Notes under the pieces: model-generated
The model's input: the letters and a program-made list of their open reading frames with translations, nothing else
The model's database searches: none
Told to the model about the DNA's origin: nothing
Shown: positions 1 to 64,000 of the stretch, piece after piece
How positions within the stretch are numbered: position 1 is the stretch's first letter
Layout of the letters: every line of letters begins with the position of its first letter
Source of the DNA: Thermoanaerobaculia bacterium
GTDB taxonomy: Bacteria; Acidobacteriota; Thermoanaerobaculia; Gp7-AA8
Length of the DNA stretch: 64,000 bases
Assembly (NCBI GenBank): GCA_041671505.1
Contig: JBAZBK010000014.1
Location: forward strand, 20,395 to 84,394
Direction: 5' to 3'
Translations under genes and position numbers: made by a program

Positions 1-561
1 GTCTGTCTCGACTTCGATCGTCCTGCCGCGCGCCGTCCAGGAAAGCACCGAGACGCCGATCTCCACGCGCGCACCGTTCTTCGTCGCGAGGTCGACGTGC
101 GCGCGAACGCACTCCTCCACGTCGAGGTAACCGGCGCGCGCCTCGAGGACGCCGCACATGCCGTCAGGCACGACGTATCCCGGGAATCGCCGCGCGACGT
201 CGCGGCTCGAGAGCCGCTCGACCTCGAGTCCGTGACGCGACGCGCTGCCGAGCACGCCGCTCACGACGACTCCATCTTCCGGTCCGACCTCGAGGAGCCC
301 CGTTTCGTGGCGCAGAGTCTTTCCGTAGCCGGCTGACAGCTCGTCCCAGAGGTCGTACGACATCCGGCAGAGCGGCACGTAGTCGGGATGCTCGAAGTAT
401 GCCTGGCGGATGATTCGAGTTTCGCCGTGCGAGCTCCCGCGATCGTGCGCGACCGGGAATCGGTCGAGCGCCACCGTCGAGACGCCTCGGCGCGCCAGAT
501 GGTAAAGCGCGGCCGACCCGACTCCGCCGCATCCGATCACGATCACGTCGGCGTGTTGCAT
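1..561 (-). CDS. FAD-dependent oxidoreductase, sarcosine oxidase / N-methyltryptophan oxidase family (N-terminal part; gene continues beyond window start)
   Basis: Reverse-strand translation from ATG at 559-561 gives MQHADVIVIGCGGVGSAALYHLARRG..., a classic GxGxxG FAD-binding N-terminus of MTOX/sarcosine oxidase-like enzymes. The frame is open to position 1. The track's 164..904 ORF is a different frame. Confidence 0.7.
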   Translation of the reverse strand, partial: MQHADVIVIGCGGVGSAALYHLARRGVSTVALDRFPVAHDRGSSHGETRIIRQAYFEHPDYVPLCRMSYDLWDELSAGYGKTLRHETGLLEVGPEDGVVVSGVLGSASRHGLEVERLSSRDVARRFPGYVVPDGMCGVLEARAGYLDVEECVRAHVDLATKNGARVEIGVSVLSWTARGRTIEVETD

Positions 562-761
562 CCCTGTCGCTCTCCGCGCATGCGCAGATTCTCCTTCGTT
601 CGCGCCAGGCCGCAGCATGATCGACTTCCAGACTGCAGACAACATCGTGTCGACCGACGCATCGTCCAAAATCGTCGCCGTCGTTTTCCGAATCGTGATG
701 GCGCGCCGGCGACCGGCTGACTACATTGACGTTAGTCAACTTCACGAGACCGAGGAGAGCG

Positions 762-1184
762 ATGACGCGACGCCGCCCCAGATCGAAGGAAAGCACCGAC
801 AGCTTTCTCCCCGAGGCCGAGCTCGAGACGCTCGCGGCACTGCACGAGCTCGGTGAGGCGGAGGCATCGCAGCTTCGCGAGGCGCTCGCGAAGTTCAGGC
901 CCATGACGCACGCGTCGATGGCGACTCTGCTGCGCCGGCTCGAGGAGCGCGGGCTCGTCAGCCACCGGAAGGCGGAGAGCGGAAAGGCCTTCGTCTACTC
1001 GGCGACCGTCAAACCGACGGCTACGTACAGATCGCTCATGAAGCGCGTCCTCGAGCGCGTCTTCCGCAACGATGCGCTCGCCCTCGTCTCGACGCTCGTC
1101 GACGCGAAGCCGCTAAAGGATGACGAGATCGATCGCCTGCGCACCTTCGTCGACGAGCTCGACTCGCGCCGGAGGAAACGGTGA
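762..1184 (+). CDS. BlaI/MecI/CopY family transcriptional repressor
   Basis: Translation MTRRRPRSKES...LETLAALHELGEAEASQLREAL...ATLLRRLEERGLVSHRKAESGKAFVYSATV shows a winged-helix penicillinase-repressor fold. RBS-like GAGGAGAG lies upstream of the ATG at 762. Its stop overlaps the start of the next gene (ATGA). Confidence 0.75.
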   Translation: MTRRRPRSKESTDSFLPEAELETLAALHELGEAEASQLREALAKFRPMTHASMATLLRRLEERGLVSHRKAESGKAFVYSATVKPTATYRSLMKRVLERVFRNDALALVSTLVDAKPLKDDEIDRLRTFVDELDSRRRKR

Positions 1185-2251
1185 CGGCGTTTGCTGCCTC
1201 CTGGATCTCCCATCTCGCCGTCGGCGGCGTGCAGGCCGCGGCTGTGGGGCTTCTCGTGCTCGCGCTCGTCAGGCTCGCGCCACGATCGAGCGCGACGTGG
1301 AGGCACGCGCTGCTCGCGCTCGCTCTCGTCAAATTCGCGCTGCCTCCGATGATCCCCTTCCCGTCGGGCCTCTTCACAGTAATGACACCCGTTGTCCGGC
1401 CGCCGTTCGGGGAGATGGAATCGGCGCTCCGGGGCGGCGAGCTTGCGATCGCGCTCCTCGTCGCACACGTCGTCGGGATGCTCGTGATGACCGGCCGCGT
1501 CGCGCTCGGGTGGCGCGCGTGGCGGCGATGGATCGCCGCATCGAGCCGCGACCAGGAGCTGTCGGAGCTCGCACGCTCGCTGGCGCTCGAGTCGGGCTGG
1601 CGAGGAGCGTCGCCGGAGGTGCGCATCGGCGCTTCGCTTCCCGTTCCACTCGCGGGCGGAGTCCGCACTCCTGTGATCCTGCTTCCTGCCCGGTTCGCCG
1701 GCAGCGCTGCTCGTGAACGTCTGGAGCTCGTGCTGCGCCACGAGCTCGAGCACATCACCCGGCGCGACCCGCTCTGGAATCTCGCCGGGTCGCTGCTCCG
1801 GACTCTCTGGTGGTGGCATCCCGTGCTCGCGCTCCTGTTGCGAGAGATGCGCCGCGTTCGCGAGGAGCGCTGTGACGACGCGGTCGTCTCGATCGCACCG
1901 GAGCGAGCGCGCGACTACGCGCACGCGCTGATCGATCTCGTTCCCCGCGCCGCATCCATCGCCATCCCGCTGCCGGCCTGCGGCGCGACGGGTTCGCTCT
2001 TCGAGCGGCGACTCCGCCGGCTGCTCGACGACGGCGCCGTGCGACGCCCGGCAATCGGACGTGCTGCGCGGCTTGCGATCGCACTTCTCGCGCTCGTGAC
2101 GCTCCCCGGCTTCGGTCTGGCGAGGCTCGACGTCCTGCGCTTCCCGCGACACCAGGGCGGCGCAGCCGTGGAAGGCGCGACGCCTCACGCGCACGACCAT
2201 CGCCATATCCACGGCCCCGCCGGCCAGCCGCCTGCCGCCTCGCAGCACTGA
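1181..2251 (+). CDS. M56 family peptidase, BlaR1-like signal-transducing antirepressor (membrane/protease domain only; no C-terminal penicillin-binding sensor domain)
   Basis: Multi-TM N-terminus, HExxH motif (RHELEHITRRD) and the WWWHP region typical of M56/BlaR1. At 356 aa it is too short to contain the PBP-like sensor domain. Translationally coupled to the upstream BlaI-like gene. Confidence 0.75.
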   Translation: MTAFAASWISHLAVGGVQAAAVGLLVLALVRLAPRSSATWRHALLALALVKFALPPMIPFPSGLFTVMTPVVRPPFGEMESALRGGELAIALLVAHVVGMLVMTGRVALGWRAWRRWIAASSRDQELSELARSLALESGWRGASPEVRIGASLPVPLAGGVRTPVILLPARFAGSAARERLELVLRHELEHITRRDPLWNLAGSLLRTLWWWHPVLALLLREMRRVREERCDDAVVSIAPERARDYAHALIDLVPRAASIAIPLPACGATGSLFERRLRRLLDDGAVRRPAIGRAARLAIALLALVTLPGFGLARLDVLRFPRHQGGAAVEGATPHAHDHRHIHGPAGQPPAASQH

Positions 2252-2311
2252 CCGCTCCCGGGCGCCACGAACCAGCAACCCTGACCTCGATTTCTCATCG
2301 AAAGGAACCGC

Positions 2312-3898
2312 ATGCAGAAAAATGACATTGGTCGATATTTGTTTTTCGCGCTCGTCGCGCTTTGCTGGATCGGAGCAGCGGAGGCGCACGGCGTGCAGCG
2401 CCTCGTGAACGGGCAGTGGTGGAGCGGGGAAGGCTTCGTCAAACGCGAGATGTACTCGGTGCAGGGAGTGCTGCGGACGGCGTGGGACGGGCCGGTCGAC
2501 GCGACGATCGACCTGCAGGGCAAGTTTGCGGTGCCCGCGTACGGTGACGCGCACAACCACCTCTTCGCCGACAACACGCGCGTCGCCGAGCAGATCGTCG
2601 CCTCGCTGCGCGCGGGCGTCTTCTACGTCGCGAACCCGAACAACACGGTGCGCCTCACCGTCACCGCCCGGACTCTCGTCAACACCTCCGAAAGCGTCGA
2701 CGTCATCTATGCGAACGGCGGCCTGACCGCCTCGGGTGGGCACCCGATCCAGATCTACGATCGCCTCGCGCCTCAGCTCGGGTTGACGCCGAAGGAGATG
2801 GAAGACGAGGCGTACTTCGTCGTCGACGACGCGGCGGCGCTCGACCGGAAATGGCCGAAGATCCTCGAAGGGAAGCCCGACTTCATCAAGGCGTACCTCG
2901 AAACATCCGAGGAGTACGAGAAGCGCGCGAAGGACCCTGCGTACTACGGAAAGCGGGGGCTCGACCCGGCGCTGCTTCCGACGATCGTCGCGAAGGCGCA
3001 CGCGTCAGGGCTCCGCGTCGCCGTCCACATCCGCACGCGCAACGACTTTCGCGTCGCGGTCGAGTCGGGCGCCGACTGGATCGCGCATCTGCCGCTCGAA
3101 CGGCTCACCGCCGATGACGCGGCCCTCGCCCGCGAGCGCGGCACCGTCGTCGTGACGACCGTGCTCTCACATCGTTCGCTCGACGGCATCAGCGATGTCT
3201 CGACGATCCACAAGGAGAACCTCGCGCTGCTTCGCGACGCGCGGGTGAAGCTCGCGGTCGGGGTCGACGGCGGGCACTCCGCGGTCGACGAGGTCGACGC
3301 GATCGCGAAGCTCGGCGTTCTTTCCAACTCCAGGCTCGTCGAGTTGCTCGTTCGCGACACTCCGCAGGTCATCTTCCCGAAACGAAAGCTCGGCTGCCTC
3401 GATGACGGCTGCGAAGCGAGCTTCCTGACCCTCGAAGGCGATCCGCGGCACGACCTCGCCATGCTCCGGAAGATTTCGCTGCGCATGAAGAAGGGACACA
3501 TGCTCGCGATCCCCGCGGAAGCTCCGAAGAAGGCCGGCATCGCCGACGCGATCGCTCCGAAGCTCCAGGCAGGAGACGTCGACGGCGCTTTCGCCGATTA
3601 CGCGCGCCTCAAGAAAGAGCATCCCAGCGACTACGACTTTTCCGAGCCGCAGCTCAACGCCCTCGGGTACGCCGCGCTTCAGCACGGCGCCGTCGACGCG
3701 GCAATCCGCGTCTTCGAGCTCAACACGCAGATCTACCCCGGGTCGTTCAACGTCTGGGACAGCCTGGGAGAGGCGTGGAAGACGAAGGGAGACAAGACGA
3801 AGGCGATCGAGTTCTACCGGAAGGCCGTGGAGCTGAACCCGCACTACGAAGCGGGAAAGAAGATTCTCGCGGAGCTGGAGAGCGAAGGGGAGCGTTAG
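2312..3898 (+). CDS. Secreted metal-dependent amidohydrolase with C-terminal TPR repeats
   Basis: Signal peptide (LFFALVALCWIGAAEAHG). HxH metal motif (AYGDAHNHLF) and amidohydrolase-like core. C-terminal TPR-like helices (AIEFYRKAVELNPHYEAGKKILAELE). Confidence 0.7.
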   Translation: MQKNDIGRYLFFALVALCWIGAAEAHGVQRLVNGQWWSGEGFVKREMYSVQGVLRTAWDGPVDATIDLQGKFAVPAYGDAHNHLFADNTRVAEQIVASLRAGVFYVANPNNTVRLTVTARTLVNTSESVDVIYANGGLTASGGHPIQIYDRLAPQLGLTPKEMEDEAYFVVDDAAALDRKWPKILEGKPDFIKAYLETSEEYEKRAKDPAYYGKRGLDPALLPTIVAKAHASGLRVAVHIRTRNDFRVAVESGADWIAHLPLERLTADDAALARERGTVVVTTVLSHRSLDGISDVSTIHKENLALLRDARVKLAVGVDGGHSAVDEVDAIAKLGVLSNSRLVELLVRDTPQVIFPKRKLGCLDDGCEASFLTLEGDPRHDLAMLRKISLRMKKGHMLAIPAEAPKKAGIADAIAPKLQAGDVDGAFADYARLKKEHPSDYDFSEPQLNALGYAALQHGAVDAAIRVFELNTQIYPGSFNVWDSLGEAWKTKGDKTKAIEFYRKAVELNPHYEAGKKILAELESEGER

Positions 3899-3908
3899 GG
3901 CGAGGCGG

Positions 3909-3936
3909 TGTCATTCCGAGCGCAGCGAGGAATCTG
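3909..3936. repeat. Solo arm of the MITE-like palindromic element family (GTCATTCCGAGCGCAGCGAGGAATCTGC)
   Basis: Matches the terminal arm of the elements at 3995-4160, 19150-19292, 41564-41719 and 43348-43515, but no partner arm follows directly. Confidence 0.4.
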
Positions 3937-3994
3937 CAGAAAGAAACTGCCACGAACCGAGTGGCCCACTCCATCCGAGCGGAGCGTGCAGGGT

Positions 3995-4160
3995 GTCATC
4001 CCGATGACCGAGTCCCGCGAAGCGGGACGAGGAAGGAGGGATCTCGCAGGCTGGTACAGATGAAGTTCAATGCTCCTGCTTCTGCTCGTGGCACATGAGT
4101 ACCAGCCTGCGAGGTCCCTCCTCCTTCCCCCGCTTCGCGGGGTCAGTCGTCGGGACGACA
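3995..4160. mobile_element. MITE-like palindromic repeat element, copy 1 (~165 bp, long imperfect inverted repeat)
   Basis: Left arm GTCATCCCGATGACCGAG...CGCGAAGCGGGACGAGGAAGGAGGGATCTCGCAGGCTGGTAC. Right arm GTACCAGCCTGCGAGGTCCCTCCTCCTTCCCCCGCTTCGCGGGGTCAGTCGTCGGGACGACA. A near-identical copy lies at 41564-41719 and related copies at 43348-43515 and 19150-19292. Sits between the amidohydrolase and the tricorn-like protease gene. Confidence 0.7.
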
Positions 4161-4280
4161 GCTCCATCGAGCGTCGCAACTGGCCGAGTCTCTCGGAAAC
4201 GCCGCTCGCAATGCCCTCTGCGTTCCGCCTCAACGCCTCCGCGCCTATACTGCTCGCCATCCAACGACGGAGGCCGCCCG

Positions 4281-7200
4281 ATGAAACGACTCGCCGCGCT
4301 CGCAACCATGCTCTTTACGACGACGCTCGCCGCTGCAGGAGAGCACACGCTCTACCAGGAGCCGACGATGAGCCGGACGGCGATCGTCTTCGCCTACGCA
4401 GGCGATCTCTGGAGCGTCGCGCGCGCGGGAGGAACGGCCGTGCGGCTGACGACCAGTCCCGGCGTCGAGCGCACGCCGCGATTCTCGCCCGACGGATCGA
4501 CGATCGCGTTCTCGGGCGAGTACGACGGCAACGTCGACGTCTTCGTGATCCCCGCGGCTGGAGGCGTTCCGAAGCGTCTGACCTTCCATCCCGGCGCCGA
4601 CGCGGTGGTCGGATGGACGAGCGATGGCACGCGCGTCCTCTTCCACTCGTCGCGCGAGAGCAGCGCCGGTTACGACCGGCTCTTCACCGTCGGCCTCGAC
4701 GGAGGGCTCGCCGAGGCGCTTCCGCTTCCGCAGGCCTTCGAAGGCTCGTTCTCTCCCGACGGTACGCGAATCGCGTACCAGCCGATCACGAAGTGGCAGC
4801 CCGACTGGAAGAGGGCGCACGGCGGGCAGAACGGTCGCATCTGGATCGCCCGTCTTTCCGACTCGTCGGTCGAGAAGATGTCGTGGGACGGGTCGAACGA
4901 CGTTAGGCCCATCTGGATGGGCGACTCGGTCTACTTCATCTCCGACCGCAACAGCGCGACGGGCGCGCGATCGATCTTCGCCTGGAGCCCGGTGACGAAG
5001 CAGATCAGGCAAGTCATGAAGAATGACGGGCTCGACGTGAAATCGATGTCGGCCGGCCCCGACGCGATCGTGTACGAACAGTTCGGCACGATCTTCGTCC
5101 TCGACCCTGCGACCGCTGTGTCGAAGAAGGTCGACATCCGCGTCGACGGCGACTTCCCCGGCGTGCGCCCGCGCTTCGTGTCGGTCGGCGACTCGCTGCG
5201 CTCGCCGCGCATCTCGCCGACCGGGGCGCGCGCCGTCTTCGCGGCGCGCGGCGAGATCGTCACGGTGCCGGCGGAGAAGGGCGACCCGCGCAACCTAACC
5301 AACTCGCCCGGAGTCATGGAGCGCACTCCCGCCTGGTCTCCCGACGGCAAGTGGCTCGCCTACTTCTCCGACGAGTCGGGCGAGTACGCGCTCCACCTTC
5401 GCGACCAGAAGGGGAGCGGCGAGGTGCGGAAGATCGTCGCGAGCGATCCTCCAAGCTTCTATTTCGATCCGGTCTGGTCGCCCGACAGCAGGAAGATCGC
5501 GTATGCCGACCGGCGGCTGAACCTCTGGTACGTCGACGTCGACAAGCGCACCCCCGTGAAGGTCGACACGAGCGAGGTCGGCTTCACCGAGGCGGCGCTC
5601 GAGCCGGCCTGGTCGCCTGACAGCCAGTGGATTGCCTGGTCGAAGCGCACGCCTAACCTGATGCGCGCCGTCTTCGTCCACTCGATCGCCACCGGAAAGA
5701 CGCAACAACTGACCGACGGCATGAGCGACGTGGCGTTTCCCGTCTTCGACAAGAGCGGGAAGTACCTCTTCGTCGCGGCGAGCACTGACATTGGACGCGG
5801 CCTGAGCTGGGCTGACCTCTCGGGCATCGACAGCGTGTCGACCCGCGCGGTCTACGGCGTCGTGCTGCGCAACGACCTCCCCTCTCCGCTCGCGCCCGAA
5901 AGCGACGAAGAAAAGGGCGACGAGAAGAAGAAGGGCGACGACAAGGACAAGGCAGAGGAGTCGAAGAAGAAGGGTGGCGACAAGGAGAAGGCGGACGAGA
6001 AGAAGCCTGAGCCGGTTCGCATCGACTTCGACGGCATCGGTCAGAGAATCGTCGCGCTGCCGATCGCCGCGGCGAACGTGCGGAGTATCGCCGTGGGCAA
6101 GGAAGGGATCCTCTTCGTCGCGGTCACTCCGCCCAACCACTTCGGTTCCGACGCCGAGAGCTTCGATCTCCGCCGATTCAATCTCGAGAAGCGGAAGGAC
6201 GAGTCGTTCCTCTCCGGCATCAAGAACTTCGACATCTCCGCCAATGGCGAAAAAGTGCTCTTCCGCAAGGGGAAGAAGTGGACGATCGCCTCGACCGACG
6301 GGGAGCCGAAGGGAGACGATGGAACGCTCGCGACCGACGCGGTCGAGGTCCGCGTCGATCCACCGGCCGAGTGGCGCGAGATGTTCCGCGACGCGTGGCT
6401 CGCCGAGCGCGACCACTTCTACGATCCGAATCACCACGGGCTCGACATCGAGGCTGCGAAGAGGCTCTACGCGCCCTACCTCGACGCCGTCGCCCACAGG
6501 GCCGACCTCACCTATCTGTTCCGCGAGATGCTCAACCAGCTGACGATCGGGCACCTCTTCGTCGGCGGCGGCGACATCCCCGAGGTCGACAAGGTGAAAG
6601 GGGGGCTGCTCGGCTGCGACTTCGCGATCGAGAACGCTCGCTACCGGTTCAAGCGCGTCTTCGACGGTGAAAACTGGGACCCGGAGCTCCGCGCCCCACT
6701 GACCGCGCCCGGCGTAAGCGTGAAGACGGGCGATTATCTGCTCGCCGTGAACGGGCGCGATCTCGCAGCATCGGCCAACGTCTATGCCGCCTTCGAGAAT
6801 ACCGCCGACAAGCAGGTGACGATCCGCGTCGGACCGACAGCTGACGGCAAGGGCGCGCGCGACGTCACCGTCGTCCCGGTCGACGACGAGGAAGCGCTGC
6901 GACATCGGGCATGGATCGAGGGCAACCGCAGGAAAGTCAACGAGCTGAGCGGCGGAAAGCTCGCCTACATCTACATCCCTAACACCGGGAACGAGGGCTA
7001 TACGAGCTTCAATCGCTATTTCTTCTCGCAGACAGACAAGCAGGGGGCGGTCGTCGACGAGCGCAACAATCAGGGAGGGCTCCTCGCCGACTACGTAGTC
7101 GACTACCTGACGCGACCGCAGCTGAGCGCGATCACGTTCCGTTACGCGACGCGCGACGTTCGCGTTCCCGCGGGTGCGATCTACGGGCCGAAGGCGATGC

Positions 7201-7583
7201 TGATCAACGGCATGGCGGGAAGCGGCGGCGACGCGATGCCGTGGTACTTCCGGAAGATGAAGGTCGGTCCGCTGATCGGCACGCGCACCTGGGGCGGGCT
7301 CGTCGCGGCGAATCGCGGCCCGACGCTCATGGACGGCGGCTACTACACCGCGCCCGACGCCGCGGTCTACGGCCTCGACGGCAAGTGGGACGTCGAAAAC
7401 GCCGGCGTGCCTCCCGACATCGAAGTCGAGCTCGACCCCGCCGCATGGCGCGCGGGACACGACACGCAGCTCGAGCGCGCGGTGCAGTACCTTCTCGACG
7501 AGCTGGTGAAGAACCCGCGCACCGAGCCTGTGAGGCCGCCCTATCCGACGTACGACAGGTGCTGCGGGCTGAACGGGCAGTAG
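4281..7583 (+). CDS. Tricorn protease homolog: secreted TolB-like beta-propeller repeats fused to a C-terminal S41 (tail-specific) peptidase domain
   Basis: Signal peptide MKRLAALATMLFTTTLAAAG at the internal ATG (4281) of track ORF 4095..7583; upstream residues are translated repeat element. Many TolB/WD40-like SPDG/WSPDG blades. Lys/Asp/Glu-rich linker (DEEKGDEKKKGDDKDKAEESKKKGGDKEKADEKKPEP). C-terminal S41 peptidase region. Confidence 0.8.
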   Translation: MKRLAALATMLFTTTLAAAGEHTLYQEPTMSRTAIVFAYAGDLWSVARAGGTAVRLTTSPGVERTPRFSPDGSTIAFSGEYDGNVDVFVIPAAGGVPKRLTFHPGADAVVGWTSDGTRVLFHSSRESSAGYDRLFTVGLDGGLAEALPLPQAFEGSFSPDGTRIAYQPITKWQPDWKRAHGGQNGRIWIARLSDSSVEKMSWDGSNDVRPIWMGDSVYFISDRNSATGARSIFAWSPVTKQIRQVMKNDGLDVKSMSAGPDAIVYEQFGTIFVLDPATAVSKKVDIRVDGDFPGVRPRFVSVGDSLRSPRISPTGARAVFAARGEIVTVPAEKGDPRNLTNSPGVMERTPAWSPDGKWLAYFSDESGEYALHLRDQKGSGEVRKIVASDPPSFYFDPVWSPDSRKIAYADRRLNLWYVDVDKRTPVKVDTSEVGFTEAALEPAWSPDSQWIAWSKRTPNLMRAVFVHSIATGKTQQLTDGMSDVAFPVFDKSGKYLFVAASTDIGRGLSWADLSGIDSVSTRAVYGVVLRNDLPSPLAPESDEEKGDEKKKGDDKDKAEESKKKGGDKEKADEKKPEPVRIDFDGIGQRIVALPIAAANVRSIAVGKEGILFVAVTPPNHFGSDAESFDLRRFNLEKRKDESFLSGIKNFDISANGEKVLFRKGKKWTIASTDGEPKGDDGTLATDAVEVRVDPPAEWREMFRDAWLAERDHFYDPNHHGLDIEAAKRLYAPYLDAVAHRADLTYLFREMLNQLTIGHLFVGGGDIPEVDKVKGGLLGCDFAIENARYRFKRVFDGENWDPELRAPLTAPGVSVKTGDYLLAVNGRDLAASANVYAAFENTADKQVTIRVGPTADGKGARDVTVVPVDDEEALRHRAWIEGNRRKVNELSGGKLAYIYIPNTGNEGYTSFNRYFFSQTDKQGAVVDERNNQGGLLADYVVDYLTRPQLSAITFRYATRDVRVPAGAIYGPKAMLINGMAGSGGDAMPWYFRKMKVGPLIGTRTWGGLVAANRGPTLMDGGYYTAPDAAVYGLDGKWDVENAGVPPDIEVELDPAAWRAGHDTQLERAVQYLLDELVKNPRTEPVRPPYPTYDRCCGLNGQ

Positions 7584-7585
7584 CG

Positions 7586-8059
7586 ATGCCGCAGCCGGCG
7601 CGATTCGTCGACGAGAAACTGACCCTCACCGAATTCCTCGACGAGGTGCTCGTCGTCTGTCCACGCTGCGGAGCGTGCGCACCGGTGAGGCCGGAGCCGG
7701 GCGGCGATGGGGCGATGTTCGCGCCGCGGCGCCTCGTCTGCGTCTCCTGCGGCCTCACGCGACGGATCAAGGCGAAGACGGTCACCCTCGGCGCTCGCGG
7801 AACGCCGCGCGACCCCTGGTTCGGCGAGCCGCTCTGGCTCCGCGCAAGCTGGGGGCGCAAGACGCTCTGGGCCTACAACGCCCGGCACCTCGCATACCTC
7901 GAGGCGTTCGTTCGCGCCGGGCTGCGCGCGCATTCGCGCACGAACCCGCGCTGCTCCAACTGCAGCCTCATCAGCCGACTGCCGGCCTGGATGAAGGAAG
8001 CGGGAAATCGCGGGCGGATTCTCGCGATGATCGCGAAACTGCGCGCGACGTTAGGCTGA
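7586..8059 (+). CDS. Hypothetical protein with CxxC...CxxC zinc-ribbon-like N-terminus
   Basis: ATG 2 bp after the tricorn stop, in frame within track ORF 7241..8059. Translation MPQPARFVDEKLTLTEFLDEVLVVCPRCGACAP...LVCVSCGL. Coding-like GC3 bias but no family recognised. Confidence 0.45.
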   Translation: MPQPARFVDEKLTLTEFLDEVLVVCPRCGACAPVRPEPGGDGAMFAPRRLVCVSCGLTRRIKAKTVTLGARGTPRDPWFGEPLWLRASWGRKTLWAYNARHLAYLEAFVRAGLRAHSRTNPRCSNCSLISRLPAWMKEAGNRGRILAMIAKLRATLG

Positions 8060-8070
8060 TGCGCAGTAGT

Positions 8071-8196
8071 GGCCACGGCCTCTGGCCGTGGCGCGGAGGC
8101 CGGAGGCCTCCGCCACGAGGGGCCGCTCGTAGCCACGGCATCGCGATCGTGGCCACGGCCTCCGGCCGTGGCGCGGAGGCCGGAGGCCTCCGCCAC
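8071..8196. repeat. REP-like tandem: two copies of a 48-bp double-hairpin unit (GTGGCCACGGCCTCYGGCCGTGGCGCGGAGGCCGGAGGCCTCCGCCAC) separated by ~30 bp
   Basis: Each unit has two 9-bp-stem/3-nt-loop hairpins (GCCACGGCC/GGCCGTGGC and GCGGAGGCC/GGCCTCCGC). Lies between convergent genes (7586..8059 + and 8213..9739 -), so likely a bidirectional terminator or REP. The GGCCGGAGGCC core recurs in the lysC-upstream duplication. Confidence 0.6.
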
Positions 8197-8212
8197 TACG
8201 GACCACTCGCGG

Positions 8213-9739
8213 TCAAGTCAGCAGACACGCTCCTGGCACGAGTCCCATCGGCCTTCGCGCCAACCGATCGGCCGCTGCGCCCTCGCCCGCCTCGCGCAGC
8301 AGCGCGATCTCGAGTGACCTCGCCAGGCGATCCATCCATCCACGCGCCTGCCGCTCCTCGATCGACTCGAACGCGCTCTCCAGCGCGGCGGCTTCTTCGG
8401 GAAGCACGCGCGCGATCCGCGCGAGCGTGATGCGATGCCCCTCGTCCTTATGCGCGGCGCGCAGAGCGTCGAGCGCGAGGATATTCGTCGTCCCTTCCCA
8501 GATCGGAAGAACCTGGGCATCACGCAGCAGCCGCGGCATCGGCGACTCCTCGATGTAGGCGTTTCCGCCGATGAGCTCCATGCACTCCGAGACGACCGGC
8601 ACGGCGAGCTTGCCCGTCACCGCCTTGACGACCGGGGTCAGGAACCGCCGCTCGCGTGCGGCGTTCTCGTCGCCGCGATCCGCCTTTCCCAACAGGTCGA
8701 CCGTCTCAAAGGTCAGATGTAGCGCGCCGAGCTGCTCCGCTTCGGCGTCGAGGAGCGTCTCCTGCGCCAGAGCGTGCTCGATCACCCGCTTCCCGAACGC
8801 GCGCCTCCGCTCGATGTAGTAGCGCGCCTCGTGGATCGCGCGACCCATGACCGCCACCGCAGCGACCGAGTTGTAGAGGCGCGAGAGGTTCAGCATCTCG
8901 GCGATCGAGTGAAAGTCGCCGACTTCGACCGCGGGAACCGACGCGAGCGTCACCTCGCCGGTCGGCATCGACCGGACGCCTATCTTGTCCTTGATGCGGT
9001 CGATCGTCAGCCCGGGCGCCTCGCTGCGGAGAACGAGCCAGGTCTTCAGCCCTTTCGTTCCAGCCGGCGCTCCTTCGGGGCGTGCGGTCGCGAGGATCGC
9101 GTCGGCGTCGACGTTCGAGCAGAACCACTTCGTCCCCGTCAGCCACCAGAGCCCGAGCGAGTCCTGTCGCGCGATCGCCTCGTTCGCGCCGACGTCGGAG
9201 CCGCCGACCTTCTCGGTGAGGAACATCGCACCCGTCCAGAGCGTGCCCGGATCCGTCGACGCCAGCCGGTCGATCGTGGAGGAGAAGCGGTCGCGACCAC
9301 CGAACAGGCTGAGGATTCGCGCCACCCCGTCGGTCATGCAGACGGGGCAGTAGAGCCCCATCTCGCCCATGGCGAAAAGGTAGCCTAACGCGAACCCCGT
9401 GAGCTGGAGCGCATCGGGGTGGGCGGCCAGCGCGGCCGGGTCGTACTTCATCCCGACCATCCCCGAGCCGTACGCGATCGACTGCATCTCGCGGTAGGCG
9501 GGGTGGTAGTCGATCCGGTCGACGCGATTGCCGCGCGCGTCGTGCGTCACCAGGCGCGGTGACTCGCGGTCGGCGATCGCGGCGCGCGGCGCGACCTCTC
9601 GCACGGCCGTCTCCCCCATCGCGGCGAGCTGCGGCTCCGCCCACGCGAGGTCGACTGCGCTCAATTTCGCTTCGAGGATCTTCCGGAGTGCGGGAGATGC
9701 GTCCCAGTAGGAAACGTCAGGCGGTTCGGGAATCGGCAT
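8213..9739 (-). CDS. Acyl-CoA dehydrogenase family protein (AidB-like)
   Basis: Translation from internal Met (MPIPEPPDVSYWDASPALRKILEAKLS...) of track ORF 8213..9823. N-terminal AidB-like region, ACAD middle and C-terminal domains. The upstream 28 codons of the track ORF run into the heptamer-array element. Confidence 0.8.
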   Translation of the reverse strand: MPIPEPPDVSYWDASPALRKILEAKLSAVDLAWAEPQLAAMGETAVREVAPRAAIADRESPRLVTHDARGNRVDRIDYHPAYREMQSIAYGSGMVGMKYDPAALAAHPDALQLTGFALGYLFAMGEMGLYCPVCMTDGVARILSLFGGRDRFSSTIDRLASTDPGTLWTGAMFLTEKVGGSDVGANEAIARQDSLGLWWLTGTKWFCSNVDADAILATARPEGAPAGTKGLKTWLVLRSEAPGLTIDRIKDKIGVRSMPTGEVTLASVPAVEVGDFHSIAEMLNLSRLYNSVAAVAVMGRAIHEARYYIERRRAFGKRVIEHALAQETLLDAEAEQLGALHLTFETVDLLGKADRGDENAARERRFLTPVVKAVTGKLAVPVVSECMELIGGNAYIEESPMPRLLRDAQVLPIWEGTTNILALDALRAAHKDEGHRITLARIARVLPEEAAALESAFESIEERQARGWMDRLARSLEIALLREAGEGAAADRLARRPMGLVPGACLLT

Positions 9740-9774
9740 GAGGTCACCCCCAGCGACAGCGCTGCTGTCGAGTG

Positions 9775-9893
9775 AGAAACGACAAATGACAAATGACAAA
9801 GAGTGACTGCTCCGGGTCAGCAAAACCAGAAGCCTTGCGCTCCCAGTCTCTCTCCCCTTTCGTCATTTGTCATTCGTCATTTGTCATTCGTCT
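9775..9893. repeat. Heptamer-array-flanked cassette A: (CAAATGA/ACGACAA)n - 55-bp core - (TCGTCAT/TTGTCAT)n
   Basis: Left GAAACGACAAATGACAAATGACAAAG. Core GTGACTGCTCCGGGTCAGCAAAACCAGAAGCCTTGCGCTCCCAGTCTCTCTCCCC. Right TCGTCATTTGTCATTCGTCATTTGTCATTCGTC (4.5 heptamers). The arrays are reverse complements of each other. The right array encodes the last residues (..TQTNDK) and TGA stop of the STK gene 9877..12648. Coordinates +/-1. Confidence 0.7.
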
Positions 9894-12648
9894 GCGTCCG
9901 CGCCAGCAGCGGAATCGGGTCGGTGATCACGATCCGCTCCGCCTGGTCGTTCGCCGAGAGCACCATCGTCTTCCCGTCGGGAGAGAGCGAGAAGCTCTCC
10001 GGTGGAGCGAAGAGATCGAACGGCGTCAAATCGCGCCGTGTGGCGCGCGTGTCGCCGCCCGGCTCGAACTTCTGCATCCGAAGTCCGCACGCCCCGCTCT
10101 GTATACAGTCGAGAAATGCGAGCGACTTCCCGTCGGCCGACCATCGCGCCCGACCGGGAGAGAAGTTGCCCTGCATCCCTGCTGCCGGCGGATAGACGAG
10201 CTCGCTGACGCGCTGCACTTCCCCGCCGTCGATGCTCACGACGGACAGGAAACGTGTTCCGACCATCGAGGTCGAGTACGCGACCCACTTCCCGTCGGGC
10301 GAGACCTCAGGGAGCTGCGCCGTGCCTTCACTCGAGATGCGGGTGTCACCCTTCCCGTCGGGGTGGATCTTCCAGACGCCGGCACGAGTAGAGTTGTACG
10401 AGTTGTAGACGACCCATTGTCCGTCGGGGGTCATCGTCGGATTCTCCGCGTCGACGCCGTCGCTCGTCAGCTTGCGCGCGCCGGTGCCGTCCGCGTTCGC
10501 GATCCAGATCTCGTAGTTGCCCGAGCGCCGGGAGCTCCAGAGCAGGTATTTCCCGTCAGGGCTCATCGCCGGATCGAAATCGTCCGCAGGATCCTCGGTT
10601 AGGCGCCGCAGCGCGCCATCTTCGGTCGACACGCTCCAGATGTCGAGGTTCCCGCTCATCGTCGTCGAGAAGACGACGAGCTTGCCGTCGCGCGAGTACG
10701 CCGGCTGGCGATCCTGGCTCGCTCCGCGCGTGAGCCAGCGCCCGGTTCCGCCCGCCGCGCCCGGCAACGGCAGCTCGTGCAGATTTTGCCTAACTACGAT
10801 CTGGTCGACGATCACCCGCCCGTCATTCGTCACGTCGAGACGGAAGACCGGCTCCTGGGTGTAGAAGAGGTTCAGCGACTCGCCTGTCACGAGATTCTTC
10901 AGGAAGACGCGACTCCCCATCCCGCTCGGCGCGTACGTCGTCGAGGTCACCTCGGCCATCACGACGCGGTCGTTGTCGATCCAGGCGACGTTCGAGTGAA
11001 GCCCGGCATTCTGGAGCAGCTTCGGCTCGGTCACCTTCCCGTCGAGCCCGACGAGCGACGGCCGCCGGTTCCGGTAGCCGGGCGACGTGTCGGACACCGC
11101 GATGCGCTTTCCGTCGGGTGACCATCGCGGGTGCTGCCCCGCCATGTTCCTCAGCGTGGCGAGGTCGGTGAGCCCCGAACCGTCGGGATTCACGAGAAGC
11201 ACCTTCGTGTCGTAGCCGTCCTTGCGCTGGACCTGGCGCAGCACTGCGATGCGCGAGCCGTCGGGCGACCAGGCCGCGTCGACGCCGTCCTCGATGATGC
11301 GCCTCGGTGCGCCGCCTAACGCCGGAACCCTAAAGACGTCGGACTTCCCGCTGCCACCCTGCCGAACGAAGAGAACCGTAGCGCCGTCGGGCGAGAAGCT
11401 CGGAGTCCCGTCGGTGCCTTCGGTGAGCGCCAGCTCGCCGCCCCCTTCGATCTGCCGCAGCCAGATTCGCGCGCGACCGTCCCGCGACGACGCGAACGCG
11501 ACCATGCGTCCGTCGGGTGAAGCTGCCGGATGCAGGTCGTGGCCGGAGAACGTGAACGGGCGAAGCACCTGCGCGGGGATGTGGGTCGTGTCCGCACTCC
11601 CTCCGCCTGCACCGCGCTTCGCGATCCAGCCGATCGCGATGCCCGCGAGGAGCGACACGAGCGCGACCACGGCGACGAAACGCCGCGAGGCCCGAGGCCT
11701 CTCCGGCGCAAGGTCGAGCGCCTGCGCCTGCCCCGACATGCTCGAGAGATGGCCGAGCGCGAAGGCGACGTCGTGCATCGCGTGGAAACGCTCGTTGCGG
11801 TTCTTCTCGAGGCAATGCCTGACGATCTGGTCGAGCGCAGGGGAGACGCCCGACGTCGTCGAGCCTCTCGCGCTGGCAAGCTCCGGAGGATCCTCCTTGA
11901 GGATCGCGTTCATCGTCTCCACCTGCGAGTCGCCGCGGAACGCGCGGCGCCCGGTCAGCATCTCGTAGAGGACTGCGCCGAACGAGAAGATGTCGGTGCG
12001 GTGGTCGACAGCCTGTCCACGCACCTGCTCGGGCGACATGTAGCCGACGGTGCCCATCACCGTTCCCGGCGCGGTGTCGCGCTTCTGAGTCGCGGCGTCC
12101 TGATGGTCGCCGCCTTCGATTCCGGTCTGCTTCGCGAGACCGAAGTCGAGAATCTTCACGCGGCCGTCGGTGGTGACGAAGATGTTCTCCGGCTTGAGGT
12201 CGCGATGGACGACGCCGCGATCGTGCGCGGCGGCGAGCCCGGTAGCGATCTGCACGGCGTACTCGATCGCCTTCCGCTGCGGGATCGGAGAGACGCGCGT
12301 CGCATCGTCCTTCGCCGCGCCGGCGGCCTTCTCGTCGAGAAGGCCGCGGAGCGAATGCCCCTCGAGCAGCTCCATCGCGATGAAGGGCCCGCCCTCGTGC
12401 CGCCCCAGCTCGAAAATCGTCACGAGATTCGGATGATTGAGCGCCCCCGCCGCGCGTGCTTCCGACTCGAAGCGCGTCAGGCGGTCCTCGCTCTCGGCGA
12501 ACGACGGCGGCAGGATCTTGATCGCGACGTCACGCCCGATCCGTTCGTCACGCGCGCGATAGACCTCGCCCATGCCTCCGGCGCCGAGCGGCGCAAGGAT
12601 CTCGTAGTTGCCGATGCGGGTTCCGGGAGATACGGGCACGAAGACCAT
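9877..12648 (-). CDS. Serine/threonine protein kinase fused to TolB-like beta-propeller repeats (membrane-anchored)
   Basis: Start at internal Met (MVFVPVSPGTRIGNYEILAPLGAGGMGEVYRARD...) of track ORF. Hanks kinase motifs (VVHRDLKPENIF, DFGLA, GTVGYMSPEQ). A TM segment, then many SPDG/WSPDG TolB-type blades. The C-terminus and stop lie inside heptamer array A. Confidence 0.8.
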   Translation of the reverse strand: MVFVPVSPGTRIGNYEILAPLGAGGMGEVYRARDERIGRDVAIKILPPSFAESEDRLTRFESEARAAGALNHPNLVTIFELGRHEGGPFIAMELLEGHSLRGLLDEKAAGAAKDDATRVSPIPQRKAIEYAVQIATGLAAAHDRGVVHRDLKPENIFVTTDGRVKILDFGLAKQTGIEGGDHQDAATQKRDTAPGTVMGTVGYMSPEQVRGQAVDHRTDIFSFGAVLYEMLTGRRAFRGDSQVETMNAILKEDPPELASARGSTTSGVSPALDQIVRHCLEKNRNERFHAMHDVAFALGHLSSMSGQAQALDLAPERPRASRRFVAVVALVSLLAGIAIGWIAKRGAGGGSADTTHIPAQVLRPFTFSGHDLHPAASPDGRMVAFASSRDGRARIWLRQIEGGGELALTEGTDGTPSFSPDGATVLFVRQGGSGKSDVFRVPALGGAPRRIIEDGVDAAWSPDGSRIAVLRQVQRKDGYDTKVLLVNPDGSGLTDLATLRNMAGQHPRWSPDGKRIAVSDTSPGYRNRRPSLVGLDGKVTEPKLLQNAGLHSNVAWIDNDRVVMAEVTSTTYAPSGMGSRVFLKNLVTGESLNLFYTQEPVFRLDVTNDGRVIVDQIVVRQNLHELPLPGAAGGTGRWLTRGASQDRQPAYSRDGKLVVFSTTMSGNLDIWSVSTEDGALRRLTEDPADDFDPAMSPDGKYLLWSSRRSGNYEIWIANADGTGARKLTSDGVDAENPTMTPDGQWVVYNSYNSTRAGVWKIHPDGKGDTRISSEGTAQLPEVSPDGKWVAYSTSMVGTRFLSVVSIDGGEVQRVSELVYPPAAGMQGNFSPGRARWSADGKSLAFLDCIQSGACGLRMQKFEPGGDTRATRRDLTPFDLFAPPESFSLSPDGKTMVLSANDQAERIVITDPIPLLARTQTNDK

Positions 12649-12879
12649 AGGATAAACCGAACCGGGCGGCTTGTCGGGCAAATCGGTGACCGTCCCACCC
12701 CGCTGCGTCGAGTCGCGTCCGTCGTCAGCGCTCCAGCGCGGCTCGCGCGACGCATGGGGCCTCACGGCCCGTCACGCGGGCAGCTGCGGGTTGCCCGATC
12801 GTCACATTTCTGCTTCAGCCGACGATCGGCCCGACGAACACGGATGCCGCCAACCGCGCTGCTCTGCTACGATCCAGCC

Positions 12880-13707
12880 ATGCCCGATCAACCGAACAAG
12901 CACGCCAGCAGTCCGCAGGCGAAAGAGATGGCGGACGAGTCGATGGTGCGGAACCTCGCGGCGCAGGCGGAGGCGATCTGGCCGCAGGAAGCGCCGGTCT
13001 TCGCGCGCCACCCGTTAGGCGCCGGCTCGGTCCTCGACCTCGGTTGCGGAACGGGCGAGATCGCGGCGAGGCTCGCGGAGATGTTCCCCGGTGCGTCGAT
13101 CGTCGGCGTCGATCTCGAGGAGCCTCACCTCGACCGCGCGCGCGCAAAGTGCGCGCCGTTCGGCGAGCGGGTCCGCTTCCAGACTGGCGACGCGCTCGCC
13201 CTTCCCTTCGCTGACGACCGCCTCGACCTCGTCGTCTGCCGCCACGTCCTCCAGGCAGTCCCCGACGCGCCGCGCGTTCTCGCCGAGATCAGGCGTGTCC
13301 TCCGGCCCGGCGGGCGCGCGCACCTCATCGCCGAGGACTACGGAATGCTCTGGTGCCACCCGACCGAGCTCGACGCCGACGACTTCTGGCAGAAGATTCC
13401 GCCGACGTACGCCGGCGCGGTCGGTTGCGACCTGCACGTGGGACGGAAAATGTTCACCCTGCTGCGAACCCTCGCGATGCGCGACATCGCCGTCGACTAC
13501 ATGGTCATCGACACGCTTCGTGTTCCGCGCGACACCTTCGCACGCATCTGGGAGGCGTGGCGCGACGGCTACACCGACTCGATCGCCGCGTTAGGCGTCA
13601 TCCCGCGCGAGGAAGTCGAGCGGCGCTGGCGCGAGATGATCGACTGCGCCCGCCACCCCAACGGCTACGCCCTCTGGCAGGTCCCGGTCTGGACGGCGAT
13701 GAAGTAG
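12880..13707 (+). CDS. Class I SAM-dependent methyltransferase
   Basis: ATG at 12880 in frame within long GC-rich track ORF 11530..13707. Motif I VLDLGCGTGEIA. Methyltransferase fold-like sequence through the C-terminus. Confidence 0.75.
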   Translation: MPDQPNKHASSPQAKEMADESMVRNLAAQAEAIWPQEAPVFARHPLGAGSVLDLGCGTGEIAARLAEMFPGASIVGVDLEEPHLDRARAKCAPFGERVRFQTGDALALPFADDRLDLVVCRHVLQAVPDAPRVLAEIRRVLRPGGRAHLIAEDYGMLWCHPTELDADDFWQKIPPTYAGAVGCDLHVGRKMFTLLRTLAMRDIAVDYMVIDTLRVPRDTFARIWEAWRDGYTDSIAALGVIPREEVERRWREMIDCARHPNGYALWQVPVWTAMK

Positions 13708-13720
13708 GAGCGACGCTTCC

Positions 13721-14347
13721 TCATTCCGTCGTTTCCGTCGCCAGCATTCCCGGCGACCAGCGGTAGACCATCTCGACCGACCCGAATTCGATCACGCCGC
13801 CGTCGCGCAACACCTCGGTCCGCTCGAGGGCGACGCCGTTGATCCGCGTTCCGTTCTTGCTCACGAGGTCGGTGATCGTCGCGCGCGCGCCGTCGATCGT
13901 AATCGAGGCGTGCTGGCGCGACACCGACGTCGACGCGATCCTCACCCTCGCCGCCGGGTCGCGGCCGACGAGATTCTCCCCGGGTACGAGAAAATACTCG
14001 CGATCGCCGCGGAGCAGTACGTGCTCGGCAGCCGGGGCGCCTTGCGGAGCGTTCGGTCCGGGTGCGCAGGCGTAGCCATGCCGGTGAACGGTGCGGATCG
14101 TCTCCTTGCCTTCGTCTCCCAGGGCCGTGCGAATCTCGCGGATGAGCATTGGGAGATTCGCTTCGACGACGAACGTGTCGGGCCAGAGCTTGTCGTAGAG
14201 CTCCCGCTTCGGCACCGCGCGCGGGCGGGCGGCGACGAGGATCTCGAGAAGGTCGAAGGCCTTGGGTGACAGGTGCACCGCCTCGGCGCCGCGGTGGAGC
14301 TGCCGCGCTTCGACATCGAGCTCACAGCCGCCGATCGTGTAGCGCAT
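13721..14347 (-). CDS. Transcriptional regulator with OmpR/PhoB-type winged-helix DNA-binding domain and C-terminal FHA domain
   Basis: N-terminal trans_reg_C-like (AFDLLEILVAARPRAVPKRELYDKLWPDTFVVEANL...IRTVHRHGY). C-terminal FHA signature (LVGRDPAARVRIASTSVSRQHASITIDG...SKNGTRING). No receiver domain. Sits between two Ser/Thr kinase genes. Confidence 0.7.
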   Translation of the reverse strand: MRYTIGGCELDVEARQLHRGAEAVHLSPKAFDLLEILVAARPRAVPKRELYDKLWPDTFVVEANLPMLIREIRTALGDEGKETIRTVHRHGYACAPGPNAPQGAPAAEHVLLRGDREYFLVPGENLVGRDPAARVRIASTSVSRQHASITIDGARATITDLVSKNGTRINGVALERTEVLRDGGVIEFGSVEMVYRWSPGMLATETTE

Positions 14348-14365
14348 GAGAAATTGTAGGTCTAT

Positions 14366-14791
14366 TCACCGTGAGCGATTCCAGTCGCCGCGGGCTACGA
14401 CTTCGGTCTTCGACCCGTCCGTGAAGGAGACAACCTGGCGGGTCAGCACGTAGACGGGCAGCCCTATCCTCCGCGCGAGCTCGGCGTCGCCACGCGAAGG
14501 GTAGGGCGTCGCGTTTGGATGCGTGTGGACGATTGCCACGGTCCCCTCGGGGATCGTGCCACGATACGTGGCGCGCAGGGTCTCGGCACCGTATTTCCAG
14601 GGGACGAGCTCGAGGCCTCCGTCCGCACCGCGGACGAGAAACGCGGCGCGCTCCGTCGTGGCCCGACCGTATTTCGCGGTTCTGAGCAATTCCCACGACT
14701 GCGAAATTGCACGGCGATCACGCACGAGATCGTTCGCCGACGCGGTGGCGGTGATCGAGAGAAGGGCGACGAGCATGAGTTGTTTCCACAT
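14366..14791 (-). CDS. Secreted small protein with JAB/MPN(+)-like metal motif (putative)
   Basis: Signal peptide MWKQLMLVALLSITATASA. The motif IVHTHPNATPYPSRGD fits the JAMM pattern HxHx7Sx2D. 141 aa. The assignment rests on the motif only. Confidence 0.45.
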   Translation of the reverse strand: MWKQLMLVALLSITATASANDLVRDRRAISQSWELLRTAKYGRATTERAAFLVRGADGGLELVPWKYGAETLRATYRGTIPEGTVAIVHTHPNATPYPSRGDAELARRIGLPVYVLTRQVVSFTDGSKTEVVARGDWNRSR

Positions 14792-14883
14792 GCCCGCAAG
14801 GTCGGTTGAACGGCGACACGAGGTCTATGTAAAGGATAGGGATTCCCTAGGGAGACATCGGGCAACACAGCGATGGCTCTACA

Positions 14884-17541
14884 ATGACTAGCGACCCCAT
14901 GATCGACACCCCGGATCTCGTCGGGACGCGCGTCGGGCGTTATGACGTGCTTTCGCTCCTCGGCCGAGGAGGCATGGGAGCGGTGTACGACGCTGTCGAC
15001 TCGACACTGGGCCGCCATGTCGCGTTGAAGGTTCTTCCCACTGCCGTGGCAGGTGACGCGAAACGACTCGCGCGCTTCGTGCAGGAGGCGCGGGCCGCGT
15101 CGGCGCTCAACCACCCGAACGTCGTGGCAATCTACGAGATCGGTCGTGAGTTGGTCGGCTCGCAAGAGATTTACTTCATCGCGATGGAGAAGGTGGAGGG
15201 ACGAAGCCTTCGCGCAGTCCTCTCAGGATCACGGCTGCCGATTCCTCAAGCGATCGAGCTCGTCGCGCAGATCTCCGATGCGATCGCGGCCGCGCATTCG
15301 GCGGGCATCGTTCACCGCGACCTCAAGCCGGAGAACGTCGTGATGTCGGGGCGCGGGACTCCGAAAGTCCTCGACTTCGGTCTCGCGAAGTTGCGTCTGG
15401 ACGACGAGATCTGGAGTCTCGACGGCGAGACCGCCATACGCTCGACCGCTTCAGGAGTCATCCTCGGCACGGTCGGCTACATGTCGCCCGAGCAAGCGCA
15501 GGGGAAGACGGCGGATCACCGCTCGGACATCTTCTCGCTGGGGTGCATCCTCTACGAAGCGGTCGCGGGACATCGCGCGTTCGCCGCCGGGTCATCGGTC
15601 GAGACACTGAGCGCGATCATCAACGCCGTCCCTTCGCCGCTTCGCGAGTCGAGCCCGTCCGCACCCGCGGAACTGCAGCGCATGGTCAGCAAGGCGATGG
15701 CGAAGCATGCCGACGAGCGATACCAGTCGGCGAAGGAGCTGTCGATCGACCTTCGCGCGATGTTGCGGGAGACCTCGGAGACGTCGACGTCCCCTCCACG
15801 CGCCACACCGCGTCGCTTCGCCGCGATCGCATTCCTCGTCGTGGCCGCGGTCCTCCTGATCGCCGCGATCGCATGGGTCGCTCGCTATCGAAGCGCAAGC
15901 CCCGCCCTGGAGCCTTCGAGCCTCTCGATGACCGTGCGACGCGTCACCGCGCGCGGGAACGTGGTGCACGCTGCGATCTCGCCTGACGGAAGGTTCGTCG
16001 CATTTTCTCTGCTGGACGGCCCCATCCGACTTCGGCAGCTCGCCACGGGCCAGGAGTTGGAGCTGTATCGCCCAGAAGGAACCGGCGTGTGGGGTGTGAC
16101 CTTCACTCCCGACGGCAACTCCGTCGTTTTCGTGGCGAAGGACCCGCAGAATCCTGTCGGATCCTGTTTCCGCATTCCTTCGATCGGAGGACGCCCGGAG
16201 CACCTCTTCGACGGGATCGACAGCGCCCCTTCCTTCTCGCCCGACGGAAGTCAGGTCACCTTCGTGCGCGGCGAGTTTCCGTCGCCTGGAGCGAGCGCGT
16301 TAGTGGTGGCGAACATCGACGGAAGCTCCTACAGGGCCATCGCTATCCGCAGATCGCCCGAGAGGTTCACGCCGAATTCTTTCACGGCACCGTCGTGGTC
16401 TCCCGACGGGAAGTGGATCGCCACCGCCGTGAAGCGCGACGCCGACCCTCAAACGTGCAAGCTGGTTCTGATCGATCCGAAAAGTGGAGCGGAGAAGGTG
16501 TTGCTCGACCGGAACTGGCCCTTCATCACCATGGCGGCGTGGCTGCCTGATGGCGGCGGAATCATCACGGTTGCCTCGAGTGAGAGCAGCGACATGATCG
16601 GCCTGCAATTGTGGCTCGTTTCCTATCCGAGCGGAGACGCGAAAAAGATCACCGGCGAGCTGGCGGCCTATCGTGGAGTCACCATCGCGGCCGACGGAAG
16701 TCAGCTCGTCTCGATCGTGATCGAGGCCAACGCGCAGATGTGGTCGGTGCCTCTCACGGATCCTCGCGCCGCGAAGAAAATATCGGCCGGACGATTCGAC
16801 GGCTGGCGCGGGCTCACGCTGACTCCGGACGGCCGCATTGTGTTCACGAGCGTCGAAGACCGCGTTCAAACGCTCATGATCAGCAATCGAGACGGCACCG
16901 AGCGCTCGCGCCTGACGCGGGATGACTACAGCAACCAATACCCGGCTGCGCTGCGCGACGGGGTTGCCTACGTTTCGTCGACGCCCGCCAGGAATGAAGT
17001 ATGCGTGATCGGATTCGACGGCGAAGAGCGTCGCGTTCTGGCATCCCATGTCGACGCCTCACCGATCGCAATCAGTCGCGATGGCGCCTGGCTCATCTTC
17101 AGGCGAAACCGGCGTCTCTGGAAGATGCCGATGAACGGAGGCGAGGCCAAGCAACTACTCACCGACGTTTCTTCGTCGCCAGAGTGGTCCCCCACGGGGG
17201 ACCGGATTGCGGTCCTTCTTGGAGATCCCGACATTTATGCCGCGCGGCTGGGCGTGATCTCGGCCGCGGACGGTCGTCTGCTCTGGCAGGCGCCGCTGAG
17301 CGGCGTTCGCGTCGGGTCGACGATTCGCTGGCTGCCCGACTCGAGCGGCCTCCTGGTCAACGGAGGTCCCGAAGACACCCGCAATCTCTGGGTCCATCCG
17401 TTCACCGGCAAACCGCGACGCCTGACTGAGTTCAACGACCAGCTCAGCTTCTTCTGGGACCTTTCAGCGGATGGCAAGGACGCGGTGATCGCGCGTGCCA
17501 CGATTTCTCGCGACGCAGTGTTGATCACCGATTTCCGTTAG
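14884..17541 (+). CDS. Serine/threonine protein kinase fused to TolB-like beta-propeller repeats
   Basis: N-terminal Hanks kinase (LGRGGMGAVYDA, IVHRDLKPENVV, DFGLA, GTVGYMSPEQ). TM segment (AIAFLVVAAVLLIAAIAWV). C-terminal repeated SPDG/WSPDG blades. Domain order as in 9877..12648. Confidence 0.85.
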   Translation: MTSDPMIDTPDLVGTRVGRYDVLSLLGRGGMGAVYDAVDSTLGRHVALKVLPTAVAGDAKRLARFVQEARAASALNHPNVVAIYEIGRELVGSQEIYFIAMEKVEGRSLRAVLSGSRLPIPQAIELVAQISDAIAAAHSAGIVHRDLKPENVVMSGRGTPKVLDFGLAKLRLDDEIWSLDGETAIRSTASGVILGTVGYMSPEQAQGKTADHRSDIFSLGCILYEAVAGHRAFAAGSSVETLSAIINAVPSPLRESSPSAPAELQRMVSKAMAKHADERYQSAKELSIDLRAMLRETSETSTSPPRATPRRFAAIAFLVVAAVLLIAAIAWVARYRSASPALEPSSLSMTVRRVTARGNVVHAAISPDGRFVAFSLLDGPIRLRQLATGQELELYRPEGTGVWGVTFTPDGNSVVFVAKDPQNPVGSCFRIPSIGGRPEHLFDGIDSAPSFSPDGSQVTFVRGEFPSPGASALVVANIDGSSYRAIAIRRSPERFTPNSFTAPSWSPDGKWIATAVKRDADPQTCKLVLIDPKSGAEKVLLDRNWPFITMAAWLPDGGGIITVASSESSDMIGLQLWLVSYPSGDAKKITGELAAYRGVTIAADGSQLVSIVIEANAQMWSVPLTDPRAAKKISAGRFDGWRGLTLTPDGRIVFTSVEDRVQTLMISNRDGTERSRLTRDDYSNQYPAALRDGVAYVSSTPARNEVCVIGFDGEERRVLASHVDASPIAISRDGAWLIFRRNRRLWKMPMNGGEAKQLLTDVSSSPEWSPTGDRIAVLLGDPDIYAARLGVISAADGRLLWQAPLSGVRVGSTIRWLPDSSGLLVNGGPEDTRNLWVHPFTGKPRRLTEFNDQLSFFWDLSADGKDAVIARATISRDAVLITDFR

Positions 17542-17549
17542 GCGACGGT

Positions 17550-18743
17550 TCAGATCATCCGCCGGAAGTCGTCGGGGTCGTTCGATCGCGCGATCGCCTC
17601 GTCGGGCGCGATGAGCTTCTTCGCCGCCAGCTCGCGCAGCGAATCGTCGAAGGTGATCATTCCCGAGCGCTTGCCCAGGACCATCTCGTTCGCGAGCCCT
17701 TCGAGCTTCGCGTTTCGGATCTGATTGCGGACCGCGTGGTTCGCGAGCAGCAGCTCGACGGCGGGCACGACGCCGCGGCCATCGGCGCGCGGGATCAGCT
17801 TCTGATTCAGGATCGCGTTGAGGCTGAGCGCCGCCTGCTTGTAGATCTGCGTCTGCTGCGTCGACGGGAAGAGGTCGACGATGCGATGAATCGTCTGCGC
17901 GGGGCTCGTCGTGTGGAGCGTCGACAGGATGAGATGCCCCGTCTCCGCGGCGGTGAGCGCCATCGACATCGTCTCCGCGTCACGGATCTCGCCGACGAGA
18001 ATGACGTCGGGATCCTGCCGCAGTGCGGAGCGCAGCGCGGACGCGAAGGTGGGAGCATCCTTGCCGATCTCGATCTGTTCGACGAGCGACTTCCGGTTCG
18101 GATGGTCGTACTCGAGCGGATCCTCGATCGTGATGATGTGCCTCGCGTCGCGCCCGTTGATCTCGTCGACGAGAGCCGCGAGGGTCGAGCTCTTCCCGCA
18201 GCCGGTCGGGCCGCAGACGAGGACGAGCCCGCGTGACGGCTTCGTCAGCTCGGCGAGCGACGCCGGCAGCTGGAGCTGCGCGAGCGTCGGAATGCGCGTC
18301 GGCAGCACGCGGATCGACGCCGCCAGCAGACCGCGCTGGCGGTGGATGTTGACGCGGAAGCGAAAGCCTCGCTTCTGCTCGTCGTCGACGGACGCGCTGA
18401 GCCCGAGATCGATCGAGCCGCGCGAGGCGAGTTCCTGCGCGAGGTTCTGCACGCCGGGAACGAGCGCGCGGATCTGCGACTCGCCGACCGGCGCGTCGTC
18501 GACGAACCGGATCGCGCCGTTGATCCGCATGACCGCCGGCCCGCCGGCGACGAGATGAAGGTCGGTGGCGTTTTCGCGAAGCATGCGGCCGAGCCACCGG
18601 TCGAGAAGCTCGCGTTCCGCCGGATCGTACGAGCCACTACCCGTGAGCAGCTCGCTTCCCTCTGGAGTCTCCATCGCGGATCCACCGTCGTTCAATTGCC
18701 GCACGAGCTGCTCGAGGTCGGGATCACGCATGAATTTCGACAT
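17550..18743 (-). CDS. pilT: Type IV pilus twitching-motility ATPase PilT
   Basis: Start at Met MSKFMRDPD (ATG 18741-18743) within track ORF. Walker A (GPTGCGKSS), Walker B and the PilT/GspE family core. 398 aa. Confidence 0.85.
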   Translation of the reverse strand: MSKFMRDPDLEQLVRQLNDGGSAMETPEGSELLTGSGSYDPAERELLDRWLGRMLRENATDLHLVAGGPAVMRINGAIRFVDDAPVGESQIRALVPGVQNLAQELASRGSIDLGLSASVDDEQKRGFRFRVNIHRQRGLLAASIRVLPTRIPTLAQLQLPASLAELTKPSRGLVLVCGPTGCGKSSTLAALVDEINGRDARHIITIEDPLEYDHPNRKSLVEQIEIGKDAPTFASALRSALRQDPDVILVGEIRDAETMSMALTAAETGHLILSTLHTTSPAQTIHRIVDLFPSTQQTQIYKQAALSLNAILNQKLIPRADGRGVVPAVELLLANHAVRNQIRNAKLEGLANEMVLGKRSGMITFDDSLRELAAKKLIAPDEAIARSNDPDDFRRMI

Positions 18744-19149
18744 GGCAAATCTCTCCGTGACGGAGCGGCGCGCCCCGCAAACGTCATCTTGGACGCGCGA
18801 ACGCAACGGAAGTTCCCGACGCGGTCGCGGATGGAGAGTTCGGGAGCGCAGGCTCGGCGTGACGAGCTACTTCGACAGCATCCGCGTCCCGTCGGTCATC
18901 AGCGTCAGCCGCGGACGGTTCGCCTGCCGTTCCGGAACGACCAGCAGGAACTCCGTCGGCTCCGATGACATCGGCTCGTACCACCACCAGCCGATCGGCG
19001 GAGTGAAAGGCTCGGTCGGACTCCCCAATAGCGGCATCGGGACGAAGAAAGAGAGGCGACGACGGCTGCGACGATTTGACGCAGACGCGAAGTGCAGCTC
19101 CGAGCCATGCCTGGCGAATCGGCCGTGTCAGCCCGAGCGTAGTCGATCT

Positions 19150-19292
19150 GTCATCCCGAGCGTAAGGAGGGATCTGCTAACACATCAACTTGACCGCCCC
19201 CTTAGATACCACTCTCGCCACATCGTCACAGTTGCTGCTGGGGAACCGATCAGATCAAACGTTTAGCAGATCCCTCGCTTCGCTCGGGATGA
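19150..19292. mobile_element. MITE-like palindromic repeat element, divergent copy (arms GTCATCCCGAGCGTAAGGAGGGATCTGCTAA / TTAGCAGATCCCTCGCTTCGCTCGGGATGAC)
   Basis: ~30-bp inverted arms sharing the GTCATCCCGAGCG...GGGATC motif with the other copies, flanking a ~85-bp core. A partial direct duplicate of the arm start (GTCAGCCCGAGCGTAG) lies just upstream. Confidence 0.6.
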
Positions 19293-19331
19293 CGCGATCG
19301 CGGCTCGAACCTGCCCCTACTCCGCCGCGCC

Positions 19332-19823
19332 TCACTTCTCGCTCGGCAACGCGAGCGACGCCTGGCCGAAGGCGTACTTCCACCCCGTCTTCGTTCGCAC
19401 GTACGTGTCGCTGAACCAGAGCTTCCGCTCGAAGCCCTTGCCGTCCTTCGTCCCCTTGATCCAGAGCTTCGCCGTCACGACGGCGGTATCTCCCCAGACG
19501 CGCACCTTCTGCGAGTCGTCGATCTCCACCTGCTTCTCCCAGATGATCGACTTCGCGCGCGCCTCCTGGAGGAGGTCGTTCTTTCCGTAGACCGTACCGT
19601 TGCCCAGCACGAGCACGAAGTCGTCGGCGAGGATCTTCGCCATCGTCTCCGCGTCGTTCCGTTCGACCGCGGCCTGGTACTCGGTGTCGAGCGCGGCCAC
19701 GATCTCCGCGTCCGTGGCAGCAGCGGCCGGAACGGTGGCCAGAACTGCGCCAAGGCCTCCGATCACCATGGCGGCAACGGCGCTGAACTTGCGGGTGGGG
19801 ACTGAAGTCGGTACTCGGGTCAT
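19332..19823 (-). CDS. Secreted NTF2-like / SnoaL-like (DUF4440-type) domain protein
   Basis: Signal peptide plus Ala-rich cleavage region. The core reads DTEYQAAVERNDAETMAKILADDFVLVLGNGTVYGKNDLL, typical of NTF2-like fold proteins. Confidence 0.5.
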   Translation of the reverse strand: MTRVPTSVPTRKFSAVAAMVIGGLGAVLATVPAAAATDAEIVAALDTEYQAAVERNDAETMAKILADDFVLVLGNGTVYGKNDLLQEARAKSIIWEKQVEIDDSQKVRVWGDTAVVTAKLWIKGTKDGKGFERKLWFSDTYVRTKTGWKYAFGQASLALPSEK

Positions 19824-19978
19824 CTCTCTCTCCTTGGCGGGCAGATTCCACGGGCGACGAACGTCGCCTTGCCTGCTTCACGCCGTTGTATTTCCCCCTT
19901 AACACCTCGAGCGAGCGCGGCGTTCGCGGTGCGGGCAGGGGCCGGCGAAAAATGAGACGCTGCGTCGCGCTACGACGG

Positions 19979-21286
19979 CTACAACCCGAACAGCGCGTAG
20001 AGGATCGCGGGGATCGCGAGACCGATCATTCCCGGCGCGGCGAGGTTCGCCGTGCGGCGCGAGCCGAAGATGTAGGTGTAGGCCATCTTCAGCAGATTGT
20101 TGCTCGCGGTCGCGATGAGAATCGCCTGCACGATCTGGCGATCGTCGATGCCGAAGCTTCCCTGCAGTAACGAGACGACGAACGGGGTGATGTCGGACAT
20201 GCCGACGACGAACGACAGCATGCGAAGACCGAACGCATTCGAATACTCGAGGACGAACTTCGTCGCCAGCGAGACGACGGTGAACATCACCGCGAAGATG
20301 ATCGCGGAGTTGAGCTCCAGCGGGTTCTTCCGCAGCTCCGGCTCCTCGGCAACGTCGGACTCCGACTCCTTGACCGGCGCTCCGTTGTCGGGGAGCTCCC
20401 TTCGCCGGAGCCAGATGGCGAAGAGGCCCGCGAGCCCCGCGAGGACGAAGAACGCCGGACCGATGATGACCACGGCGCGGAAGCGGAAGATCGCGACGAG
20501 CGCGAGCAGCCGCAGGTACATCATCGCTACGGCGAGCAGGATGGCGACCGCCGCCTCGTGAAAGAGGCCCGGATTCGTCTTCGACTTCTTCGAGAGCACG
20601 ACGACCGTCACCGTGCTCGAGTAGATTCCTCCGATCACGCCGGTGAGCAGCAGCCCTTTGTGCGGATAGAGGTAGGTCTGCAGCACGTAACCGAGATACG
20701 AGATGGCGGTCGTGATGACGACGGCCATCCAGATCTGACGCGGGGTGACGGGAAGGACGGCCAGCAGCTGCCCTAACCATCCATCCGCCTGCGACATGTC
20801 GGGAATCAGCGGGAGCACGACGCCGACGATCGCGAGGAACTTGCATACGGTGACGACCTCGCCGGTCTCGAGACGGTCCGTGAACTTGCGGATCTTCCCC
20901 TTCGAGTGGACGACGAAGAGGATCGAGATCCCGAGAAGCACCAGGAACCAGCTCGGCTGCCGGATCGCGATCGGGCCGGTCGCGTAGGTCGTCAGGGCAA
21001 CCATGACCCCGATCAGGCCGGGGCTCTTCTTCTGCATCACCTTGCTGCTGTAGTAGACGAGCAGAAAAAGGGTAAGAGCCCCGAACCCGACGAGGAACGC
21101 GGTCGCGCCGATCTCGGGAAGCTGGTAAAGAACGAAGCCCAGCATCCCGATGAAGACGAAGGTGCGCGCCGTGCCGAAGGTGTCGAACTTCCCCTCGCCC
21201 TCGTAATACTCACGCAGGCCGATGCCGATCAGGAAGCTGACCGCCAGCGTGAGGAAGAACGACGAAACGAGGGACGGCAGGAGCAT
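19979..21286 (-). CDS. MgtC/SapB-family integral membrane protein with DUF4010-like C-terminal half
   Basis: About 12 predicted TM helices and an MgtC-like N-terminal half. The size and two-module layout fit the MgtC+DUF4010 architecture. Last gene of a four-gene minus-strand operon. Confidence 0.55.
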   Translation of the reverse strand: MLLPSLVSSFFLTLAVSFLIGIGLREYYEGEGKFDTFGTARTFVFIGMLGFVLYQLPEIGATAFLVGFGALTLFLLVYYSSKVMQKKSPGLIGVMVALTTYATGPIAIRQPSWFLVLLGISILFVVHSKGKIRKFTDRLETGEVVTVCKFLAIVGVVLPLIPDMSQADGWLGQLLAVLPVTPRQIWMAVVITTAISYLGYVLQTYLYPHKGLLLTGVIGGIYSSTVTVVVLSKKSKTNPGLFHEAAVAILLAVAMMYLRLLALVAIFRFRAVVIIGPAFFVLAGLAGLFAIWLRRRELPDNGAPVKESESDVAEEPELRKNPLELNSAIIFAVMFTVVSLATKFVLEYSNAFGLRMLSFVVGMSDITPFVVSLLQGSFGIDDRQIVQAILIATASNNLLKMAYTYIFGSRRTANLAAPGMIGLAIPAILYALFGL

Positions 21287-21955
21287 CTATTCGATCCCGA
21301 CGACTTTCTTGGCTGCCTTGAGGTAGTTGACGTTAGGCATCGCCGACAGGCCGAGCCCCTCGACCACCCCGCGCATCGCTGCGTAGTTCTCGCTCTCGAC
21401 GCAGGCTGACTCGACCATCGCGCCGTTGAAGAAGACCTGCGCGTACTCGCAGATGATCCCGTCGATGGTAAAGCCGTAGCGCATCTTCTCGACGGTCACC
21501 GGGACGAGCTGCGGATGCTTCCGTGCCATCGCGATGAACTCGTCGATCGTGTACATCTCCGCATCGAGCTTCATCCCGGCCTTCAGGTGGGAAAGGATCG
21601 TCTCGAGGTCGGCCTTCTTCACCGGGAACTGGAACTTCCCGCGCGGCTGGAAGATCTCGTACCCCTCGGGCGTCTCGCCCGTCTTCACCTTGATGTCGAG
21701 GAGGCCGTCGCGAACCTTCACGTTCGCCTCGTTCGTCTCGGTCGAAAGGAAGTAGGTCTCGGCGGGCATCTTCCGCGCCTGGAAGAGGACGGTCTTTCCG
21801 TTCCACATTTTCGCCTTGAGCGGCTCGATGAGGTTCTGGCCGAACGCGCGGAACTCCGCGCGCGGCACGATCTTCGCCGCGTCTTCCGCGGACGTGGCAA
21901 CGTTCTTCGCAGCTTCGTTGGTCATGTCGATCTCCTGTGATTTGGGCCGGCCCAC
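21287..21955 (-). CDS. Hypothetical protein
   Basis: Coding-like codon bias. Contiguous with neighbouring genes (stop abuts the next start). No recognisable domain; start may be the internal Met MTNEAAKN. Confidence 0.4.
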   Translation of the reverse strand: MGRPKSQEIDMTNEAAKNVATSAEDAAKIVPRAEFRAFGQNLIEPLKAKMWNGKTVLFQARKMPAETYFLSTETNEANVKVRDGLLDIKVKTGETPEGYEIFQPRGKFQFPVKKADLETILSHLKAGMKLDAEMYTIDEFIAMARKHPQLVPVTVEKMRYGFTIDGIICEYAQVFFNGAMVESACVESENYAAMRGVVEGLGLSAMPNVNYLKAAKKVVGIE

Positions 21956-21965
21956 ACGGGCGGAG

Positions 21966-22676
21966 TCACTCCGCGCGCGGTGACACGAGATCCCTGAAGT
22001 AAACGAGGTAAAGGACTGAGAGGACGAGACCCGCGATCAGCCATCCCGGAGATCGCGCGTCGTCGACGAGCTCGATCTGCATCGAAGCCGACTGGCCCTG
22101 CAACAGCCGGTCGACGTGAATCCGCGCTCCCGGCTTCGAGTCGACGGCCGAGAGCTGCACGCGGGGTCCCGCTTCGCTCTTTCCGAGCTTCGGCAGCGCC
22201 TCGCGGATCGCGTGCGCGCGCATTCCGTCCGGAAACACGACGCGCGCGCTGTAATTCGCGATCGGCATCGGCTGCGAGTTCAGGCATGTCAGCCGGAGCA
22301 GCTTGTTTCCGCGCGGAAGCGGTTTCTGCTCGTCTCCATCGCCGAACAGCTTTGCGGCGGAGAAGGTAAAGCCGACCTCGACCGCGCCCGGAGTGCCTTC
22401 GGGCAGCGTGATTCCGACCAGCGTATGTCCGTTGAGCGGAGACGCGGAGAGCGTCGTCCCCTCCGGCCCGGCGGCGAGTTGAACGTTCGCGACGTCGGTA
22501 AAGCCGAGGGGGATCGCCACGGGGCCGGGCGCGGCATTCTCGAGCCGGACCGTCGCGACGCCCTTCCCGAAGCCGTCCTCCGCCACCCGGACCGTTACGT
22601 CGTACGAGCTGATCTCGACCGCGCCGGCGAACTGGGCGAAGCAAAGCGAGAGCGCCAGGAGGGCGAGCTTTCTCAC
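21966..22676 (-). CDS. Hypothetical exported protein with C-terminal membrane anchor
   Basis: Signal peptide MRKLALLALSLCFAQFAGA. C-terminal hydrophobic helix (WLIAGLVLSVLYLVYF). Its start overlaps the stop of the upstream transporter gene by 4 bp. Confidence 0.45.
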   Translation of the reverse strand: MRKLALLALSLCFAQFAGAVEISSYDVTVRVAEDGFGKGVATVRLENAAPGPVAIPLGFTDVANVQLAAGPEGTTLSASPLNGHTLVGITLPEGTPGAVEVGFTFSAAKLFGDGDEQKPLPRGNKLLRLTCLNSQPMPIANYSARVVFPDGMRAHAIREALPKLGKSEAGPRVQLSAVDSKPGARIHVDRLLQGQSASMQIELVDDARSPGWLIAGLVLSVLYLVYFRDLVSPRAE

Positions 22677-24238
22677 TTCGCCACCGCCCAGAACGACGGC
22701 GTGATGCCGAGCCAGTGGAACCAGGTCGCGGCCGACAGCACGAGAAGGATCAGGCCGATCGTGCAGGTCGTCATCCCGTACTTGAAGTTGTCGCCCACCG
22801 AATACTGATTCGTCGAAAACAGGATGACGTTAGGCTTTCCGCTGATCGGAAGGCCGACGACCCAGTCGATGCAGAGCGCGGCCGGAAGCGCGAGCGACAG
22901 CGGGTCCCAGCCGAGCGTCTTCGACAGCGTGATGATGATCGGGATCATGATCATCGTCCGCACCGTCTTCGAGGTCGTCAGGAGGTGGCTGTACATCATC
23001 ACCGCCATGATCAACGTGAACACGACGCCGAACGGGAGTTTGTCGAGCGCGAGCCCGCCGAACAGTTTTCGAACCGCCCACTCCGCGGCGCCCGTGTCGT
23101 CCAGCGCGAGCCCGCCTGCATAGGCGCCGGCGCTGAAGATCAGCAGGTGCCACGGTATGTCGGCCTCGGACCACTGCAGCACGCCCCAGCGCGGGAAGAG
23201 CGCGATCACGGCGCCGAGCAGCGCCGCAAACGGCGCGCTGATCTCCACGCCGAACCAGCGCATGTGGAAGATGTCGGTCATCCAGAGAACGAGCACGAGG
23301 CCGAAGATGGCGAGCGCCTTCTTCTCGCCGATGCTCAGTGGCCCCATCTCGTCGTACTTGCGCCGGACGACGTCGAGCCCCCCCTTGATCCGGGGCAACT
23401 GCTCGTCCTCGGGGATCCTGAAAAGGAGCTTCCGCCCGAGGATCATCGTGATCGCGACGGTGACGAGCGCGATCGGCGCGCCGAGGCGGACCCAGTCGAT
23501 GTAGTAGACGCGGTGCCCGCCCATCGTCTCGATCAGCCCGACCGCGATCAGGTTCGCGCTGCTCCCGGTCATCGTCATCGACGACAGGACCGAGATGCAG
23601 ACGAGGTTCAGCAGCATCAGATTCTTTCCGAACGCGTTAGGCGTCTCCTCGGTCGAGCCGTAAATCGCGGCGACCACCAGCATCAGCGGAAGCGTCATCA
23701 CGCATCGCGCGGCGGTCGCCGGAATCAGCGGAGCGAGCAGCATCTGGAGGACGAGAAACGCGAAGAGCGCCCAACCCGCGGTGTGGCCGAAACGGAGTAC
23801 GAGGCCGAGCGCCATCCGTTTCGCCAGCCGCGTCTTCACCAGCATCCCACTCAGGATGAAGGCGAGCAGATTGAGCCAGATCACCTCCATGCCGAGCACG
23901 TCCATGATCGCCTTCGCCCCCGCGGTGCGGGTCACCAGCAGAAGGAACATCAGGACGAGCGAGGTGACGTAGGTCGGAAACGGCTCCGTCACCCACCAGA
24001 CGAGGGCGAGCGCGAAGCAAGCGATGCCCGCCTGCGCCGAAGCTCCGAGCCCCGCGTCGGGAGTGAGGTAGTAGAGAAGCAGAAACGCGACGATGCCGCC
24101 GGGAAAACCGAGGTAGCGCATCCAAAGTTCGGAGCGCCCCTGCGCCGCTCTCATCTTCGACGAGAGCGTCATCTTCTCCATGTCGAGAAGACTGCTGAGC
24201 TGGTCTTCCGCGGACGGCGTCGTCACGGCATTCGTCAT
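22673..24238 (-). CDS. DASS/SLC13-family (CitT/ArsB-NhaD superfamily) anion transporter
   Basis: 521 aa polytopic membrane protein with the two inverted repeat halves and SANL/GSSANL-type hairpin motifs (SSMTMTGSSANLIAVG) typical of divalent-anion:Na+ symporters. Confidence 0.7.
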   Translation of the reverse strand: MTNAVTTPSAEDQLSSLLDMEKMTLSSKMRAAQGRSELWMRYLGFPGGIVAFLLLYYLTPDAGLGASAQAGIACFALALVWWVTEPFPTYVTSLVLMFLLLVTRTAGAKAIMDVLGMEVIWLNLLAFILSGMLVKTRLAKRMALGLVLRFGHTAGWALFAFLVLQMLLAPLIPATAARCVMTLPLMLVVAAIYGSTEETPNAFGKNLMLLNLVCISVLSSMTMTGSSANLIAVGLIETMGGHRVYYIDWVRLGAPIALVTVAITMILGRKLLFRIPEDEQLPRIKGGLDVVRRKYDEMGPLSIGEKKALAIFGLVLVLWMTDIFHMRWFGVEISAPFAALLGAVIALFPRWGVLQWSEADIPWHLLIFSAGAYAGGLALDDTGAAEWAVRKLFGGLALDKLPFGVVFTLIMAVMMYSHLLTTSKTVRTMIMIPIIITLSKTLGWDPLSLALPAALCIDWVVGLPISGKPNVILFSTNQYSVGDNFKYGMTTCTIGLILLVLSAATWFHWLGITPSFWAVAK

Positions 24239-24275
24239 TCGATCCGATCCTGTTCAGTGTCCGGGGCGCGCCCGG

Positions 24276-24749
24276 CTATTTCATCGCCCAGGTACTGTAG
24301 GGATTCTTGAGCAGGTTCGAGTTGAAGTAACGGGGATCGCTCGAGACCTCGGGGCCCGCCCAGGAGGGGAGCTCGAGCTTCTCGTCCTCCGACGCGAGCT
24401 CGATCTCCGCGACGACGAGTCCTTCGTTGTCGCCGTGGAAAACGTCGATCTCCCAATTCTTTCCGCCGTGCAACTCGACGTGGCGATGCTTGTCGATCAG
24501 AGGCTTTTCGCACAGCTGGTCGAGCAGGATCGCGGCGTCGTCGACCGGGATCACGTACTCGAACTCCGACCGCGTCACGCCCGTCGTGACTCCCTTGATC
24601 GTGAGCTTCGCCTTCGTCCCCTCGATCCGGACGCGCACGACGCGCTCCTTCTGCGAGTTGAGGTAACCCTGTTTGAAGTGAATGCCCTCGCCCTGCGGCT
24701 TCCAGGCATCCACCCTCACTAGAAACTTGCGTTCGATTTCCTTGCCCAT
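24276..24749 (-). CDS. CYTH domain protein (CyaB-like adenylate cyclase / triphosphatase family)
   Basis: N-terminal EIERKFLV signature and an acidic E-x-E / E-L-E pattern (VAEIELASEDEKLELP). 157 aa. Confidence 0.8.
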   Translation of the reverse strand: MGKEIERKFLVRVDAWKPQGEGIHFKQGYLNSQKERVVRVRIEGTKAKLTIKGVTTGVTRSEFEYVIPVDDAAILLDQLCEKPLIDKHRHVELHGGKNWEIDVFHGDNEGLVVAEIELASEDEKLELPSWAGPEVSSDPRYFNSNLLKNPYSTWAMK

Positions 24750-25369
24750 GTTCGTTCCCTGGCGTCAGTCGCCGGCAATCCCAGGGCCGTCTTGATGCCC
24801 TGGAGGAAGTTGACGTTGTCCCGCGCGTCGAGCCCGAGCTCGATCAGCAGCTGCTCGATGAGCGCCGGGTCTTCGTGTTCGAGAGACAGGCTTTGCATGG
24901 CCGCCGCCCCTCGAATCTCGACCGCCTCGACCGAGCAGTCGATCCCGTGGAGTCGCCCCTCGCGACGCCAGCGGGTCAGTGTCACCGGAATCACGGTCGG
25001 GTTCGGAGCGATCGCCTCGTCGAGAAACGAGGCGACCGTCCGATACTCTATGTTAGGCGCAGGACCCGGAAGCCCCCACGCCGACCAGAGGCGTGCGAGT
25101 TGTTCTCCACGGAACGGCAGGCTGCTATGAAGCACCGTATCCCAGAGCTCGAAGCCCTCGGGCCCGACCTCTTTGCGCCAGCGGAGCTCGAGCGTGCTCC
25201 CTCGCAGGAACGCGTGGTGCGAGCTCTTGAGGCAGACCAGGTGGATCTCGTCGACTCGCCTCTCGCTCCCCTGTACGAGCTCGGGGAAGCGAAGAGCGAG
25301 CGACGGCAGGTCAGCGGCGAAGGTTCGCCACTGCCACCGCGGGATCGAGACCGGGATCACGGTGCTCAT
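24719..25369 (-). CDS. Hypothetical protein immediately upstream of, and overlapping, the CYTH gene
   Basis: 216-aa ORF with coding-like GC3. Its 3' end overlaps the CYTH start by ~30 bp. No family recognised. Confidence 0.4.
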   Translation of the reverse strand: MSTVIPVSIPRWQWRTFAADLPSLALRFPELVQGSERRVDEIHLVCLKSSHHAFLRGSTLELRWRKEVGPEGFELWDTVLHSSLPFRGEQLARLWSAWGLPGPAPNIEYRTVASFLDEAIAPNPTVIPVTLTRWRREGRLHGIDCSVEAVEIRGAAAMQSLSLEHEDPALIEQLLIELGLDARDNVNFLQGIKTALGLPATDARERTWARKSNASF

Positions 25370-25411
25370 CGTTTGACCGTCTATCGTTTCAGCCGTTCGA
25401 CGGACGCGCCG

Positions 25412-26891
25412 TTAGAAAGCGACCTGGTAGCGCACCGCGAAGATCGTGAAGTCGTCGCCGTACACCGGCACCTGCGCCGTGCTGTTTCCCGGAGGAATCG
25501 GGGCGAAGTCCTTGCCCGGCTTGGCGTATTCGTCGTTGTTGACGGCCGTGACGTCGAACATGATCTTGTGGTTGGGGTTGATGTACCAGTTCAAGGCGGC
25601 GGTGATGTTGTCCGCGGAGCCGCCCTTGATCGCGTCGACCGAGGTGATGTCGTTCAGGTCGAAGTTGCTGTAGCGGAGCGCGACCTCCCAGGCGCCCGCC
25701 TTGCTCTTCGGCATGACGCGTCCGAACTCACCCTCGGACGAGTAGTACGGGCGAGTCTCGCCGGTGATGAACCAGGTCACGTAGCCGTAGTAGCCGGAGA
25801 AGTCGTGGTCGACGACCTTCGCGACGGTGGTCTCGGAACGATTGACCGAGGCCGTCTGATATTCGCCCTGGAAGGTGAACGCGCCGAACACGCCCGCGGC
25901 CTCGAGCCCGAGCAGCTCGTACGAGTCGACGTATTTCATGTCGCCGGTGCTGAGGAATTTCGCGCGGCTGACATGGGACTCGGAACGCGAATCGAACTTG
26001 ACGATCTTCGCCGCGTCCTCGCGGTCATACAGGTCGGCGCCGCTCGTCGGGAGCTTCGAAATATCGGGGTGCATGAGGGCGCCCGCGATGCCGAAGTGGA
26101 GGATGCGGCCGCTCTCGTTGAGCGGGGCGTAGCTGAAGCGGCCAACCCAGTTGAGCGGCTGGTCGGTGCCCGCACCGCCGCCCGTGTAGGTGTCCTTGTC
26201 GTTGAACTCGCCTGCGGGCTGCCCGTACACGCCGGCCGACGCCTGCCAGTTCTCTCCCCAGTAGCTGTAGTTGAGACCGATGCGGCGATCGGGAACCCAC
26301 GCGTCGATGTAGCCACGCTCGATGAAGACGATGTACTTCGACGAGGAGAGGTTCTCGAGGCCGAACGGAGCCTTGTGGTTGCCGAACTTAATCAGGCTGT
26401 TGTCGAAGCCGGCGTAGCCGGCCCAGAGGTCCTTGATCTCGACCGCGTTGTCGGCGAAGTCGACGTCGATCTCGGTGAGCCAGTCCCCGAACAGGGTCGC
26501 CTTCACGCCGATGCGTGCGCGACGGGCTTCGACGCCGTCGTGCAGGCGGTTCTCGGAGCCATCGTAAACGGCCGCGTCGAGATTGAGTCGTCCGTCGAGC
26601 CAGTACTTGAACTCGCCGTCCTTGCTCGCCCAGACGAGATAGCCGTTGTCGTAGAAGCTCCGGAGCGCCACCGGCTCCATCGTCCGCTCCGCTTCGGCGC
26701 CGCTCGCGAGCTTCTGCTCGGGAAGCTTCTCTTCCTCCGCCTTGTCCTTCATCAACTGCTCGATCTTCTTTTCCAGCTCGTTGATGCGCTTGTCAGTGTC
26801 CGTCGGCTCCTGCGCGAATGCCGGATTGACCAGCAGCGCGAGCGCGAATACGACGGTTAAGATCCTTGCGATGCTCTTCATGGAACCCTCC
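25412..26891 (-). CDS. Phosphate-selective porin O/P (OprO/OprP family) outer-membrane protein
   Basis: Start at internal Met MKSIARILTVVFALALLVNPAFAQ (ATG 26889-26891), a signal peptide; the long upstream part of the track ORF is non-coding. Beta-barrel-like alternating pattern and C-terminal ...YQVAF terminal Phe. Resembles porin O/P family. Confidence 0.7.
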
Positions 26892-27074
26892 GAATTAATC
26901 GATGCCGGTGCCTCGTGGCGTCGGCGCCTTCGTGATCGTCGTTCGTCCCGCCCGGATCGGGCAGGACCGATGGAGACGATCAACTGGAAGGAATGTGCCA
27001 ACCGAGGGAACCGAATGACTGGCGATTTCAAAGGAGTTTTCGACGACCGCTGGTGACCGGTGGCTGCTTCGACG

Positions 27075-27106
27075 CGCGGATTCCCGCACTCGCTGCGGAT
27101 TCCCGC
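27075..27106. promoter_or_regulatory. Tandem direct repeat GCGGATTCCCGC x2 (20-bp spacing) upstream of the porin gene; candidate enhancer-binding sites. A weak sigma-54-like -24/-12 (GGCAC-N5-TCGAT) lies nearer the start codon.
   Basis: Sequence gcGCGGATTCCCGCactcgctGCGGATTCCCGCgc at ~27073-27108. It sits between the sigma-54 response-regulator gene and the porin gene, on the upstream side of the porin (minus strand). The -12 element is imperfect (GA instead of GC). Confidence 0.3.
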
Positions 27107-27123
27107 GCGCAGCCGACGCCCGA

Positions 27124-28473
27124 TCACGCCCTGTCCGTCGAAACTCCGAGCGCCTTGATGCGGTCGTAAAGCGTCCGCCGCGCCACGCCGAGAATCACCG
27201 CGGCCTCCGCGACGTTTCCGCCCGTCCGCCGGAGCACCCGTGCGATGTGCAGCCGCTCGTTCTCGCGCAGCGACAGCGAGTCGTCTCCCTGTCCTGCGGC
27301 CTGTGCGCCGCGCGAGCCGAGCCGGAGGTCCTCCGCCCGCAGCCGCTCGCCCCGCTGAAGGATCATCGCCCGCTCGAGGACGTTCGTGAGCTCGCGGATG
27401 TTGCCCGGCCAGGCATAGGCCCGCAACGCCGCGATCGACTCGTCGTCGAGCGCCACTTCGGGTTTGCCCATCCGCGAGCAGATGCCGTGAAGGATCGTCC
27501 GCGCGAGAATCTCGACGTCCGCTCCCCTCTCGCGCAGCGGAGGAATCCGGAGCGTCAGCGTGCTGACGCGGTAGTAAAGGTCGTCCCGGAAGCTCTTCGA
27601 CTTCACGAGATCCTCGAGGTCGAGGTTCGTGCTCGCGATCAGGCGGATGTCGACGTGCCGGTCGCGCACCGCGCCTAACCGCCGGAAGCTCTTTTCCTCG
27701 ATCGCCTTGAGAAGCTTCGGCTGGATCGCGAGATCCATGTCGCCGATCTCGTCGAGAAAGACGATCCCCTTGTTGCCGACCTCGAGCAGCCCCTGCTTCG
27801 CGTTGACTGCGCCGGTGAAGGCGCCGCGCTCGTAGCCGAAGAGCTCGGACTCGAGCAGCTCGCGCGAGAGCCCGGCACAGTTGACGTTGACGAACGGCTC
27901 GTCGGCCCGTGGGCTGTTGGCGTGAATCCATCGCGCGAGCACACCCTTGCCCGCCCCGGTCTCGCCAAGGATCAGGATCGGGCTGTCCCACTCGAGCATG
28001 CGGCGCGCCTGCTGGCCGAGGTCGCGGATCAGCGCGCTCTCGCCGAGGAAGGGATCGGGGCCGCCCGACTGCTCGCGCGCGGCGAGCGCCTGGCGCCGCC
28101 TGAGTTGCCGCTGCTCGATGAGACGGCGGACCAGCACGAGCAGCGTCCTGGAGTCGACCGGCTTCGTCAGAAACTGCTCGGCTCCTTCCTTGATCGCGCG
28201 CACGGCCAGATCGATCGATCCGTGCGCCGTGAGGATGATGAACGGCGTTTCTTCGCTCAATCGCTTCACGTGCGGAAGCATCTCGAGCGAGGTGCCGTCG
28301 GGAAGGCTGTAATCGGCGACGACCACCTCGTGCACCGACTCGCGGAAGCTCTCGATCGCCTGGCGGAGCGTCTCCGCCTCATCGACGTCGATTCCGCTCG
28401 CGCGAAGAAACGCCGCGATTCCGTGGCGCACCGCCGAGTCGTCTTCGACGAGCAGGATCTTCGGGTTAGGCAT
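27124..28473 (-). CDS. Sigma-54-dependent Fis-family response regulator (NtrC-like)
   Basis: Receiver domain (LLVEDD...D). AAA+ sigma-54 interaction domain (GETGAGKGVLARWIH, GAFTGA, ESELFGYERGAFTGA). C-terminal Fis-type HTH. Confidence 0.9.
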   Translation of the reverse strand: MPNPKILLVEDDSAVRHGIAAFLRASGIDVDEAETLRQAIESFRESVHEVVVADYSLPDGTSLEMLPHVKRLSEETPFIILTAHGSIDLAVRAIKEGAEQFLTKPVDSRTLLVLVRRLIEQRQLRRRQALAAREQSGGPDPFLGESALIRDLGQQARRMLEWDSPILILGETGAGKGVLARWIHANSPRADEPFVNVNCAGLSRELLESELFGYERGAFTGAVNAKQGLLEVGNKGIVFLDEIGDMDLAIQPKLLKAIEEKSFRRLGAVRDRHVDIRLIASTNLDLEDLVKSKSFRDDLYYRVSTLTLRIPPLRERGADVEILARTILHGICSRMGKPEVALDDESIAALRAYAWPGNIRELTNVLERAMILQRGERLRAEDLRLGSRGAQAAGQGDDSLSLRENERLHIARVLRRTGGNVAEAAVILGVARRTLYDRIKALGVSTDRA

Positions 28474-30361
28474 GAATCACCTCGAGCGCCGCCGCGTGGG
28501 CGCGGGGCATCGGGAGGCGAAGTGTCAGGAGCGCACCGCCACCCTGCCTGTTCGCCGCGGTGACGCTTCCGCCATGCTCCTCGACGACGCGCCTGACGAT
28601 CGACAGGCCGAGGCCCGTCCCCCCTCTGCGCCGCGTGAAGAACGGCTCGAACGCGCGCGCGAGAGCCTCGGGGTCGAAGCCCGAGCCGCGGTCTTCGACC
28701 GTGAACACCGACCACGCCTGGCGATCGACCTGTTCGGTTCGTCCCGCGACGCTCACGACGCTTCCGGCGGGGGCATGGAACAGCGCGTTCTCGATCAGGT
28801 TGCGGAAGACCTGCTGCAACCGGAAGGCGTGCAGCGGCAGGACCAGGTTGTCGTCCTCGAACTCGACCACGAGCCGGCAGCCCCGCTCGCTCGAGAGCGC
28901 CGCGCACGAGCGGGCCGCCTCGTCGACCAGCGTGCGCACGCGGCACGGCTCCGCGCGCAGCGTCCGCGGCTCGCCATAGTCGCGAAGGTCGTTCATCAGG
29001 CTCAGGATCCTGTTGCAGCTGTCGCGAAGAGCCGCGACGAAGGGGCGGTAGCGCGGCTCGTCGCCGAACGTCGCTTCGAGCGCGTCGAGGTTCACGCCGA
29101 TTCCGAACGCCGGGTTCCGCATCTCGTGAACGACGCCTCCGACGAGCGCGCGCAGCGATTCTTCTGCGCGACGGCGATCGGTGATGTCGGTGCAGAGCCC
29201 CGCGATTCGAGCCGGCCTGCCGTCCTCGGTCCAGCTCACCACCTTGCCGGCGTCGAACAGCCAGAGCCAGTCGCCCGAGCCGGTCAGGATCCGGTACTCG
29301 GCCTGGAACCTCGGGCTATGTCCCTCGACGTGCAGTCGTATCGCGCGCTCGACGCCGTCACGGTCGTCGGGATGGATCTTCGCGAACCCCGCGTCGAGCG
29401 TCCCCTCCACATCGTCGGGAGCAAGGCCGAGCATCTCGAACCAGCGAGGGCTTCTGTAGACCGTCCCGCGCACCACGTCCCAGTCCCAGAGCCCCTGCTG
29501 CGTCCCCTCGAGCGCGTGCGCGAGCCGCTCTTCGCTCGCGCGCAGCGCCGCCTGCGCCTCGCGCAGCACCGTCGTGTCGCGCGAGATCCCGGCAATCCGG
29601 TGAATCCGTCCCCACTTGTTCCGCACCGGCGTGAGAATCGTCTGAAAGCTCCGCGTGCCACCCGCGGCCGACGGCTGCTCTTCCTCGAACTGCAGCGGAC
29701 AGCCCTCGGCGAGCACGCGCTCGATGTGCGAGCGCATGAGCCGTGCACTCTCCGGATGCAGGCACGCTTCGGGAGCCCGGCCGACGTAATCGGGATTGAG
29801 AAAATCGCCCGTCGTGTGCAGCGGCGGATTGACCGTCTCGAAGCTCAGTCCGCCGTCTTCCGCGACGCCCACGACGTAGATCCAGTCGTACAGGTTGGGG
29901 AAGAGTCCCTCGTACGAATGCGATCCCGTCCGCTCGCTCCCGCTTCCCCGGACCGCTTCGGTGAGCAGCTCGACACGTCCCCGAGCGAGCGCGAGCGAGC
30001 GCGGCAGATCGTGCGGACGGTGGATGATCTCCTGCACCCCGGCACTGAGGAGCAATGGCTCGATCGTGCCGGCGCCGCGCGGAACGCGCGCGAGAAGCGG
30101 AACGCGGGGGTAATTCGCGTGAAGCGCGTTCACGCGCGAGAGCTCGATCCGTTCCGGATCGGAGAACCAGAGCAGCACGGCATCGAGAGGTGCGGGAGGG
30201 GGATCACCCAAGGCTCTCGGATCCCATCCCTCGCCGACTTCGACAGTCTCTCCGTCCCAGAGCGCAGCCAGCGACGCGCGTGCGCCGGCGGGCGCATCGA
30301 CGACGAAGAGGCGCGCAGGGCCCGGATCGTGGCGGTCGGACTCGGAGTCGCGGAGGTTCAT
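28466..30361 (-). CDS. PAS-domain sensor histidine kinase
   Basis: Start at internal Met MNLRDSE (ATG 30359-30361). Two PAS-like regions. H-box (VHEMRNP). HATPase_c with N, G1 (DRGSGF) and G2 (GGTGLGLSI) boxes. Stop overlaps the response-regulator start by 8 bp. Confidence 0.85.
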   Translation of the reverse strand: MNLRDSESDRHDPGPARLFVVDAPAGARASLAALWDGETVEVGEGWDPRALGDPPPAPLDAVLLWFSDPERIELSRVNALHANYPRVPLLARVPRGAGTIEPLLLSAGVQEIIHRPHDLPRSLALARGRVELLTEAVRGSGSERTGSHSYEGLFPNLYDWIYVVGVAEDGGLSFETVNPPLHTTGDFLNPDYVGRAPEACLHPESARLMRSHIERVLAEGCPLQFEEEQPSAAGGTRSFQTILTPVRNKWGRIHRIAGISRDTTVLREAQAALRASEERLAHALEGTQQGLWDWDVVRGTVYRSPRWFEMLGLAPDDVEGTLDAGFAKIHPDDRDGVERAIRLHVEGHSPRFQAEYRILTGSGDWLWLFDAGKVVSWTEDGRPARIAGLCTDITDRRRAEESLRALVGGVVHEMRNPAFGIGVNLDALEATFGDEPRYRPFVAALRDSCNRILSLMNDLRDYGEPRTLRAEPCRVRTLVDEAARSCAALSSERGCRLVVEFEDDNLVLPLHAFRLQQVFRNLIENALFHAPAGSVVSVAGRTEQVDRQAWSVFTVEDRGSGFDPEALARAFEPFFTRRRGGTGLGLSIVRRVVEEHGGSVTAANRQGGGALLTLRLPMPRAHAAALEVIHA

Positions 30362-30506
30362 GCGGAGACTCTCTCCGGCGTCAGGAGCTCGTCGTCGCAT
30401 GGTGCAGTGCCACCGTGACGAGTCGCTCCAGCCGGAGCAGCTCCATTGGAAAGGTGAACGAAGGATGCGGCAAGCGTCGCCGTCACATCGAATTGTTCGT
30501 CTCTGT

Positions 30507-30750
30507 CGCCGGGACGTCCCGCCCCGGCCCCCGTCGCTTCGATCGCGTGTCCACCAAACAGCGCGCCTCTCTCCCCTCAATTGCGAAGGCCGGAGGCCTT
30601 CGCTACATGGCGCCCGGATGCGCCTTCCCCACACATCGAGCGTCGCCCCTGTAGCCGGGGCGTCCCGCCCCGGCCCCCGTCGCTTCGATCGCGTGTCCAC
30701 CAAACAGCGCGCCTCTCTCCGCACAATTGCGAAGGCCGGAGGCCTTCGCT
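30507..30750. repeat. Tandem duplication of a ~97-bp unit (two copies ~30507-30605 and ~30655-30750, >95% identical) in the leader region upstream of lysC
   Basis: Unit GCCGGGRCGTCCCGCCCCGGCCCCCGTCGCTTCGATCGCGTGTCCACCAAACAGCGCGCCTCTCTCC..CAATTGCGAAGGCCGGAGGCCTTCGCT. It ends in the hairpin GCGAAGGCC-GGA-GGCCTTCGC, which shares the GGCCGGAGGCC core with the repeats at 8071-8196. Confidence 0.7.
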
Positions 30751-30802
30751 CTAGGACGCCAGGTTGCGCCCCCCGACGCGCGCGGATACGATCGCCGGCG
30801 AC

Positions 30803-32168
30803 CATGATCGTCATCAAATTCGGCGGCACCTCGGTCGGCGAGACGAATCGCCTGCGACAGGCGATCGAGATCGTCGCCGAGCGACGCGACCGCCGTCCGG
30901 TCGTGGTCGTCTCCGCACTCGCCGGCGTCACGAACCAGCTCGTCGCCGCGACCGACGCCGCCGCCGCAGGGCGCTTCGAGGAGGCGCTCGCGCTCGTGGC
31001 CCGCATCCGCGAGCGCCACGAGGAGAGCGGCTTCGCCCTCATCGGCCAGAAGATCGATTTCTACGAATCGTTCACCGCGCAACTCGGCCGTCAGATCGAG
31101 CAGATCACCTCGGTGCTCCGCGGCGTCTCGCTCGTCGGCGAGACGAGCCCGCGCGCGAAAGATCTCGTCGTCGCCCTCGGTGAAAAGCTCTCGTCGGTCC
31201 TCTTCTCGTACGCGATGAGGACCAAGACCCTCACCGGCATCCACGTCGACTCGGGCGATGTCATCGTCACCGACGACCGCTTCGGGCAGGCGACGCCGCT
31301 CATGCCCGAGACGACCGCGGCGGCCGCGCACTCGCTCATCCCCGAGCTCGAGCGAAACCACATCCCCGTCATGGGAGGCTTCTTCGGCCGCTCCGTGTCG
31401 GGCGCCACGACGACCCTCGGCCGCGGCGGCTCCGACTACAGCGCCGCGCTCGTCGGCGCGGCGATCGGCGCCGAAGAGATCCAGATCTGGACCGATGTCG
31501 ACGGGATGATGACGTGCGATCCGCGCGTGATCCCCGCCGCGAAGGTGCTCGACCTGGTGACGTACGACGAGGCGGCGGAGCTCGCCTATTTCGGCGCGAA
31601 GGTGCTCCATCCGAAGACGCTCTGGCCCGCCGTCGACAAACAGATCGCGGTGCGCGTCCTCAACACGCACAACCCGTCGAGTCCCGGCACGTTGATCACC
31701 CGCGACGGAAAGCCGGGCGTCCACGGTGCGCGTGCGCTCGCGATGCGCAGCGGCATCACGATCGTGCAGATGACGACGACGAAGATGCTCGAGGAGTCGG
31801 GCTACCTCGCGCGTCTGTTTGACGTCTTCGGTCGGCACGGCGTCGCCGTCGACCTGGTCACGACCTCGGAAGTTTCCGTCTCGGCGACCGTCGACGATGA
31901 GAAGAAGATCGACGCCCTCGTTCGCGACCTCGCGCCGCTCGCCGCGATCGAGGTGATCCGTGATCGCGCCGTGATCGCGATCGTCGGCCGCGACCTCACG
32001 CGCGAGCCCGATGTCGCCGCGAAGCTCTTCGCGTCGCTGCACGGGATTCCCGTCTCGATGATGACTCTCGCCTCGACCGGGCTTAACCTGAGCATCGCGG
32101 TCGATGCATCGCGCGCCGACGAGGCGCTGCGGTCGATCCATCGCACGCTGTTCGAGGAGCACGCATGA
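30803..32168 (+). CDS. lysC: Aspartate kinase
   Basis: MIVIKFGGTSVG N-terminus, aspartokinase catalytic domain and two C-terminal ACT domains. 455 aa. The upstream part of track ORF 30360..32168 is non-coding repeat. Confidence 0.9.
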
Positions 32169-32845
32169 GAATCGCGCTTCATGGCCGGGGACGGATGGGA
32201 GAGCTCGTCGAGCGGATCGCCGCGGAACGAGGCCACGACGTCGCGGCGAGCTTCGACGTCGACGCGCCGATCTCCGCGGCGCGCCTGCAGGGAGTCGATG
32301 TCGTGATCGACTTCTCGCACGCATCTGCAATCGACGCCGTCGTCGACGCCTGCTGCGGCGGCGGCACGGCGCTCGTCACGGGCACCACCGGCTGGGACGA
32401 CCGGCGCGCAGCGATCGAGGCGCGCGTCCGCGACGCCGGAATCGGCTTCGTCGCGGCAGCGAACTTCTCGCCCGGCGCGACGATCGCTTTCGCGCTCGCG
32501 CGCGAGGCGGCCCGCCTCGTCGCGCTCTTCGGAGGCTACGAAGCGGGGATCGAGGAACGGCACCACTCGAAAAAGAAAGACGCGCCGAGCGGCACCGCAC
32601 TCCGCATCGCGAAGGAAGTGCGCGAAGGAAGCGACGGCGCGCTCGACCCGAAGATCGCGTCGTCGCGCGCAGGCGCCGAAGTCGGGCTCCACACGGTCTT
32701 CTTCGACTCGACCGACGACCTCGTCGAGATATCGCATCGGGCGCGCAGCCGCGAAGGCTTCGCCCGAGGGGCGGTGATCGCGGCCGAGAAGATCGTCGGC
32801 CGCGGCGGCGTCTGGCAGTTCGAGACGCTGGCGGCGGAGCCGTAG
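32165..32845 (+). CDS. dapB: 4-hydroxy-tetrahydrodipicolinate reductase
   Basis: N-terminal Rossmann region (MRIALHGRGRMGELV). Conserved E-x-HH-x-KxDxPSGTA motif (ERHHSKKKDAPSGTA). ATGA overlap with the lysC stop. Confidence 0.85.
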   Translation: MRIALHGRGRMGELVERIAAERGHDVAASFDVDAPISAARLQGVDVVIDFSHASAIDAVVDACCGGGTALVTGTTGWDDRRAAIEARVRDAGIGFVAAANFSPGATIAFALAREAARLVALFGGYEAGIEERHHSKKKDAPSGTALRIAKEVREGSDGALDPKIASSRAGAEVGLHTVFFDSTDDLVEISHRARSREGFARGAVIAAEKIVGRGGVWQFETLAAEP

Positions 32846-32854
32846 GGGCGCGGA

Positions 32855-33116
32855 GTTGTTAGTTGTTAGTTGTTAGTTGTTAGACATGACGCGAGAGGCG
32901 GGCCAGAGGCCAAAGGCCAGAGGCCAAAGCAGGCAGAGCATCGCAACGGCGTTCTCAAGGACTCGACGCTGTCGGTAAAAATGTGAGCCGCCGCACGTTC
33001 GGATGGCGCATCTACTGATACGTTACTTGATTGGATCGAACGACCCTCGACAACTAACAACTAACAACTAACAACTAACAACTAACAACTAACAACTAAC
33101 AACTAACAACTAACAG
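32855..33116. repeat. Heptamer-array-flanked cassette B: (TTGTTAG)x4 - ~170-bp core - (CTAACAA)x8
   Basis: Left GTTGTTAGTTGTTAGTTGTTAGTTGTTAGAC begins 10 bp after the dapB stop. Right CAACTAACAA(CTAACAA)n..CAGCCAACAGC ends 24 bp before the dapA ATG. The core has lower GC and an inner short tandem (GCCAGAGGCCAAAG x2). Confidence 0.75.
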
Positions 33117-33139
33117 CCAACAGCTCCCCAGGTGCACAC

Positions 33140-34039
33140 ATGATCGCTGACAAGTTTCGCGGGCTCGGTACGGCGCTGGTGACCCCCTTCAAGGCCGACG
33201 GGTCGATCGACGAGTACGGACTCGAGAAGCTCGTGACTCTCCAGATCGAAGGAGGCGTCGACTTTCTCGTGCCGTGCGGCACGACGGGAGAGAATCCGGC
33301 GCTCTCGGCGAGCGAGCATCTCCGCGTGATCGAGCTGGTGATCCGGCGCGCGAACGGCAAGGTGCCGGTGCTGGCCGGCGCGGGCAGCAACTCCACCGAC
33401 AAAGCCACCGACCTCGCTCTCGGCGCGCGCGACCTCGGCGCCGACGGCATCCTCTCGATCACCCCGTTCTACAACAAGCCAAACCCCGACGGCCTGCTCC
33501 GCCACTTCGAGACGCAGGCCGACGCGATCGACGACATGCCGATCATCCTTTACAACTGTCCCGGCCGGACCGGGCTCAACATGACCGCGACGACGACGCT
33601 TCGCATCGCGCGCGCGATCCCGAACGTCGTCGGCGTCAAAGAGGCGTCGGCGAATCTCGAGCAGATCCTCCAGATCCTCCGCGACCGGCTGAAGGACTTC
33701 CTCGTCCTCAGCGGCGACGACGCCTGGACGCTTCCCCTCATCGCGGCCGGAGCCGACGGCGTCATCTCCGTCGCCTCGAACGAGATCCCGCGGCTGATGA
33801 GCGAGCTGGTCGACGCCGCGATGCGCGACGACTTCGCCGCCGCGCGCCCGATCCACGAACGAATCCTCCCGCTCATGACCGGCAACTTCATGGAGTCGAA
33901 CCCGATCCCGGTCAAGGCGGCAATGAAGATGCTCGGCATCATCGACAACGACACCGTCCGCCTGCCTCTGGCGCCGATGTCGGACGAGAACTACGCCAGG
34001 ATGCGGGCGATACTGGCCGAATTGAGAATCGAGAACTGA
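33140..34039 (+). CDS. dapA: 4-hydroxy-tetrahydrodipicolinate synthase
   Basis: TIM-barrel DapA family with active-site Lys region (..NVVGVKEASANLEQ..) and GTTGE motif. The last six codons (ELRIEN) and stop are encoded by the first heptamers of cassette C. Confidence 0.9.
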   Translation: MIADKFRGLGTALVTPFKADGSIDEYGLEKLVTLQIEGGVDFLVPCGTTGENPALSASEHLRVIELVIRRANGKVPVLAGAGSNSTDKATDLALGARDLGADGILSITPFYNKPNPDGLLRHFETQADAIDDMPIILYNCPGRTGLNMTATTTLRIARAIPNVVGVKEASANLEQILQILRDRLKDFLVLSGDDAWTLPLIAAGADGVISVASNEIPRLMSELVDAAMRDDFAAARPIHERILPLMTGNFMESNPIPVKAAMKMLGIIDNDTVRLPLAPMSDENYARMRAILAELRIEN

Positions 34040-34174
34040 GAATTGAGAATTGAGAGAACGCAAACCGCAGGCTTCGCGAGCAGCCAGGGCTTGAGAATCT
34101 GAGATGGTCGAGCTCGCGGGTGAGAGCTCGCGCCTCTGCCATCTCTCAATTCTCAATTCCCAATTCTCAATTCC
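34019..34174. repeat. Heptamer-array-flanked cassette C: (GAATTGA/GAATCGA/GAACTGA)n - ~85-bp core - (TCTCAAT/TCCCAAT)n
   Basis: Left GAATTGAGAATCGAGAACTGAGAATTGAGAATTGAGAG overlaps the dapA 3' end. Right CTCTCAATTCTCAATTCCCAATTCTCAATTCCGC. The core has an internal palindrome (GAGCTCGCGGGTGAGAGCTCGCGCC). Same heptamer family as cassette H. Confidence 0.75.
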
Positions 34175-34197
34175 GCGATCCGAAGGAGCGCGTCACA

Positions 34198-35021
34198 TGC
34201 ATCCGACACAACAGAAGCTCGAATCTCTCGACAAGATCCACGACCGGATGGAGCAGGTCCGGATTCTCGGCCACTTCCTCGCCGATCTCGAGAAGGGGAT
34301 CATCCGCGCCGCCGAGCGCGGCGACGACGGCGTATGGGTAGCCCACGCCTGGGTGAAGGAGGGAATCCTCACCGCGTTCCGCATCGGCATCATCAACGAG
34401 TACGCCTCGGGGGCCCTCTCGTTCCTCGACAAGGACACGATTCCGCCGCGCCGCTTCCGGAAGGAAGACGGGGTGCGGGTCGTCCCGGGAGGCACCGCGG
34501 TGAGACGCGGCGCCCACATCGCGAAGGGCGTGGTGCTCATGCCCCCCTCGTACGTCAACGTCGGCGCCTTCGTCGACGAAGACACGATGATCGACTCGCA
34601 CGCCCTCGTCGGCTCGTGCGCGCAGATCGGCAAACGGGTCCACATCAGCGCAGCCGCGCAGATCGGCGGCGTGCTCGAGCCGGTTGGCGCTTTGCCGGTC
34701 GTGATCGAGGACGACGTGATCGTCGGAGGCAATTCGGGTGTCTACGAAGGGACGGTCGTCCGCCCGCGAGCCGTCATCGGCGCCGGCGTCATCCTCACTG
34801 CCTCGACCCCCGTCTACGACGCCGTTCGCCAGCAGGTCTACCGCCGCACCGCCGACCGGCCGCTCGAGATCCCTTACGGCGCCGTCGTCGTTCCCGGCAG
34901 CCGCCCCCTCACGAGCCCCTTCGGCATGGACAACGGCCTCCACATCTCCACCCCCGTCATCGTCAAGTACCGCGACGACAAGACCGACGCGGCGACGTTG
35001 CTGGAGGAGGCGCTGCGGTAG
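34198..35021 (+). CDS. dapD: 2,3,4,5-tetrahydropyridine-2,6-dicarboxylate N-succinyltransferase (DapD-like; left-handed beta-helix acyltransferase)
   Basis: Start MHPTQQKL with AAGGAG RBS 10 bp upstream. N-terminal helical DapD-type domain followed by hexapeptide repeats. 274 aa, the short DapD form. The N-acetyl-transferase DapH is not excluded. Confidence 0.7.
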
Positions 35022-35228
35022 GTCAGTGTTCAGTACTCAGTACTGAGTACTGAGTACTGAGTAAGGGCACCAGAGACGAGAGAAAAGAGAAGAGTTAAAA
35101 GTTGAGTTGACCGGGCTCCTCGGCTCCGCAACTCTTCACTCTTCTCTCTTCACTCTTCTCTCTTAACTTTTTCCGTCTTCCGTGTTCTAAACTCAGTACT
35201 CAGTACTCAGTACTCAGTACTCAGTACT
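35022..35228. repeat. Heptamer-array-flanked cassette D: outer (CAGTACT/CTGAGTA)n arrays enclosing nested element X with (AGAGAAG)/(CACTCTT CTCTCTT)n arrays
   Basis: Outer left GTCAGTGTTCAGTACTCAGTACTGAGTACTGAGTACTGAGTAAGG is itself a perfect palindrome. Outer right (CTCAGTA)x5 ends 6 bp before the aminotransferase ATG. Inner X at 35064-35172 is ~85-90% identical in its arms to 49934-50044. Confidence 0.75.
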
Positions 35229-35234
35229 AAAAAG

Positions 35235-36362
35235 ATGCGCCCCGCCTCCCGCTTCGCCTCGATCGATATCTCGCTCATCCGCAAGATGAACGCGATGGCG
35301 AAGCCGTCGACGCTCAACCTCGGGATCGGGGAGCCTAACGTCGAGCCCGATGCGGGGCTGCTCGCGATGGCGCGGGAAGCGGCGGGAGGCGATTGGCACT
35401 ACTCGCCGAACGCGGGCTACCGCTCGCTCCGAGAGAAGATCGCCGAGCGTCACGGCGGGACGTACGATCCGCGAGGCGAGGTCTGCATCACCGCGGGAAC
35501 GATGGAAGCGCTCTACGCGATCGCGCAGGGCTTCGTGGAGCAGGGTGACGAAGTGCTGGTGCCCGACCCGGGCTTCCTCGCCTATCCCGCGATCGCGACG
35601 CTCACCGGCGCCACGCCCGTCCCCTACCCGCTCGTTCCCGGAACATGGGACGTCGATCTCGACGCGCTCGCACGTCTCGTCACGCCGAAGACGAAGATGA
35701 TCGTCGTCAACACCCCGTCCAATCCCACCGGCGCGATCGTCCCGGAGGCGACGCTCCGCGCGATCGCCGCGCTGGGCGACGAGCGCGACCTCCTCGTCGT
35801 CTCCGACGAGGTCTACAGCGAGGTCTATTACGCGCACCGCCCGCCGTCGATGATCGGCATGGGGCGGAACGTCGTCGTCGTCGACGGCATGTCGAAGAGC
35901 CACGTGATGACGGGGCTGCGCATGGGTTGGATCCTCGCCCGCGCCGAGGTGATGTCGACGATTTACAAATCGCACCAGTACATCGCGACGTGCGCGTCGG
36001 TTTTCGCGCAGCAGTTTGCGGAGAAAATCCTGTCCGACTCGGAATGGAACGGCCGCTGGCTCGACGGCATGCGCGCCCAGTTCCGCGCGCAGCGTGACGC
36101 GCTCGTCACTGCACTCCGACGCGACGCCGGCATCGTGCTCGACCCACCTCTCGGCGCGTTCTACGCCTTCTTTCACGTCGACACCAACGACTCCCTCGCG
36201 CTTGCGACGAAAGCGGCGGCGGAAGCCGACGTGCTCGTGATCCCCGGCATCGCCTTCGGCGAACTGGGCGAAGGCTACCTGCGTGTCTCGTACGCCTCCG
36301 ACGTCGCCACGATCGACGAAGGTATTCGCCGCCTCGCGCCGTACATCAGGGGCGCGTCGTAA
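35235..36362 (+). CDS. Class I/II PLP-dependent aminotransferase (candidate N-succinyl-diaminopimelate aminotransferase, DapC-like)
   Basis: Aminotransferase fold with SKS-type PLP-Lys region (VVVDGMSKSHVMTGLRMGW). Positioned last in the lysC-dapB-dapA-dapD operon. The DapC assignment rests on context. Confidence 0.75.
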   Translation: MRPASRFASIDISLIRKMNAMAKPSTLNLGIGEPNVEPDAGLLAMAREAAGGDWHYSPNAGYRSLREKIAERHGGTYDPRGEVCITAGTMEALYAIAQGFVEQGDEVLVPDPGFLAYPAIATLTGATPVPYPLVPGTWDVDLDALARLVTPKTKMIVVNTPSNPTGAIVPEATLRAIAALGDERDLLVVSDEVYSEVYYAHRPPSMIGMGRNVVVVDGMSKSHVMTGLRMGWILARAEVMSTIYKSHQYIATCASVFAQQFAEKILSDSEWNGRWLDGMRAQFRAQRDALVTALRRDAGIVLDPPLGAFYAFFHVDTNDSLALATKAAAEADVLVIPGIAFGELGEGYLRVSYASDVATIDEGIRRLAPYIRGAS

Positions 36363-36370
36363 TCAGGCCC

Positions 36371-38599
36371 TCACCGCCCCCCGCCGCCTAACGTCCGAAA
36401 CAGCCGCTGCCCCGCACCCTCGCCGCGCTCCTCGAATTCGACACCCGCGCCGGCCACCAGATCGCGGACAGTCCCCGAGGCGACGACTTCGTGCGCGGCG
36501 GCGATGCGCGCGATGCTCCGCGCCACCGTCACCGATCCGCCGCTGAGCGTCTCGCCCACAACGTCGCACTCGCCGGTGTGGACCCCCGCGGCGAGCGAGA
36601 CGCCGGCGCGTCGGGCACTCTCGACGATCGCCACGCCGCAGCGCACCGCGCGCGCCGGGCCGTCGAACGCGGCGTCGATCACGCCATCGGCTGCAGCCGC
36701 GAGTCGTCGTCCCCGGTACCAGTCGAGCTCCCGCTGCGCGAGCCCCTGCAGCCGCGTGCCGAGCTCGCGGTCGGTGACGGGCGCGACGGCGCGGATCGAC
36801 AGGATCGTCGCGAGCACGCGGTCGGGCTCCTCGACGTGTCGCACGCCGGTGAGGAACTCCTCGATCTCGTCGAGAATCTCGTTCTGCTCTCCGACGAAGG
36901 GAAGGTGATCGTTGCCGGGGAGCTCGACGAACTTCGCGCCCGGGATGCGGCTCGCGACGTAGCGGCCTTCCTCGACCTTCAGGCACGCATCGCCCTGTCG
37001 GTGGATCACGAGCGTCGGAACGCGGATCGTCGGAAGGACCGCGCGGATGTCGATCTGCGCGTTCATCTTCGTCAAGGCAACCGCGGCCGAGGGTGACGCG
37101 CCCATGCGGAGGTAGGCGGCCCACCAGTCGCGAAACTCCGGGTCGGCTGCGCGGCTCGGCGCGCGGTCGGCGATTCCGACGGGGCCGCCCCACTCGCGCC
37201 GCATCAGGTCGAAGAATGCCTCGCGCTGCTCCTGCGTCGGCCCCCATGGATAGTCGTCGTCGCGAATCCGTTTCGCGTACGTCCCGATCATGACGAGCGC
37301 CAACGTCTTCTCCGGGTAGGTCGCGGCGAAGAGGCTGCACATCGGCCCCCCTTCGGATACGCCGCAGAGCGCTGCGCGCGCCGACCCCGCTGCCTCCATC
37401 ACCGCGCGCACGTCGTCCATCCGCTGCTCGAGCGACGGAAGCTGGTCGAGCGGGACGCGGTCGGAGAGGCCGGTGCCGCGCTTGTCGAAGAGGATGAGGC
37501 GCGAGAACGACGCGAGCCGCGTCAGGAAGCGCGCGAACGACGGCTCGCGCCAGAAGTACTCGAGATGCGAGACCCACCCCATCACGAAGACGAGGTCGAT
37601 CATGCCGCTGCCGACGACCTGGTAGGCGATATTGACGTCGCCGCTCCGCGCGTAGCGCGTCTCCGGGATCTCGACCTTCGGCTCCTGCCTCACGCGTGAG
37701 AGCGCCGCCGCGGGAAGCTCCGACGATGGCACGCTGCCACTGCCTACGGCGCGAAGCGCGAACGCGAGATCGCGCGCCGACTTGAATCGCTCGTCGGGAT
37801 TCTTGTCGAGGCAGTGGCCGACGACCCGCTCCAGCTCGACCGGAATGGCGATGCCCGCGGTGCGGATCGGCGACGGCTCGCGGTGGAGCACCGCCCAGAG
37901 CGCCTCGACCGGCGTCGGATCGTAGAAGGGAAGCTGCCCGGTCAGCATCTCCTGCAGGAGGCAGCCGAGCGCGAAGATGTCGCTCGCGGGTGTGACCGGT
38001 TCGCCGCGAATCTGCTCGGGTGCCATGTAGCCGATCGTCCCCATCGCGCCTCCCTGGCGCAGCGGATACGGGTTCGTCGGCTCGTCGTCGCTGTCGTGCT
38101 CGTCGTCCGAGGTACCGATCGTGTGGGCGAGACCGAAGTCGAGGAGCTTCACACGCCCGTCGGAGAGGAGGAACGTGTTCTCCGGCTTGAGATCGCGATG
38201 AACGATTCCCTTCCGGTGCGCGGCGTCGAGCCCGTCGGCGATCTCGCCGGCGATCGCGGCCGCGCGGCGCCACGCGATCGACCCCTCGCGCTTCAGGAGC
38301 GCGCGCACGGTCTCCCCTTCGAGCAGCTCGGTCACCGCGTAGGCGATGCCGCCGCTCGTGCCGAAGTCGAAGATCGAGAGAATGTTAGGGTGCGAGAGTG
38401 CGGCGACAGCCTTCGCCTCGCGCTCGAACCGCTCCAGCGCGTCGGCGCTCATCGCGAGGCGCGACGGCAGCACCTTCACCGCCACCTCGCGGTCGAGCCG
38501 CGAGTCGTGCGCCCGCCAGACCTCGCCCATCCCCCCCGCTGCGAGCGGCGCGGTGATCCGATAGGGGCCGAGCATCGTGCCGACCTCGAGCGCGTCCAT
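36371..38599 (-). CDS. Multidomain protein: Ser/Thr kinase - alpha/beta-hydrolase fold - degenerate class III nucleotidyl-cyclase homology domain
   Basis: Start at Met MDALEVGTMLGPYRI. Kinase motifs (IVHRDLKPEN, DFGLA, GTIGYMAPEQ). Middle alpha/beta hydrolase with GVSEGG nucleophile elbow. C-terminal ~180 aa has the cyclase pattern but lacks the canonical F-x-D-x-x-G-F-T metal-binding Asp (..ATILSIRAVAPVTD..). Confidence 0.8.
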   Translation of the reverse strand: MDALEVGTMLGPYRITAPLAAGGMGEVWRAHDSRLDREVAVKVLPSRLAMSADALERFEREAKAVAALSHPNILSIFDFGTSGGIAYAVTELLEGETVRALLKREGSIAWRRAAAIAGEIADGLDAAHRKGIVHRDLKPENTFLLSDGRVKLLDFGLAHTIGTSDDEHDSDDEPTNPYPLRQGGAMGTIGYMAPEQIRGEPVTPASDIFALGCLLQEMLTGQLPFYDPTPVEALWAVLHREPSPIRTAGIAIPVELERVVGHCLDKNPDERFKSARDLAFALRAVGSGSVPSSELPAAALSRVRQEPKVEIPETRYARSGDVNIAYQVVGSGMIDLVFVMGWVSHLEYFWREPSFARFLTRLASFSRLILFDKRGTGLSDRVPLDQLPSLEQRMDDVRAVMEAAGSARAALCGVSEGGPMCSLFAATYPEKTLALVMIGTYAKRIRDDDYPWGPTQEQREAFFDLMRREWGGPVGIADRAPSRAADPEFRDWWAAYLRMGASPSAAVALTKMNAQIDIRAVLPTIRVPTLVIHRQGDACLKVEEGRYVASRIPGAKFVELPGNDHLPFVGEQNEILDEIEEFLTGVRHVEEPDRVLATILSIRAVAPVTDRELGTRLQGLAQRELDWYRGRRLAAAADGVIDAAFDGPARAVRCGVAIVESARRAGVSLAAGVHTGECDVVGETLSGGSVTVARSIARIAAAHEVVASGTVRDLVAGAGVEFEERGEGAGQRLFRTLGGGGR

Positions 38600-38696
38600 G
38601 TCGAGTTTCGCCCATGCTACCGCATGACGGGGATGACGGCGCCCGCCTCGGCGTGTTAAACGGGCGTAAGCTCTCATCGACCCGACGGTTTCCAAA

Positions 38697-39227
38697 ATGC
38701 CAATCTACGAGTTCTACTGCCGCGACTGTCACACGATTTTCAACTTCCTCTCGGCGCGCGTCGACACGACGACGGTGCCTTCGTGCCCGAAGTGCTCGCG
38801 CCCGGCGCTCGAGCGCCAGGTCTCGCGCTTCGCGATCTCGAAAGGGCTTCCCGACCCGTCGCAGGCGCGGCCGGGAGGCGCGAACGACGAGCCGATATCT
38901 CCGCACGAAGAACAGATGATGCGCGCGATGGAGTCGCTCGCGTCCGACGCCGAGTCGCTCGACGAGAATGACCCGCGCCAGATGGCAGGCTTCCTGCGGC
39001 GCCTCTACGGCTCGGCCGATCTTCCCGTCGGCCCCGCAATGGAGGAGGCGATGCGCCGGATGGAAGCAGGAGAGGACCCCGACGCGATCGACGAGGAGCT
39101 CGGCGACCGGCTCGAGTCGGAGATGCCGTTCGGCGACGACGAGTCTCCGCTCACGAAGGAAGGTCGAATCAAGTGGAAGAGCCGTCGGCGGCCTCCCCGT
39201 CACGACGAGACTCTTTATTCTCTGTAG
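38697..39227 (+). CDS. FmdB-family zinc-ribbon protein with acidic C-terminal extension
   Basis: MPIYEFYCRDCHTIFNFL...CPKCS is the FmdB/regulatory zinc-ribbon signature. Divergently oriented from the kinase fusion gene. Confidence 0.7.
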   Translation: MPIYEFYCRDCHTIFNFLSARVDTTTVPSCPKCSRPALERQVSRFAISKGLPDPSQARPGGANDEPISPHEEQMMRAMESLASDAESLDENDPRQMAGFLRRLYGSADLPVGPAMEEAMRRMEAGEDPDAIDEELGDRLESEMPFGDDESPLTKEGRIKWKSRRRPPRHDETLYSL

Positions 39228-39339
39228 CTCGACGTGCGGCTGCCGGACCCCTTCAACCGCCGGAGGAACCAATCCTGTCGCCCGACCGTCTCGTAGACAG
39301 CGGCGTTTCACGACACCGTGACCCATTGGAGGAGACAAC

Positions 39340-40107
39340 ATGACCCGATCGCTTCGAACCATCGCCCTCTCGCTCGTACTGCTCGCGACGGCACTTCCCG
39401 GAATTGCCGCCGAGCCTGACTACTCCGCCTGGAACGGGCTGCTCCAGAAGTACTACAGCCCGCAGAACGGGATGGACTACCAGGGACTGAGGAAGAGCGA
39501 CCTCCCGACATTGGCGACACTCGTCGGCGACCTGTCGAAGGTCGACGCCGCCCAGCTCAGCCGAGAGGAGCAGCTCGCCTACTGGATCAACCTCTACAAC
39601 ATCTCGACCGTGAAGCTGATCTGCGACAACTATCCGAAGAAGTCGATTCGCGACATGTCGACCGACCCGATCATCCGGCTCAACGTCTTCGACAGGAAGG
39701 TCGTGCCACAGGGAGCCGCGACGATCTCGCTCAACGACATCGAGAACGTCAGGCTTCGCGAGGGTTTCAAGGACCCGCGGATTCACTTTGCGATCAATTG
39801 CGCCGCGAAGAGCTGCCCGCCGATGCGCACGGAGGCGTTCGTCGGGGCGCGCGTGAACGAGCAGCTCGACGACCAGGCTCGCCTTTTCTTCAACGGGCCC
39901 GGCACGAAGATCACGAAGAAGAGCGGAAAGACGACCCTCACCGTTACGAAGATCATGGACTGGTTCAAGGAAGACTTCGAAGCCGCAGGCGGCGCCGTCG
40001 CCTTCACGAAGAAGTTCGTGACACCCGACAAGCAGAAGCAGCTCGAGGGTAAGGTCGGAGTTTCGTACTTCGATTACAACTGGGATCTGAACGACTGGAA
40101 GCGGTAG
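39340..40107 (+). CDS. Secreted DUF547 domain protein
   Basis: Signal peptide MTRSLRTIALSLVLLATALPGIAA. DUF547 core (YWINLYNISTV...IHFAINCAAKSCPPM). GGAGGAG RBS upstream. Confidence 0.65.
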   Translation: MTRSLRTIALSLVLLATALPGIAAEPDYSAWNGLLQKYYSPQNGMDYQGLRKSDLPTLATLVGDLSKVDAAQLSREEQLAYWINLYNISTVKLICDNYPKKSIRDMSTDPIIRLNVFDRKVVPQGAATISLNDIENVRLREGFKDPRIHFAINCAAKSCPPMRTEAFVGARVNEQLDDQARLFFNGPGTKITKKSGKTTLTVTKIMDWFKEDFEAAGGAVAFTKKFVTPDKQKQLEGKVGVSYFDYNWDLNDWKR

Positions 40108-40108
40108 C

Positions 40109-40879
40109 TCAGAGCCGTCCGGCGTGGACGACCGCGTCGTAGACGAAGCGGACGCGTCCGTTCTCCGCGCGTCGCTCGAAGAGCTGGGCGAGCTCGGCGA
40201 ACAGAGGCTCGTGGCCCGGGTCTCCCGGAGCGGGAACGTACGACGCCGAGGAGATGCGGCCGCGGAGGCCGTCGAGATCGAACTCCTGCGCGTGCTCGAA
40301 GGTTCGCTTGCCGTAGTCGCGCGTCAGGAAGGCGCGCACGACCTCGTCGGTCACGTTTTCGTGGCGGATGCGCGCGTAGTCGATCGAATAGTCGAGAAGC
40401 AGCGCCTCGAGCTCCTGCAGGAACTCGCTCGAGGCCGTCTGCCGCACGTTCCAGATCAGCGCGACCCAGCCGTCGGGGCGCAGAACGCGCGCCATCTCCG
40501 CGCGCGCCGCGTCGCGATCGAACCAGTGGAACGCCTGCGCCGCGACGACGAGATCCACCGAGCCGGGATCGAGCCCCGTCGCCTCCGCCGTTCCGTCCAC
40601 GCTGTGAAAGTCGGGGCGCGATCCGAGCATCGACTCCGCCGCCTCCCGCATATCCTTGTTAGGCTCGACGGCGAAGACCTCGTGTCCCGCCTCGAGGAGA
40701 GCCGCGGTCGAGATGCCGGTTCCCGACCCGAGGTCGGCGACGCGCCAGCCCGGCGCCAGCCCCGTCAGCTCTCGAAGCAGCGCCACAACCTGCGGCGGGT
40801 AGCCGGGACGGTACCGGACGTAGTCGCCGACACGATTCGAGAACCGCTCGGTCGGCGCCGCGCGATGGTCATGGCTCAT
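40109..40879 (-). CDS. Class I SAM-dependent methyltransferase
   Basis: Motif I VADLGSGTGIST. Motif post-I and methyltransferase-11-like core. 256 aa. Confidence 0.75.
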   Translation of the reverse strand: MSHDHRAAPTERFSNRVGDYVRYRPGYPPQVVALLRELTGLAPGWRVADLGSGTGISTAALLEAGHEVFAVEPNKDMREAAESMLGSRPDFHSVDGTAEATGLDPGSVDLVVAAQAFHWFDRDAARAEMARVLRPDGWVALIWNVRQTASSEFLQELEALLLDYSIDYARIRHENVTDEVVRAFLTRDYGKRTFEHAQEFDLDGLRGRISSASYVPAPGDPGHEPLFAELAQLFERRAENGRVRFVYDAVVHAGRL

Positions 40880-40945
40880 GACGTTCGCGACGATGGTATC
40901 AGGGGCTGGGGCATCGGGGGGAGACCTGCCCCGGCAGGGGGAGTT

Positions 40946-41428
40946 TCAGACGGCCGGCGCGCTCACGTATTCGACCTTCGCGCCGTCGTGCGCGTCGAAG
41001 ATTTCGCGGTGCGCCCGATACGACCAGCCGTCTCCGCGCGTGTAGTAGCCAGCGACCCACTCCTGCAGGTTCGCGAGCATCGTCTCCTGCTCCTCCTTCG
41101 ACGCGTACTTGTGCGGCTCCCAGGGACGCCGCCGGTTGTTCGCGAGGCACGCCTCCAGGCCGGGGTTGAGGAAGACGAGCTCCGTCGAGTGCGGCGCCGC
41201 GAGCTGGACGAGCTCGCCGTAGCAGCCTTCGATTACCCACGCCTCGTTGCGCTGGAGAAACCTGTCGAGCGACGCGCGGATCTCCTGGTGGGACCGCTGC
41301 ACCGCGATCTTCCCCGGCTCCCAGACGATGCTGTCGAGATCGAGATGCGCGAGCCCGTGCCTCGCGGCGAGCGCCTTCGCGTAGGTGCTCTTTCCCGAGC
41401 CGGAGTTCCCGAAAACCACGATTCTCAT
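40946..41428 (-). CDS. P-loop NTPase (AAA/adenylate-kinase-like; topology-modulation FlaR-like)
   Basis: Walker A MRIVVFGNSGSGKST at the N-terminus. 160 aa, no other domains. Confidence 0.65.
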   Translation of the reverse strand: MRIVVFGNSGSGKSTYAKALAARHGLAHLDLDSIVWEPGKIAVQRSHQEIRASLDRFLQRNEAWVIEGCYGELVQLAAPHSTELVFLNPGLEACLANNRRRPWEPHKYASKEEQETMLANLQEWVAGYYTRGDGWSYRAHREIFDAHDGAKVEYVSAPAV

Positions 41429-41563
41429 GCCAGGCGCAGTGTAGCGCGAGCGCCCTAACCCGACGAGACCGCCGTTCGGTTCGCCCCGGAGGGGCGCCGG
41501 ATAGTAGCCGGTGGCAAGCCGCGAGGCGGCGCCGCTCGCTTAATGTCGAGGAGCGTGCGGATC

Positions 41564-41719
41564 GTCATCCCGACGACCGAGCACCGCGAGGGAGGAGGGA
41601 TCTCGCAGGCTGGTACAGTCGAGGTTCGGCGCGAACTACCCGGCCAGTGGCACGTGAGTACCAGCCTGCGAGGTCCCTCCTCCTTCCCCCGCTTCGCGGA
41701 GTCAGTCGTCGGGACGACA
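41564..41719. mobile_element. MITE-like palindromic repeat element, copy 3 (near-identical to 3995-4160)
   Basis: GTCATCCCGACGACCGAGCACCGCGAGGGAGGAGGGATCTCGCAGGCTGGTAC ... GTACCAGCCTGCGAGGTCCCTCCTCCTTCCCCCGCTTCGCGGAGTCAGTCGTCGGGACGACA. It creates the spurious N-terminal extension of track ORF 41543..43261. Confidence 0.7.
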
Positions 41720-41812
41720 ACGCAAGCGTGCGTTAGCCAAACGTACCGCCGCTCCGCCCGAAAACCCGCTTCCGATCCGAATACTCCCGCTTCACGCCTC
41801 GTTGTCTCCGTC

Positions 41813-43261
41813 GTGATCCGAAGACTCGCCCTCGCTGCACTTCTCATCGCCCCGCTCGCAGCGACGCAGCAGATCGTCAAGCCCGACGCAGAGTCGATCC
41901 GCGCGTCGCTGCCGCAGCCGGAGAACCCGGTACGGATCACCCTCCGCCCGGCGGGGATCGTATTCGGCGACTACTCGCTGCCGGTCAGCGTGACCCCCGC
42001 GGTGGAGAAGGTGGTTCTCTTCATCAACGGAAATCGTCACTCCGAGGCGACCGGCCGTTCGATGGTCTTCCACGTCCGCATCGGCAAGTACCTTCGCCGG
42101 CTCCGCTTCCGGGTTGCCGGATATGACGCGGCCGGAAACGAGATCGGGAGCGACGAGGTCGTCATCAACGACCCGCAGCCGCCGTTCCGCGTTCGCGCCC
42201 TCGTGCCGGCAACGCTCCCCGGCGAAGGGCTCGCCCGCGTCTCCGCCGCGGTCTCGGCTCCCCCGACCGATCCGGTGCGCGAGGTCGAGTTCTTTCTCGG
42301 GGAGACCTCGCTCGGCACCGACCCTTCCGAACCGTACGAGGCGAGCTTCGACCCCTCGAAGTTCGAACCCCTCCCGGCGTACGTGCGGGTCACCGCGCGC
42401 TCGGCGTCGGGCAACGAGAGCCACGACGTCCGCTTCCTCGGGGGCGCCGCGGCCGAGCGGATGGACGTCCTCGTGCAGGAGATCCCGCTCTCTGTGAAGG
42501 GGCGCCTCTCCCGCCCGCTCGAAACGGCAGACCTGACCCTCATGGACTCCGGCGAGCCGCGTGCGATCGATTCCCTGCTGCGCGCGAGCGACCGGCCCCT
42601 GGACGTCATCCTGCTGATCGACTCCTCGCAGAGCATGCTCGAAGAGCTGCCCGTCGTGAAACGCGCGGCCGCCGGCTTCGCCCGCAGCATTCTCGGCGGC
42701 GGGAACCGGATTGCAGTCGTCGCGTTCCGCGAGCGGACGATCTGGCTCACCGGATTCACCGGCGACATCGCGACGGTCGAGCGCGCCCTCGATAGGCTCA
42801 AGCCGGAGGGACAGACTCACCTGTACGACGCGACGATCGAGATGCTCTACACGCTTCAGACGATGCCGGGCAGGCGCGCTCTCGTCATCCTCAGCGACGG
42901 GGTGAACGAAGGTGGAGACTTCGAGCTCGATCACGTCGCGCACTACGCGCGCTACTCGGGCGTGCCGCTCTATCCGATCATCCGGAACGGACTCCTGCTG
43001 AAGCTGAAGTGGATCCCGCTCGCGAAGTTCGACGCCGAGCGTTACGCGAAGATCGCGGAGTCGGCGGGTGCGTCGTACTTCCTGATCAGGAAGCCGGCCG
43101 AGCTCGAGGGGGTCTACAGGCAGATCGCGGACGAGCTGAAGAACCAGTACATCATGCGATTCAGGACAGAGTCGGACGGGCGCGACATCTGGCACTCGCT
43201 CGCGGTGAGCAGCTCGCGAGAGGGAATCACGCTCCGCGCGCCGCGGGGATATTTTCCGTAG
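41813..43261 (+). CDS. Secreted von Willebrand factor type A (VWA) domain protein
   Basis: Probable GTG start (VIRRLALAALLIAPLAA signal peptide), in frame with the track ORF and downstream of the repeat element. C-terminal VWA with MIDAS motif (DVILLIDSSQSM..) and the conserved T/D positions. Confidence 0.7.
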   Translation: MIRRLALAALLIAPLAATQQIVKPDAESIRASLPQPENPVRITLRPAGIVFGDYSLPVSVTPAVEKVVLFINGNRHSEATGRSMVFHVRIGKYLRRLRFRVAGYDAAGNEIGSDEVVINDPQPPFRVRALVPATLPGEGLARVSAAVSAPPTDPVREVEFFLGETSLGTDPSEPYEASFDPSKFEPLPAYVRVTARSASGNESHDVRFLGGAAAERMDVLVQEIPLSVKGRLSRPLETADLTLMDSGEPRAIDSLLRASDRPLDVILLIDSSQSMLEELPVVKRAAAGFARSILGGGNRIAVVAFRERTIWLTGFTGDIATVERALDRLKPEGQTHLYDATIEMLYTLQTMPGRRALVILSDGVNEGGDFELDHVAHYARYSGVPLYPIIRNGLLLKLKWIPLAKFDAERYAKIAESAGASYFLIRKPAELEGVYRQIADELKNQYIMRFRTESDGRDIWHSLAVSSSREGITLRAPRGYFP

Positions 43262-43347
43262 GGCGTCGTCGTGCCGGACGAGGAGAGGCTGGCGACATAC
43301 GGCTTCGGGATCGATGCTCGATCGAGCTGACGCGACCTGTACGACTT

Positions 43348-43515
43348 GTCGTTCCGAGAAGCGACCCCGCGAAGCGGGGGAGCGACGAGGAACCTCGCCG
43401 GCTGGTACATTCGCGCAACGAGCGAGAACGCCGGGGCGAGCAGACCTCATCTGTACCAGCCTGAGAGGTCCCTCCTCCCCGCTCCCGCTTCGCGGGATCG
43501 GTCGTCGGGACGACA
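43348..43515. mobile_element. MITE-like palindromic repeat element, copy 4 (divergent arms, same GGCTGGTAC...GTACCAGCCTGAGAGGTCCCTCCTCC core)
   Basis: GTCGTTCCGAGAAGCGACCCCGCGAAGCGGGGGAGCGACGAGGAACCTCGCCGGCTGGTAC ... GTACCAGCCTGAGAGGTCCCTCCTCCCCGCTCCCGCTTCGCGGGATCGGTCGTCGGGACGACA. 3' of the VWA gene. Confidence 0.65.
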
Positions 43516-43586
43516 AGTTGTGAGTGTCGCGCTCGAATCGAATTCATCTCGATCCGGCAAGCGCGCCCGCCTGCACTCCCCGCGCC

Positions 43587-44474
43587 CTAACGACCGCGTT
43601 TGATCGCGAGGCGAAGGGCGTTCCTGACCTCACCGAACATCGTCTCGGGTGCAACGCCGTCGTCGCGGTGACTCCACGCCTTCTTCGTCATCACCTCGAG
43701 CTTCCGCTCGTCGAGGACCTTGCCGTCGATCGTCGCGCCGTTCAGCTCGCAGAAGACGAGCAGAGAAACGAGCGCGACGCGGCGGTTGCCGTCCTTGAAG
43801 GGCCGGTCACGGAGAAGGCCCCAATAGAGCACCGCGGCCTTGTCGGAAAAGGCCTGGTAGGCCTCGCGACCAAGGAATGTCGACTGGGGGATCTGGACGG
43901 CGCGGACGAGCCCGAACTGCGACTCGACGACGCCCGGACTTGCATTGCGGCCGCCGATCTCGCGGTCGACTGCGATATGGAGCTCGACGAGCTCCTCGAC
44001 GGTCAGGTAGCGGATCCCGCTAGTCGGCGAGGCGACGGAGGGCGTCGGGGTACTTTTTGAGAGCCCGGGCGAAGGCTGCGGAGACGTCGGGGCGGAGACC
44101 GCCGCTGACGGCCGCGCCTTTGTTTCGGCTGTCGCCTGAGGCTGAGCCTTGGGCGCCGCTGCCTTTGCCACCGGCTGGGGCTGCGCCTTTGATGCCTTTG
44201 GCTGCGGGAGCGGCTTTGTCACCAGCTTTGACGGCGGGAGCGGCTTTGACCCCGCCTTTGACGGCGGGAGCAGCTTTGACACCGGCTTTGACGGCGGGAG
44301 CGACTTTGACGCCTTCTTTGGGGCGGACTTCGACTGGGGCTTTGACGGGTTTGGGGGGCTTTTCGGCTTTGGGGACGGCTTGGGCGACGACTTTTTTACC
44401 GCTTTTGCTGGTGGCCTGGCTTTTGAGGGCTTCGTGGCTACCTTTGGCGTGGCCTTTGCTTGCTTTTTTGCCAT
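43587..44474 (-). CDS. Doc/Fic-family (death-on-curing) protein with N-terminal Lys/Pro/Ala/Ser-rich histone-H1-like repeat region
   Basis: C-terminal Fic motif HIAVDREIGG...FKDGNRRVALVSLLVFCELNG. The N-terminal ~150 aa is low complexity (PPSKPVSKLLPPSKAGSKPLPPSKLVTKPLPQPKASK), encoded by ~33-bp tandem DNA repeats. Lys is mostly AAG as elsewhere in this genome; the overlapping alternative frame 44020..44481 uses AAA. Confidence 0.7.
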   Translation of the reverse strand: MAKKQAKATPKVATKPSKARPPAKAVKKSSPKPSPKPKSPPNPSKPQSKSAPKKASKSLPPSKPVSKLLPPSKAGSKPLPPSKLVTKPLPQPKASKAQPQPVAKAAAPKAQPQATAETKARPSAAVSAPTSPQPSPGLSKSTPTPSVASPTSGIRYLTVEELVELHIAVDREIGGRNASPGVVESQFGLVRAVQIPQSTFLGREAYQAFSDKAAVLYWGLLRDRPFKDGNRRVALVSLLVFCELNGATIDGKVLDERKLEVMTKKAWSHRDDGVAPETMFGEVRNALRLAIKRGR

Positions 44475-44847
44475 GCTTCATTTTTCAACCCCGGTGCGAT
44501 CGTAAACTTGTTGACCGAAAGCGTCAAGGGGGTCAGTGCATGGACGTGGCAACCCTCGCTATCCGATGACCCGGCCCCATCGCATCCAACAATCTGAAAC
44601 CAAGAAACTTAGCAAACATCAAGACCAGACCCCGATGCACAAGGTCGTGTGCAAGTTCCCTCAACGCCGTCAGAGGCTCCGCCTGCGACCGGCGCGAGGC
44701 CTTGCCGGTACGGGCCGTGCGCGGATGAGCCTTACAAGCGGCTTTGATTCAGGGAGTTGCGGAGCGACATGGGAACGCGTCGCCTTCCGGGTCGAATCCC
44801 GGCGAAACGAGGCGCGGCGCTGTTTCAGAACGAGAAACTTCCGGAAG

Positions 44848-45123
44848 TCAGGCTTTGGCAGACGCCGATTCGCCTTCGGCGCCAGCCGGCGCCGGCTTCT
44901 CGGCGAGAAGCGTCTTCGCCTTGTCGGTCAGGCCGAATCCGGTCCCTTCCGCCGCAGCCTTGAGATAGCCCTTCGCGGCGAGAGAACGGGCCGGCTCGCC
45001 CCCCCCTCCGTGCGGGTGCTTGATCCCGGCGATCTCCTCTTCGGTCAGTTCGTCCTTCTCGACGCGTCGATACTCCTGGAGGACGCGGAGCTCCTGTGGG
45101 GTGAGGCCGTGCGGAAGTTTCAT
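44848..45123 (-). CDS. Hypothetical small protein (91 aa)
   Basis: ORF with acceptable GC3 bias. No recognisable family; not Phd-like. Cassette E begins 18 bp upstream of its start. Confidence 0.35.
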   Translation of the reverse strand: MKLPHGLTPQELRVLQEYRRVEKDELTEEEIAGIKHPHGGGGEPARSLAAKGYLKAAAEGTGFGLTDKAKTLLAEKPAPAGAEGESASAKA

Positions 45124-45140
45124 GGTCGAAGTCTTCGGGT

Positions 45141-45331
45141 GTCAGTTGTTAGTTGTCAGTTGTTAGTTGTCAGACAGAAGCAGTGGTCGCCATCGGTGTC
45201 ATCGTGCAGTCGTGATGAGAGAAAGTCCATGGGGCATGTCACGGTTTCGAGTGCGCGTCGCGATGGAGGCAACCGGGTGTCATACAACTCTGCCGCTGCC
45301 TATCTAACAACTAACAACTAAAAACTAACAA
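45141..45331. repeat. Heptamer-array-flanked cassette E: (GTTGTTA/GTTGTCA)n - ~130-bp core - (CTAACAA)n
   Basis: Left GTCAGTTGTTAGTTGTCAGTTGTTAGTTGTCAG. Right CTAACAACTAACAACTAAAAACTAACAACC. Same TTGTTAG family as cassette B with an unrelated core. Lies between the lhr stop and the start of the 91-aa ORF. Confidence 0.75.
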
Positions 45332-45339
45332 CCCTCCCT

Positions 45340-48300
45340 CTACGTAGGACCGCGTCCAATCCGTAGCTGATACCCCATCGCCGTCGGCCGGAAGCCTTCG
45401 GCTTCGAGCGCCGCGGCCAGCGGCGATTCGGCGACGGGCCGGCCGTTCACTTCCGCGACGAAGACCGTGCGAAGGCGCTCAGCGTCACGCGCCAGTATGG
45501 ATGCAAGCGCTTTCATCGCGGCGGAGCGTTTCGGCTCGTCCTCTTCGGGGATCACCTGCAATGCGTTGCCTCCCTTGTAGAGGTACGCGACGAGCGCGCC
45601 GTCGACGAGCACGACCCTCGCGCCGACGGCGCGGGCGAGCGTTCGCCCATCCGCAGTGGCCGGCCACGGAAGGAGCGCTCCGTACGGATTCCCAGGGTCG
45701 GTCGCCGCGAGCACGAGCGCCTCGACCGTCGCGGAGTCGGCACGGAGCGATCGCAGGAGATCGATCGCGCCGCCGAGCGCGAACTGTCCGGCGGCGATCC
45801 CTTCGACGAAGTAGCCGCGTCGGATCTTCCCTGCCTCCTCCATCCGCTTGAGCACCTCGTACGCCGCAGAGAATCCGCCGCGCAGCGACTCCGCGTCGGC
45901 GACGTCGCGTGCGACGATCCCGTAGCGCGCGAGAAGCTGCTGCGCGAGCGCCGCCGCCCGCTCGGTGCTCCCCGCCGGGGCCCCTCCGATCGACTCCGCG
46001 AGCGACCATCGTCCCTCGCTTCCCTGCGGCGCGATACGCCGCGCGAGCGACGGCCTGCGAAGCGGCACGAGCGCGGGCCCGCGCGAGGCTCCGGTCCGCG
46101 CGCGAAGCGCGTGAAGGCTGTCGTTCGTGACGACGCCCTTCCAGACGAGGCTCCAGATCGCGTCGAGCGTGTCGTTAGGAAAGCCCCCGCCGAGTCCTTC
46201 GTGAATCCGGTCGAAGAACGATGCGCCAGTTGCTCGGAGAAGATCGACGACGCGCGATTCCATGCCATCGATCGATGGCTCATCCGCATCCCTGCGCAGC
46301 AATGGGAACTGCCCCCCGAGGTAGAGCGCGATGCGGCCGTCCTTCTCGCCGAGCGGCGCGACGCCGCTCCAGGTCACGTCGCCTGTCGCGATCAGCCGGT
46401 CGAGGTCACCCGGCAGATAGTCCTTTACCCGCGCCGGCAGGATCTCCGACTCGAGCAGCGACGCCGCGATCGGCAGCCCCTGCAACGAGTCGATCGCCTC
46501 GACGAGCGATGCCGCTCCCTTCCCCGGCGCCGCCACCCCCTGCCAATGTGCGAGCATTCGCGCGAAGTGCCGCGGCTCCACCGGCTCAATTTCCTTTCGC
46601 AGCTTCGCGAGAGACTGGCGGCGGATCCTCGCGAGCACGTCGGCGTGACAGAGCTCGCGCTGGCTTCCGCGGGGGCGGAACTCGCCTTCGACGATCTTTC
46701 CTTCGATCACGAGCCCGCGCAGCGCTTCGTCGATCTTCCTGCGATCGGTCCCGAGCCTCGCGGCAGCTTCTGCCGCGGTGAACGGGCCGTGCGTTCTCGC
46801 GTATCGCGACACGAGGTCGCGCAGGGGATCATCGACGGGCCGGAGGAACGCCTCGGCCACGCCGCTCGCAATCGTCGCGCCGAGCGCGTCACGATAGCGC
46901 GCGGCATCCTCGATCGCGATGAGACGCCGCTCGCCGGCGACGTCGACCTCGAGCGCGCGGCGCGCACCGAGGAGTGCGCCGACCACAGCGTCGATGCCAT
47001 CGCCCGCGAACCGGAGCGCGAGCTCCTCGCGGCTCAGGTCGCCTAACGACAGCCGCGTGTCGTGCACGGCGTCCGGGGTCGCCTCGCCGTTCGGTTCGTC
47101 GAGGCGCTGCAGCCTCGCCAGGGTCGTCGCGGTGATCTCCTCGTCGAGCAGCTCGCGGAGAGCCGCCTCCCCGAGGAGCTCGCGAAGGCGCGACTGGTCG
47201 ATCGCGAGCGCGTGCGCGCGGCGCTCCGCGAGCGGCGCGTCGCCGTCGTAGAGATAGTTCGCGACGTAGCGGAAGAGTACCGAGCCGGCGAACGGCGACG
47301 GGCGCTCCGTGTCAGAGACGACGAGCCGCGTCTCGCGCCGCTCGAGGCTGCGCATCAGCGCGACGAGCGCCGGCACGTCGAAGAGGTCGCGAAGGCATTC
47401 GCGGTACGCCTCGAGGACGATCGGAAACGAGCCGAACTTCGCGGCGACGTGGAGCAGATCGGACGCCCGTTTGCGCTGGCGCCAGAGTGGTGTCCGCTCG
47501 CGCCCCGCGCGGCGCGGAAGAAGGAGAGCGCGCGCGGCCGACTCGCGAAAGCGCGCGGCGAAGAGCGACGTGCCGGCGAGCTGCCCGACGAGCAGCTCTT
47601 CCACTTCTTCCGCGCCGGGGATGAGCGATTCGACGGCCGGCGGCGAGTCGGTATCGGGAAATCGGATCACGAAGCCGTCGTCGCCCCACATCGCGTCGAC
47701 GTCGAGCCCGCGCTCGCGCCGGACCTTCGCGATCGCGGCCATCGCCCAGGGAGCGATCACGCGACCGCCGAGCGGGCTGAGCACGCAAACGAGCCAGTCG
47801 CCGAGCTCGTCGCGCACGCGTTCGACGACGACAGTGCGGTCGTCGGGGATCGCGCCTCCCGACTCCTTCTGATCGGCGAGGTACTGCACGAGATTTCGCG
47901 CCGCGAGCTCGTCGAGCCCGTGTTTCGAGGTGAGCGTCGCGCGCGCCTTCGCCGGAGGGAGCGCCGCGAGCGAGCGCGTCAGCGCGCCGATCCGCTCGCC
48001 GAATTCGACGGGGCGCGACGCGGAGTCGGCCTTCCAGAACGGCATCTTCCCCGGCTGGCCGGGCGCGGGGATGACGATCACGCGGTCGCGCGTGATCTCT
48101 TCGACGCGCCAGGTCGACGCGCCGAGAACGAACGCATCGCCGACGGCCGTCTCGAAGACCATCTCCTCGTCGAGCTCGCCGACGCGCCCCTGGCCCTTGT
48201 CGGCTCCCGCGAGAAAAACGCCGTAGAGACCGCGATCGGGAATCGTGCCGGCGTTGAGCACGGCCACGCGACGCGCGCCGGCGCGCGAGGAGAGCTGGTC

Positions 48301-49869
48301 GCTCTCGCGATCCCAGAGGATGCGAGGACGAAGCTCCGCGAAGTCGTCCGACGGGTAGAGCCCCGCGAGCATGTCGAGGAGTTGCTCGAACGTCGCGCGG
48401 GAGAGCTGCGCCCAGGGGGCCGCGCGGCGGACCGTCTCGTAGAGCTCGCCGACGCCGTAGTCCTCGACTGCGACCATCGCGACGATCTGCTGCGCGAGGA
48501 CGTCGAGCGGATTGCGCGGAAAGCGCGTCTCCTCGATCTCGCCGCGCGTCATCGCGCGGGAGACGGCGGCGGAAGCGAGCAGGTCGCCGCGGAACTTCGG
48601 AAAGACGATGCCATGGCTCGTCTCGCCGACCTGGTGGCCGGCGCGGCCGATCCGCTGCATCCCGCTTGCGACGGAAGGCGGCGCTTCGATCTGCACGACG
48701 AGGTCGATCGACCCCATGTCGATGCCGAGCTCGAGCGTGGAGGTCGCGACGAGGCCGCGGATCGCGCCGCGCTTGAGCGCATCCTCGATCAGGAGCCGTT
48801 GCTCGCGCGCGATCGAGCCGTGGTGCGCGGCGACGAGCTCCTCGCCCGCGAGCTCGTTGAGCGCGCCGGCGAGCCGTTCCGCGAGCCGCCGCGCATTGAC
48901 GAAAAGCAGCGTGGTCCGGTGTGCGCGGATGAGCTCGACGAGGCGCGGGTGAATCGAGGGCCAGATCGACGGAGACGAGGGGAAGCGGGAGCCATCCTCG
49001 CGCGGCGACGCGCCCGGCTCGTCGAGTGCGGCCATGTCCTCGACCGGGACCTCGACGGTGATCGCGAGCGACTTCCGCTCGCCCGTGTCGACGACGGTGA
49101 CCGGGCGCCACGACTGTTCGCTCGATTCGTCGGCGGGCGTGGTGATCGGATCGGTGGAGTCGTTCTCGCGGCGCCTCACAGCGGCACTCCCGCTCGCCAC
49201 GCCGCCGAGGAAGTGCGCGACCTCCTCGAGCGGCCGCTGCGTTGCCGAGAGGCCGATTCGCTGCAGCGGGCGACCCGCGAGGCGCTCGAGCCGCTCGAGC
49301 GAGAGCGCGAGATGCGCGCCTCGCTTGGTCGGCACGAGCGAGTGGATCTCGTCGACGATCACCGTGTCGACCGAGGCGAGCGACGAGCGCGCCGCCGATG
49401 TCAGGATCAGATAGAGCGACTCGGGCGTCGTGATCAGGATGTCGGCCGGAGCGCGGCGGAATCGGGCGCGTTCGCTCTGAGGCGTGTCGCCGGTGCGGAT
49501 CGCGACGGCGGGAGCGTGGTGACGGGCGCCCAGCGACTGCGCGACGCGCGCGATGCCCTCGAGCGGCTCGCGCAGGTTCCGCTCGATGTCGACGGCAAGC
49601 GCTTTGAGCGGCGAGACGTAGACGACGCGGCAGCGCTCGCGCGCGGGAGGGAGCGGCGAGAACATCAACCGGTCGATGCACCAGAGAAACGCGGTCAGCG
49701 TCTTGCCCGACCCGGTCGGCGCGGTGAGCAGCACCGACTCTCCCTTCGCGATAGCCGGCCACCCGAGCGCCTGCGCGCGCGTCAGCCCCTCGAACGAGGC
49801 GCGAAACCACTCGGCGACGGGAGAGGCGAAGAGACCGAGCGGATCGGGCGAGGACATCGAGGGAACCAT
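45340..49869 (-). CDS. lhr: Lhr-family large ATP-dependent DEAD/DEAH-box helicase
   Basis: 1509 aa. Walker A APTGSGKTL, DEIH box, helicase C domain and the long Lhr-specific C-terminal extension. Confidence 0.85.
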   Translation of the reverse strand: MVPSMSSPDPLGLFASPVAEWFRASFEGLTRAQALGWPAIAKGESVLLTAPTGSGKTLTAFLWCIDRLMFSPLPPARERCRVVYVSPLKALAVDIERNLREPLEGIARVAQSLGARHHAPAVAIRTGDTPQSERARFRRAPADILITTPESLYLILTSAARSSLASVDTVIVDEIHSLVPTKRGAHLALSLERLERLAGRPLQRIGLSATQRPLEEVAHFLGGVASGSAAVRRRENDSTDPITTPADESSEQSWRPVTVVDTGERKSLAITVEVPVEDMAALDEPGASPREDGSRFPSSPSIWPSIHPRLVELIRAHRTTLLFVNARRLAERLAGALNELAGEELVAAHHGSIAREQRLLIEDALKRGAIRGLVATSTLELGIDMGSIDLVVQIEAPPSVASGMQRIGRAGHQVGETSHGIVFPKFRGDLLASAAVSRAMTRGEIEETRFPRNPLDVLAQQIVAMVAVEDYGVGELYETVRRAAPWAQLSRATFEQLLDMLAGLYPSDDFAELRPRILWDRESDQLSSRAGARRVAVLNAGTIPDRGLYGVFLAGADKGQGRVGELDEEMVFETAVGDAFVLGASTWRVEEITRDRVIVIPAPGQPGKMPFWKADSASRPVEFGERIGALTRSLAALPPAKARATLTSKHGLDELAARNLVQYLADQKESGGAIPDDRTVVVERVRDELGDWLVCVLSPLGGRVIAPWAMAAIAKVRRERGLDVDAMWGDDGFVIRFPDTDSPPAVESLIPGAEEVEELLVGQLAGTSLFAARFRESAARALLLPRRAGRERTPLWRQRKRASDLLHVAAKFGSFPIVLEAYRECLRDLFDVPALVALMRSLERRETRLVVSDTERPSPFAGSVLFRYVANYLYDGDAPLAERRAHALAIDQSRLRELLGEAALRELLDEEITATTLARLQRLDEPNGEATPDAVHDTRLSLGDLSREELALRFAGDGIDAVVGALLGARRALEVDVAGERRLIAIEDAARYRDALGATIASGVAEAFLRPVDDPLRDLVSRYARTHGPFTAAEAAARLGTDRRKIDEALRGLVIEGKIVEGEFRPRGSQRELCHADVLARIRRQSLAKLRKEIEPVEPRHFARMLAHWQGVAAPGKGAASLVEAIDSLQGLPIAASLLESEILPARVKDYLPGDLDRLIATGDVTWSGVAPLGEKDGRIALYLGGQFPLLRRDADEPSIDGMESRVVDLLRATGASFFDRIHEGLGGGFPNDTLDAIWSLVWKGVVTNDSLHALRARTGASRGPALVPLRRPSLARRIAPQGSEGRWSLAESIGGAPAGSTERAAALAQQLLARYGIVARDVADAESLRGGFSAAYEVLKRMEEAGKIRRGYFVEGIAAGQFALGGAIDLLRSLRADSATVEALVLAATDPGNPYGALLPWPATADGRTLARAVGARVVLVDGALVAYLYKGGNALQVIPEEDEPKRSAAMKALASILARDAERLRTVFVAEVNGRPVAESPLAAALEAEGFRPTAMGYQLRIGRGPT

Positions 49870-49884
49870 AGCAATAGGGATAGG

Positions 49885-50118
49885 CGGAAGGCGAGGGGCG
49901 AGAGGCGATGAGCAACGGTAAGTGACGGAACGGCAGAGAAGAGTGAAAAGAGAGAAGAGAAGAGTTGAGAGTTGGGAGAGCCGGGCACCCTTGATGACGA
50001 GGTCAACTCTTCACTCTTCTCTCTTCACTCTTAACTCTTCTCTGCCTCCAGCTCCCGCGCTCCGGCTCATGCTCGCCCGCATCCGCCGACTCGCCTCTCG
50101 CCCCTCGCCTTTCGCCTC
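49885..50118. repeat. Composite cassette F: outer (GGCGAGG)n/(TCGCCTC)n heptamer arrays enclosing a second copy of nested element X (49934-50044)
   Basis: Outer left GGCGGAAGGCGAGGGGCGAGAGGCGATGAG. Outer right TCGCCTCTCGCCCCTCGCCTTTCGCCTCG. Inner X arms CAGAGAAGAGTGAAAAGAGAGAAGAGAAGAGTTGAGAGTTG / TCAACTCTTCACTCTTCTCTCTTCACTCTTAACTCTTCTCTG. Starts 15 bp upstream of the lhr start codon, in the divergent lhr/PDE promoter region. Confidence 0.7.
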
Positions 50119-50184
50119 GTGCTAGACACGGCCCCTCGCCACTGCAAGAATAGGTCGCACGACTTCCCACCGACGGACTACGCG

Positions 50185-50949
50185 ATGAGACTGAAAGTGC
50201 TGGGGGCCTACGGGTCAGCGGACGCGACGCATAACCTCACCGGTTACGTGATCGACGACCGCATCGCGATCGACGCGGGAACGCTCGGGTCGAAACTGAC
50301 GCTGCTTCAGCAGTCGAAGATCGAGATCGTCTTCGTCACCCACGTCCACGCCGACCACATCCGCGACCTGCCGACGCTGATCGAGAACCGCTTCCATTCC
50401 GATGCCGCGCCGCTCGAGGTCGTCGCCGAGAAGAGCGTCATGGAGATGCTCCATGCCGACCTCTTCAACGGAAGAGTCTGGCCCGACTTCGAGAAGTTCT
50501 CGTCGCCTCACACGGGGAAGGCGGCGGTCCACTACCGGGCACTCAGCGCGGGCAAGCGGACCGTGATCGCGGGGGCGGCGTTCACCGCGGCGCTCGTCGA
50601 CCACACCGTTGCGACGGCGGGCGCGATCATCGAGCTCGGCGGGCAGGCGATCGCCTTCACCGGCGACACCGGGCCGACTGCCGCGATCTGGAAGAAAGTG
50701 AACAAGACACCCGGCATGGTCGCGATGATCAGCGAGGCGTCGTATCCGAACGACTTCGCCACGATCGCGAAGGAAAGCGGCCACCTGACTCCCGAGCTGT
50801 TCGGCGCGGAGCTCGCGAAGATCGAGGTCGACGCCCCGCTCTACGCGAGCCACCGGAAGCTCCCCTACGAGCGGAAGATCGAGTCGGAGATCCGGAACAT
50901 CCGCGACCGCCGGGCACGGATCCTCGTCGAGAAGCAGTACACGTTCTGA
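50185..50949 (+). CDS. Class II 3',5'-cyclic-nucleotide phosphodiesterase-like MBL-fold hydrolase
   Basis: Start MRLKVLGAYGS (ATG 50185). Metal-binding motif VTHVHADHIRDLP and downstream His/Asp ligands of the CpdP/PDE class II family. 254 aa. Confidence 0.7.
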   Translation: MRLKVLGAYGSADATHNLTGYVIDDRIAIDAGTLGSKLTLLQQSKIEIVFVTHVHADHIRDLPTLIENRFHSDAAPLEVVAEKSVMEMLHADLFNGRVWPDFEKFSSPHTGKAAVHYRALSAGKRTVIAGAAFTAALVDHTVATAGAIIELGGQAIAFTGDTGPTAAIWKKVNKTPGMVAMISEASYPNDFATIAKESGHLTPELFGAELAKIEVDAPLYASHRKLPYERKIESEIRNIRDRRARILVEKQYTF

Positions 50950-51102
50950 AGAATTGAAAATTTGAAATTGAACATTGAAGCTTGAACGCGGGCCAGGCAG
51001 ATCCACCCGCGGAATGTTGCGCCCTCCCCGGGAGGTTGACCGCGACGCCAGAAGCGCGATTCGTGCCTCCCGGCTCTTTTCAATTTTCAATTTTCAATTT
51101 CG
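50948..51102. repeat. Heptamer-array-flanked cassette G: (GAATTGA/AAATTGA-like)n - ~90-bp core - (TTTCAAT)x3
   Basis: Left GAAGAATTGAAAATTTGAAATTGAACATTGAAGCTTGAA starts at the PDE stop codon. Right TTTTCAATTTTCAATTTTCAATTTC ends 4 bp before the GT2 ATG. The core has a CCTCCCCGGGAGG palindrome. Confidence 0.7.
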
Positions 51103-51105
51103 CCC

Positions 51106-51957
51106 ATGCCAAGACCTCGAATCAGCGCACTCGTCACGACGTACAACGAAGCCGAGCACGTGGAGCCATGCCTCCTCTCGCTCGAGTGGGCCGACGAGAT
51201 CGTCCTCGTCGACTCGTTTTCCAACGACGGCACGGCCGAGCTCGTCCGCGACCGCTTCCCGAAGGTCAAGTTCATCCAGCGCGAGTACCTCGGCTCCGCC
51301 GCGCAGAAGAACTTCGGCCTCGACTCGGTCTCGAACGACTGGGTCCTGGTCGTCGACGCCGACGAGCAGGTCACCCCGGAGCTGCGCGACGAGATCCTCC
51401 GCGTCCTGGAGGAAGGGCCGAAGTACTGGGCCTACTGGATCGGCCGATCGAACTTCGTTCTCGGCAAACCGGTGCGCTACAGCGGGCTCCAGCGGGACGG
51501 CGTCCGCCGTCTCATGCACCGGAAGAACGCTCGCTACCCGAACCGCCGCGTCCACACCGACCTCGCGGTCAACGGCCCCGTAGGACGCCTGCGCGGCAAG
51601 TTCAAGCACCTCTACATCCGCTCGTTCGACCACCAGGTCGAGAAGATGACGCGCTACGGTCTCTGGGGCGGCACGCAGCTCCACATCGAAGGGCGCGAAG
51701 TCTCGGCACCCGGAATCCTCGGCCACTCCTTCGCCCGCTTCTTCCGCGACTACGTCGTCAATCTCGGCTTCCTCGACGGAGCCCCCGGTCTCATCACCGT
51801 CGGCCTCCACACCTTCTACACCTTCTGGAAGTACTCCAAGCTCTGGGAGTTCAACCGCCTCAAGGAGCAGGGCAGGGCGCCGAAGCTCCCGAAGATCGAG
51901 ACCGATGAGGAAGTGTGGAAGATGCCTTGGGAAGAGGACGAAGGAGAGACGAATTGA
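51106..51957 (+). CDS. Family 2 glycosyltransferase
   Basis: N-terminal GT-A fold (ISALVTTYNEAEHV...DEIVLVDSFSNDGT...VVDADE DxD). The last three codons (ETN) and stop lie in cassette H. Confidence 0.8.
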   Translation: MPRPRISALVTTYNEAEHVEPCLLSLEWADEIVLVDSFSNDGTAELVRDRFPKVKFIQREYLGSAAQKNFGLDSVSNDWVLVVDADEQVTPELRDEILRVLEEGPKYWAYWIGRSNFVLGKPVRYSGLQRDGVRRLMHRKNARYPNRRVHTDLAVNGPVGRLRGKFKHLYIRSFDHQVEKMTRYGLWGGTQLHIEGREVSAPGILGHSFARFFRDYVVNLGFLDGAPGLITVGLHTFYTFWKYSKLWEFNRLKEQGRAPKLPKIETDEEVWKMPWEEDEGETN

Positions 51958-52062
51958 GAATTGAGAATTGAGAGACATAAAAGAGATATCAATTAGAGAC
52001 TGTTACCGTAGTCAATAATTGAGAATCGTTTCACGTCTCTCAATTCTCAATTCTCAATTCCG
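51951..52062. repeat. Heptamer-array-flanked cassette H: (GAATTGA)x3GAG - 60-bp AT-rich core - CTC(TCAATTC)x3
   Basis: Left GAATTGAGAATTGAGAATTGAGAGAC. Core ATAAAAGAGATATCAATTAGAGACTGTTACCGTAGTCAATAATTGAGAATCGTTTCACGT (~33% GC). Right CTCTCAATTCTCAATTCTCAATTCC. Lies between convergent GT2 and sigma-54 RR genes; the arms are near-perfect reverse complements. Confidence 0.75.
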
Positions 52063-52066
52063 CCCT

Positions 52067-53485
52067 CTACCCCTTCTCTCGCTCGATCGCGAACGCCTTC
52101 ATGCGCGATTCGAGCGTCGACGGGCTCAGCCCGAGCAGTTCCGCTGCGCCGCTCTTCCCCGAGATCTTCCAGTTGCAGCGCGCGAGCGCGTTCACGATGT
52201 TCCTCCGCTCCAGCCTCCGCCAATCGGACGCGGCGACCACCTCGCCGTCGCCCAGTGCATCGTCGAGCGAGCGGCTTCCCGCCGGCGACTCCGGGCCAGA
52301 CGCTTCCGAATGCGGATCGATGAGCGTCTCACGCCCCAGTATTTCTGCCTTGAGTCGCGCCAGCGCATCGAACACGATCGCTCGAAGCTCGCGCACGTTG
52401 CCGGGAAACGAGCAGTGACCGAGCGCGCGAACGAACTCGGGCGAGACCGGCGGCACCTGCTTGCCGAGATCAGCCGCAGCCTCGGCGACGAAGTGCTCCA
52501 CGAGAAGCGGCAGGTCGCCAAGCCGCTCGCGGAGCGGCGGAATCGAGACGTGATACGAACGAAGCCGGTAGTAGAGATCCTTCCGCAGCGCCGAGGTGTT
52601 CTGGTGCGTCGCGGCGACGACGCGGGCGTCCATCCGCTTCGGCGAGTCGGCGCCGAGCGGGAAATACTCCCGCTCCTGGAGCAGCCGGAGCAGCTTGACC
52701 TGGCTGCTCTCGGGCAGGTCGCCGATCTCGTCGAGAAAGAGCGTGCCACCCGCAGCCTGCTCGACCATGCCGCTTCGCGCCGTCGTTGCGCCCGTGAAGG
52801 CGCCCACTCGATGGCCGAACAGCGTGTCTGAGAACATCGCGTCGTCGAGCCCCGCGACGTTTACCGCGATGAACGGCCCCTTCCTCCCGCTCGCGCGGTG
52901 GAGAGCGCGCGCGATCAGTTCCTTTCCCGTTCCGGTCTCTCCGGTGATCAGCACCGGGTGCGCTCCGCGCGCGACCGTTTCGAGATACGAGAAGATGCGC
53001 TCCATCGCCTCGTCGACGGTGAAGATCGACTGGAACGCGGCGCTCCTCGGCGCCTGCCGGTCGAGCAGCGACGCCCGGAGACTCCTGTTCTCCTCCATCA
53101 GCTCCCAGTGCTCGAGCGCGCGACTGATCGTCGCGATGAGCTCATCGACCGGAGCTGGCTTGAGCAAGTAGTCGTACGCGCCGAGCTTCATGCACTCGAC
53201 GGCAGTTCGCGCGTCCTGCTCGGCGGTCACGACGATCACCATCACTTCGGGATTCGACTGCCTAACGATCTCGAGGATCTGCTTCCCTCCCATTCGGGGC
53301 ATGACGAGGTCGAGCAGAAGCACCGCCGGCGGATTGCCGGCGACCAGCCCGGGGACCGCAGGCGCATCGCTCGTCGTCGCCACGTTCTCGAAACCGTTCG
53401 CGCGGAGGATTCTGCTCACGCCGCGCACGACCTGCTCCTCGTCGTCGACGACGAGAATCAGGCGGCTCGCTCTGTCTTCAGCCAA
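52067..53485 (-). CDS. Sigma-54-dependent Fis-family response regulator (NtrC-like)
   Basis: Receiver (ILVVDDEEQ...D). AAA+ sigma-54 activator (GETGTGKELIARALH, GAFTGA). C-terminal HTH. The stop/start overlaps the upstream kinase gene. Confidence 0.9.
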   Translation of the reverse strand: MAEDRASRLILVVDDEEQVVRGVSRILRANGFENVATTSDAPAVPGLVAGNPPAVLLLDLVMPRMGGKQILEIVRQSNPEVMVIVVTAEQDARTAVECMKLGAYDYLLKPAPVDELIATISRALEHWELMEENRSLRASLLDRQAPRSAAFQSIFTVDEAMERIFSYLETVARGAHPVLITGETGTGKELIARALHRASGRKGPFIAVNVAGLDDAMFSDTLFGHRVGAFTGATTARSGMVEQAAGGTLFLDEIGDLPESSQVKLLRLLQEREYFPLGADSPKRMDARVVAATHQNTSALRKDLYYRLRSYHVSIPPLRERLGDLPLLVEHFVAEAAADLGKQVPPVSPEFVRALGHCSFPGNVRELRAIVFDALARLKAEILGRETLIDPHSEASGPESPAGSRSLDDALGDGEVVAASDWRRLERRNIVNALARCNWKISGKSGAAELLGLSPSTLESRMKAFAIEREKG

Positions 53486-55937
53486 CGTCGATCTCCTTCC
53501 AGACCGGAAGCCTGACGGTCGCCGTCGTCCCCTTCCCCGGCGCGCTCTCGAAGAGGAGCTGCCCGCCGTGATCGGTCACGATCCTGTGGGAGATCGGAAG
53601 CCCGAGCCCGGTGCCTCCCTCCGCTCGCTTGGTCGTGAAGAACGGGTCGAAGAGATGATTCATATGCTCGGGAGCGATGCCCGTACCCTGATCGCGCACC
53701 TCGATGACCACCTCGTCTCCATCCTGGCGCGTCGCGACGACGATCGTGCCGCGCGTTTCGGCGAGCGCATCGCACGCATTCTGGATGAGGTTGATCACCA
53801 CCTGCTCGAGTCGTCGCGGATTTCCAGCGACGGAAGGCAACCCGGGACCGAGCTCCGATCGGAAATTGTCGGTCGCCTTCCGGATCCTGCTCCCGAGCAG
53901 CCGCTGCGCCCCGCGAACGATGTCGTTGACGTCGATGCGCGTTTCACTGCCCGGCTCCGCGTCACGCGTGAATCCTTTGAGGTCGGAGACGATCGTGTTG
54001 ATTCGATCGGCACCGGCCAGAATGTCGGATGCGATCTCGTGCGCCTCGGCGCGCATCTCGCTCCACGGAAGCCCGCCCACCCGGAGCGCCGGATGCGTCT
54101 GGGCCCATGCGTCGACGATCGGCACGATCTCGTCCCACGCCTTCTGAATCAACGGAGCGTTGAGCATGATGAAGTGATTGGGATTGTTGATCTCGTGCGC
54201 AACGCCGGAGACGAGCGTGCCGAGGGAGATGAGCTTGTCGGCGCGGATGAGCTGCTCACGCTGCCGCTCGGCGGCCGCTTCCGCGATCTTCTGCTCGGTC
54301 ACGTCGGTCAGCACACCGTAGCCGGAGGCGATGTGGCCGTCCTCGTTCCGGCGGAAGAAGCTGCGCGCGAGCACCGTCCGAACCGTCCCGTCGGGTCGGA
54401 TGATACGGAACTCGGTCGACGTGCTCGCATCCGTCTCGATATCGACGTCGGTCCGCAGCTCGATGCGCTGGGCAACTTTCTGGATGTCGTCGGGATGAAT
54501 CCGGTCGAAGAAGGCGGAGTCGTCTCTCGTGCCGGCGCCCGAGGAGACGCCGTAGAGGACGTTCCAGTACTCGCGCGATCCGAAGATGAGCTTCTTCGCC
54601 GCGTCCCACTCCCAGCTGCCGACGTGCGCGATCGTCTCCGCCTGCTCGAGGATGCTGCGCTGCCGCTCGAGGTGCCGCTCCGCGGCGCGGCGGCGCGTCA
54701 CGTCGATGCCGGTCGACACGACGCGCCAGGGACCATCGTTGCTCGCGATCCGGGCCCACTCGACGATCAGGTCGATCTGGCGCCCTTCGACGTCGCGAAC
54801 CGTGACCTCGGCAGTCGCGACGCCCCCGGGGCTGAAGACCAGCGCACCCGCGCTCTCGGTCAGGTCTGCCGGATTCGCCACCGCCCAGACGTACGACATC
54901 GCCTTTCGGTAATCGGCGAGGCTGTCGACGCCGAACATCTCGAGCGCCTTCCTGTTCACGTCGAGCGTCCGGATTCGCGAGATCACTTCCATCATCATCG
55001 ACGGCGCGATCCCGATGCGCCGCCTCAACTCCTCCTGGTCGTGGACACCGCGCGAACGGAGGAACTCGACCATGCCGCTCCAGTCGCTCTCCCACGCCGC
55101 GATCGGGAGGTCGCGGAAGAGCCTGCGGAAGCGCTCCTCGCTCGCGGCAACGCTCGCCTGCGCGAGCTTCTCTTCCGTGATGTCGCGTCCCACCGACTGG
55201 AGAAGTCGGACTCGCCCCTCGTCGTCGAAGAAGGCGCGGTCGCTCCATTGCTGCCAGCGCAGCTCCCCCTCCGCGGTCCGTGCCTGGTGCTGGTTCGTCG
55301 CGATCGGGTTCGCCGGCGTGAGGGAGGCGATCTTCTGCCTAACCGTCTGGCGATCGGCCTCGTCGAGGATCAGCGGGAAGAACGACGTGCCGAGGAGCTC
55401 CGCGGCAGGGCGGCCGACATAACGCGCGTAGGCTTCGTTGACGAAGGTGCGCGTCCCGTCCGGAAGCCAGCGGACGATGTACTCTCCCTGGTCCTCGACG
55501 ATGGTGCGGTAACGCAGCTCGCTCTCGCGCAGGGCGCGTTCCGCCTCGAGGATCGGGCCGACATCCTCGATGAGCTCGACCGCGCAGACCAGTTCGCGGC
55601 TCCGCGACCGCACGGTCGATCCTGTGACGCGGGTCGAGACGACGCCGCCGTCCGCGGCGCGATAGTGGCGGCTGACGCGGTAACTCTCGCGCTCGCCCTG
55701 AACCAGCTGCTCGAACAGCGCGCCGACTTCCGCTTTGTCCGCGGCATCGACGAAGTCGAGCATGGCGCGTGTGAGCACCCGCGACGGATCGGCGTCGAGA
55801 ATCCGGCAGAAGGCGCCATTCGCCTCGAGGATCATCCCGCGCAGATCGAGCAGCACGAAGCCGATCTCCGCATTGCGAAAGATTTCGTGGAGGATCTCCT
55901 CGCTCCACTCGAGCGGAGTCGAATCGCCGGCAGCCAT
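53478..55937 (-). CDS. Multi-PAS sensor histidine kinase (cytoplasmic)
   Basis: Three or four PAS/PAC-like modules. H-box (VAHEINNP). HATPase_c with N, G1 (DQGTGI) and G2 (GGTGLGLPIS). No TM segments. Confidence 0.85.
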   Translation of the reverse strand: MAAGDSTPLEWSEEILHEIFRNAEIGFVLLDLRGMILEANGAFCRILDADPSRVLTRAMLDFVDAADKAEVGALFEQLVQGERESYRVSRHYRAADGGVVSTRVTGSTVRSRSRELVCAVELIEDVGPILEAERALRESELRYRTIVEDQGEYIVRWLPDGTRTFVNEAYARYVGRPAAELLGTSFFPLILDEADRQTVRQKIASLTPANPIATNQHQARTAEGELRWQQWSDRAFFDDEGRVRLLQSVGRDITEEKLAQASVAASEERFRRLFRDLPIAAWESDWSGMVEFLRSRGVHDQEELRRRIGIAPSMMMEVISRIRTLDVNRKALEMFGVDSLADYRKAMSYVWAVANPADLTESAGALVFSPGGVATAEVTVRDVEGRQIDLIVEWARIASNDGPWRVVSTGIDVTRRRAAERHLERQRSILEQAETIAHVGSWEWDAAKKLIFGSREYWNVLYGVSSGAGTRDDSAFFDRIHPDDIQKVAQRIELRTDVDIETDASTSTEFRIIRPDGTVRTVLARSFFRRNEDGHIASGYGVLTDVTEQKIAEAAAERQREQLIRADKLISLGTLVSGVAHEINNPNHFIMLNAPLIQKAWDEIVPIVDAWAQTHPALRVGGLPWSEMRAEAHEIASDILAGADRINTIVSDLKGFTRDAEPGSETRIDVNDIVRGAQRLLGSRIRKATDNFRSELGPGLPSVAGNPRRLEQVVINLIQNACDALAETRGTIVVATRQDGDEVVIEVRDQGTGIAPEHMNHLFDPFFTTKRAEGGTGLGLPISHRIVTDHGGQLLFESAPGKGTTATVRLPVWKEIDVG

Positions 55938-56043
55938 CGGGAGCCACCATTTTAGTGGCGCCGGGGCCGTAATTGCGCACGGCGAGTCAGAAAGGCGACG
56001 CTCGCGACCTGGAATTCACACGACTGGCAGCGCACTCACGCCG

Positions 56044-57090
56044 TCAGACCGGCGGAAGCGCCCCGGCGATCCGGGAGAGCGGCAGCACCTTCGTCGCGGC
56101 GCCGCGCCGGACCGCCTCGCGAGGCATCCCGTAAACGACGCTCGATTCCTCGTCCTGCGCGATCGTCAACGCTCCCCGCCCCTTCATCGCCAGCAGCCCG
56201 TCCGCACCGTCGCTGCCCATTCCCGTGAGCAGGACGCCGACCGCGCGCGCGCCTGCCGCCGCGGCGACCGAGCGGAACATCACGTCGACGCTCGGCCGGT
56301 GACGCGACACGAGAGGCCCGCCGCTCACGCTCACCTGGAACCCCGCGCCATCGAGCGATCGCTCCACCGTCATGTGCATGTCTCCCGGTGCGATGAGGAC
56401 GCGTCCGCGCTCGACACGGTCGCCGCTCGCGGCTTCGCCGACGCTCACGGCGCAATGCCGGTCGAGCGACTTCGCGAACTCGCGCGTGAAGAGACGTGGC
56501 ATGTGCTGCACCACCACGACTCCGGGCGCGTCGGCATCAAGCTGTTCGAGCAGGAGGTGGAGCGCCTCGGGGCCTCCGGTCGACGCGCCGATCGCGATGA
56601 CGAGCTCCGACGCCGTTCGTGCCGCCGCTCTCGCGGGACGAGGTCGCGGCACCGCGGCCGCCGATGCCGCCGCGTGCGGACGTCGCCGCGCGACGGCGGC
56701 GCCGCGGATCGAGTCGGTTAGGCGGATGACCGACTCCTGCAGGAACTCGCGCACGGCCACGCGCGGCTTCTCGACGATGTCGACCGCGCCGAGCTCGAGC
56801 GCGCGCATCGCCATCTCCGTTCCCCGGCCCGCGACCGCCGAGCAGACGATGACCGGAACGGGATCGTCCGCCATCACCTTCTCGAGAAACGTCAGCCCGT
56901 CCATCCTCGGCATCTCGAGATCGAGAAGGATCACGTCGGGGCGCGCCTGGCGCATCTTCTCGGCCGCGATGATCGGGTCTGCGGCGGTCGTCACCGCGAT
57001 CCCTTCTGCTTCGAGGATCGCGAGCATCGTCTGCCGTACGACCGCCGAGTCGTCGACCACGAGGACGCGGAGCGAGAGCGACTCGCTCAT
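56044..57090 (-). CDS. cheB: Chemotaxis protein-glutamate methylesterase/deamidase CheB
   Basis: Receiver (RVLVVDDSAVVRQ...D). C-terminal CheB methylesterase with catalytic S/H/D region (IAIGASTGGPEAL). Confidence 0.9.
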   Translation of the reverse strand: MSESLSLRVLVVDDSAVVRQTMLAILEAEGIAVTTAADPIIAAEKMRQARPDVILLDLEMPRMDGLTFLEKVMADDPVPVIVCSAVAGRGTEMAMRALELGAVDIVEKPRVAVREFLQESVIRLTDSIRGAAVARRRPHAAASAAAVPRPRPARAAARTASELVIAIGASTGGPEALHLLLEQLDADAPGVVVVQHMPRLFTREFAKSLDRHCAVSVGEAASGDRVERGRVLIAPGDMHMTVERSLDGAGFQVSVSGGPLVSRHRPSVDVMFRSVAAAAGARAVGVLLTGMGSDGADGLLAMKGRGALTIAQDEESSVVYGMPREAVRRGAATKVLPLSRIAGALPPV

Positions 57091-57947
57091 GCCCGTTTCA
57101 CCCAGATCGTCGGCCGCGCGCTCTCGACGCGCCCGCTGACGCCGTGCAGCGTCTCCGCGTGCCCGACGAGCAGATAGCCGCCGCGCTCGCAGCGGTCGAT
57201 GAGACCGTCGACGACGCCGCGCCGCGTCTCTCCGTCGAAGTACATCATCACGTTGCGGCAGAGGACGAGCTCGAACGGCCCGCCGGCGGTGTCGATCTCG
57301 TCGATCAGATTCAGGCGGCGGAAGGTGATCATCCGCTTCAGGTCGTCGCTCGCGGCGAACGTTCCCTCGCGCTTGCCGATGCCGCGAAGCATGTATCTCC
57401 GGAGAAACGCGGGAGGGATGTCGCCGGCGCGCGCGATCGGCCAGATGCCGGAGCGCGCGCGGTCGAGGACCCGCGTCGAGATGTCCGACGCGAGAATCTC
57501 GATCCGGAACCCCTCCATCTGCGCGGCGAGGAGCATCGCGACCGAGTACGGCTCCTCACCCGACGAGCAGGCCGCGCTCCAGACCCGGATCACCCGCTCG
57601 CGTTTTCCCTCGTCGGCTTCGCGCTTCCAGCGGGGAATCGCGACCTGCTCGAGAAACTCGAACTGCGTCGGCTCGCGAAAGAAGCTCGTCTCGTTCGTCG
57701 TGACGAGATCGAGCATGCGAACCCTCTCGTCCCCGTCACGCTTCACGAGTGAGAGATAGTCGCCGTAGGTGGCGCTCTTCGTTTCGCGCAGCCTTTTCGA
57801 GAGCCTGCCGACAAGCAGGGCGCGCTTGGTCTCGTTGAGCCGGATTCCGGTCTCCTGCATCACGAAATCGCGGAAGCGCGCGAGCTCGGAATCGCTCATC
57901 GCCCCTTCCACGCCACGCGCGAACCGCTCGATGATCTCGATGCTCAT
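57087..57947 (-). CDS. cheR: Chemotaxis protein methyltransferase CheR
   Basis: Start at Met MSIEIIERF (ATG 57945-57947); the upstream part of the track ORF is Arg-rich junk. CheR N-terminal helical domain plus SAM-binding motif (IRVWSAACSSGEEPYS). Confidence 0.85.
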   Translation of the reverse strand: MSIEIIERFARGVEGAMSDSELARFRDFVMQETGIRLNETKRALLVGRLSKRLRETKSATYGDYLSLVKRDGDERVRMLDLVTTNETSFFREPTQFEFLEQVAIPRWKREADEGKRERVIRVWSAACSSGEEPYSVAMLLAAQMEGFRIEILASDISTRVLDRARSGIWPIARAGDIPPAFLRRYMLRGIGKREGTFAASDDLKRMITFRRLNLIDEIDTAGGPFELVLCRNVMMYFDGETRRGVVDGLIDRCERGGYLLVGHAETLHGVSGRVESARPTIWVKRA

Positions 57948-58327
57948 CGCCTCACCTCCAGCATCGCGGCGGGATCGACGATCGCAACGTCTCCGCCGCG
58001 TCCCACCACCCACGACCGCCGCTCTTCGTCGTCGGGCTTCGACACTTCGAGCGTCGTCGTCGACTCGACGACGTCGACGACCATCGCGAGCGGTGCTCCC
58101 TCGCTCCCGCTCACGACGATCGTCGCGCCACGCGCTGCCGGGCAGGTGCCCGACAGCGCGCGGAAATCGACGACCGGCAGCAGAGTTCCACGATGATCGA
58201 TCACGCCGGGCAGAAACGGCGGCAGCTCCGGGAGAGCGACCACCGCCGCGTCGTCGAGAATCTCCAGCACGCTGGAGACGTCGACGGCCCAACGCGACGA
58301 GCCTGTCCGAAAGAGAAGTGCTTCCAT
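57944..58327 (-). CDS. cheW: CheW-like chemotaxis coupling protein
   Basis: 127-aa single CheW domain (WAVDVSSVLEI...LLPVVDFRAL). Translationally coupled to cheR. Confidence 0.8.
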   Translation of the reverse strand: MEALLFRTGSSRWAVDVSSVLEILDDAAVVALPELPPFLPGVIDHRGTLLPVVDFRALSGTCPAARGATIVVSGSEGAPLAMVVDVVESTTTLEVSKPDDEERRSWVVGRGGDVAIVDPAAMLEVRR

Positions 58328-58335
58328 CGTCGTCC

Positions 58336-59859
58336 TCAGAAGCGCTCGTACTCGACCGACTCGACCGGAGTGAGCGGCATCGGCATCTCGGAGGCGACGG
58401 TTCGCGGCGAGAACGCCGGAGTCCGCACGCCCGCGCTCGCCGCGACATTGTGAAGCGGCCTGCGGGCGTTCTGGCCCCTGCCGCCGCCGTGGCTCATGAA
58501 GTAACGCATCGACTCCTTGAGCGACTCCGCCTGCGCCGAGAGCTCCTCGGCCGTGCTCGCGAGCTCTTCGGCCGCCGCGGAGTTGCGCTGCGTGACCTCG
58601 CTGACGAGCGACATCGCGCGGTTCATCTGTCCGACGCCGGTTGCCTGCTCGGCCGAGGCCGCGGTCACTTCCTGGACGAGGTCCGACGTCTGCCGGATCG
58701 TCGGCTGGAGATCGGTGAGAAGCTGCCCCGAGGTCTCCGCGATGCCGACGCTCGACGCCGCGAGGGCGCTGATCTCGGCCGACGACGACTGGCTCCGCTC
58801 GGCGAGCTTGCGCACCTCGGTCGCGACGACCGCGAAGCCGCGGCCATGCTCGCCGGCGCGCGCCGCCTCGATCGCGGCGTTGAGCGCGAGGAGATTCGTC
58901 TGGTAGGCGATCTCCTCGACGATCCTGATCTTCCCGGCGATCTGCTTCATCGCCACGACGGTCTCCTTGACCGAGCCGCTCGCGGTTTCCGTGTCGCGCG
59001 AGGCGTTCGCCGCCATCGATTCCATCTGGCGGCTGTTGCCGGCGTTCTGCGAGATCGACGCGGCCATCTCCTCGAGACTCGCCGACGTCTCCTCGACGCT
59101 CGCGGCCTGCTCGCTCGTTCCCTGCGAGAGCGACTGCGACGTGGAGGCAACCTGCGCGGCGGCGGAGGCGATACCGTCCGCGGTCTCGACGACGCTGTAG
59201 ATCCGCATCGAGATCCCGCGCGTGATCAGCCAGGCGACGAGCACGCCGATGACGAACGCGAGCGCGACGAGCGTCGCCATGACGGTGAGCGTGCGCGACT
59301 TGAGCGCCACGATCGACTCGGTGCCCTTCGCCATGCGCTCCTTGTTGAGGAGCGAGAACTGCTCGGCTTCGTCCTCGAGGGCGCGGATCGCGTCCTTGAC
59401 GCCGCCGATCTCGTGATTTGCGTCCTGCGTCGTCTTGATCGTGCCCGCTTCGATTCCGGCCATCACCTGGTCGAATCCGCTCGTGTAGGCCTCGAGCCCG
59501 TTCTGCATCGCGGTGACCGTCTCCGTGTCACCGGTGCGCTGCGCGATCGGACTGATCGCCTTGAAGTCAGCGACCAGCTCCTCGCGCTCCTTCTTCCACT
59601 TCGCGACGTACGACGCCCGCTTCTCGGCGTCGTCCATGTTGATGAAGGAATCCTTCTCGAAACGGCGCAGTCCGAGGACGTGGGCGCGAATGTTCTCGGC
59701 GCCGCCGGAGAGCGTGGCTTCCGTATTCATGATGCCGAGCGTCGAGCCGACGATCCGGTCGAAGCCCCAGTAACCGGTGCCGGCTACCGCGAGCATCATG
59801 ATGAGTACTGCGCCGAAGCCGAGGCTGAGGCGAACTCCAATGGACATTTCTTTCTTCAT
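58336..59859 (-). CDS. Methyl-accepting chemotaxis protein
   Basis: N-terminal TM, periplasmic sensor, second TM, HAMP and a highly conserved MCP signalling domain (..[41 protein letters not shown]..). Confidence 0.85.
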
Positions 59860-59869
59860 GACAGGCCTT

Positions 59870-60385
59870 TCAAGAGTTTTCTGATGTGTTGGTTTCGTTC
59901 GTTTGCACCGCTGCGCTCACTTCCATCAGATCGGCGGCGGAGAGAAAGCGGTCGGCCGCGAGGACGATCGTCAGACCGCGGTCGGTGCGAAGCAGCCCGG
60001 CGAGGTAGTCGAGCCGGATGCTCGTACCGAAGCTCGGCGCAGCCTCGAGGCCCGGCGCCTCGACGACGTCGTGCACCTCGTCGACGAGCAGACCGACGGA
60101 GATCGTCCCGCGCTCCTGGCGGGCCGCGACGATCACGATGCAGCTCCTGCGCGATGCGGGCGCCGGCGATCCCGTGAGCTTCGCGTGGAGGTCGACGACC
60201 GGCACGATCGTCCCTGCGTGGTTGAAGACGCCGCAGACGAGGCTCGAGCTCCCGGGGACGCGATTCATCTCGCGGCTCTCGAGAATCTCGATGACGTCGC
60301 CGATCGGCAGCCCGTAATGACTCGAGGAGACGCCGAAGGTCAGGTAATTGCCGGCGGCCGCCGGCGTCTGCATGGTTGCGCTCAT
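59870..60385 (-). CDS. cheW: CheW-like chemotaxis coupling protein (second copy)
   Basis: Start at Met MSATMQTP (ATG 60383-60385). Single CheW domain ([21 protein letters not shown]...[10 protein letters not shown]). Confidence 0.8.
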
Positions 60386-62001
60386 CACGCGACCTCCTTG
60401 AGGTGATGCTGAAGAAGACGGGGAACGTCGAGCACGAAGGCGACGGAGCCGTCGCCGAGCACCGTGGCCCCGCCGATGCCGGCGTGGCGCGGCAGCGAGC
60501 CGTCGAGCGGCTTGAGCACGGCCTGGACGCGACCTAACAACTCGTCGAGCACGATGCCCGCCTGCACGTCGCCGTGACGCACGAGCACCAGGCTGCGCCG
60601 GGAGTGGCCGCCGTCCGACGGCACGCCAAACGACGACGAGAGACGCAGGAACGGCACGGCGCGCCCGCGCACGTCGGTAAGCCCGGAAGCGGCCTCCCCG
60701 ATCGCCGCGGCGTCGACGTCGATGCACTCGGTGACGTAGTCGAGCGGAAGCACGAATGTCTCCTCGCCGGCCCGCACCGCGAGAGAATCGATGATTGCAA
60801 TCGTGAGCGGCAGCCGGAACACGATCGACGTTCCCTTCCCCGCTTCGCTCCGGAGCGCGACACTGCCGCGGAGCTCGGTGATCTTCCGGTGGACGACATC
60901 CATGCCGACGCCCCGGCCCGAGACCTCCGTCACCCGCTCGGCGGTGGAGAAGCCGGGCGAGAAGACGAGCCGGTTCATGTCGGCGTCCGAAATGGAGCTC
61001 GCGGCACGATCGACGAGCCCGAGCTCGATGCCCCGCGCGAGAATCCGCGCCCGGTCGAGCCCCCTGCCGTCGTCCGAAACTTCGACCGCGATCATCCCGG
61101 CGTCGTGCCAGGCGCGAAGCGTGAGCGTGCCGCTCATCGGCTTGCCCGACTCCATCCGCTGCTGCGGCGGCTCGATCCCGTGGTCGACCGCGTTGCGCAC
61201 GACGTGAAGCAGCACGTCACGCAGCTGTTCGGCGATCGAGGTGTCGATGTCGACCTCCTCGCCGCTGATCTGAAGCTGCACGAGCTTCCCCTGCGCTCGC
61301 GCCACGTCGCGCACCTGGCGCGCGCAACGCCGGAAGACCGGCTCGAGCGTCACCATCCGCAGCCGGAGCACGTGCGACTGGAGCTCGTCGGCGAGCCGAT
61401 CGAGATGCTCCTGAACGTCGAGGAGCGCCTGCGGAGTGTTCTGGAGCGCTTCGATCAGCGTGCGAAGGCGGCCTCGAGCGATCGCGATCTCGCCCGTCGC
61501 ATTGACGATCGCGTCGAGCCGCACCGCGGGAACGCGAAGCGTCGCCGCCTGCTGGTCCACGTCGAGATGATCGATCTGCGCGACCGGCGTCTCGTCACAG
61601 CTTCCCGTCTCGATCGCCTGTGCGAGACCCGCCATCAGCGACGGCTCGCGCACGGCGTCGTGATCGCCGCCGATTGCCGCTCCCACCGTCTGGCGCAGGT
61701 GATCGACCGAGCGGAGCAGGAGACTGATGACCGCGGGCGTCGCGACGAACTGCCCGAGGCGAAGACGGTCGAGCAACTCCTCGATCCGGTGCGCAAACTC
61801 CACCACCGTGTCGACGCCGACCGTCGCCGCGCCCCCCTTGAGCGTGTGCGCCGCGCGGAAAATCGTGTGCAGAAGCTCCGGGTCGCGAGGCGATGCCTCG
61901 AGACGCAGAAGGGCCGTCTCCATCTCTCCCAGGTTCTCTTCGGTCTCGCTTCGGAAAGCGTCGAGAAGCGCCTCGAGATCGAATCCGTCGTCAGGCGTCA
62001 T
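60385..62001 (-). CDS. cheA: Chemotaxis histidine kinase CheA
   Basis: HPt P1 domain (HTLKGGAATVG), dimerisation and HATPase_c (DDGRGLD, GRGVGMDVV) domains, C-terminal CheW-like domain. 538 aa. Confidence 0.9.
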   Translation of the reverse strand: MTPDDGFDLEALLDAFRSETEENLGEMETALLRLEASPRDPELLHTIFRAAHTLKGGAATVGVDTVVEFAHRIEELLDRLRLGQFVATPAVISLLLRSVDHLRQTVGAAIGGDHDAVREPSLMAGLAQAIETGSCDETPVAQIDHLDVDQQAATLRVPAVRLDAIVNATGEIAIARGRLRTLIEALQNTPQALLDVQEHLDRLADELQSHVLRLRMVTLEPVFRRCARQVRDVARAQGKLVQLQISGEEVDIDTSIAEQLRDVLLHVVRNAVDHGIEPPQQRMESGKPMSGTLTLRAWHDAGMIAVEVSDDGRGLDRARILARGIELGLVDRAASSISDADMNRLVFSPGFSTAERVTEVSGRGVGMDVVHRKITELRGSVALRSEAGKGTSIVFRLPLTIAIIDSLAVRAGEETFVLPLDYVTECIDVDAAAIGEAASGLTDVRGRAVPFLRLSSSFGVPSDGGHSRRSLVLVRHGDVQAGIVLDELLGRVQAVLKPLDGSLPRHAGIGGATVLGDGSVAFVLDVPRLLQHHLKEVA

Positions 62002-62513
62002 CCGATCCTCCTGACCGACGCCTCACCGGTGTCGGTGCGAAACACGACGCGCCGTCCATGGTTGCCGCGCACGCTGTGCTCGACGACCACGATTTTCATT
62101 TCTTCGAGGATCTCGAACGCGGCCGCCGCGTTGCGCAGCCCGAGATCGTTCGACCCAGTGACTCCGGCGAGCATCGTTCCGCCGCCGAAGACTCTCGCTT
62201 CGAACCGGCTCCGCGAGCCTCCCGCCGCTTCGACCCGCTCGACGAGCTCGCGCGTGGCGAACGTCGCGTAGCGCGGTGTGCTGCCGGGACCCGACACCTC
62301 GAACGGGAGCATGAAGTGATTCATCCCTCCCACCTGCGCCGCCGCGTCCCAGACGCAGATCGCGACGCACGAGCCGAGAACCGTCGTGATCTCGGTCGGG
62401 TATGACGAGGCATGAAGCTGTCCGGCGTGAAGGTAGAGCGTCTGAAGTCCGCTCCCCGAAGGCTGCGGACGCTCGCGCTGGAGGTTCGATGCCGCGAGTA
62501 GGGCGTCGATCGA
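61998..62513 (-). CDS. cheD: Chemoreceptor glutamine deamidase CheD
   Basis: Start at Met MSSIDALL (ATG 62511-62513). Conserved CheD core (..TVLGSCVAICVWD...GGMNHFMLP..). ~171 aa. Confidence 0.8.
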   Translation of the reverse strand, partial: SIDALLAASNLQRERPQPSGSGLQTLYLHAGQLHASSYPTEITTVLGSCVAICVWDAAAQVGGMNHFMLPFEVSGPGSTPRYATFATRELVERVEAAGGSRSRFEARVFGGGTMLAGVTGSNDLGLRNAAAAFEILEEMKIVVVEHSVRGNHGRRVVFRTDTGEASVRRIG

Positions 62514-62515
62514 GC

Positions 62516-63241
62516 TCATGCCACGGCTCCTGAGGAGGTGCTGCTGCGCTCGCGCATGGCAGAGCAGAAGAGGGCAGTCGACGCGTGCGACGCGAGAAGC
62601 TCGAAGAGCTCGCGATCGAGCGCCTCGAAACTGGTCTTGTGCGGCAGGAGGCCGCGGATAGCGATCGCTCCGATCACGTCGCCGTCGAGCGTGAGCGGGA
62701 TGCATGCCGGCACCGGATCGCTCGCCGGCTCGTCCGCGACGTGAATCGCGCCGGTCGTGAACGCCCGCACCACGTCGGTATCGTCGGCGGCGACCGCATG
62801 GCCCAGCGCGCCGACCGACGCGATCCGCTCGATCGCTCCCGACTCGAGGTCGCGCTCGAGAATCGCGAACTCTTCCGAGCCGACGAGATTCACGACGATC
62901 TCCTGGATCGCGTCGAGCACCGTTCCCCGATGCAGAGTTCCGTGAAGCTGATAGGTCGCGACGTAGAGATTCGCGAGGTTCGTGTTGTGCTGCTCGAGCT
63001 GGCTGAACTGCGCGAGAAACGCCTCGCTCTCGACTCGAACTTCCGCGAGCTTCTGAGCGAGCATTGCCTCGCGCTTCTCGCGCGCGTTCAATTCCGACTC
63101 GAGGAACGAGCGCTCCCCTTCGAGGCGCGCCATCGCCGTCGTGAGCGTCTCGATCTCCGTGAGGAGGCGCTTGACGTAGGCGGAGGTCTGTTCGCGCACC
63201 TGGTCGATGTAGCTGCCGGGCCGGCCGTCGTTCTGGTTCAT
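62516..63241 (-). CDS. GAF-domain protein with N-terminal coiled-coil, embedded in the chemotaxis operon
   Basis: N-terminal ~100 aa heptad-rich (LEGERSFLESELNAREKREAMLAQKLAEVR). C-terminal GAF-like fold (..EFAILERDLESGAIERIASVG...IPLTLDGDVIGAIAI..). Confidence 0.6.
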   Translation of the reverse strand: MNQNDGRPGSYIDQVREQTSAYVKRLLTEIETLTTAMARLEGERSFLESELNAREKREAMLAQKLAEVRVESEAFLAQFSQLEQHNTNLANLYVATYQLHGTLHRGTVLDAIQEIVVNLVGSEEFAILERDLESGAIERIASVGALGHAVAADDTDVVRAFTTGAIHVADEPASDPVPACIPLTLDGDVIGAIAIRGLLPHKTSFEALDRELFELLASHASTALFCSAMRERSSTSSGAVA

Positions 63242-63251
63242 CGCGGCCTCC

Positions 63252-63659
63252 TTACTCGCCCACCAGGCTGCGCAGCTTCGCGACGAGCTCGGTTCCGTTC
63301 ACCGGCTTGGTGACGTAGTCGTTGCAACCGCTGGAGAAGCCTTCCTCGACGTTCTCCATCTCGCTGCGGGTCGTGACCATGATGATCGGGGTCAGAGCGA
63401 GGTGCTCGACCTCCCGGATCCTGCGAACGGCCTCGAATCCGTTCATCTTCGGCATGACGACGTCCATCAGGATCGCGTCGGGACGATCGCTCGCCGCTTT
63501 CTGCCACGCCTCTTCGCCGTTCGAGGCGGTGATGATCTCGTACTGCGCCTTGGCGAGAATCATCTTCTCCATCATGAGCACCGTGCTCGAGTCGTCGACT
63601 ACCAGGATTCTCTTTCGCTTCACAATGACCTCCTCGTCATCTCGTCTGTTCGTTGGCAT
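63252..63659 (-). CDS. cheY: CheY-like single-domain response regulator
   Basis: Start at Met MPTNRRDDE (ATG 63657-63659). Receiver with DD...D57-like (ILMDVVMP) and conserved T/K positions. 135 aa. Confidence 0.8.
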   Translation of the reverse strand: MPTNRRDDEEVIVKRKRILVVDDSSTVLMMEKMILAKAQYEIITASNGEEAWQKAASDRPDAILMDVVMPKMNGFEAVRRIREVEHLALTPIIMVTTRSEMENVEEGFSSGCNDYVTKPVNGTELVAKLRSLVGE

Positions 63660-64000
63660 GCTGTCCGTCCCGTACGGGATCGTGATTCCTGTAGTGAGCG
63701 TCGGGAGCAGTGGAAGGGGAGGCTGCACCCGCCTGCACCGCGGAACCCGCGCCGCAGACGAAGGCGGGGATGTCGCGCGCCGGCATCGGCATCGCGAGAT
63801 GAAATCCCTGCCCGACCGTGCAGCCCGATGCGAAGAGTGATTCCGCCACGGTCGCGCTCGACACGCCTTCTCCGACCGTCGTGATGCCGAGCTCGCGCGC
63901 GAGTTTCGTCAGGGCCGCGACGATTCTCCGAGCGCGCGCGTCCGCCGGCATCGCTTCGACGAACGAGCGGTCGATCTTCACCTCGCAGATCTCGAAGTCG
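63637..64000 (-). CDS. EAL-domain (c-di-GMP phosphodiesterase-like) protein, C-terminal part; gene continues beyond window end
   Basis: Translation contains EAL-domain C-terminal motifs (KIDRSFV, GITTVGEGVSS, QGFHLAMPMP). The frame is open to position 64000. Confidence 0.65.
   Translation of the reverse strand, partial: DFEICEVKIDRSFVEAMPADARARRIVAALTKLARELGITTVGEGVSSATVAESLFASGCTVGQGFHLAMPMPARDIPAFVCGAGSAVQAGAASPSTAPDAHYRNHDPVRDGQHANEQTR

What the first reader, a model, noticed from the sequence alone, without database searches (positions are those of the whole stretch)
45141..52062. Dense cluster of four cassettes (E, F, G, H) around lhr, the cyclic-nucleotide phosphodiesterase and the GT2 gene, including promoter-proximal positions
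Within 7 kb, every intergenic space is a cassette. E fills the gap between the lhr stop and the start of the 91-aa ORF, ending 18 bp before it. F fills the divergent lhr/PDE promoter space. G runs from the PDE stop to 4 bp before the GT2 ATG, with no SD sequence. H lies between the convergent GT2 and sigma-54 RR genes. Either the genes tolerate or use promoters and RBSs inside the cassettes, or expression is by read-through. H also has a ~33% GC core unlike anything else in the window, suggesting foreign or non-coding functional sequence such as an sRNA or a binding platform.
Basis: partly seen in the sequence, partly recalled or inferred. Interest (0 to 1): 0.65.

Follow-up and report, generated by a model that had tools for sequence, protein, structure and literature searches.

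The report
Paired inverted heptamer-repeat hairpins between genes
Every gap between genes in this 7-kb stretch holds a long hairpin whose two arms are short runs of a 7-base repeat; this kind of bacterial repeat has been reported before, its function is unknown, and here it changes quickly between related genomes while the neighbouring genes appear to keep their own signals.

Summary
All four intergenic gaps in 45.1-52.1 kb hold one kind of element: 3-5 tandem heptamers, a unique core of 24-125 nt, then the reverse complement of the same heptamers. F is two such elements, one nested inside the other. Four more gaps in the window carry the same kind. Only period 7 is enriched, and the elements cluster non-randomly. 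The host is a Thermoanaerobaculia (Acidobacteriota) MAG.

Relatives with about 90-94% identical GT2 show fast turnover. G, H and F persist at the same sites, but unit number changes, both arms change together, arms are replaced, new arrays nest inside old ones, and whole elements come and go. Cores are single-copy and unrelated. The G-rich arm comes first in 55 of 59 pairs.

No Rfam family matches. The PDE promoter-like site lies outside F. GT2 lacks a Shine-Dalgarno sequence with or without G. The heptamer supplies the GT2 stop codon.

The closest published case is the paired GGGAATC arrays of Xanthomonas, whose function is unknown. These units cannot form G-quadruplexes.

Most likely these are self-perpetuating hairpin repeats that are tolerated at gene boundaries. 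A generic role as RNA or DNA hairpins is possible but unproven.

The parts
45141..45177 (.). Cassette E, first arm: tandem GTTGTCA/GTTGTTA heptamers
   Evidence: (I17)
45178..45299 (.). Cassette E core: unique sequence, 59% GC, not structured on its own
   Evidence: Right-arm junction 'cctatctaacaac' is shared with L180 (read)
45300..45332 (.). Cassette E, second arm: TAACAAC heptamers, complementary to the first arm
49882..49908 (.). Cassette F outer element, first arm (AGGCGAG units); begins 12 nt from the lhr ATG
   Evidence: (I25)
49932..49974 (.). Cassette F inner (nested) element, first arm (AAGAGWG / AGAGTTG units)
   Evidence: (I4). Same arm family as the nested element at 35072-35161
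49975..50003 (.). Cassette F inner core (29 nt)
50004..50046 (.). Cassette F inner element, second arm (CTCTTCA units)
50091..50117 (.). Cassette F outer element, second arm (CTCGCCT units); 4 units here and about 11 in relative L186 by my count
50123..50151 (+). Sigma-70-like promoter candidate for the PDE gene (TAGACA-17-AAGAAT); lies outside cassette F and recurs in relatives
   Evidence: The same motif was read by eye in L002, L004, L175, L180, L181, L185 and L186
50950..50987 (.). Cassette G, first arm (ATTGAAN units); starts directly after the PDE stop codon
50988..51073 (.). Cassette G core: 72% GC, orthologous to the L186 core
51074..51100 (.). Cassette G, second arm (TTTTCAA units); ends 5 nt before the GT2 ATG, with no SD sequence
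51951..51976 (.). Cassette H, first arm (GAATTGA x3 plus GAGA); contains the GT2 stop codon at 51955-51957
   Evidence: (I1)
51977..52036 (.). Cassette H core: 32% GC, an imperfect inner continuation of the stem
   Evidence: (z = -2.6)
52037..52060 (.). Cassette H, second arm (TCAATTC x3); 6 nt from the stop of the convergent sigma-54 RR gene
9774..9895 (.). Same class elsewhere in the window (TGACAAA / TTTGTCA); the stop codon of the minus-strand gene 9877-12765 lies inside an arm
   Evidence: (I9)
32854..33124 (.). Same class (AGTTGTT x4 / ACAACTA x9), upstream of the 299-aa ORF 33140-34039 (dapA by my reading, not checked with Pfam)
34016..34176 (.). Same class, with the same GAATTGA arms as H but an unrelated core; the stop codon of ORF 33140-34039 lies inside the first arm
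   Evidence: (I5)
35022..35231 (.). Same class (AGTACTG / ACTCAGT) with a nested inner element at 35072-35161 (AGAGAAG / CTCTTCA); ends 3 nt before the next ATG
   Evidence: (I6, I20)

Best explanation
The four cassettes belong to a family of hairpin-forming intergenic repeats that recurs through this window and in related genomes. Each arm is a short tandem array of a heptamer, so each element is a pair of inverted long simple-sequence repeats.

They are not genes for a known RNA, and they are not the promoters of the flanking genes.

Inferred mechanism: the arrays expand and contract by replication slippage in 7-nt steps. The two arms are kept complementary because one arm serves as template for the other (hairpin or quasi-palindrome template switching), because pairing is selected, or both. 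New arrays arise or insert inside old ones. Whole elements are gained and lost.

They accumulate flush against stop codons and just upstream of start codons or promoters, because only there are they harmless. When the stem closes, the upstream stop and the downstream start end up next to each other, so operon expression can survive the insertion.

Any function is probably generic to a 25-35-bp stem at a gene boundary: protection of RNA 3' ends, a processing or termination site, or a DNA cruciform. It is probably not specific to lhr, PDE or GT2.
For: Shown:
- Shared architecture with differing heptamers; only period 7 is enriched.
- Very stable folds.
- Cores are unrelated to each other and single-copy, and are unstructured on their own except for H.
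- No Rfam family matches.

Turnover among relatives:
- G is present in the window, L186, L175, L180 and L002. It is absent in L181 and L185 (9-nt spacer). L001 has no period-7 array anywhere, and its PDE-GT2 spacer is about 43 nt as inferred from BLAST coordinates.
- The G arms are GAATTGA-type in L175, L180 and L002 but ATTGAAA/TTTTCAA in the window and L186. Nine of 37 stem pairs changed on both sides and stayed paired.
- Unit number differs between the window and L186 in F and G.
- The E site is empty in L002 (18-nt spacer).
- In L186 the E-site arms belong to a different family (AGTACTG), around a core that matches the L180 and L185 cores (z = 4.6 and 3.0).
- Nesting is seen in F, at 35.0-35.2 kb, and in the L180 copy of H.
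- H is absent from L002 and L186, and there the GT2 C-terminus is different and longer.

Gene signals are independent of the cassettes:
- The PDE promoter-like site lies outside F.
- GT2 lacks an SD sequence with or without G.

Other points:
- A GC-rich element of the same class sits in frame inside the lhr linker in L003 and L004 and is tolerated there.
- Published analogue: Xanthomonas has 70-75 convergent pairs of GGGAATC arrays per genome. They are intergenic, mostly 4 units long, variable between species, and no regulatory role was found (PMC4692102).
- Heptamers are the commonest long SSR unit in bacteria and this has been attributed to polymerase slippage (Mrazek 2007, as summarised in PMC4679880).
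Against: - G, H and F persist at orthologous sites across about 6-10% GT2 protein divergence with the arms still complementary. That could reflect selection for a function.
- A small set of heptamers recurs at many loci and in unrelated contigs. In IMG/VR, GAATTGA x3 was found in 51 stretches and AGTTGTT x3 in 45, against 23 and 10 for composition-matched controls. Slippage from local sequence alone does not predict this.
- The strict arm order, G-rich arm first in 55 of 59 pairs, is not explained by slippage plus template switching.
- No insertion mechanism was identified. I saw no target-site duplication at the filled-versus-empty sites I compared by eye.
- Nothing is known about transcription here.
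Confidence: 0.5

Rival explanations
1. The cassettes are adaptive cis-acting RNA hairpins that act as insulators or coupling devices. A transcript entering from a flanking gene carries both arms and folds into a long stem. The stem could be cut by RNase III, could block exonucleases or RNA polymerase, and holds the upstream stop next to the downstream start. A transcript that starts inside the core carries only the G-poor second arm, as an unstructured leader directly before an ATG that has no SD sequence.
For: - Arms sit 0-9 nt from the upstream stop, or contain it. The second arm ends 3-20 nt before the start codons downstream of cassettes B, C, D, E and G; for the cassette at 9774-9895 the distance is 34 nt.
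- Several of those starts lack an SD sequence.
- Orthologous G and H keep their pairing through changes on both sides.
- In paired arrays across about 1.4 Mb of loci, the strand next to a start codon is C-rich in 22 of 27 cases, and the strand just after a stop is G-rich in 37 of 49.
- In other contigs, single CTCAATT arrays lie next to gene starts. TAACTGA repeats in Beggiatoaceae behave similarly and were proposed to be sites for translational regulation (PMC4679880).
Against: - The sense strand does not fold better than the antisense strand: it is less stable in 7 of 10 cassettes lying between co-directional genes.
- Elements are present or absent among close relatives without obvious compensation.
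- H lies between convergent genes and F between divergent genes, where coupling is irrelevant.
- For unpaired arrays the orientation bias upstream of starts is not significant (47 versus 35).
- No terminator-like U-tract follows any cassette.
- Rehm et al. found no regulatory effect for the Xanthomonas arrays.
Confidence: 0.25
2. The cassettes are non-autonomous mobile elements of the MITE, foldback or REPIN type. Their terminal inverted repeats are heptamer arrays, and they are moved in trans by a transposase encoded elsewhere in the genome, possibly an HUH / IS200-type enzyme that acts on single-stranded hairpins and leaves no target duplication.
For: - Filled versus empty sites among relatives.
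- Nested copies.
- The same arms at several loci. GAATTGA-type copies at two unrelated loci share an inner junction, GAGAGA-YATAAAA ... TCTCTC, by my reading of the sequences.
- AT-rich arms in a 66% GC genome, with the same array found in contigs of very different GC content and in viral contigs.
- Local clustering.
- An in-frame copy inside lhr, reminiscent of Rickettsia palindromic elements (my own knowledge).
Against: - Cores of copies that share arms are unrelated (C versus H). Loops of GAATTGA hairpins in other contigs also show no shared sequence. The whole element is therefore not copied.
- In L186 the arms were exchanged around a retained core.
- I saw no target-site duplication.
- No transposase was linked to the elements. 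The window's ORFs were not scanned for one.
Confidence: 0.15
3. The cassettes are platforms for a sequence-specific DNA-binding or RNA-binding protein that reads 7-nt units, or non-B DNA elements such as G-quadruplexes.
For: - Strict 7-nt periodicity.
- A limited set of recurring units. Their mean best match to AATTGAG is higher than for shuffled units (4.4 versus 3.8 of 7, P about 0.0003). This was a post-hoc test on a list I chose.
- A preference for about 4 units per arm, as in Xanthomonas.
Against: - More than ten different units occur in one genome, ranging from AT-rich to GC-rich, so there is no common motif of real strength.
- Most units (GAATTGA, AGTTGTT, TGACAAA) contain no G-runs and cannot form G-quadruplexes. 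Yet they show the same pairing, orientation and unit number that was attributed to G4 formation in Xanthomonas.
Confidence: 0.05

Closest known systems
Paired (convergent) GGGAATC heptamer arrays of Xanthomonas campestris and X. axonopodis (Rehm et al. 2015, PLoS One, PMC4692102)
   Same: - Tandem heptamers, mostly about 4 units per array.
- About 90% intergenic and close to the 3' end of the upstream ORF.
- 70-75 cases per genome in which two arrays face each other on opposite strands and could form a stem-loop or cruciform.
- The G-rich strand points inward.
- Length and sequence vary between related species while the site is kept.
- No function was found.
   Different: - Xanthomonas has one G-rich unit, interpreted through G-quadruplex formation. 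Here more than ten unit families coexist, and most are AT-rich and cannot form G4.
- Not described there: nested elements, arms supplying stop codons, an in-frame copy inside a gene, and concerted arm switching.
- The host phylum differs (Acidobacteriota).
Long simple-sequence repeats of bacteria, cyanobacterial STRR heptamers, and TAACTGA repeats of Beggiatoaceae, Cyanobacteria and Bacteroidetes (Mrazek 2007; Mazel 1990; MacGregor 2015, PMC4679880)
   Same: - 7-nt unit, intergenic, patchy phylogenetic distribution.
- Indels in 7-nt steps between strains.
- Often a few nucleotides upstream of start codons that lack an SD sequence.
   Different: - Those are described as direct arrays. MacGregor reports only one indirect repeat among 170 sets.
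- Here the defining feature is the inverted pair around a unique core.
- The unit sequences differ.
REP / BIME / REPIN elements of Enterobacteria and Pseudomonas (Bertels and Rainey 2011, PMC3116915; other properties from my own knowledge)
   Same: - Intergenic hairpins placed after stop codons inside operons, often as inverted doublets.
- Hundreds of copies, several families per genome, locally clustered.
- Proposed roles in mRNA 3'-end protection and attenuation.
   Different: - REP arms are unique imperfect palindromes of about 20-35 nt with a conserved sequence, not tandem heptamers.
- Whole REPINs, including the spacer, are copied. Here the cores are unrelated.
- No RAYT-type transposase has been linked to these elements.
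Foldback transposons of eukaryotes (Drosophila FB; my own knowledge)
   Same: Long inverted terminal arms built from short tandem repeats, arms of unequal length, and a variable central part.
   Different: - Those are eukaryotic and kilobase-scale, with target-site duplications and sometimes a transposase gene.
- Nothing of that kind is seen here.

Membership tests
Paired heptameric SSR arrays (Xanthomonas type, Rehm 2015) | Tandem repeats with a 7-nt unit, at least 2 units | tested here: met
   16 period-7 arrays in the window, against 0-2 for periods 5, 6, 8, 9 and 10
Paired heptameric SSR arrays (Xanthomonas type, Rehm 2015) | Two arrays close together on opposite strands in convergent orientation (G-rich strand pointing inward) | tested here: met
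   All four cassettes. 55 of 59 pairs across all loci held, and 20 of 22 pairs with units other than GAATTGA
Paired heptameric SSR arrays (Xanthomonas type, Rehm 2015) | Predominantly intergenic and close to the end of the upstream ORF | tested here: met
   Arms lie 0-9 nt from stop codons, or contain them
Paired heptameric SSR arrays (Xanthomonas type, Rehm 2015) | G-quadruplex-forming unit (G3 tract in each unit) | tested here: not met
   The units GTTGTYA, AAGAGWG, ATTGAAN and GAATTGA contain no G3 tract
Cyanobacterial STRR | Units CCCCAGT, TTGGTCA or CAACAGT in heterocystous cyanobacteria | tested here: not met
   Different units and an Acidobacteriota host. Best matches to the local units are 4 of 7, which is not significant
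REP / REPIN | Copies share a conserved palindrome sequence, and doublets are copied together with their spacer | tested here: not met
   Cores are unrelated and single-copy
REP / REPIN | An associated RAYT (IS200-like) transposase gene in the genome | not tested
   Only 64 kb of the genome is held, and its ORFs were not scanned for transposases
MITE | Target-site duplication flanking terminal inverted repeats | tested here: not met
   I saw no duplication when comparing filled and empty sites by eye: E versus L002, G versus L181 and L185, and the CYTH|PGK site in L175 versus L181
MITE | Internal sequence conserved among copies of a family | tested here: not met
   C and H share arms but not cores. 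Loops of GAATTGA hairpins in other contigs show no shared sequence
Integron attC site | Imperfect hairpin bounded by RYYYAAC ... GTTRRRY | tested here: not met
   B and E read GTTGTYA ... TAACAAC, the opposite order, and positions 4-6 are not purines. Whether an integrase is present was not tested
Intrinsic terminator | Short GC-rich stem followed by a U-tract | tested here: not met
   Three of the four terminator-like hits lie outside the cassettes. The fourth is a 5-bp stem inside the E core (45244-45227, minus strand). The count (4) is below the shuffle expectation of 4.4
Any Rfam family (the sRNA suggested for the H core) | Score at or above the family gathering threshold | tested here: not met
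   0 hits at gathering threshold in the whole window. In E-value mode only eukaryotic miRNA-precursor models match, on both strands and far below threshold

The most novel reading that the evidence does not exclude
The arrays may not be copied from elsewhere. They could be written in place by an enzyme that adds heptamer units to DNA 3' ends, such as a telomerase-like reverse transcriptase or a slipping repair polymerase.

If both ends of a double-strand break in intergenic DNA were healed this way and then rejoined, the result would be exactly what is seen:
- the same unit on both sides in inverted orientation;
- the synthesised (G-rich) strand always pointing inward;
- arms of unequal length;
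- unrelated filler cores;
- nesting after a second break;
- no target-site duplication.

A related reading is that the hairpins are structure-recognised recombination sites that allow gain and loss of single genes. In the window lhr is bounded by E and F, and lhr is missing from L180 and L185.
Probability: 0.06. Interest if true: 0.9.

Novelty: new variant of a known kind. Interest (0 to 1): 0.5.

Why it matters
Tandem heptamers are reported to be the most common long simple repeats in most of the bacterial genomes surveyed, and they have had no accepted explanation since cyanobacterial STRRs were described in 1990. The only study I found of the paired, inverted form explained it through G-quadruplexes.

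This locus and its relatives show the same pairing rule, the same arm order and a similar arm length with units that cannot form quadruplexes. That removes the G4 explanation as a general one. It points instead to the hairpin, or to the process that makes it.

The series of relatives gives a concrete evolutionary sequence that a mechanism must explain: gain, loss, 7-nt steps, concerted arm switching, nesting, arms that donate stop codons, and an in-frame copy inside a helicase gene.

There is also a practical consequence. In several relatives (L176-L180) assembled contigs start or end inside an arm, and the arms alter predicted gene ends.

Tried and rejected
1. **Known RNA family or sRNA in the H core.** Rejected by Rfam at gathering threshold and in E-value mode.
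2. **RNA function specific to the sense strand.** The sense strand does not fold better than the antisense strand, and G-U pairs are not enriched on it.
3. **A stop codon in all three frames as the purpose of the first arm.** Units of first arms contain a stop triplet in 42% of cases, against 49% expected from their composition. The idea is rejected as a by-product of composition.
4. **Cores as copies of a mobile cargo.** All-against-all comparison and BLAST against all loci held found only orthologous matches.
5. **Cores as independent structured RNAs.** z-scores fall between -1.2 and +0.6, except H at -2.6.
6. **Intrinsic terminators.** None is defined by a cassette stem; the single hit inside a cassette is a 5-bp stem in the E core, and the count is at the shuffle expectation.
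7. **attC sites.** The arm order is wrong.
8. **A single common ancestor motif for all units.** Only a weak, post-hoc signal.
9. **Highly specific units.** Composition-matched control heptamer arrays also occur in IMG/VR (23 and 10 stretches, against 45 and 51), so the enrichment is only 2- to 5-fold.
10. **Strain-level variation.** The one other contig read that encodes the identical PDE protein (L174) is 100% identical to the window, so it gave no variation.
11. **Homology between the window E core and the L186, L180 and L185 cores.** Not significant. Orthology of window E rests on the shared arm junction with L180.
12. **Orientation bias of unpaired arrays.** Weak: 47 versus 35 upstream of starts, not significant.
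13. **Literature.** The searches found no paper describing this architecture in Acidobacteria. Vioque 1997, on STRRs in RNase P RNA, is not held.

Full report
**1. What is there**

The region 45.1-52.1 kb contains five genes:
- a 91-aa ORF (44848-45123, minus strand; no Pfam hit);
- lhr (45340-49869, minus strand);
- a metallo-beta-lactamase-fold phosphodiesterase (PDE) (50185-50949, plus strand);
- a GT2 glycosyltransferase (51106-51957, plus strand);
- a sigma-54 response regulator (52067-53485, minus strand).

Each of the four spaces between them holds an element with the same layout. The layout is 3-5 tandem copies of a heptamer, then a non-repetitive core of 24-125 nt, then the reverse complement of the same heptamers.

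The units differ between elements:
- E: GTTGTYA / TAACAAC.
- F outer: AGGCGAG / CTCGCCT.
- F inner: AAGAGWG / CTCTTCA.
- G: ATTGAAN / TTTTCAA.
- H: GAATTGA / TCAATTC.

F is two elements, one nested inside the core of the other.

The same class occurs at 9774-9895, 32854-33124, 34016-34176 and 35022-35231. The last of these again carries a nested inner element, from the same arm family as F inner.

**2. Is it more than chance?**

- Period-7 arrays number 16 in the window. Periods 5, 6 and 8 give 0, period 9 gives 2 and period 10 gives 1.
- Each whole element folds far better than dinucleotide shuffles, with z from -3.0 to -10.8.
- The three lowest-GC 100-nt stretches of this 66% GC window all lie in cassettes.
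- If the window has 45-65 intergenic gaps (my estimate), eight cassette-bearing gaps falling into three runs or fewer has P of about 0.0001-0.0008.

**3. Organism and relatives**

The window is identical to a Logan contig from SRR18595301. Its GT2 protein equals NCBI MFA6957034.1, from a Thermoanaerobaculia MAG.

I fetched syntenic loci by two routes:
- Through the PDE protein: L002 (93% identical), L001 (70%), L003 (63%) and L004 (61%).
- Through members of the GT2 90% cluster: L175 (94.0%), L177 (94.7%), L180 (92.6%), L181 (89.8%), L185 (90.1%) and L186 (91.5%).

**4. How the elements evolve**

*Site G (between PDE and GT2).*
- An element is present in the window, L186, L175, L180 and L002.
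- It is absent in L181 and L185, where the PDE stop and the GT2 ATG are 9 nt apart.
- L001 has no period-7 array, and its spacer is about 43 nt as inferred from BLAST coordinates.
- In L175, L180 and L002 the arms are GAATTGA-type. In the window and L186 both arms have switched to ATTGAAA / TTTTCAA. Nine of 37 stem pairs changed on both sides and remained paired.

*Site H (downstream of GT2).*
- An alignable, AT-rich, largely palindromic element is present in the window, L175, L177 and L181.
- L185 has different arms (GGATTGC) and, by my reading, a CTCAATTC remnant inside.
- L180 has an ATTTCGA array nested within the GAATTGA array.
- L002 and L186 have no element, and their GT2 proteins end differently and are longer.
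- Where H is present, its first heptamer encodes the last codon and the stop of GT2 (...ETN*).

*Site F (between lhr and PDE).*
- The nested pair is shared with L186, but the unit numbers differ. By my count the outer second arm has 4 units here and about 11 in L186.
- L002 and L181 carry different elements at this site (ATTTCGA; GGCCARA with ATGWSGA inside).
- L004 has none.

*Site E (between the 91-aa ORF and lhr).*
- L002 has an 18-nt spacer and no element.
- L186 has AGTCCTG / AGTACTG arms. By my reading a decayed GTCAGCTGTC remnant lies outside the new first arm. Its core matches the L180 and L185 cores (z = 4.6 and 3.0).
- L180 and L185 lack lhr altogether.
- The L180 junction retains the E right-arm junction and, by my reading, the last unit of the F outer second arm. 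One deletion endpoint therefore appears to lie inside an array (read).

*Inside a gene.* A GC-rich member of the class, (TCGGGAG)n ... (CTCCCGA)n, lies in frame inside the disordered linker of Lhr in L003 and L004.

*Assembly.* Several assembled contigs start or end inside an arm (L176-L180).

**5. Properties that constrain the mechanism**

- Cores of different elements are unrelated and single-copy among the loci held. They have ordinary GC content and no significant structure of their own. H is the exception, with z = -2.6.
- Elements with identical arms have unrelated cores (C and H). Across contigs of 35-68% GC, the commonest GAATTGA form is four units, a loop of 13-22 nt with no shared sequence, and four units.
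- In 55 of 59 pairs the first arm has more G than C. This holds on either strand because the element is symmetric. Among pairs with units other than GAATTGA the count is 20 of 22. Some of these pairs are orthologous copies, so they are not fully independent.
- Relative to genes, paired arrays are G-rich on the coding strand after a stop (37 of 49) and C-rich before a start (22 of 27). Unpaired arrays show only a weak bias.
- Sense and antisense strands fold equally well.
- Stop triplets in the first arm are no more frequent than composition predicts.
- Units recur across loci and across unrelated contigs. In IMG/VR the counts are 51 (GAATTGA x3) and 45 (AGTTGTT x3), against 23 and 10 for composition-matched controls.

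**6.

- PDE has a sigma-70-like site (TAGACA-17-AAGAAT, 50123-50151) between F and its start. The same motif recurs in relatives with and without a cassette at that site.
- GT2 lacks a Shine-Dalgarno sequence whether or not G is present. In the cassette-free state it sits 9 nt behind the PDE stop, which suggests translational coupling.
- When G is present, the closed stem again places the PDE stop (0 nt before the stem) next to the GT2 start (5 nt after it). I infer that this is why the insertion is tolerated.
- The lhr promoter cannot be located from sequence.
- The H core is not a known RNA. It is the AT-rich inner part of the stem of the GAATTGA element type. By my reading, its inner junction also appears in a copy at the CYTH|PGK site of L175 and L185.

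**7. Interpretation**

The best-supported reading is a family of self-perpetuating hairpin repeats built from heptamer arrays.

- Shown by the relatives: unit-number differences between orthologous copies, concerted change of both arms, nesting, gain and loss, and tolerance only at gene boundaries or in a disordered linker.
- Inferred: arm-to-arm template switching, and a generic hairpin effect on RNA or DNA.
- Left unexplained: the fixed arm order and the recurrence of particular units.

Those two unexplained points keep three rivals alive: an adaptive RNA insulator or coupling device, a trans-mobilised foldback element, and enzymatic writing of repeats at DNA ends.

**8. Comparison with what is known**

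- The closest description is that of Rehm et al. 2015 for Xanthomonas. They report 70-75 convergent pairs of GGGAATC arrays per genome, mostly four units long, intergenic, near the upstream ORF, variable between species, and of unknown function.
- Heptamers are the commonest long SSR unit in most of the bacterial genomes surveyed (Mrazek 2007, as summarised in PMC4679880).
- TAACTGA direct repeats precede start codons lacking an SD sequence in Beggiatoaceae.
- The present case differs in four ways: it has many unit families that cannot form G-quadruplexes; it shows nesting; its arms contribute stop codons; and it has a traceable evolutionary series.
- It is not a REP or REPIN, a MITE, an attC site, an intrinsic terminator or any Rfam family by the features I could test.

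**9. Verdict**

The finding is a real, non-random and well-defined feature. It is a new variant of a repeat class that has been reported but remains unexplained. It is not a set of promoters or an sRNA locus. Interest is moderate. The mechanism is unknown, but the locus offers clean test cases.

Noticed in passing
window 4029-4127, 41588-41686, 43395-43480 (and possibly 19150-19293): A second, unrelated hairpin repeat family with conserved arms of about 30 nt (GGAGGGATCTCGCAGGCTGGTAC ... GTACCAGCCTGCGAGGTCCCTCC) and variable loops. It looks like a classical REP-like or MITE-like element.
   Followed up: partly
window 8066-8199: Two direct copies of a 53-nt GC-rich palindrome (GTGGCCACGGCCTCYGGCCGTGGCGCGGAGGCCGGAGGCCTCCGCCAC) lie between convergent ORFs. 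Each copy contains a CGGAGGC x2 heptamer doublet.
   Followed up: no
window 50185-50949: The PDE-like metallo-beta-lactamase protein carries a precomputed hit to PF23023 (Anti-Pycsar Apyc1), a family of cyclic-nucleotide-degrading enzymes, in addition to Lactamase_B_2 and a weak PDEase_II hit.
   Followed up: no
L004 9122-9217 and the corresponding lhr linker in L003: A GC-rich inverted heptamer cassette (TCGGGAG ... CTCCCGA) lies in frame inside the lhr coding sequence. It encodes a low-complexity linker (GSGVGSRGSGVG ... SDSRPPTPDSRS) in the variable, low-complexity stretch between conserved Lhr blocks, which in the window protein corresponds to the gap between the DEAD and Helicase_C domains.
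   Followed up: partly
L180 6527-7110 and L185 6566-7228, compared with window 45123-50185: Two relatives lack the 4.5-kb lhr gene entirely. The 91-aa ORF then faces the PDE promoter region across a single degenerate cassette. By my reading, one deletion endpoint falls in the F outer second arm, which suggests the arrays are fragile or recombinogenic.
   Followed up: partly
window 51955-51957, 34037-34039 and 9877-9879: Three genes take their stop codon (TGA) from the first heptamer of a cassette: GT2, the 299-aa ORF 33140-34039 (dapA by my reading) and the 962-aa minus-strand ORF. Where H is missing (L002, L186), GT2 has a different and longer C-terminus.
   Followed up: yes
L181 11215-11235 compared with L175 4480-4640: The 'empty' CYTH|PGK site of L181 still carries one unit with both inner junctions fused (GAATTGAGAGACTC). 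This looks like a collapsed or excised cassette rather than a site that was never occupied.
   Followed up: no
window 44196-44310: A 30-nt tandem repeat (3.8 copies, 87% matches) lies inside the Fic-domain ORF 43587-44474.
   Followed up: no
L154, L136, L144, L135, L018 (IMG/VR and metagenome contigs): In several contigs of 51-59% GC, GAATTGA arrays, single or paired, occur in many successive intergenic gaps. They often lie next to the start of the following gene. The organisms were not identified.
   Followed up: partly

What the first reader, a model, noticed from the sequence alone, without database searches (positions are those of the whole stretch)
49885..50118. Nested composite: a ~110-bp heptamer-armed element X occurs inside two different outer cassettes (35064-35172 and 49934-50044)
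Element X has arms (AGAGAAG-type)n / (CACTCTT CTCTCTT)n that are ~85-90% identical between the two copies. Its right arm is CAACTCTTCACTCTTCTCTCTTCACTCTT... in both. The loops differ but share CCGGGC. In cassette D it is embedded between CAGTACT arrays; in cassette F between GGCGAGG arrays. Two related copies in unrelated hosts 15 kb apart argue that at least this unit is mobile or copied. Insertion of cassettes into cassettes would make them preferred targets for one another, like nested MITEs or IS elements. Cassette F also lies in the divergent promoter region of lhr and the PDE gene, starting 15 bp from the lhr ATG.
Basis: seen in the sequence. Interest (0 to 1): 0.75.

Follow-up and report, generated by a model that had tools for sequence, protein, structure and literature searches.

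The report
Layered heptamer-repeat hairpins between genes
The two "X" units are the inner layers of two long DNA hairpins whose arms are tandem 7-base repeats, part of a fast-turning-over class of gene-gap fillers in this Thermoanaerobaculia genome; transposon-like movement of X is not shown.

Summary
X1 (35064-35172) and X2 (49934-50044) share a 29-nt exact right arm, similar left arms and a CCGGGC loop start. Each sits inside a different outer inverted heptamer array.

D (35022-35234) and F (49877-50122) are each one long hairpin (-100 and -147 kcal/mol, z about -10). They are 2 of 8 such cassettes in the window. All fill gene gaps up to stop codons, start codons or a promoter.

Orthologous loci in relatives (81-95% protein identity) show cassettes gained, lost or replaced by other heptamer types at the same junctions. 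Some outer arms are kept while the inner arrays differ. Both arms can change together.

X is not a private element. Its 20-mer occurs in more than 120 metagenome contigs of 34-72% GC, and X1-X2 similarity barely exceeds X versus those unrelated arrays. No target-site duplication, shared termini or transposase was found.

Across 84 inverted heptamer pairs from many taxa, the 5' arm is G>C in 32 of 36 motif families.

Best reading: foldback simple-sequence hairpins built by slippage, arm-to-arm template switching and ectopic copying. Nesting is layering, not a proven insertion. This is a new variant of known intergenic heptamer repeats.

The parts
35022..35234 (.). Cassette D: one long hairpin that fills the whole dapD stop (35019-35021) to aminotransferase ATG (35235) gap
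   Evidence: RNA fold -100 kcal/mol, z -10.5. Absent in L242, where the junction is TAG-CGGG-ATG. Replaced by an AGTTGTT-type cassette in L248.
35032..35063 (+). D outer 5' arm, (AGTACTG)4.6
   Evidence: TRF; pairs with 35191-35228.
35191..35228 (+). D outer 3' arm, (ACTCAGT)5.4; ends 6 nt before the ATG
   Evidence: TRF, 100% matches.
35064..35172 (+). X1. The 5' arm of AG-rich heptamers (AGAGACG AGAGAAA AGAGAAG AGTTAAA AGTTGAG) is at 35072-35110. The loop is 35111-35128 and starts with CCGGGC. The 3' arm, (CACTCTT/CTCTCTT)n, is at 35129-35172.
49877..50122 (.). Cassette F: one long hairpin between the lhr ATG (49869, minus strand) and the promoter-like site of the PDE-like gene
   Evidence: RNA fold -147 kcal/mol, z -9.9. 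Identical in an independent Logan assembly. Relatives L252 and L328 carry a GGATTTC/GAAATCC hairpin at this site, and L249/L250 keep only TTCGCCTCGT.
49884..49915 (+). F outer 5' arm, GGCGAGG/AGGCGAG heptamers
   Evidence: TRF 49889-49908. Same array type and GGCGATGAGCA boundary as the outer arm of the L242 12925-12951 cassette.
50085..50118 (+). F outer 3' arm, (CTCGCCT)4.1. The last unit, TTCGCCTCGT, is also present in L249, so it is older than the rest.
49934..50044 (+). X2. The 5' arm is at 49934-49980. The loop is 49981-50003 and starts with CCGGGC. The 3' arm is at 50004-50044.
50123..50151 (+). Promoter-like site (TAGACA, 17 nt, TG AAGAAT) of the PDE-like gene. It is conserved in all relatives and marks the fixed right limit of every cassette seen at this site.
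9768..9897 (.). Cassette A: TGACAAA ... TTCGTCA/TTTGTCA hairpin between two minus-strand genes. The stop codon of the upstream gene lies inside the array.
   Evidence: z -4.8.
32846..33125 (.). Cassette B: (AGTTGTT)4.3 ... (ACAACTA)9.4 hairpin, with a one-sided inner (GGCCAGA/GGCCAAA) array at 32901-32929. It lies at the dapB-dapA junction.
   Evidence: z -6.4. No cassette in L242. A GAGTCCT-type cassette in L246.
34016..34178 (.). Cassette C: GAATTGA ... TCTCAAT hairpin at the dapA-dapD junction. The dapA stop TGA (34037-34039) lies inside the array.
   Evidence: Present in window, L242, L246, L248 and L326. 6 of 29 pairs show compensatory changes.
45135..45335 (.). Cassette E: TGTCAGT/TGTTAGT ... 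CTAACAA hairpin between the lhr stop and the next minus-strand gene. It belongs to the same family as B.
   Evidence: A degenerate orthologue is present in L249/L250.
50950..51103 (.). Cassette G: AAATTGA-type hairpin from the PDE stop to the GT2 ATG
   Evidence: The orthologous site carries GAATTGA-type cassettes in L249, L250, L252 and L328.
51945..52066 (.). Cassette H: (GAATTGA)3.3 ... (TCTCAAT)3.3 hairpin between convergent genes. The GT2 stop TGA (51955-51957) lies inside the array.
   Evidence: z -12.1.

Best explanation
X1 and X2 are the inner layers of two foldback simple-sequence hairpins. These are intergenic palindromes in which the 5' arm is a tandem array of a G-rich heptamer, usually carrying TGA or TAG. 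The 3' arm is the complementary C-rich array. Several array types can be stacked in one hairpin.

The class is abundant in this Thermoanaerobaculia lineage, with 8 cassettes in 64 kb.

Shown:
- The cassettes occupy all free space between functional boundaries (stop codon, start codon, -35 element).
- They are gained, lost and replaced within about 5-15% protein divergence.
- Array types recur at unrelated loci.
- Both arms of a cassette change together.
- The X array type (AAGAGTG/AAGAGAG paired with CACTCTT/CTCTCTT) is cosmopolitan.

Inferred mechanism:
- Arrays are born and resized by replication slippage on 7-nt units.
- The two arms are kept complementary by intra-hairpin template switching (quasipalindrome correction), by selection for pairing, or by both.
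- Arrays, or whole arm pairs, are occasionally copied to other gaps by homology- or microhomology-guided template switching or recombination, not by a cut-and-paste transposase.
- New arrays can arise at the apex or at the base of an existing hairpin. This gives layered composites such as D (CAGTACT around X) and F (GGCGAGG around X).

Inferred consequence:
- When transcribed, the cassettes fold into 120-280-nt hairpins.
- Survivors are those that do not harm expression. The 5' arm supplies stops in all frames.
- The G-first, C-second polarity, which is the same on both strands, would avoid exposing C-rich, G-poor untranslated RNA to Rho.
For: Hairpins:
- D and F fold at -100 and -147 kcal/mol, z about -10.
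- All 8 cassettes have z between -3.7 and -12.1, against -0.6 +/- 1.4 for random windows.

Inverted pairing is the rule here:
- 20 of the 22 heptamer arrays in the window are in inverted pairs.
- Elsewhere only 104 of 637 arrays have an inverted partner.

Turnover at orthologous junctions:
- dapD-dapC is empty in L242 (TAG CGGG ATG), carries an AGTTGTT type in L248, and carries CAGTACT plus X here.
- dapB-dapA is empty in L242, carries a GAGTCCT type in L246, and carries an AGTTGTT type here and in L248.
- The PDE-upstream site carries a GGATTTC type in the 95% and 91% relatives, only a remnant in the 89% relatives, and GGCGAGG plus X here.
- Layering: L242 and L246 share the outer TTTCGCC arm at the Zn-ribbon-GT2 site, but their inner arrays are AATGAAG and (AGTCCTG)23.

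Families at non-orthologous loci share array-boundary motifs:
- AGTTGTTAGAYAGG in one family.
- GAATTGAGAGA ... GCCATCTCTCAATTC in another.

Concerted arm change:
- GAATTGA/TCAATTC becomes AAATTGA/TCAATTT on both arms at the C site of L326 and at the G site here.
- 6 of 29 pairs are compensatory.

No sign of a transposase:
- No target-site duplication of 5 nt or more.
- No mobile-element domains in the 20 window proteins scanned.

X is cosmopolitan:
- Its 20-mer saturated the metagenome scan at 120 contigs of 34-72% GC, many of them AAGAGTG-loop-CACTCTT hairpins placed between a stop and an ATG.
- (CACTCTT)3 gave 58 viral stretches, against 14 for a permuted control.

Polarity:
- The 5' arm is G>C in 32 of 36 motif families (p = 2e-6) and in 24 of 26 non-X families (p = 1e-5).
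- There is no A/T bias.

Background from the literature:
- Heptamers are the commonest long simple-sequence-repeat unit in many prokaryotes, attributed to polymerase slippage (Mrazek 2007 as summarised in PMC4679880).
Against: - Slippage and template switching were not observed directly. L121 and the L242-L245 set show no copy-number variation between assemblies.
- Independent in-situ growth cannot easily give the same order of unit variants (AA, CA, CT, CA) and the same CCGGGC loop start in X1 and X2. Some copying step is needed, and its mechanism is unknown.
- The Rho-avoidance reading of the polarity is untested.
- Sense-strand G.U compatibility of arm mismatches is only weakly favoured: 26 versus 14, with 38 transversions. 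Folding energies are similar on both strands. RNA-level selection is therefore not demonstrated.
- Only 64 kb of the source genome, plus about 70 kb of relatives, could be examined.
Confidence: 0.5

Rival explanations
1. X, and the cassettes in general, are non-autonomous mobile elements moved in trans by an enzyme that recognises single-stranded hairpins. The model is a REP/RAYT- or IS200/IS605-like peel-and-paste enzyme, which leaves no target duplication. On this reading X inserted into pre-existing cassettes D and F.
For: - Presence/absence is precise at stop-start junctions, for example L242 TAG CGGG ATG against a 213-nt cassette here.
- The same families occur at unrelated loci and in different genomes.
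- The lack of a target-site duplication is what HUH-type transposition predicts (own knowledge of IS200/IS605 and REP/RAYT).
- GTAG immediately precedes the left end of B, D, E (reverse complement) and the L248 dapD-dapC cassette. REPs carry a 5' GTAG (own knowledge).
- Both X copies are lineage-specific gains.
Against: - At least 8 heptamer types occur in 64 kb with no shared terminal sequence, so one sequence-specific enzyme cannot serve all of them.
- Loops are unrelated within families.
- One-sided inner arrays exist: 32901-32929 here and GGCGAGA in L248.
- X1-X2 similarity is not above similarity to unrelated taxa.
- No transposase was found among the 20 window proteins scanned.
- The dapD GTAG is native, because it is also present at the empty site in L242.
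Confidence: 0.25
2. The arrays are cis-regulatory binding sites for oligomeric nucleic-acid-binding proteins that read a 7-nt register, either on RNA near start codons or on DNA like IHF/HU. X1 and X2 resemble each other because both are tuned to the same factor.
For: - 3' arms end 6-25 nt before start codons, often without a Shine-Dalgarno sequence.
- Cassette C is kept across five genomes.
- Motif types recur across loci and phyla, mostly in an NNNNTGA form.
- Precedents exist. TAACTGA arrays have been proposed as translational regulator sites (PMC4679880). Paired opposite-strand tandem-repeat sites in G. metallireducens have been proposed as global-regulator or IHF/HU sites (PMC2700814). 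Heptamer repeats affect recO promoter behaviour in Nostoc (bioRxiv 10.1101/2022.06.06.494920).
- HutP reads UAG triplets at a 7-nt period (own knowledge).
Against: - At one and the same junction, close relatives carry different motifs or nothing at all. This is hard to reconcile with conserved regulation of dap genes.
- There are too many motif types for the number of plausible factors.
- The cassettes occur equally between convergent genes (H).
- No factor has been identified.
Confidence: 0.17
3. The X1-X2 resemblance is chance similarity of low-complexity AG/CT-rich sequence, or the cassettes are assembly artefacts.
For: The arm identity is no higher than with unrelated X-type arrays, so the arms alone do not prove common descent.
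Against: - The alignment score is 79 against 13.6 +/- 2.4 for shuffles.
- The two copies share an apex: AGTT heptamers and CCGGGC.
- The cassettes are identical in an independent Logan assembly.
- Orthologous cassettes appear in five independent projects.
Confidence: 0.03

Closest known systems
Paired tandem-repeat sites of Geobacter metallireducens (classes 1-3 of Aklujkar et al. 2009, PMC2700814)
   Same: - Two sites on opposite strands, each made of 3-5 tandem 7-9-nt units (class 3 is MTYCTGA x5, 8 pairs), at variable distance.
- They are intergenic and include operon-internal gaps such as proB-proA.
- They are absent or different at the same site in the sister species.
- The motif resembles GTCCTGA of L246.
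   Different: - They were described only as alignments and interpreted as global-regulator (IHF/HU) binding sites.
- No layering, turnover, arm co-variation or polarity was reported.
- Here the arms are longer, several types are stacked, and they abut stop and start codons.
Intergenic heptamer direct repeats: long simple-sequence repeats (Mrazek 2007), cyanobacterial STRR, and TAACTGA arrays of Beggiatoaceae (MacGregor 2015, PMC4679880)
   Same: - The unit is 7 nt, and most units contain TGA.
- The arrays are intergenic and lie just upstream of start codons without a canonical ribosome-binding site.
- The same motif occurs in distant phyla with no known transfer mechanism.
   Different: - Those arrays are direct: 169 direct sets against 1 indirect set in BOGUAY.
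- There is usually one dominant motif per genome.
- Here nearly every array has an inverted partner, and many motifs coexist.
REP/BIME elements and their RAYT transposases
   Same: - Intergenic palindromes that fill gaps between genes, including inside operons.
- Mosaic composites occur.
- There is no target duplication.
- A GTAG lies next to some left ends.
   Different: - REPs are 20-40-nt unique-sequence stems in hundreds of near-identical copies per genome (own knowledge).
- These are 120-280-nt hairpins of tandem heptamers, in many sequence types.
- No RAYT was seen. Separate GC-rich BIME-like repeats do exist in the window at 8062-8220.
Foldback (FB) transposons and MITEs
   Same: The long inverted arms are themselves built of short tandem subrepeats around a variable centre. 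This is FB-like architecture (own knowledge). The nested appearance resembles nested MITEs.
   Different: - No target-site duplication.
- No conserved termini.
- No cognate transposase.
- FB elements are known only from eukaryotes.
Quasipalindrome template-switch mutagenesis (Ripley model; studied in E. coli by the Lovett laboratory)
   Same: It explains how a change in one arm is copied into the other. This fits the concerted GAATTGA to AAATTGA change on both arms.
   Different: It is known as a point-mutation mechanism in short imperfect palindromes. It has not been described as a builder of repeat-array hairpins. Cited from own knowledge and not tested here.

Membership tests
Heptanucleotide long simple-sequence repeats / STRR / TAACTGA-type arrays | Three or more head-to-tail copies of a 7-nt unit | tested here: met
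   TRF finds 22 period-7 arrays in the window, including all arms of D, F, X1 and X2.
Heptanucleotide long simple-sequence repeats / STRR / TAACTGA-type arrays | Intergenic position, frequently directly upstream of a start codon | tested here: met
   The 3' arms of D and G each end 6 nt before the ATG. C, B and E end about 20-25 nt before it.
Heptanucleotide long simple-sequence repeats / STRR / TAACTGA-type arrays | Arrays occur as solitary direct repeats | tested here: not met
   20 of 22 arrays in the window are halves of inverted pairs. BOGUAY has 169 direct sets against 1 indirect (PMC4679880).
MITE / IS-derived element | Target-site duplication flanking the element | tested here: not met
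   No direct repeat of 5 nt or more at any boundary within +/-12-18 nt for X1, X2, D or F. The empty site in L242 shows no duplication either.
MITE / IS-derived element | Conserved terminal inverted repeats shared by copies and by a parent IS | tested here: not met
   The termini differ between cassette types. Within families only the array and a few boundary bases are shared. No transposase was found among the 20 window proteins scanned.
MITE / IS-derived element | Many near-identical copies in one genome | tested here: inconclusive
   There are 2 X copies in 64 kb (72% identical overall) and none in about 70 kb of relatives. The rest of the 165-kb contig and the rest of the genome could not be read.
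REP/BIME (RAYT-mobilised) | Short (20-40 nt) unique-sequence imperfect palindrome with a conserved 5' GTAG | tested here: not met
   The arms are heptamer arrays and the hairpins are 120-280 nt. GTAG precedes only B, D, E (reverse complement) and the L248 dapD-dapC cassette, and at dapD it is the native codon context.
REP/BIME (RAYT-mobilised) | A RAYT (Y1 HUH) gene in the genome | not testable with these tools
   Only the window and short loci were available. None of the 20 window proteins scanned has a Y1_Tnp domain.
Geobacter-type paired tandem-repeat sites (descriptive class, PMC2700814) | Two sites on opposite strands, each of 3-5 tandem 7-9-nt units, at variable spacing, in several intergenic places per genome | tested here: met
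   8 cassettes (10 inverted array pairs) with spacers of about 20-165 nt.
Intrinsic (Rho-independent) terminator | Short GC-rich stem followed by a T run | tested here: not met
   The terminator scan finds no site inside any cassette arm and no excess over shuffles.
Any curated RNA family (Rfam 15) | Score at or above the family gathering threshold | tested here: not met
   There are 0 hits at gathering thresholds. At E<=0.5 there are only sub-threshold matches to generic eukaryotic miRNA-precursor hairpin models, on both strands of F, H and the 4.0/41.6-kb palindrome.

The most novel reading that the evidence does not exclude
Inverted heptamer-array hairpins are a cosmopolitan, self-propagating kind of DNA. 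They spread and renew themselves without a transposase, or with a still unknown hairpin-specific enzyme. They would do so by hairpin-templated synthesis between arrays. A universal G-first, C-second arm polarity would be imposed by transcription and Rho surveillance. X (AAGAGTG : CACTCTT) would then be one of its pan-bacterial lineages, exchanged horizontally.
Probability: 0.2. Interest if true: 0.85.

Novelty: new variant of a known kind. Interest (0 to 1): 0.6.

Why it matters
Intergenic heptamer repeats have been noted since the cyanobacterial STRRs, and their origin and function are still open.

This locus, with its relatives, offers a natural time series. The same gene junction is seen empty, occupied, re-occupied by another repeat type, or layered. 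The two arms co-vary.

It also yields a simple rule that holds across phyla: the 5' arm is G-rich and the 3' arm is C-rich. The rule is testable, for example by flipping the polarity in a reporter with and without Rho inhibition.

If the cassettes are built by slippage plus template switching, they are a clean model for how palindromes arise and persist in bacterial genomes. If an enzyme moves them, it is an undescribed kind of mobile DNA.

There is also a practical point. The cassettes sit in 5' leaders and between operon genes, so they probably shape mRNA processing and translation in a poorly known phylum.

Tried and rejected
A census of X copies in the source genome was therefore not possible. 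It did show that X is cosmopolitan.
3. I tried to walk out of the window. One look-up gave only 3.6 kb more (L325, no arrays of interest). One found no record. The 95% DapD relative has no DNA on file; only its gene spacing is known, a 205-nt gap.
4. RNA-level selection was tested in two ways, and neither was decisive. Folding both strands gave similar energies with no consistent advantage for the sense strand. Classifying arm mismatches gave 26 sense-G.U-compatible, 14 antisense and 38 transversions.
5. The terminator hypothesis failed: there are no terminator-like sites in the cassettes.
6. No known RNA family matches.
7. No target-site duplication was found.
8. A search for mobile-element enzymes among 20 window proteins found none.
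9. Clustering of arrays was considered as evidence for mutual targeting. 30 of 117 X arrays have a different array nearby, against 7.5% on a naive expectation. I rejected this as evidence, because confinement of arrays to about 10-15% intergenic sequence predicts similar clustering.
10. The apparent compensatory change at site G (window versus relatives) may be a replacement rather than descent, because the loops do not align. The cleaner case is site C in L326.
Full report
OBSERVATION.
- X1 is 35064-35172 and X2 is 49934-50044. They share the exact 29-mer CAACTCTTCACTCTTCTCTCTTCACTCTT.
- The right arms match at 34/36, the left arms at 22/26, and the whole units at 83/116 aligned columns.
- The local alignment score is 79, against 13.6 +/- 2.4 for shuffles.
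- Both loops begin with CCGGGC.
- X1 lies between (AGTACTG)n and (ACTCAGT)n arrays. X2 lies between (AGGCGAG)n and (CTCGCCT)n arrays.

ANATOMY. D (35022-35234) and F (49877-50122) are each one long, nearly continuous hairpin. The outer arrays pair with each other and the X arms pair with each other.
- D folds at -100 kcal/mol (z -10.5). F folds at -147 kcal/mol (z -9.9).
- They are not special cases. The window holds 8 such cassettes: A 9768-9897, B 32846-33125, C 34016-34178, D, E 45135-45335, F, G 50950-51103 and H 51945-52066.
- Each cassette is a heptamer array, a loop, and the complementary array.
- Their z-scores run from -3.7 to -12.1, against -0.6 +/- 1.4 for random 200-nt windows.
- 20 of the 22 period-7 arrays in the window are halves of inverted pairs.
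- The cassettes are 36-59% G+C in a 66% G+C genome.

GENE CONTEXT. The cassettes fill entire gene gaps (Pfam).
- In the dapB-dapA-dapD-aminotransferase operon, B, C and D occupy three successive junctions.
- D runs from 1 nt after the dapD stop to 1 nt before the next ATG.
- In A, C and H the stop codon of the upstream gene is a TGA inside the array.
- F ends exactly at a promoter-like site of the PDE-like gene (50123-50151, TAGACA-17-TGnAAGAAT). That site is conserved in all relatives.
- None of the 20 window proteins scanned has a mobile-element domain.

SOURCE. Protein matches place the window on a 165-kb contig of a Thermoanaerobaculia (Acidobacteriota) MAG. An independent Logan assembly (L121) has F, G and H base-for-base identical, so the cassettes are not assembly artefacts.

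COMPARATIVE EVIDENCE, SITE BY SITE.
- dapA-dapD: a GAATTGA-type cassette is present in all five genomes seen (window, L242, L246, L248, L326). It is therefore old. In L326 both arms have shifted to AAATTGA/TCAATTT. RNAalifold counts 6 of 29 pairs with compensatory changes.
- dapB-dapA: the genes overlap (ATGA) in L242. L246 has a GAGTCCT/ACTCAGG cassette. The window and L248 have an AGTTGTT type.
- dapD-dapC: L242 has only TAG-CGGG-ATG. L248 has an AGTTGTT-type cassette with a one-sided GGCGAGA inner array. L246 and L326 have an extra ORF with no cassette. The window has CAGTACT plus X. The 95% relative has a 205-nt gap, but no DNA is available.
- Zn-ribbon-GT2: the window has no arrays. L242 has an AGGCGAA outer layer and an AATGAAG inner layer. 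L246 keeps the outer TTTCGCC arm but has (AGTCCTG)23/(TCAGGAC)9 inside.
- PDE upstream: L252 (95%) and L328 (91%) carry a GGATTTC/GAAATCC hairpin. L249 and L250 (89%) keep only ...CTCGCGATTCGCCTCGT next to the promoter. The window has GGCGAGG plus X.

These comparisons show four things. Cassettes come, go and are overwritten within about 5-15% protein divergence. Layering is real. Inner layers can be newer than outer ones (L242/L246). Array purity suggests the opposite order in D, B and the L248 dapD-dapC cassette.

FAMILIES AT DIFFERENT LOCI.
- The AGTTGTT-type cassettes at window B, window E (reverse complement) and the L248 dapD-dapC junction share the boundary GTTGTTAGAYAGG and a G-rich linker after a TAG stop.
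- The GAATTGA-type cassettes at C, H and the G orthologues share GAATTGAGAGA and GCCATCTCTCAATTC.
- Loops within a family are unrelated.
- This argues for some copying of arms between loci, but not for transposition of a defined unit.

IS X A PRIVATE MOBILE ELEMENT? No.
- A generic CTCTTNN x4 pattern and the X 20-mer both saturated their scans at 120 contigs. The contigs come from many phyla and span 34-72% G+C.
- Many hits are AAGAGTG-loop-CACTCTT hairpins placed exactly between a stop codon and the next ATG, for example L207, L134, L148, L210, L157, L141 and L239.
- L153 even has a CAGTACT array next to the X-type array, as in D.
- The 26-mer core is in 28 of 120 loci.
- X1 and X2 score up to 75 against those unrelated arrays, versus 79 against each other. 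Their left arm plus loop scores 40, against up to 44 for unrelated hairpins.
- Only the apex (AGTT-type heptamers and CCGGGC) is private to X1 and X2.
- (CACTCTT)3 gives 58 viral stretches, against 14 for a permuted control.
- X-type arrays are absent from about 70 kb of relatives. Both copies are therefore recent gains in this lineage. Together with the shared apex, this makes intragenomic copying plausible but unproven.

TESTS FOR TRANSPOSITION.
- No direct duplication of 5 nt or more exists at any plausible boundary of X1, X2, D or F.
- The empty site in L242 shows none either.
- The cassette types share no termini.
- GTAG precedes B, D, E (reverse complement) and the L248 dapD-dapC cassette. 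This is reminiscent of REP/RAYT (own knowledge), but at dapD it is the native codon context.

A GENERAL RULE. I collected 84 non-redundant inverted heptamer-array pairs from all loci fetched (genome, metagenome, viral and relatives).
- The 5' arm has G>C in 32 of 36 motif families (p = 2e-6), and in 24 of 26 families unrelated to X (p = 1e-5).
- A versus T shows no bias.
- A palindrome reads the same on both strands, so this polarity is intrinsic and is seen by transcription from either side.
- Most 5' arms also carry TGA or TAG once per unit, which gives a stop in all three frames. The skew holds for stop-free motifs as well.
- Caveat: the loci were chosen through X-type arrays, so the rule needs an unbiased test.

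RNA OR DNA? Both strands fold about equally well. Arm mismatches are 26 sense-G.U-compatible, 14 antisense-compatible and 38 transversions. There are no terminator-like sites and no Rfam family. The pairing is real and maintained, but RNA-level selection is not demonstrated.

EXPLANATION. I favour (0.5) foldback simple-sequence hairpins.
- Arrays arise and resize by slippage on 7-nt units. This is the known bias of prokaryotic long simple-sequence repeats (Mrazek 2007, as summarised in PMC4679880).
- The arms are kept complementary by intra-hairpin template switching (quasipalindrome correction, own knowledge), by selection, or by both.
- Arrays are occasionally copied to other gaps by homology-guided events.
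- New arrays appear inside or around old ones, which gives layers.
- Cassettes survive only where, and in the polarity in which, they do no harm. I infer that the stop-bearing 5' arm and the G-first, C-second order avoid exposing C-rich, G-poor untranslated RNA to Rho (own knowledge of rut sites; untested).

Rivals are a hairpin-specific mobile element (0.25), protein-binding regulatory arrays (0.17), and chance or artefact (0.03).

KNOWN RELATIVES.
- The closest precedent is the set of paired, opposite-strand tandem 7-9-nt repeat sites annotated in Geobacter metallireducens, for example MTYCTGA x5 between proB and proA. They were interpreted as global-regulator sites (PMC2700814).
- Heptamer direct arrays (STRR, TAACTGA) share the unit length, the TGA content, the position before start codons and the puzzling cross-phylum distribution. 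They are direct, not inverted.
- REP/BIME elements, MITEs and eukaryotic foldback elements share aspects of architecture but fail their defining tests here.

VERDICT. This is a new variant of a known kind of repeat. Three findings add interest: fast, layered turnover at fixed junctions, concerted arm evolution, and a strong G>C arm polarity across taxa.

LIMITS. Both large DNA scans were saturated. The rest of the source genome could not be read. No expression data were available.

Noticed in passing
window 45340-50100, versus L249 8950-9285 and L250 3770-4100: The whole lhr gene, plus the left part of F and X2, is missing in three relatives with 89% PDE identity. In those relatives the 91-aa gene, a degenerate cassette E and the PDE promoter are contiguous. 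In the window the extra 4.7 kb is bracketed by two copies of CCCTC (ACAACCCTCCCTC|TACG... and ...GCCCCTC|GCCTTTCGCC). L249 has one copy (ACAACTCCCTC|GCGATTCGCC). This is an indel at a 5-nt microhomology, and its direction is unknown.
   Followed up: partly
all fetched loci (84 inverted heptamer-array pairs): The 5' arm of inverted heptamer arrays is G>C in 32 of 36 motif families, and in 24 of 26 families unrelated to X. There is no A/T bias. The loci come from many phyla and from viral contigs. I know of no published statement of this rule.
   Followed up: partly
window 4021-4174, 41587-41733, 43379-43515: A different repeat family, 90-97% identical over 30-87 nt. It contains a roughly 23-bp palindrome (GGAGGGATCTCGCAGGCTGGTAC / GTACCAGCCTGCGAGGTCCCTCC). 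It lies at the 5' ends of a tricorn-like protease gene and a VWA-domain gene, and after the latter.
   Followed up: no
window 8062-8220; L242 1-290 and 4166-4623: GC-rich tandem palindromic units of 80-125 nt (GTGGCCACGGCC..GGCCGTGGC, GGAGGCCGGAGGCCTCC; in L242 AGGCAAGGCGTCTCGCCTTGCC...GAAGGCCGGAGGCCTTCGC). They look like classical REP/BIME clusters and are distinct from the heptamer cassettes.
   Followed up: no
L246 10831-12642; L326 1278-2672: In two relatives an ORF of about 600 aa with no Pfam hit sits between dapD and the aminotransferase gene, 5 nt after the dapD stop. This is the place where the window has cassette D.
   Followed up: no
L253-L310 (IMG/VR contigs): (CACTCTT)3 arrays occur in 58 viral stretches. 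Several viral contigs carry them at three or more separate places, for example IMGVR_UViG_3300038345_000118 and IMGVR_UViG_3300037400_000625. One heptamer type can therefore be dispersed within a phage genome as well.
   Followed up: no
L153 (metagenome contig Ga0207639_10018635, 60% G+C): An unrelated contig has GATTTCG, CAGTACT and CACTCTT arrays directly abutting. These are the same heptamer types seen in the window (D) and in L252/L328, but all are in direct orientation.
   Followed up: no
window 44194-44394: A 30-nt (60-nt) tandem repeat (GCTTTGACGGCGGGAGCGGCTTTGACACCGG, 3.8 copies) lies inside the Fic-domain ORF 43587-44474 (minus strand). It is a repetitive coding segment.
   Followed up: no
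window B, D, E (reverse complement); L248 1950-1965: GTAG (a codon ending in G, then a TAG stop) immediately precedes the left end of four cassettes. In the three AGTTGTT-type cassettes (B, E, L248 dapD-dapC) it is followed by a G-rich 6-8-nt linker before the first AGTTGTT unit. This recalls the GTAG of REP elements, but it may be native sequence.
   Followed up: partly
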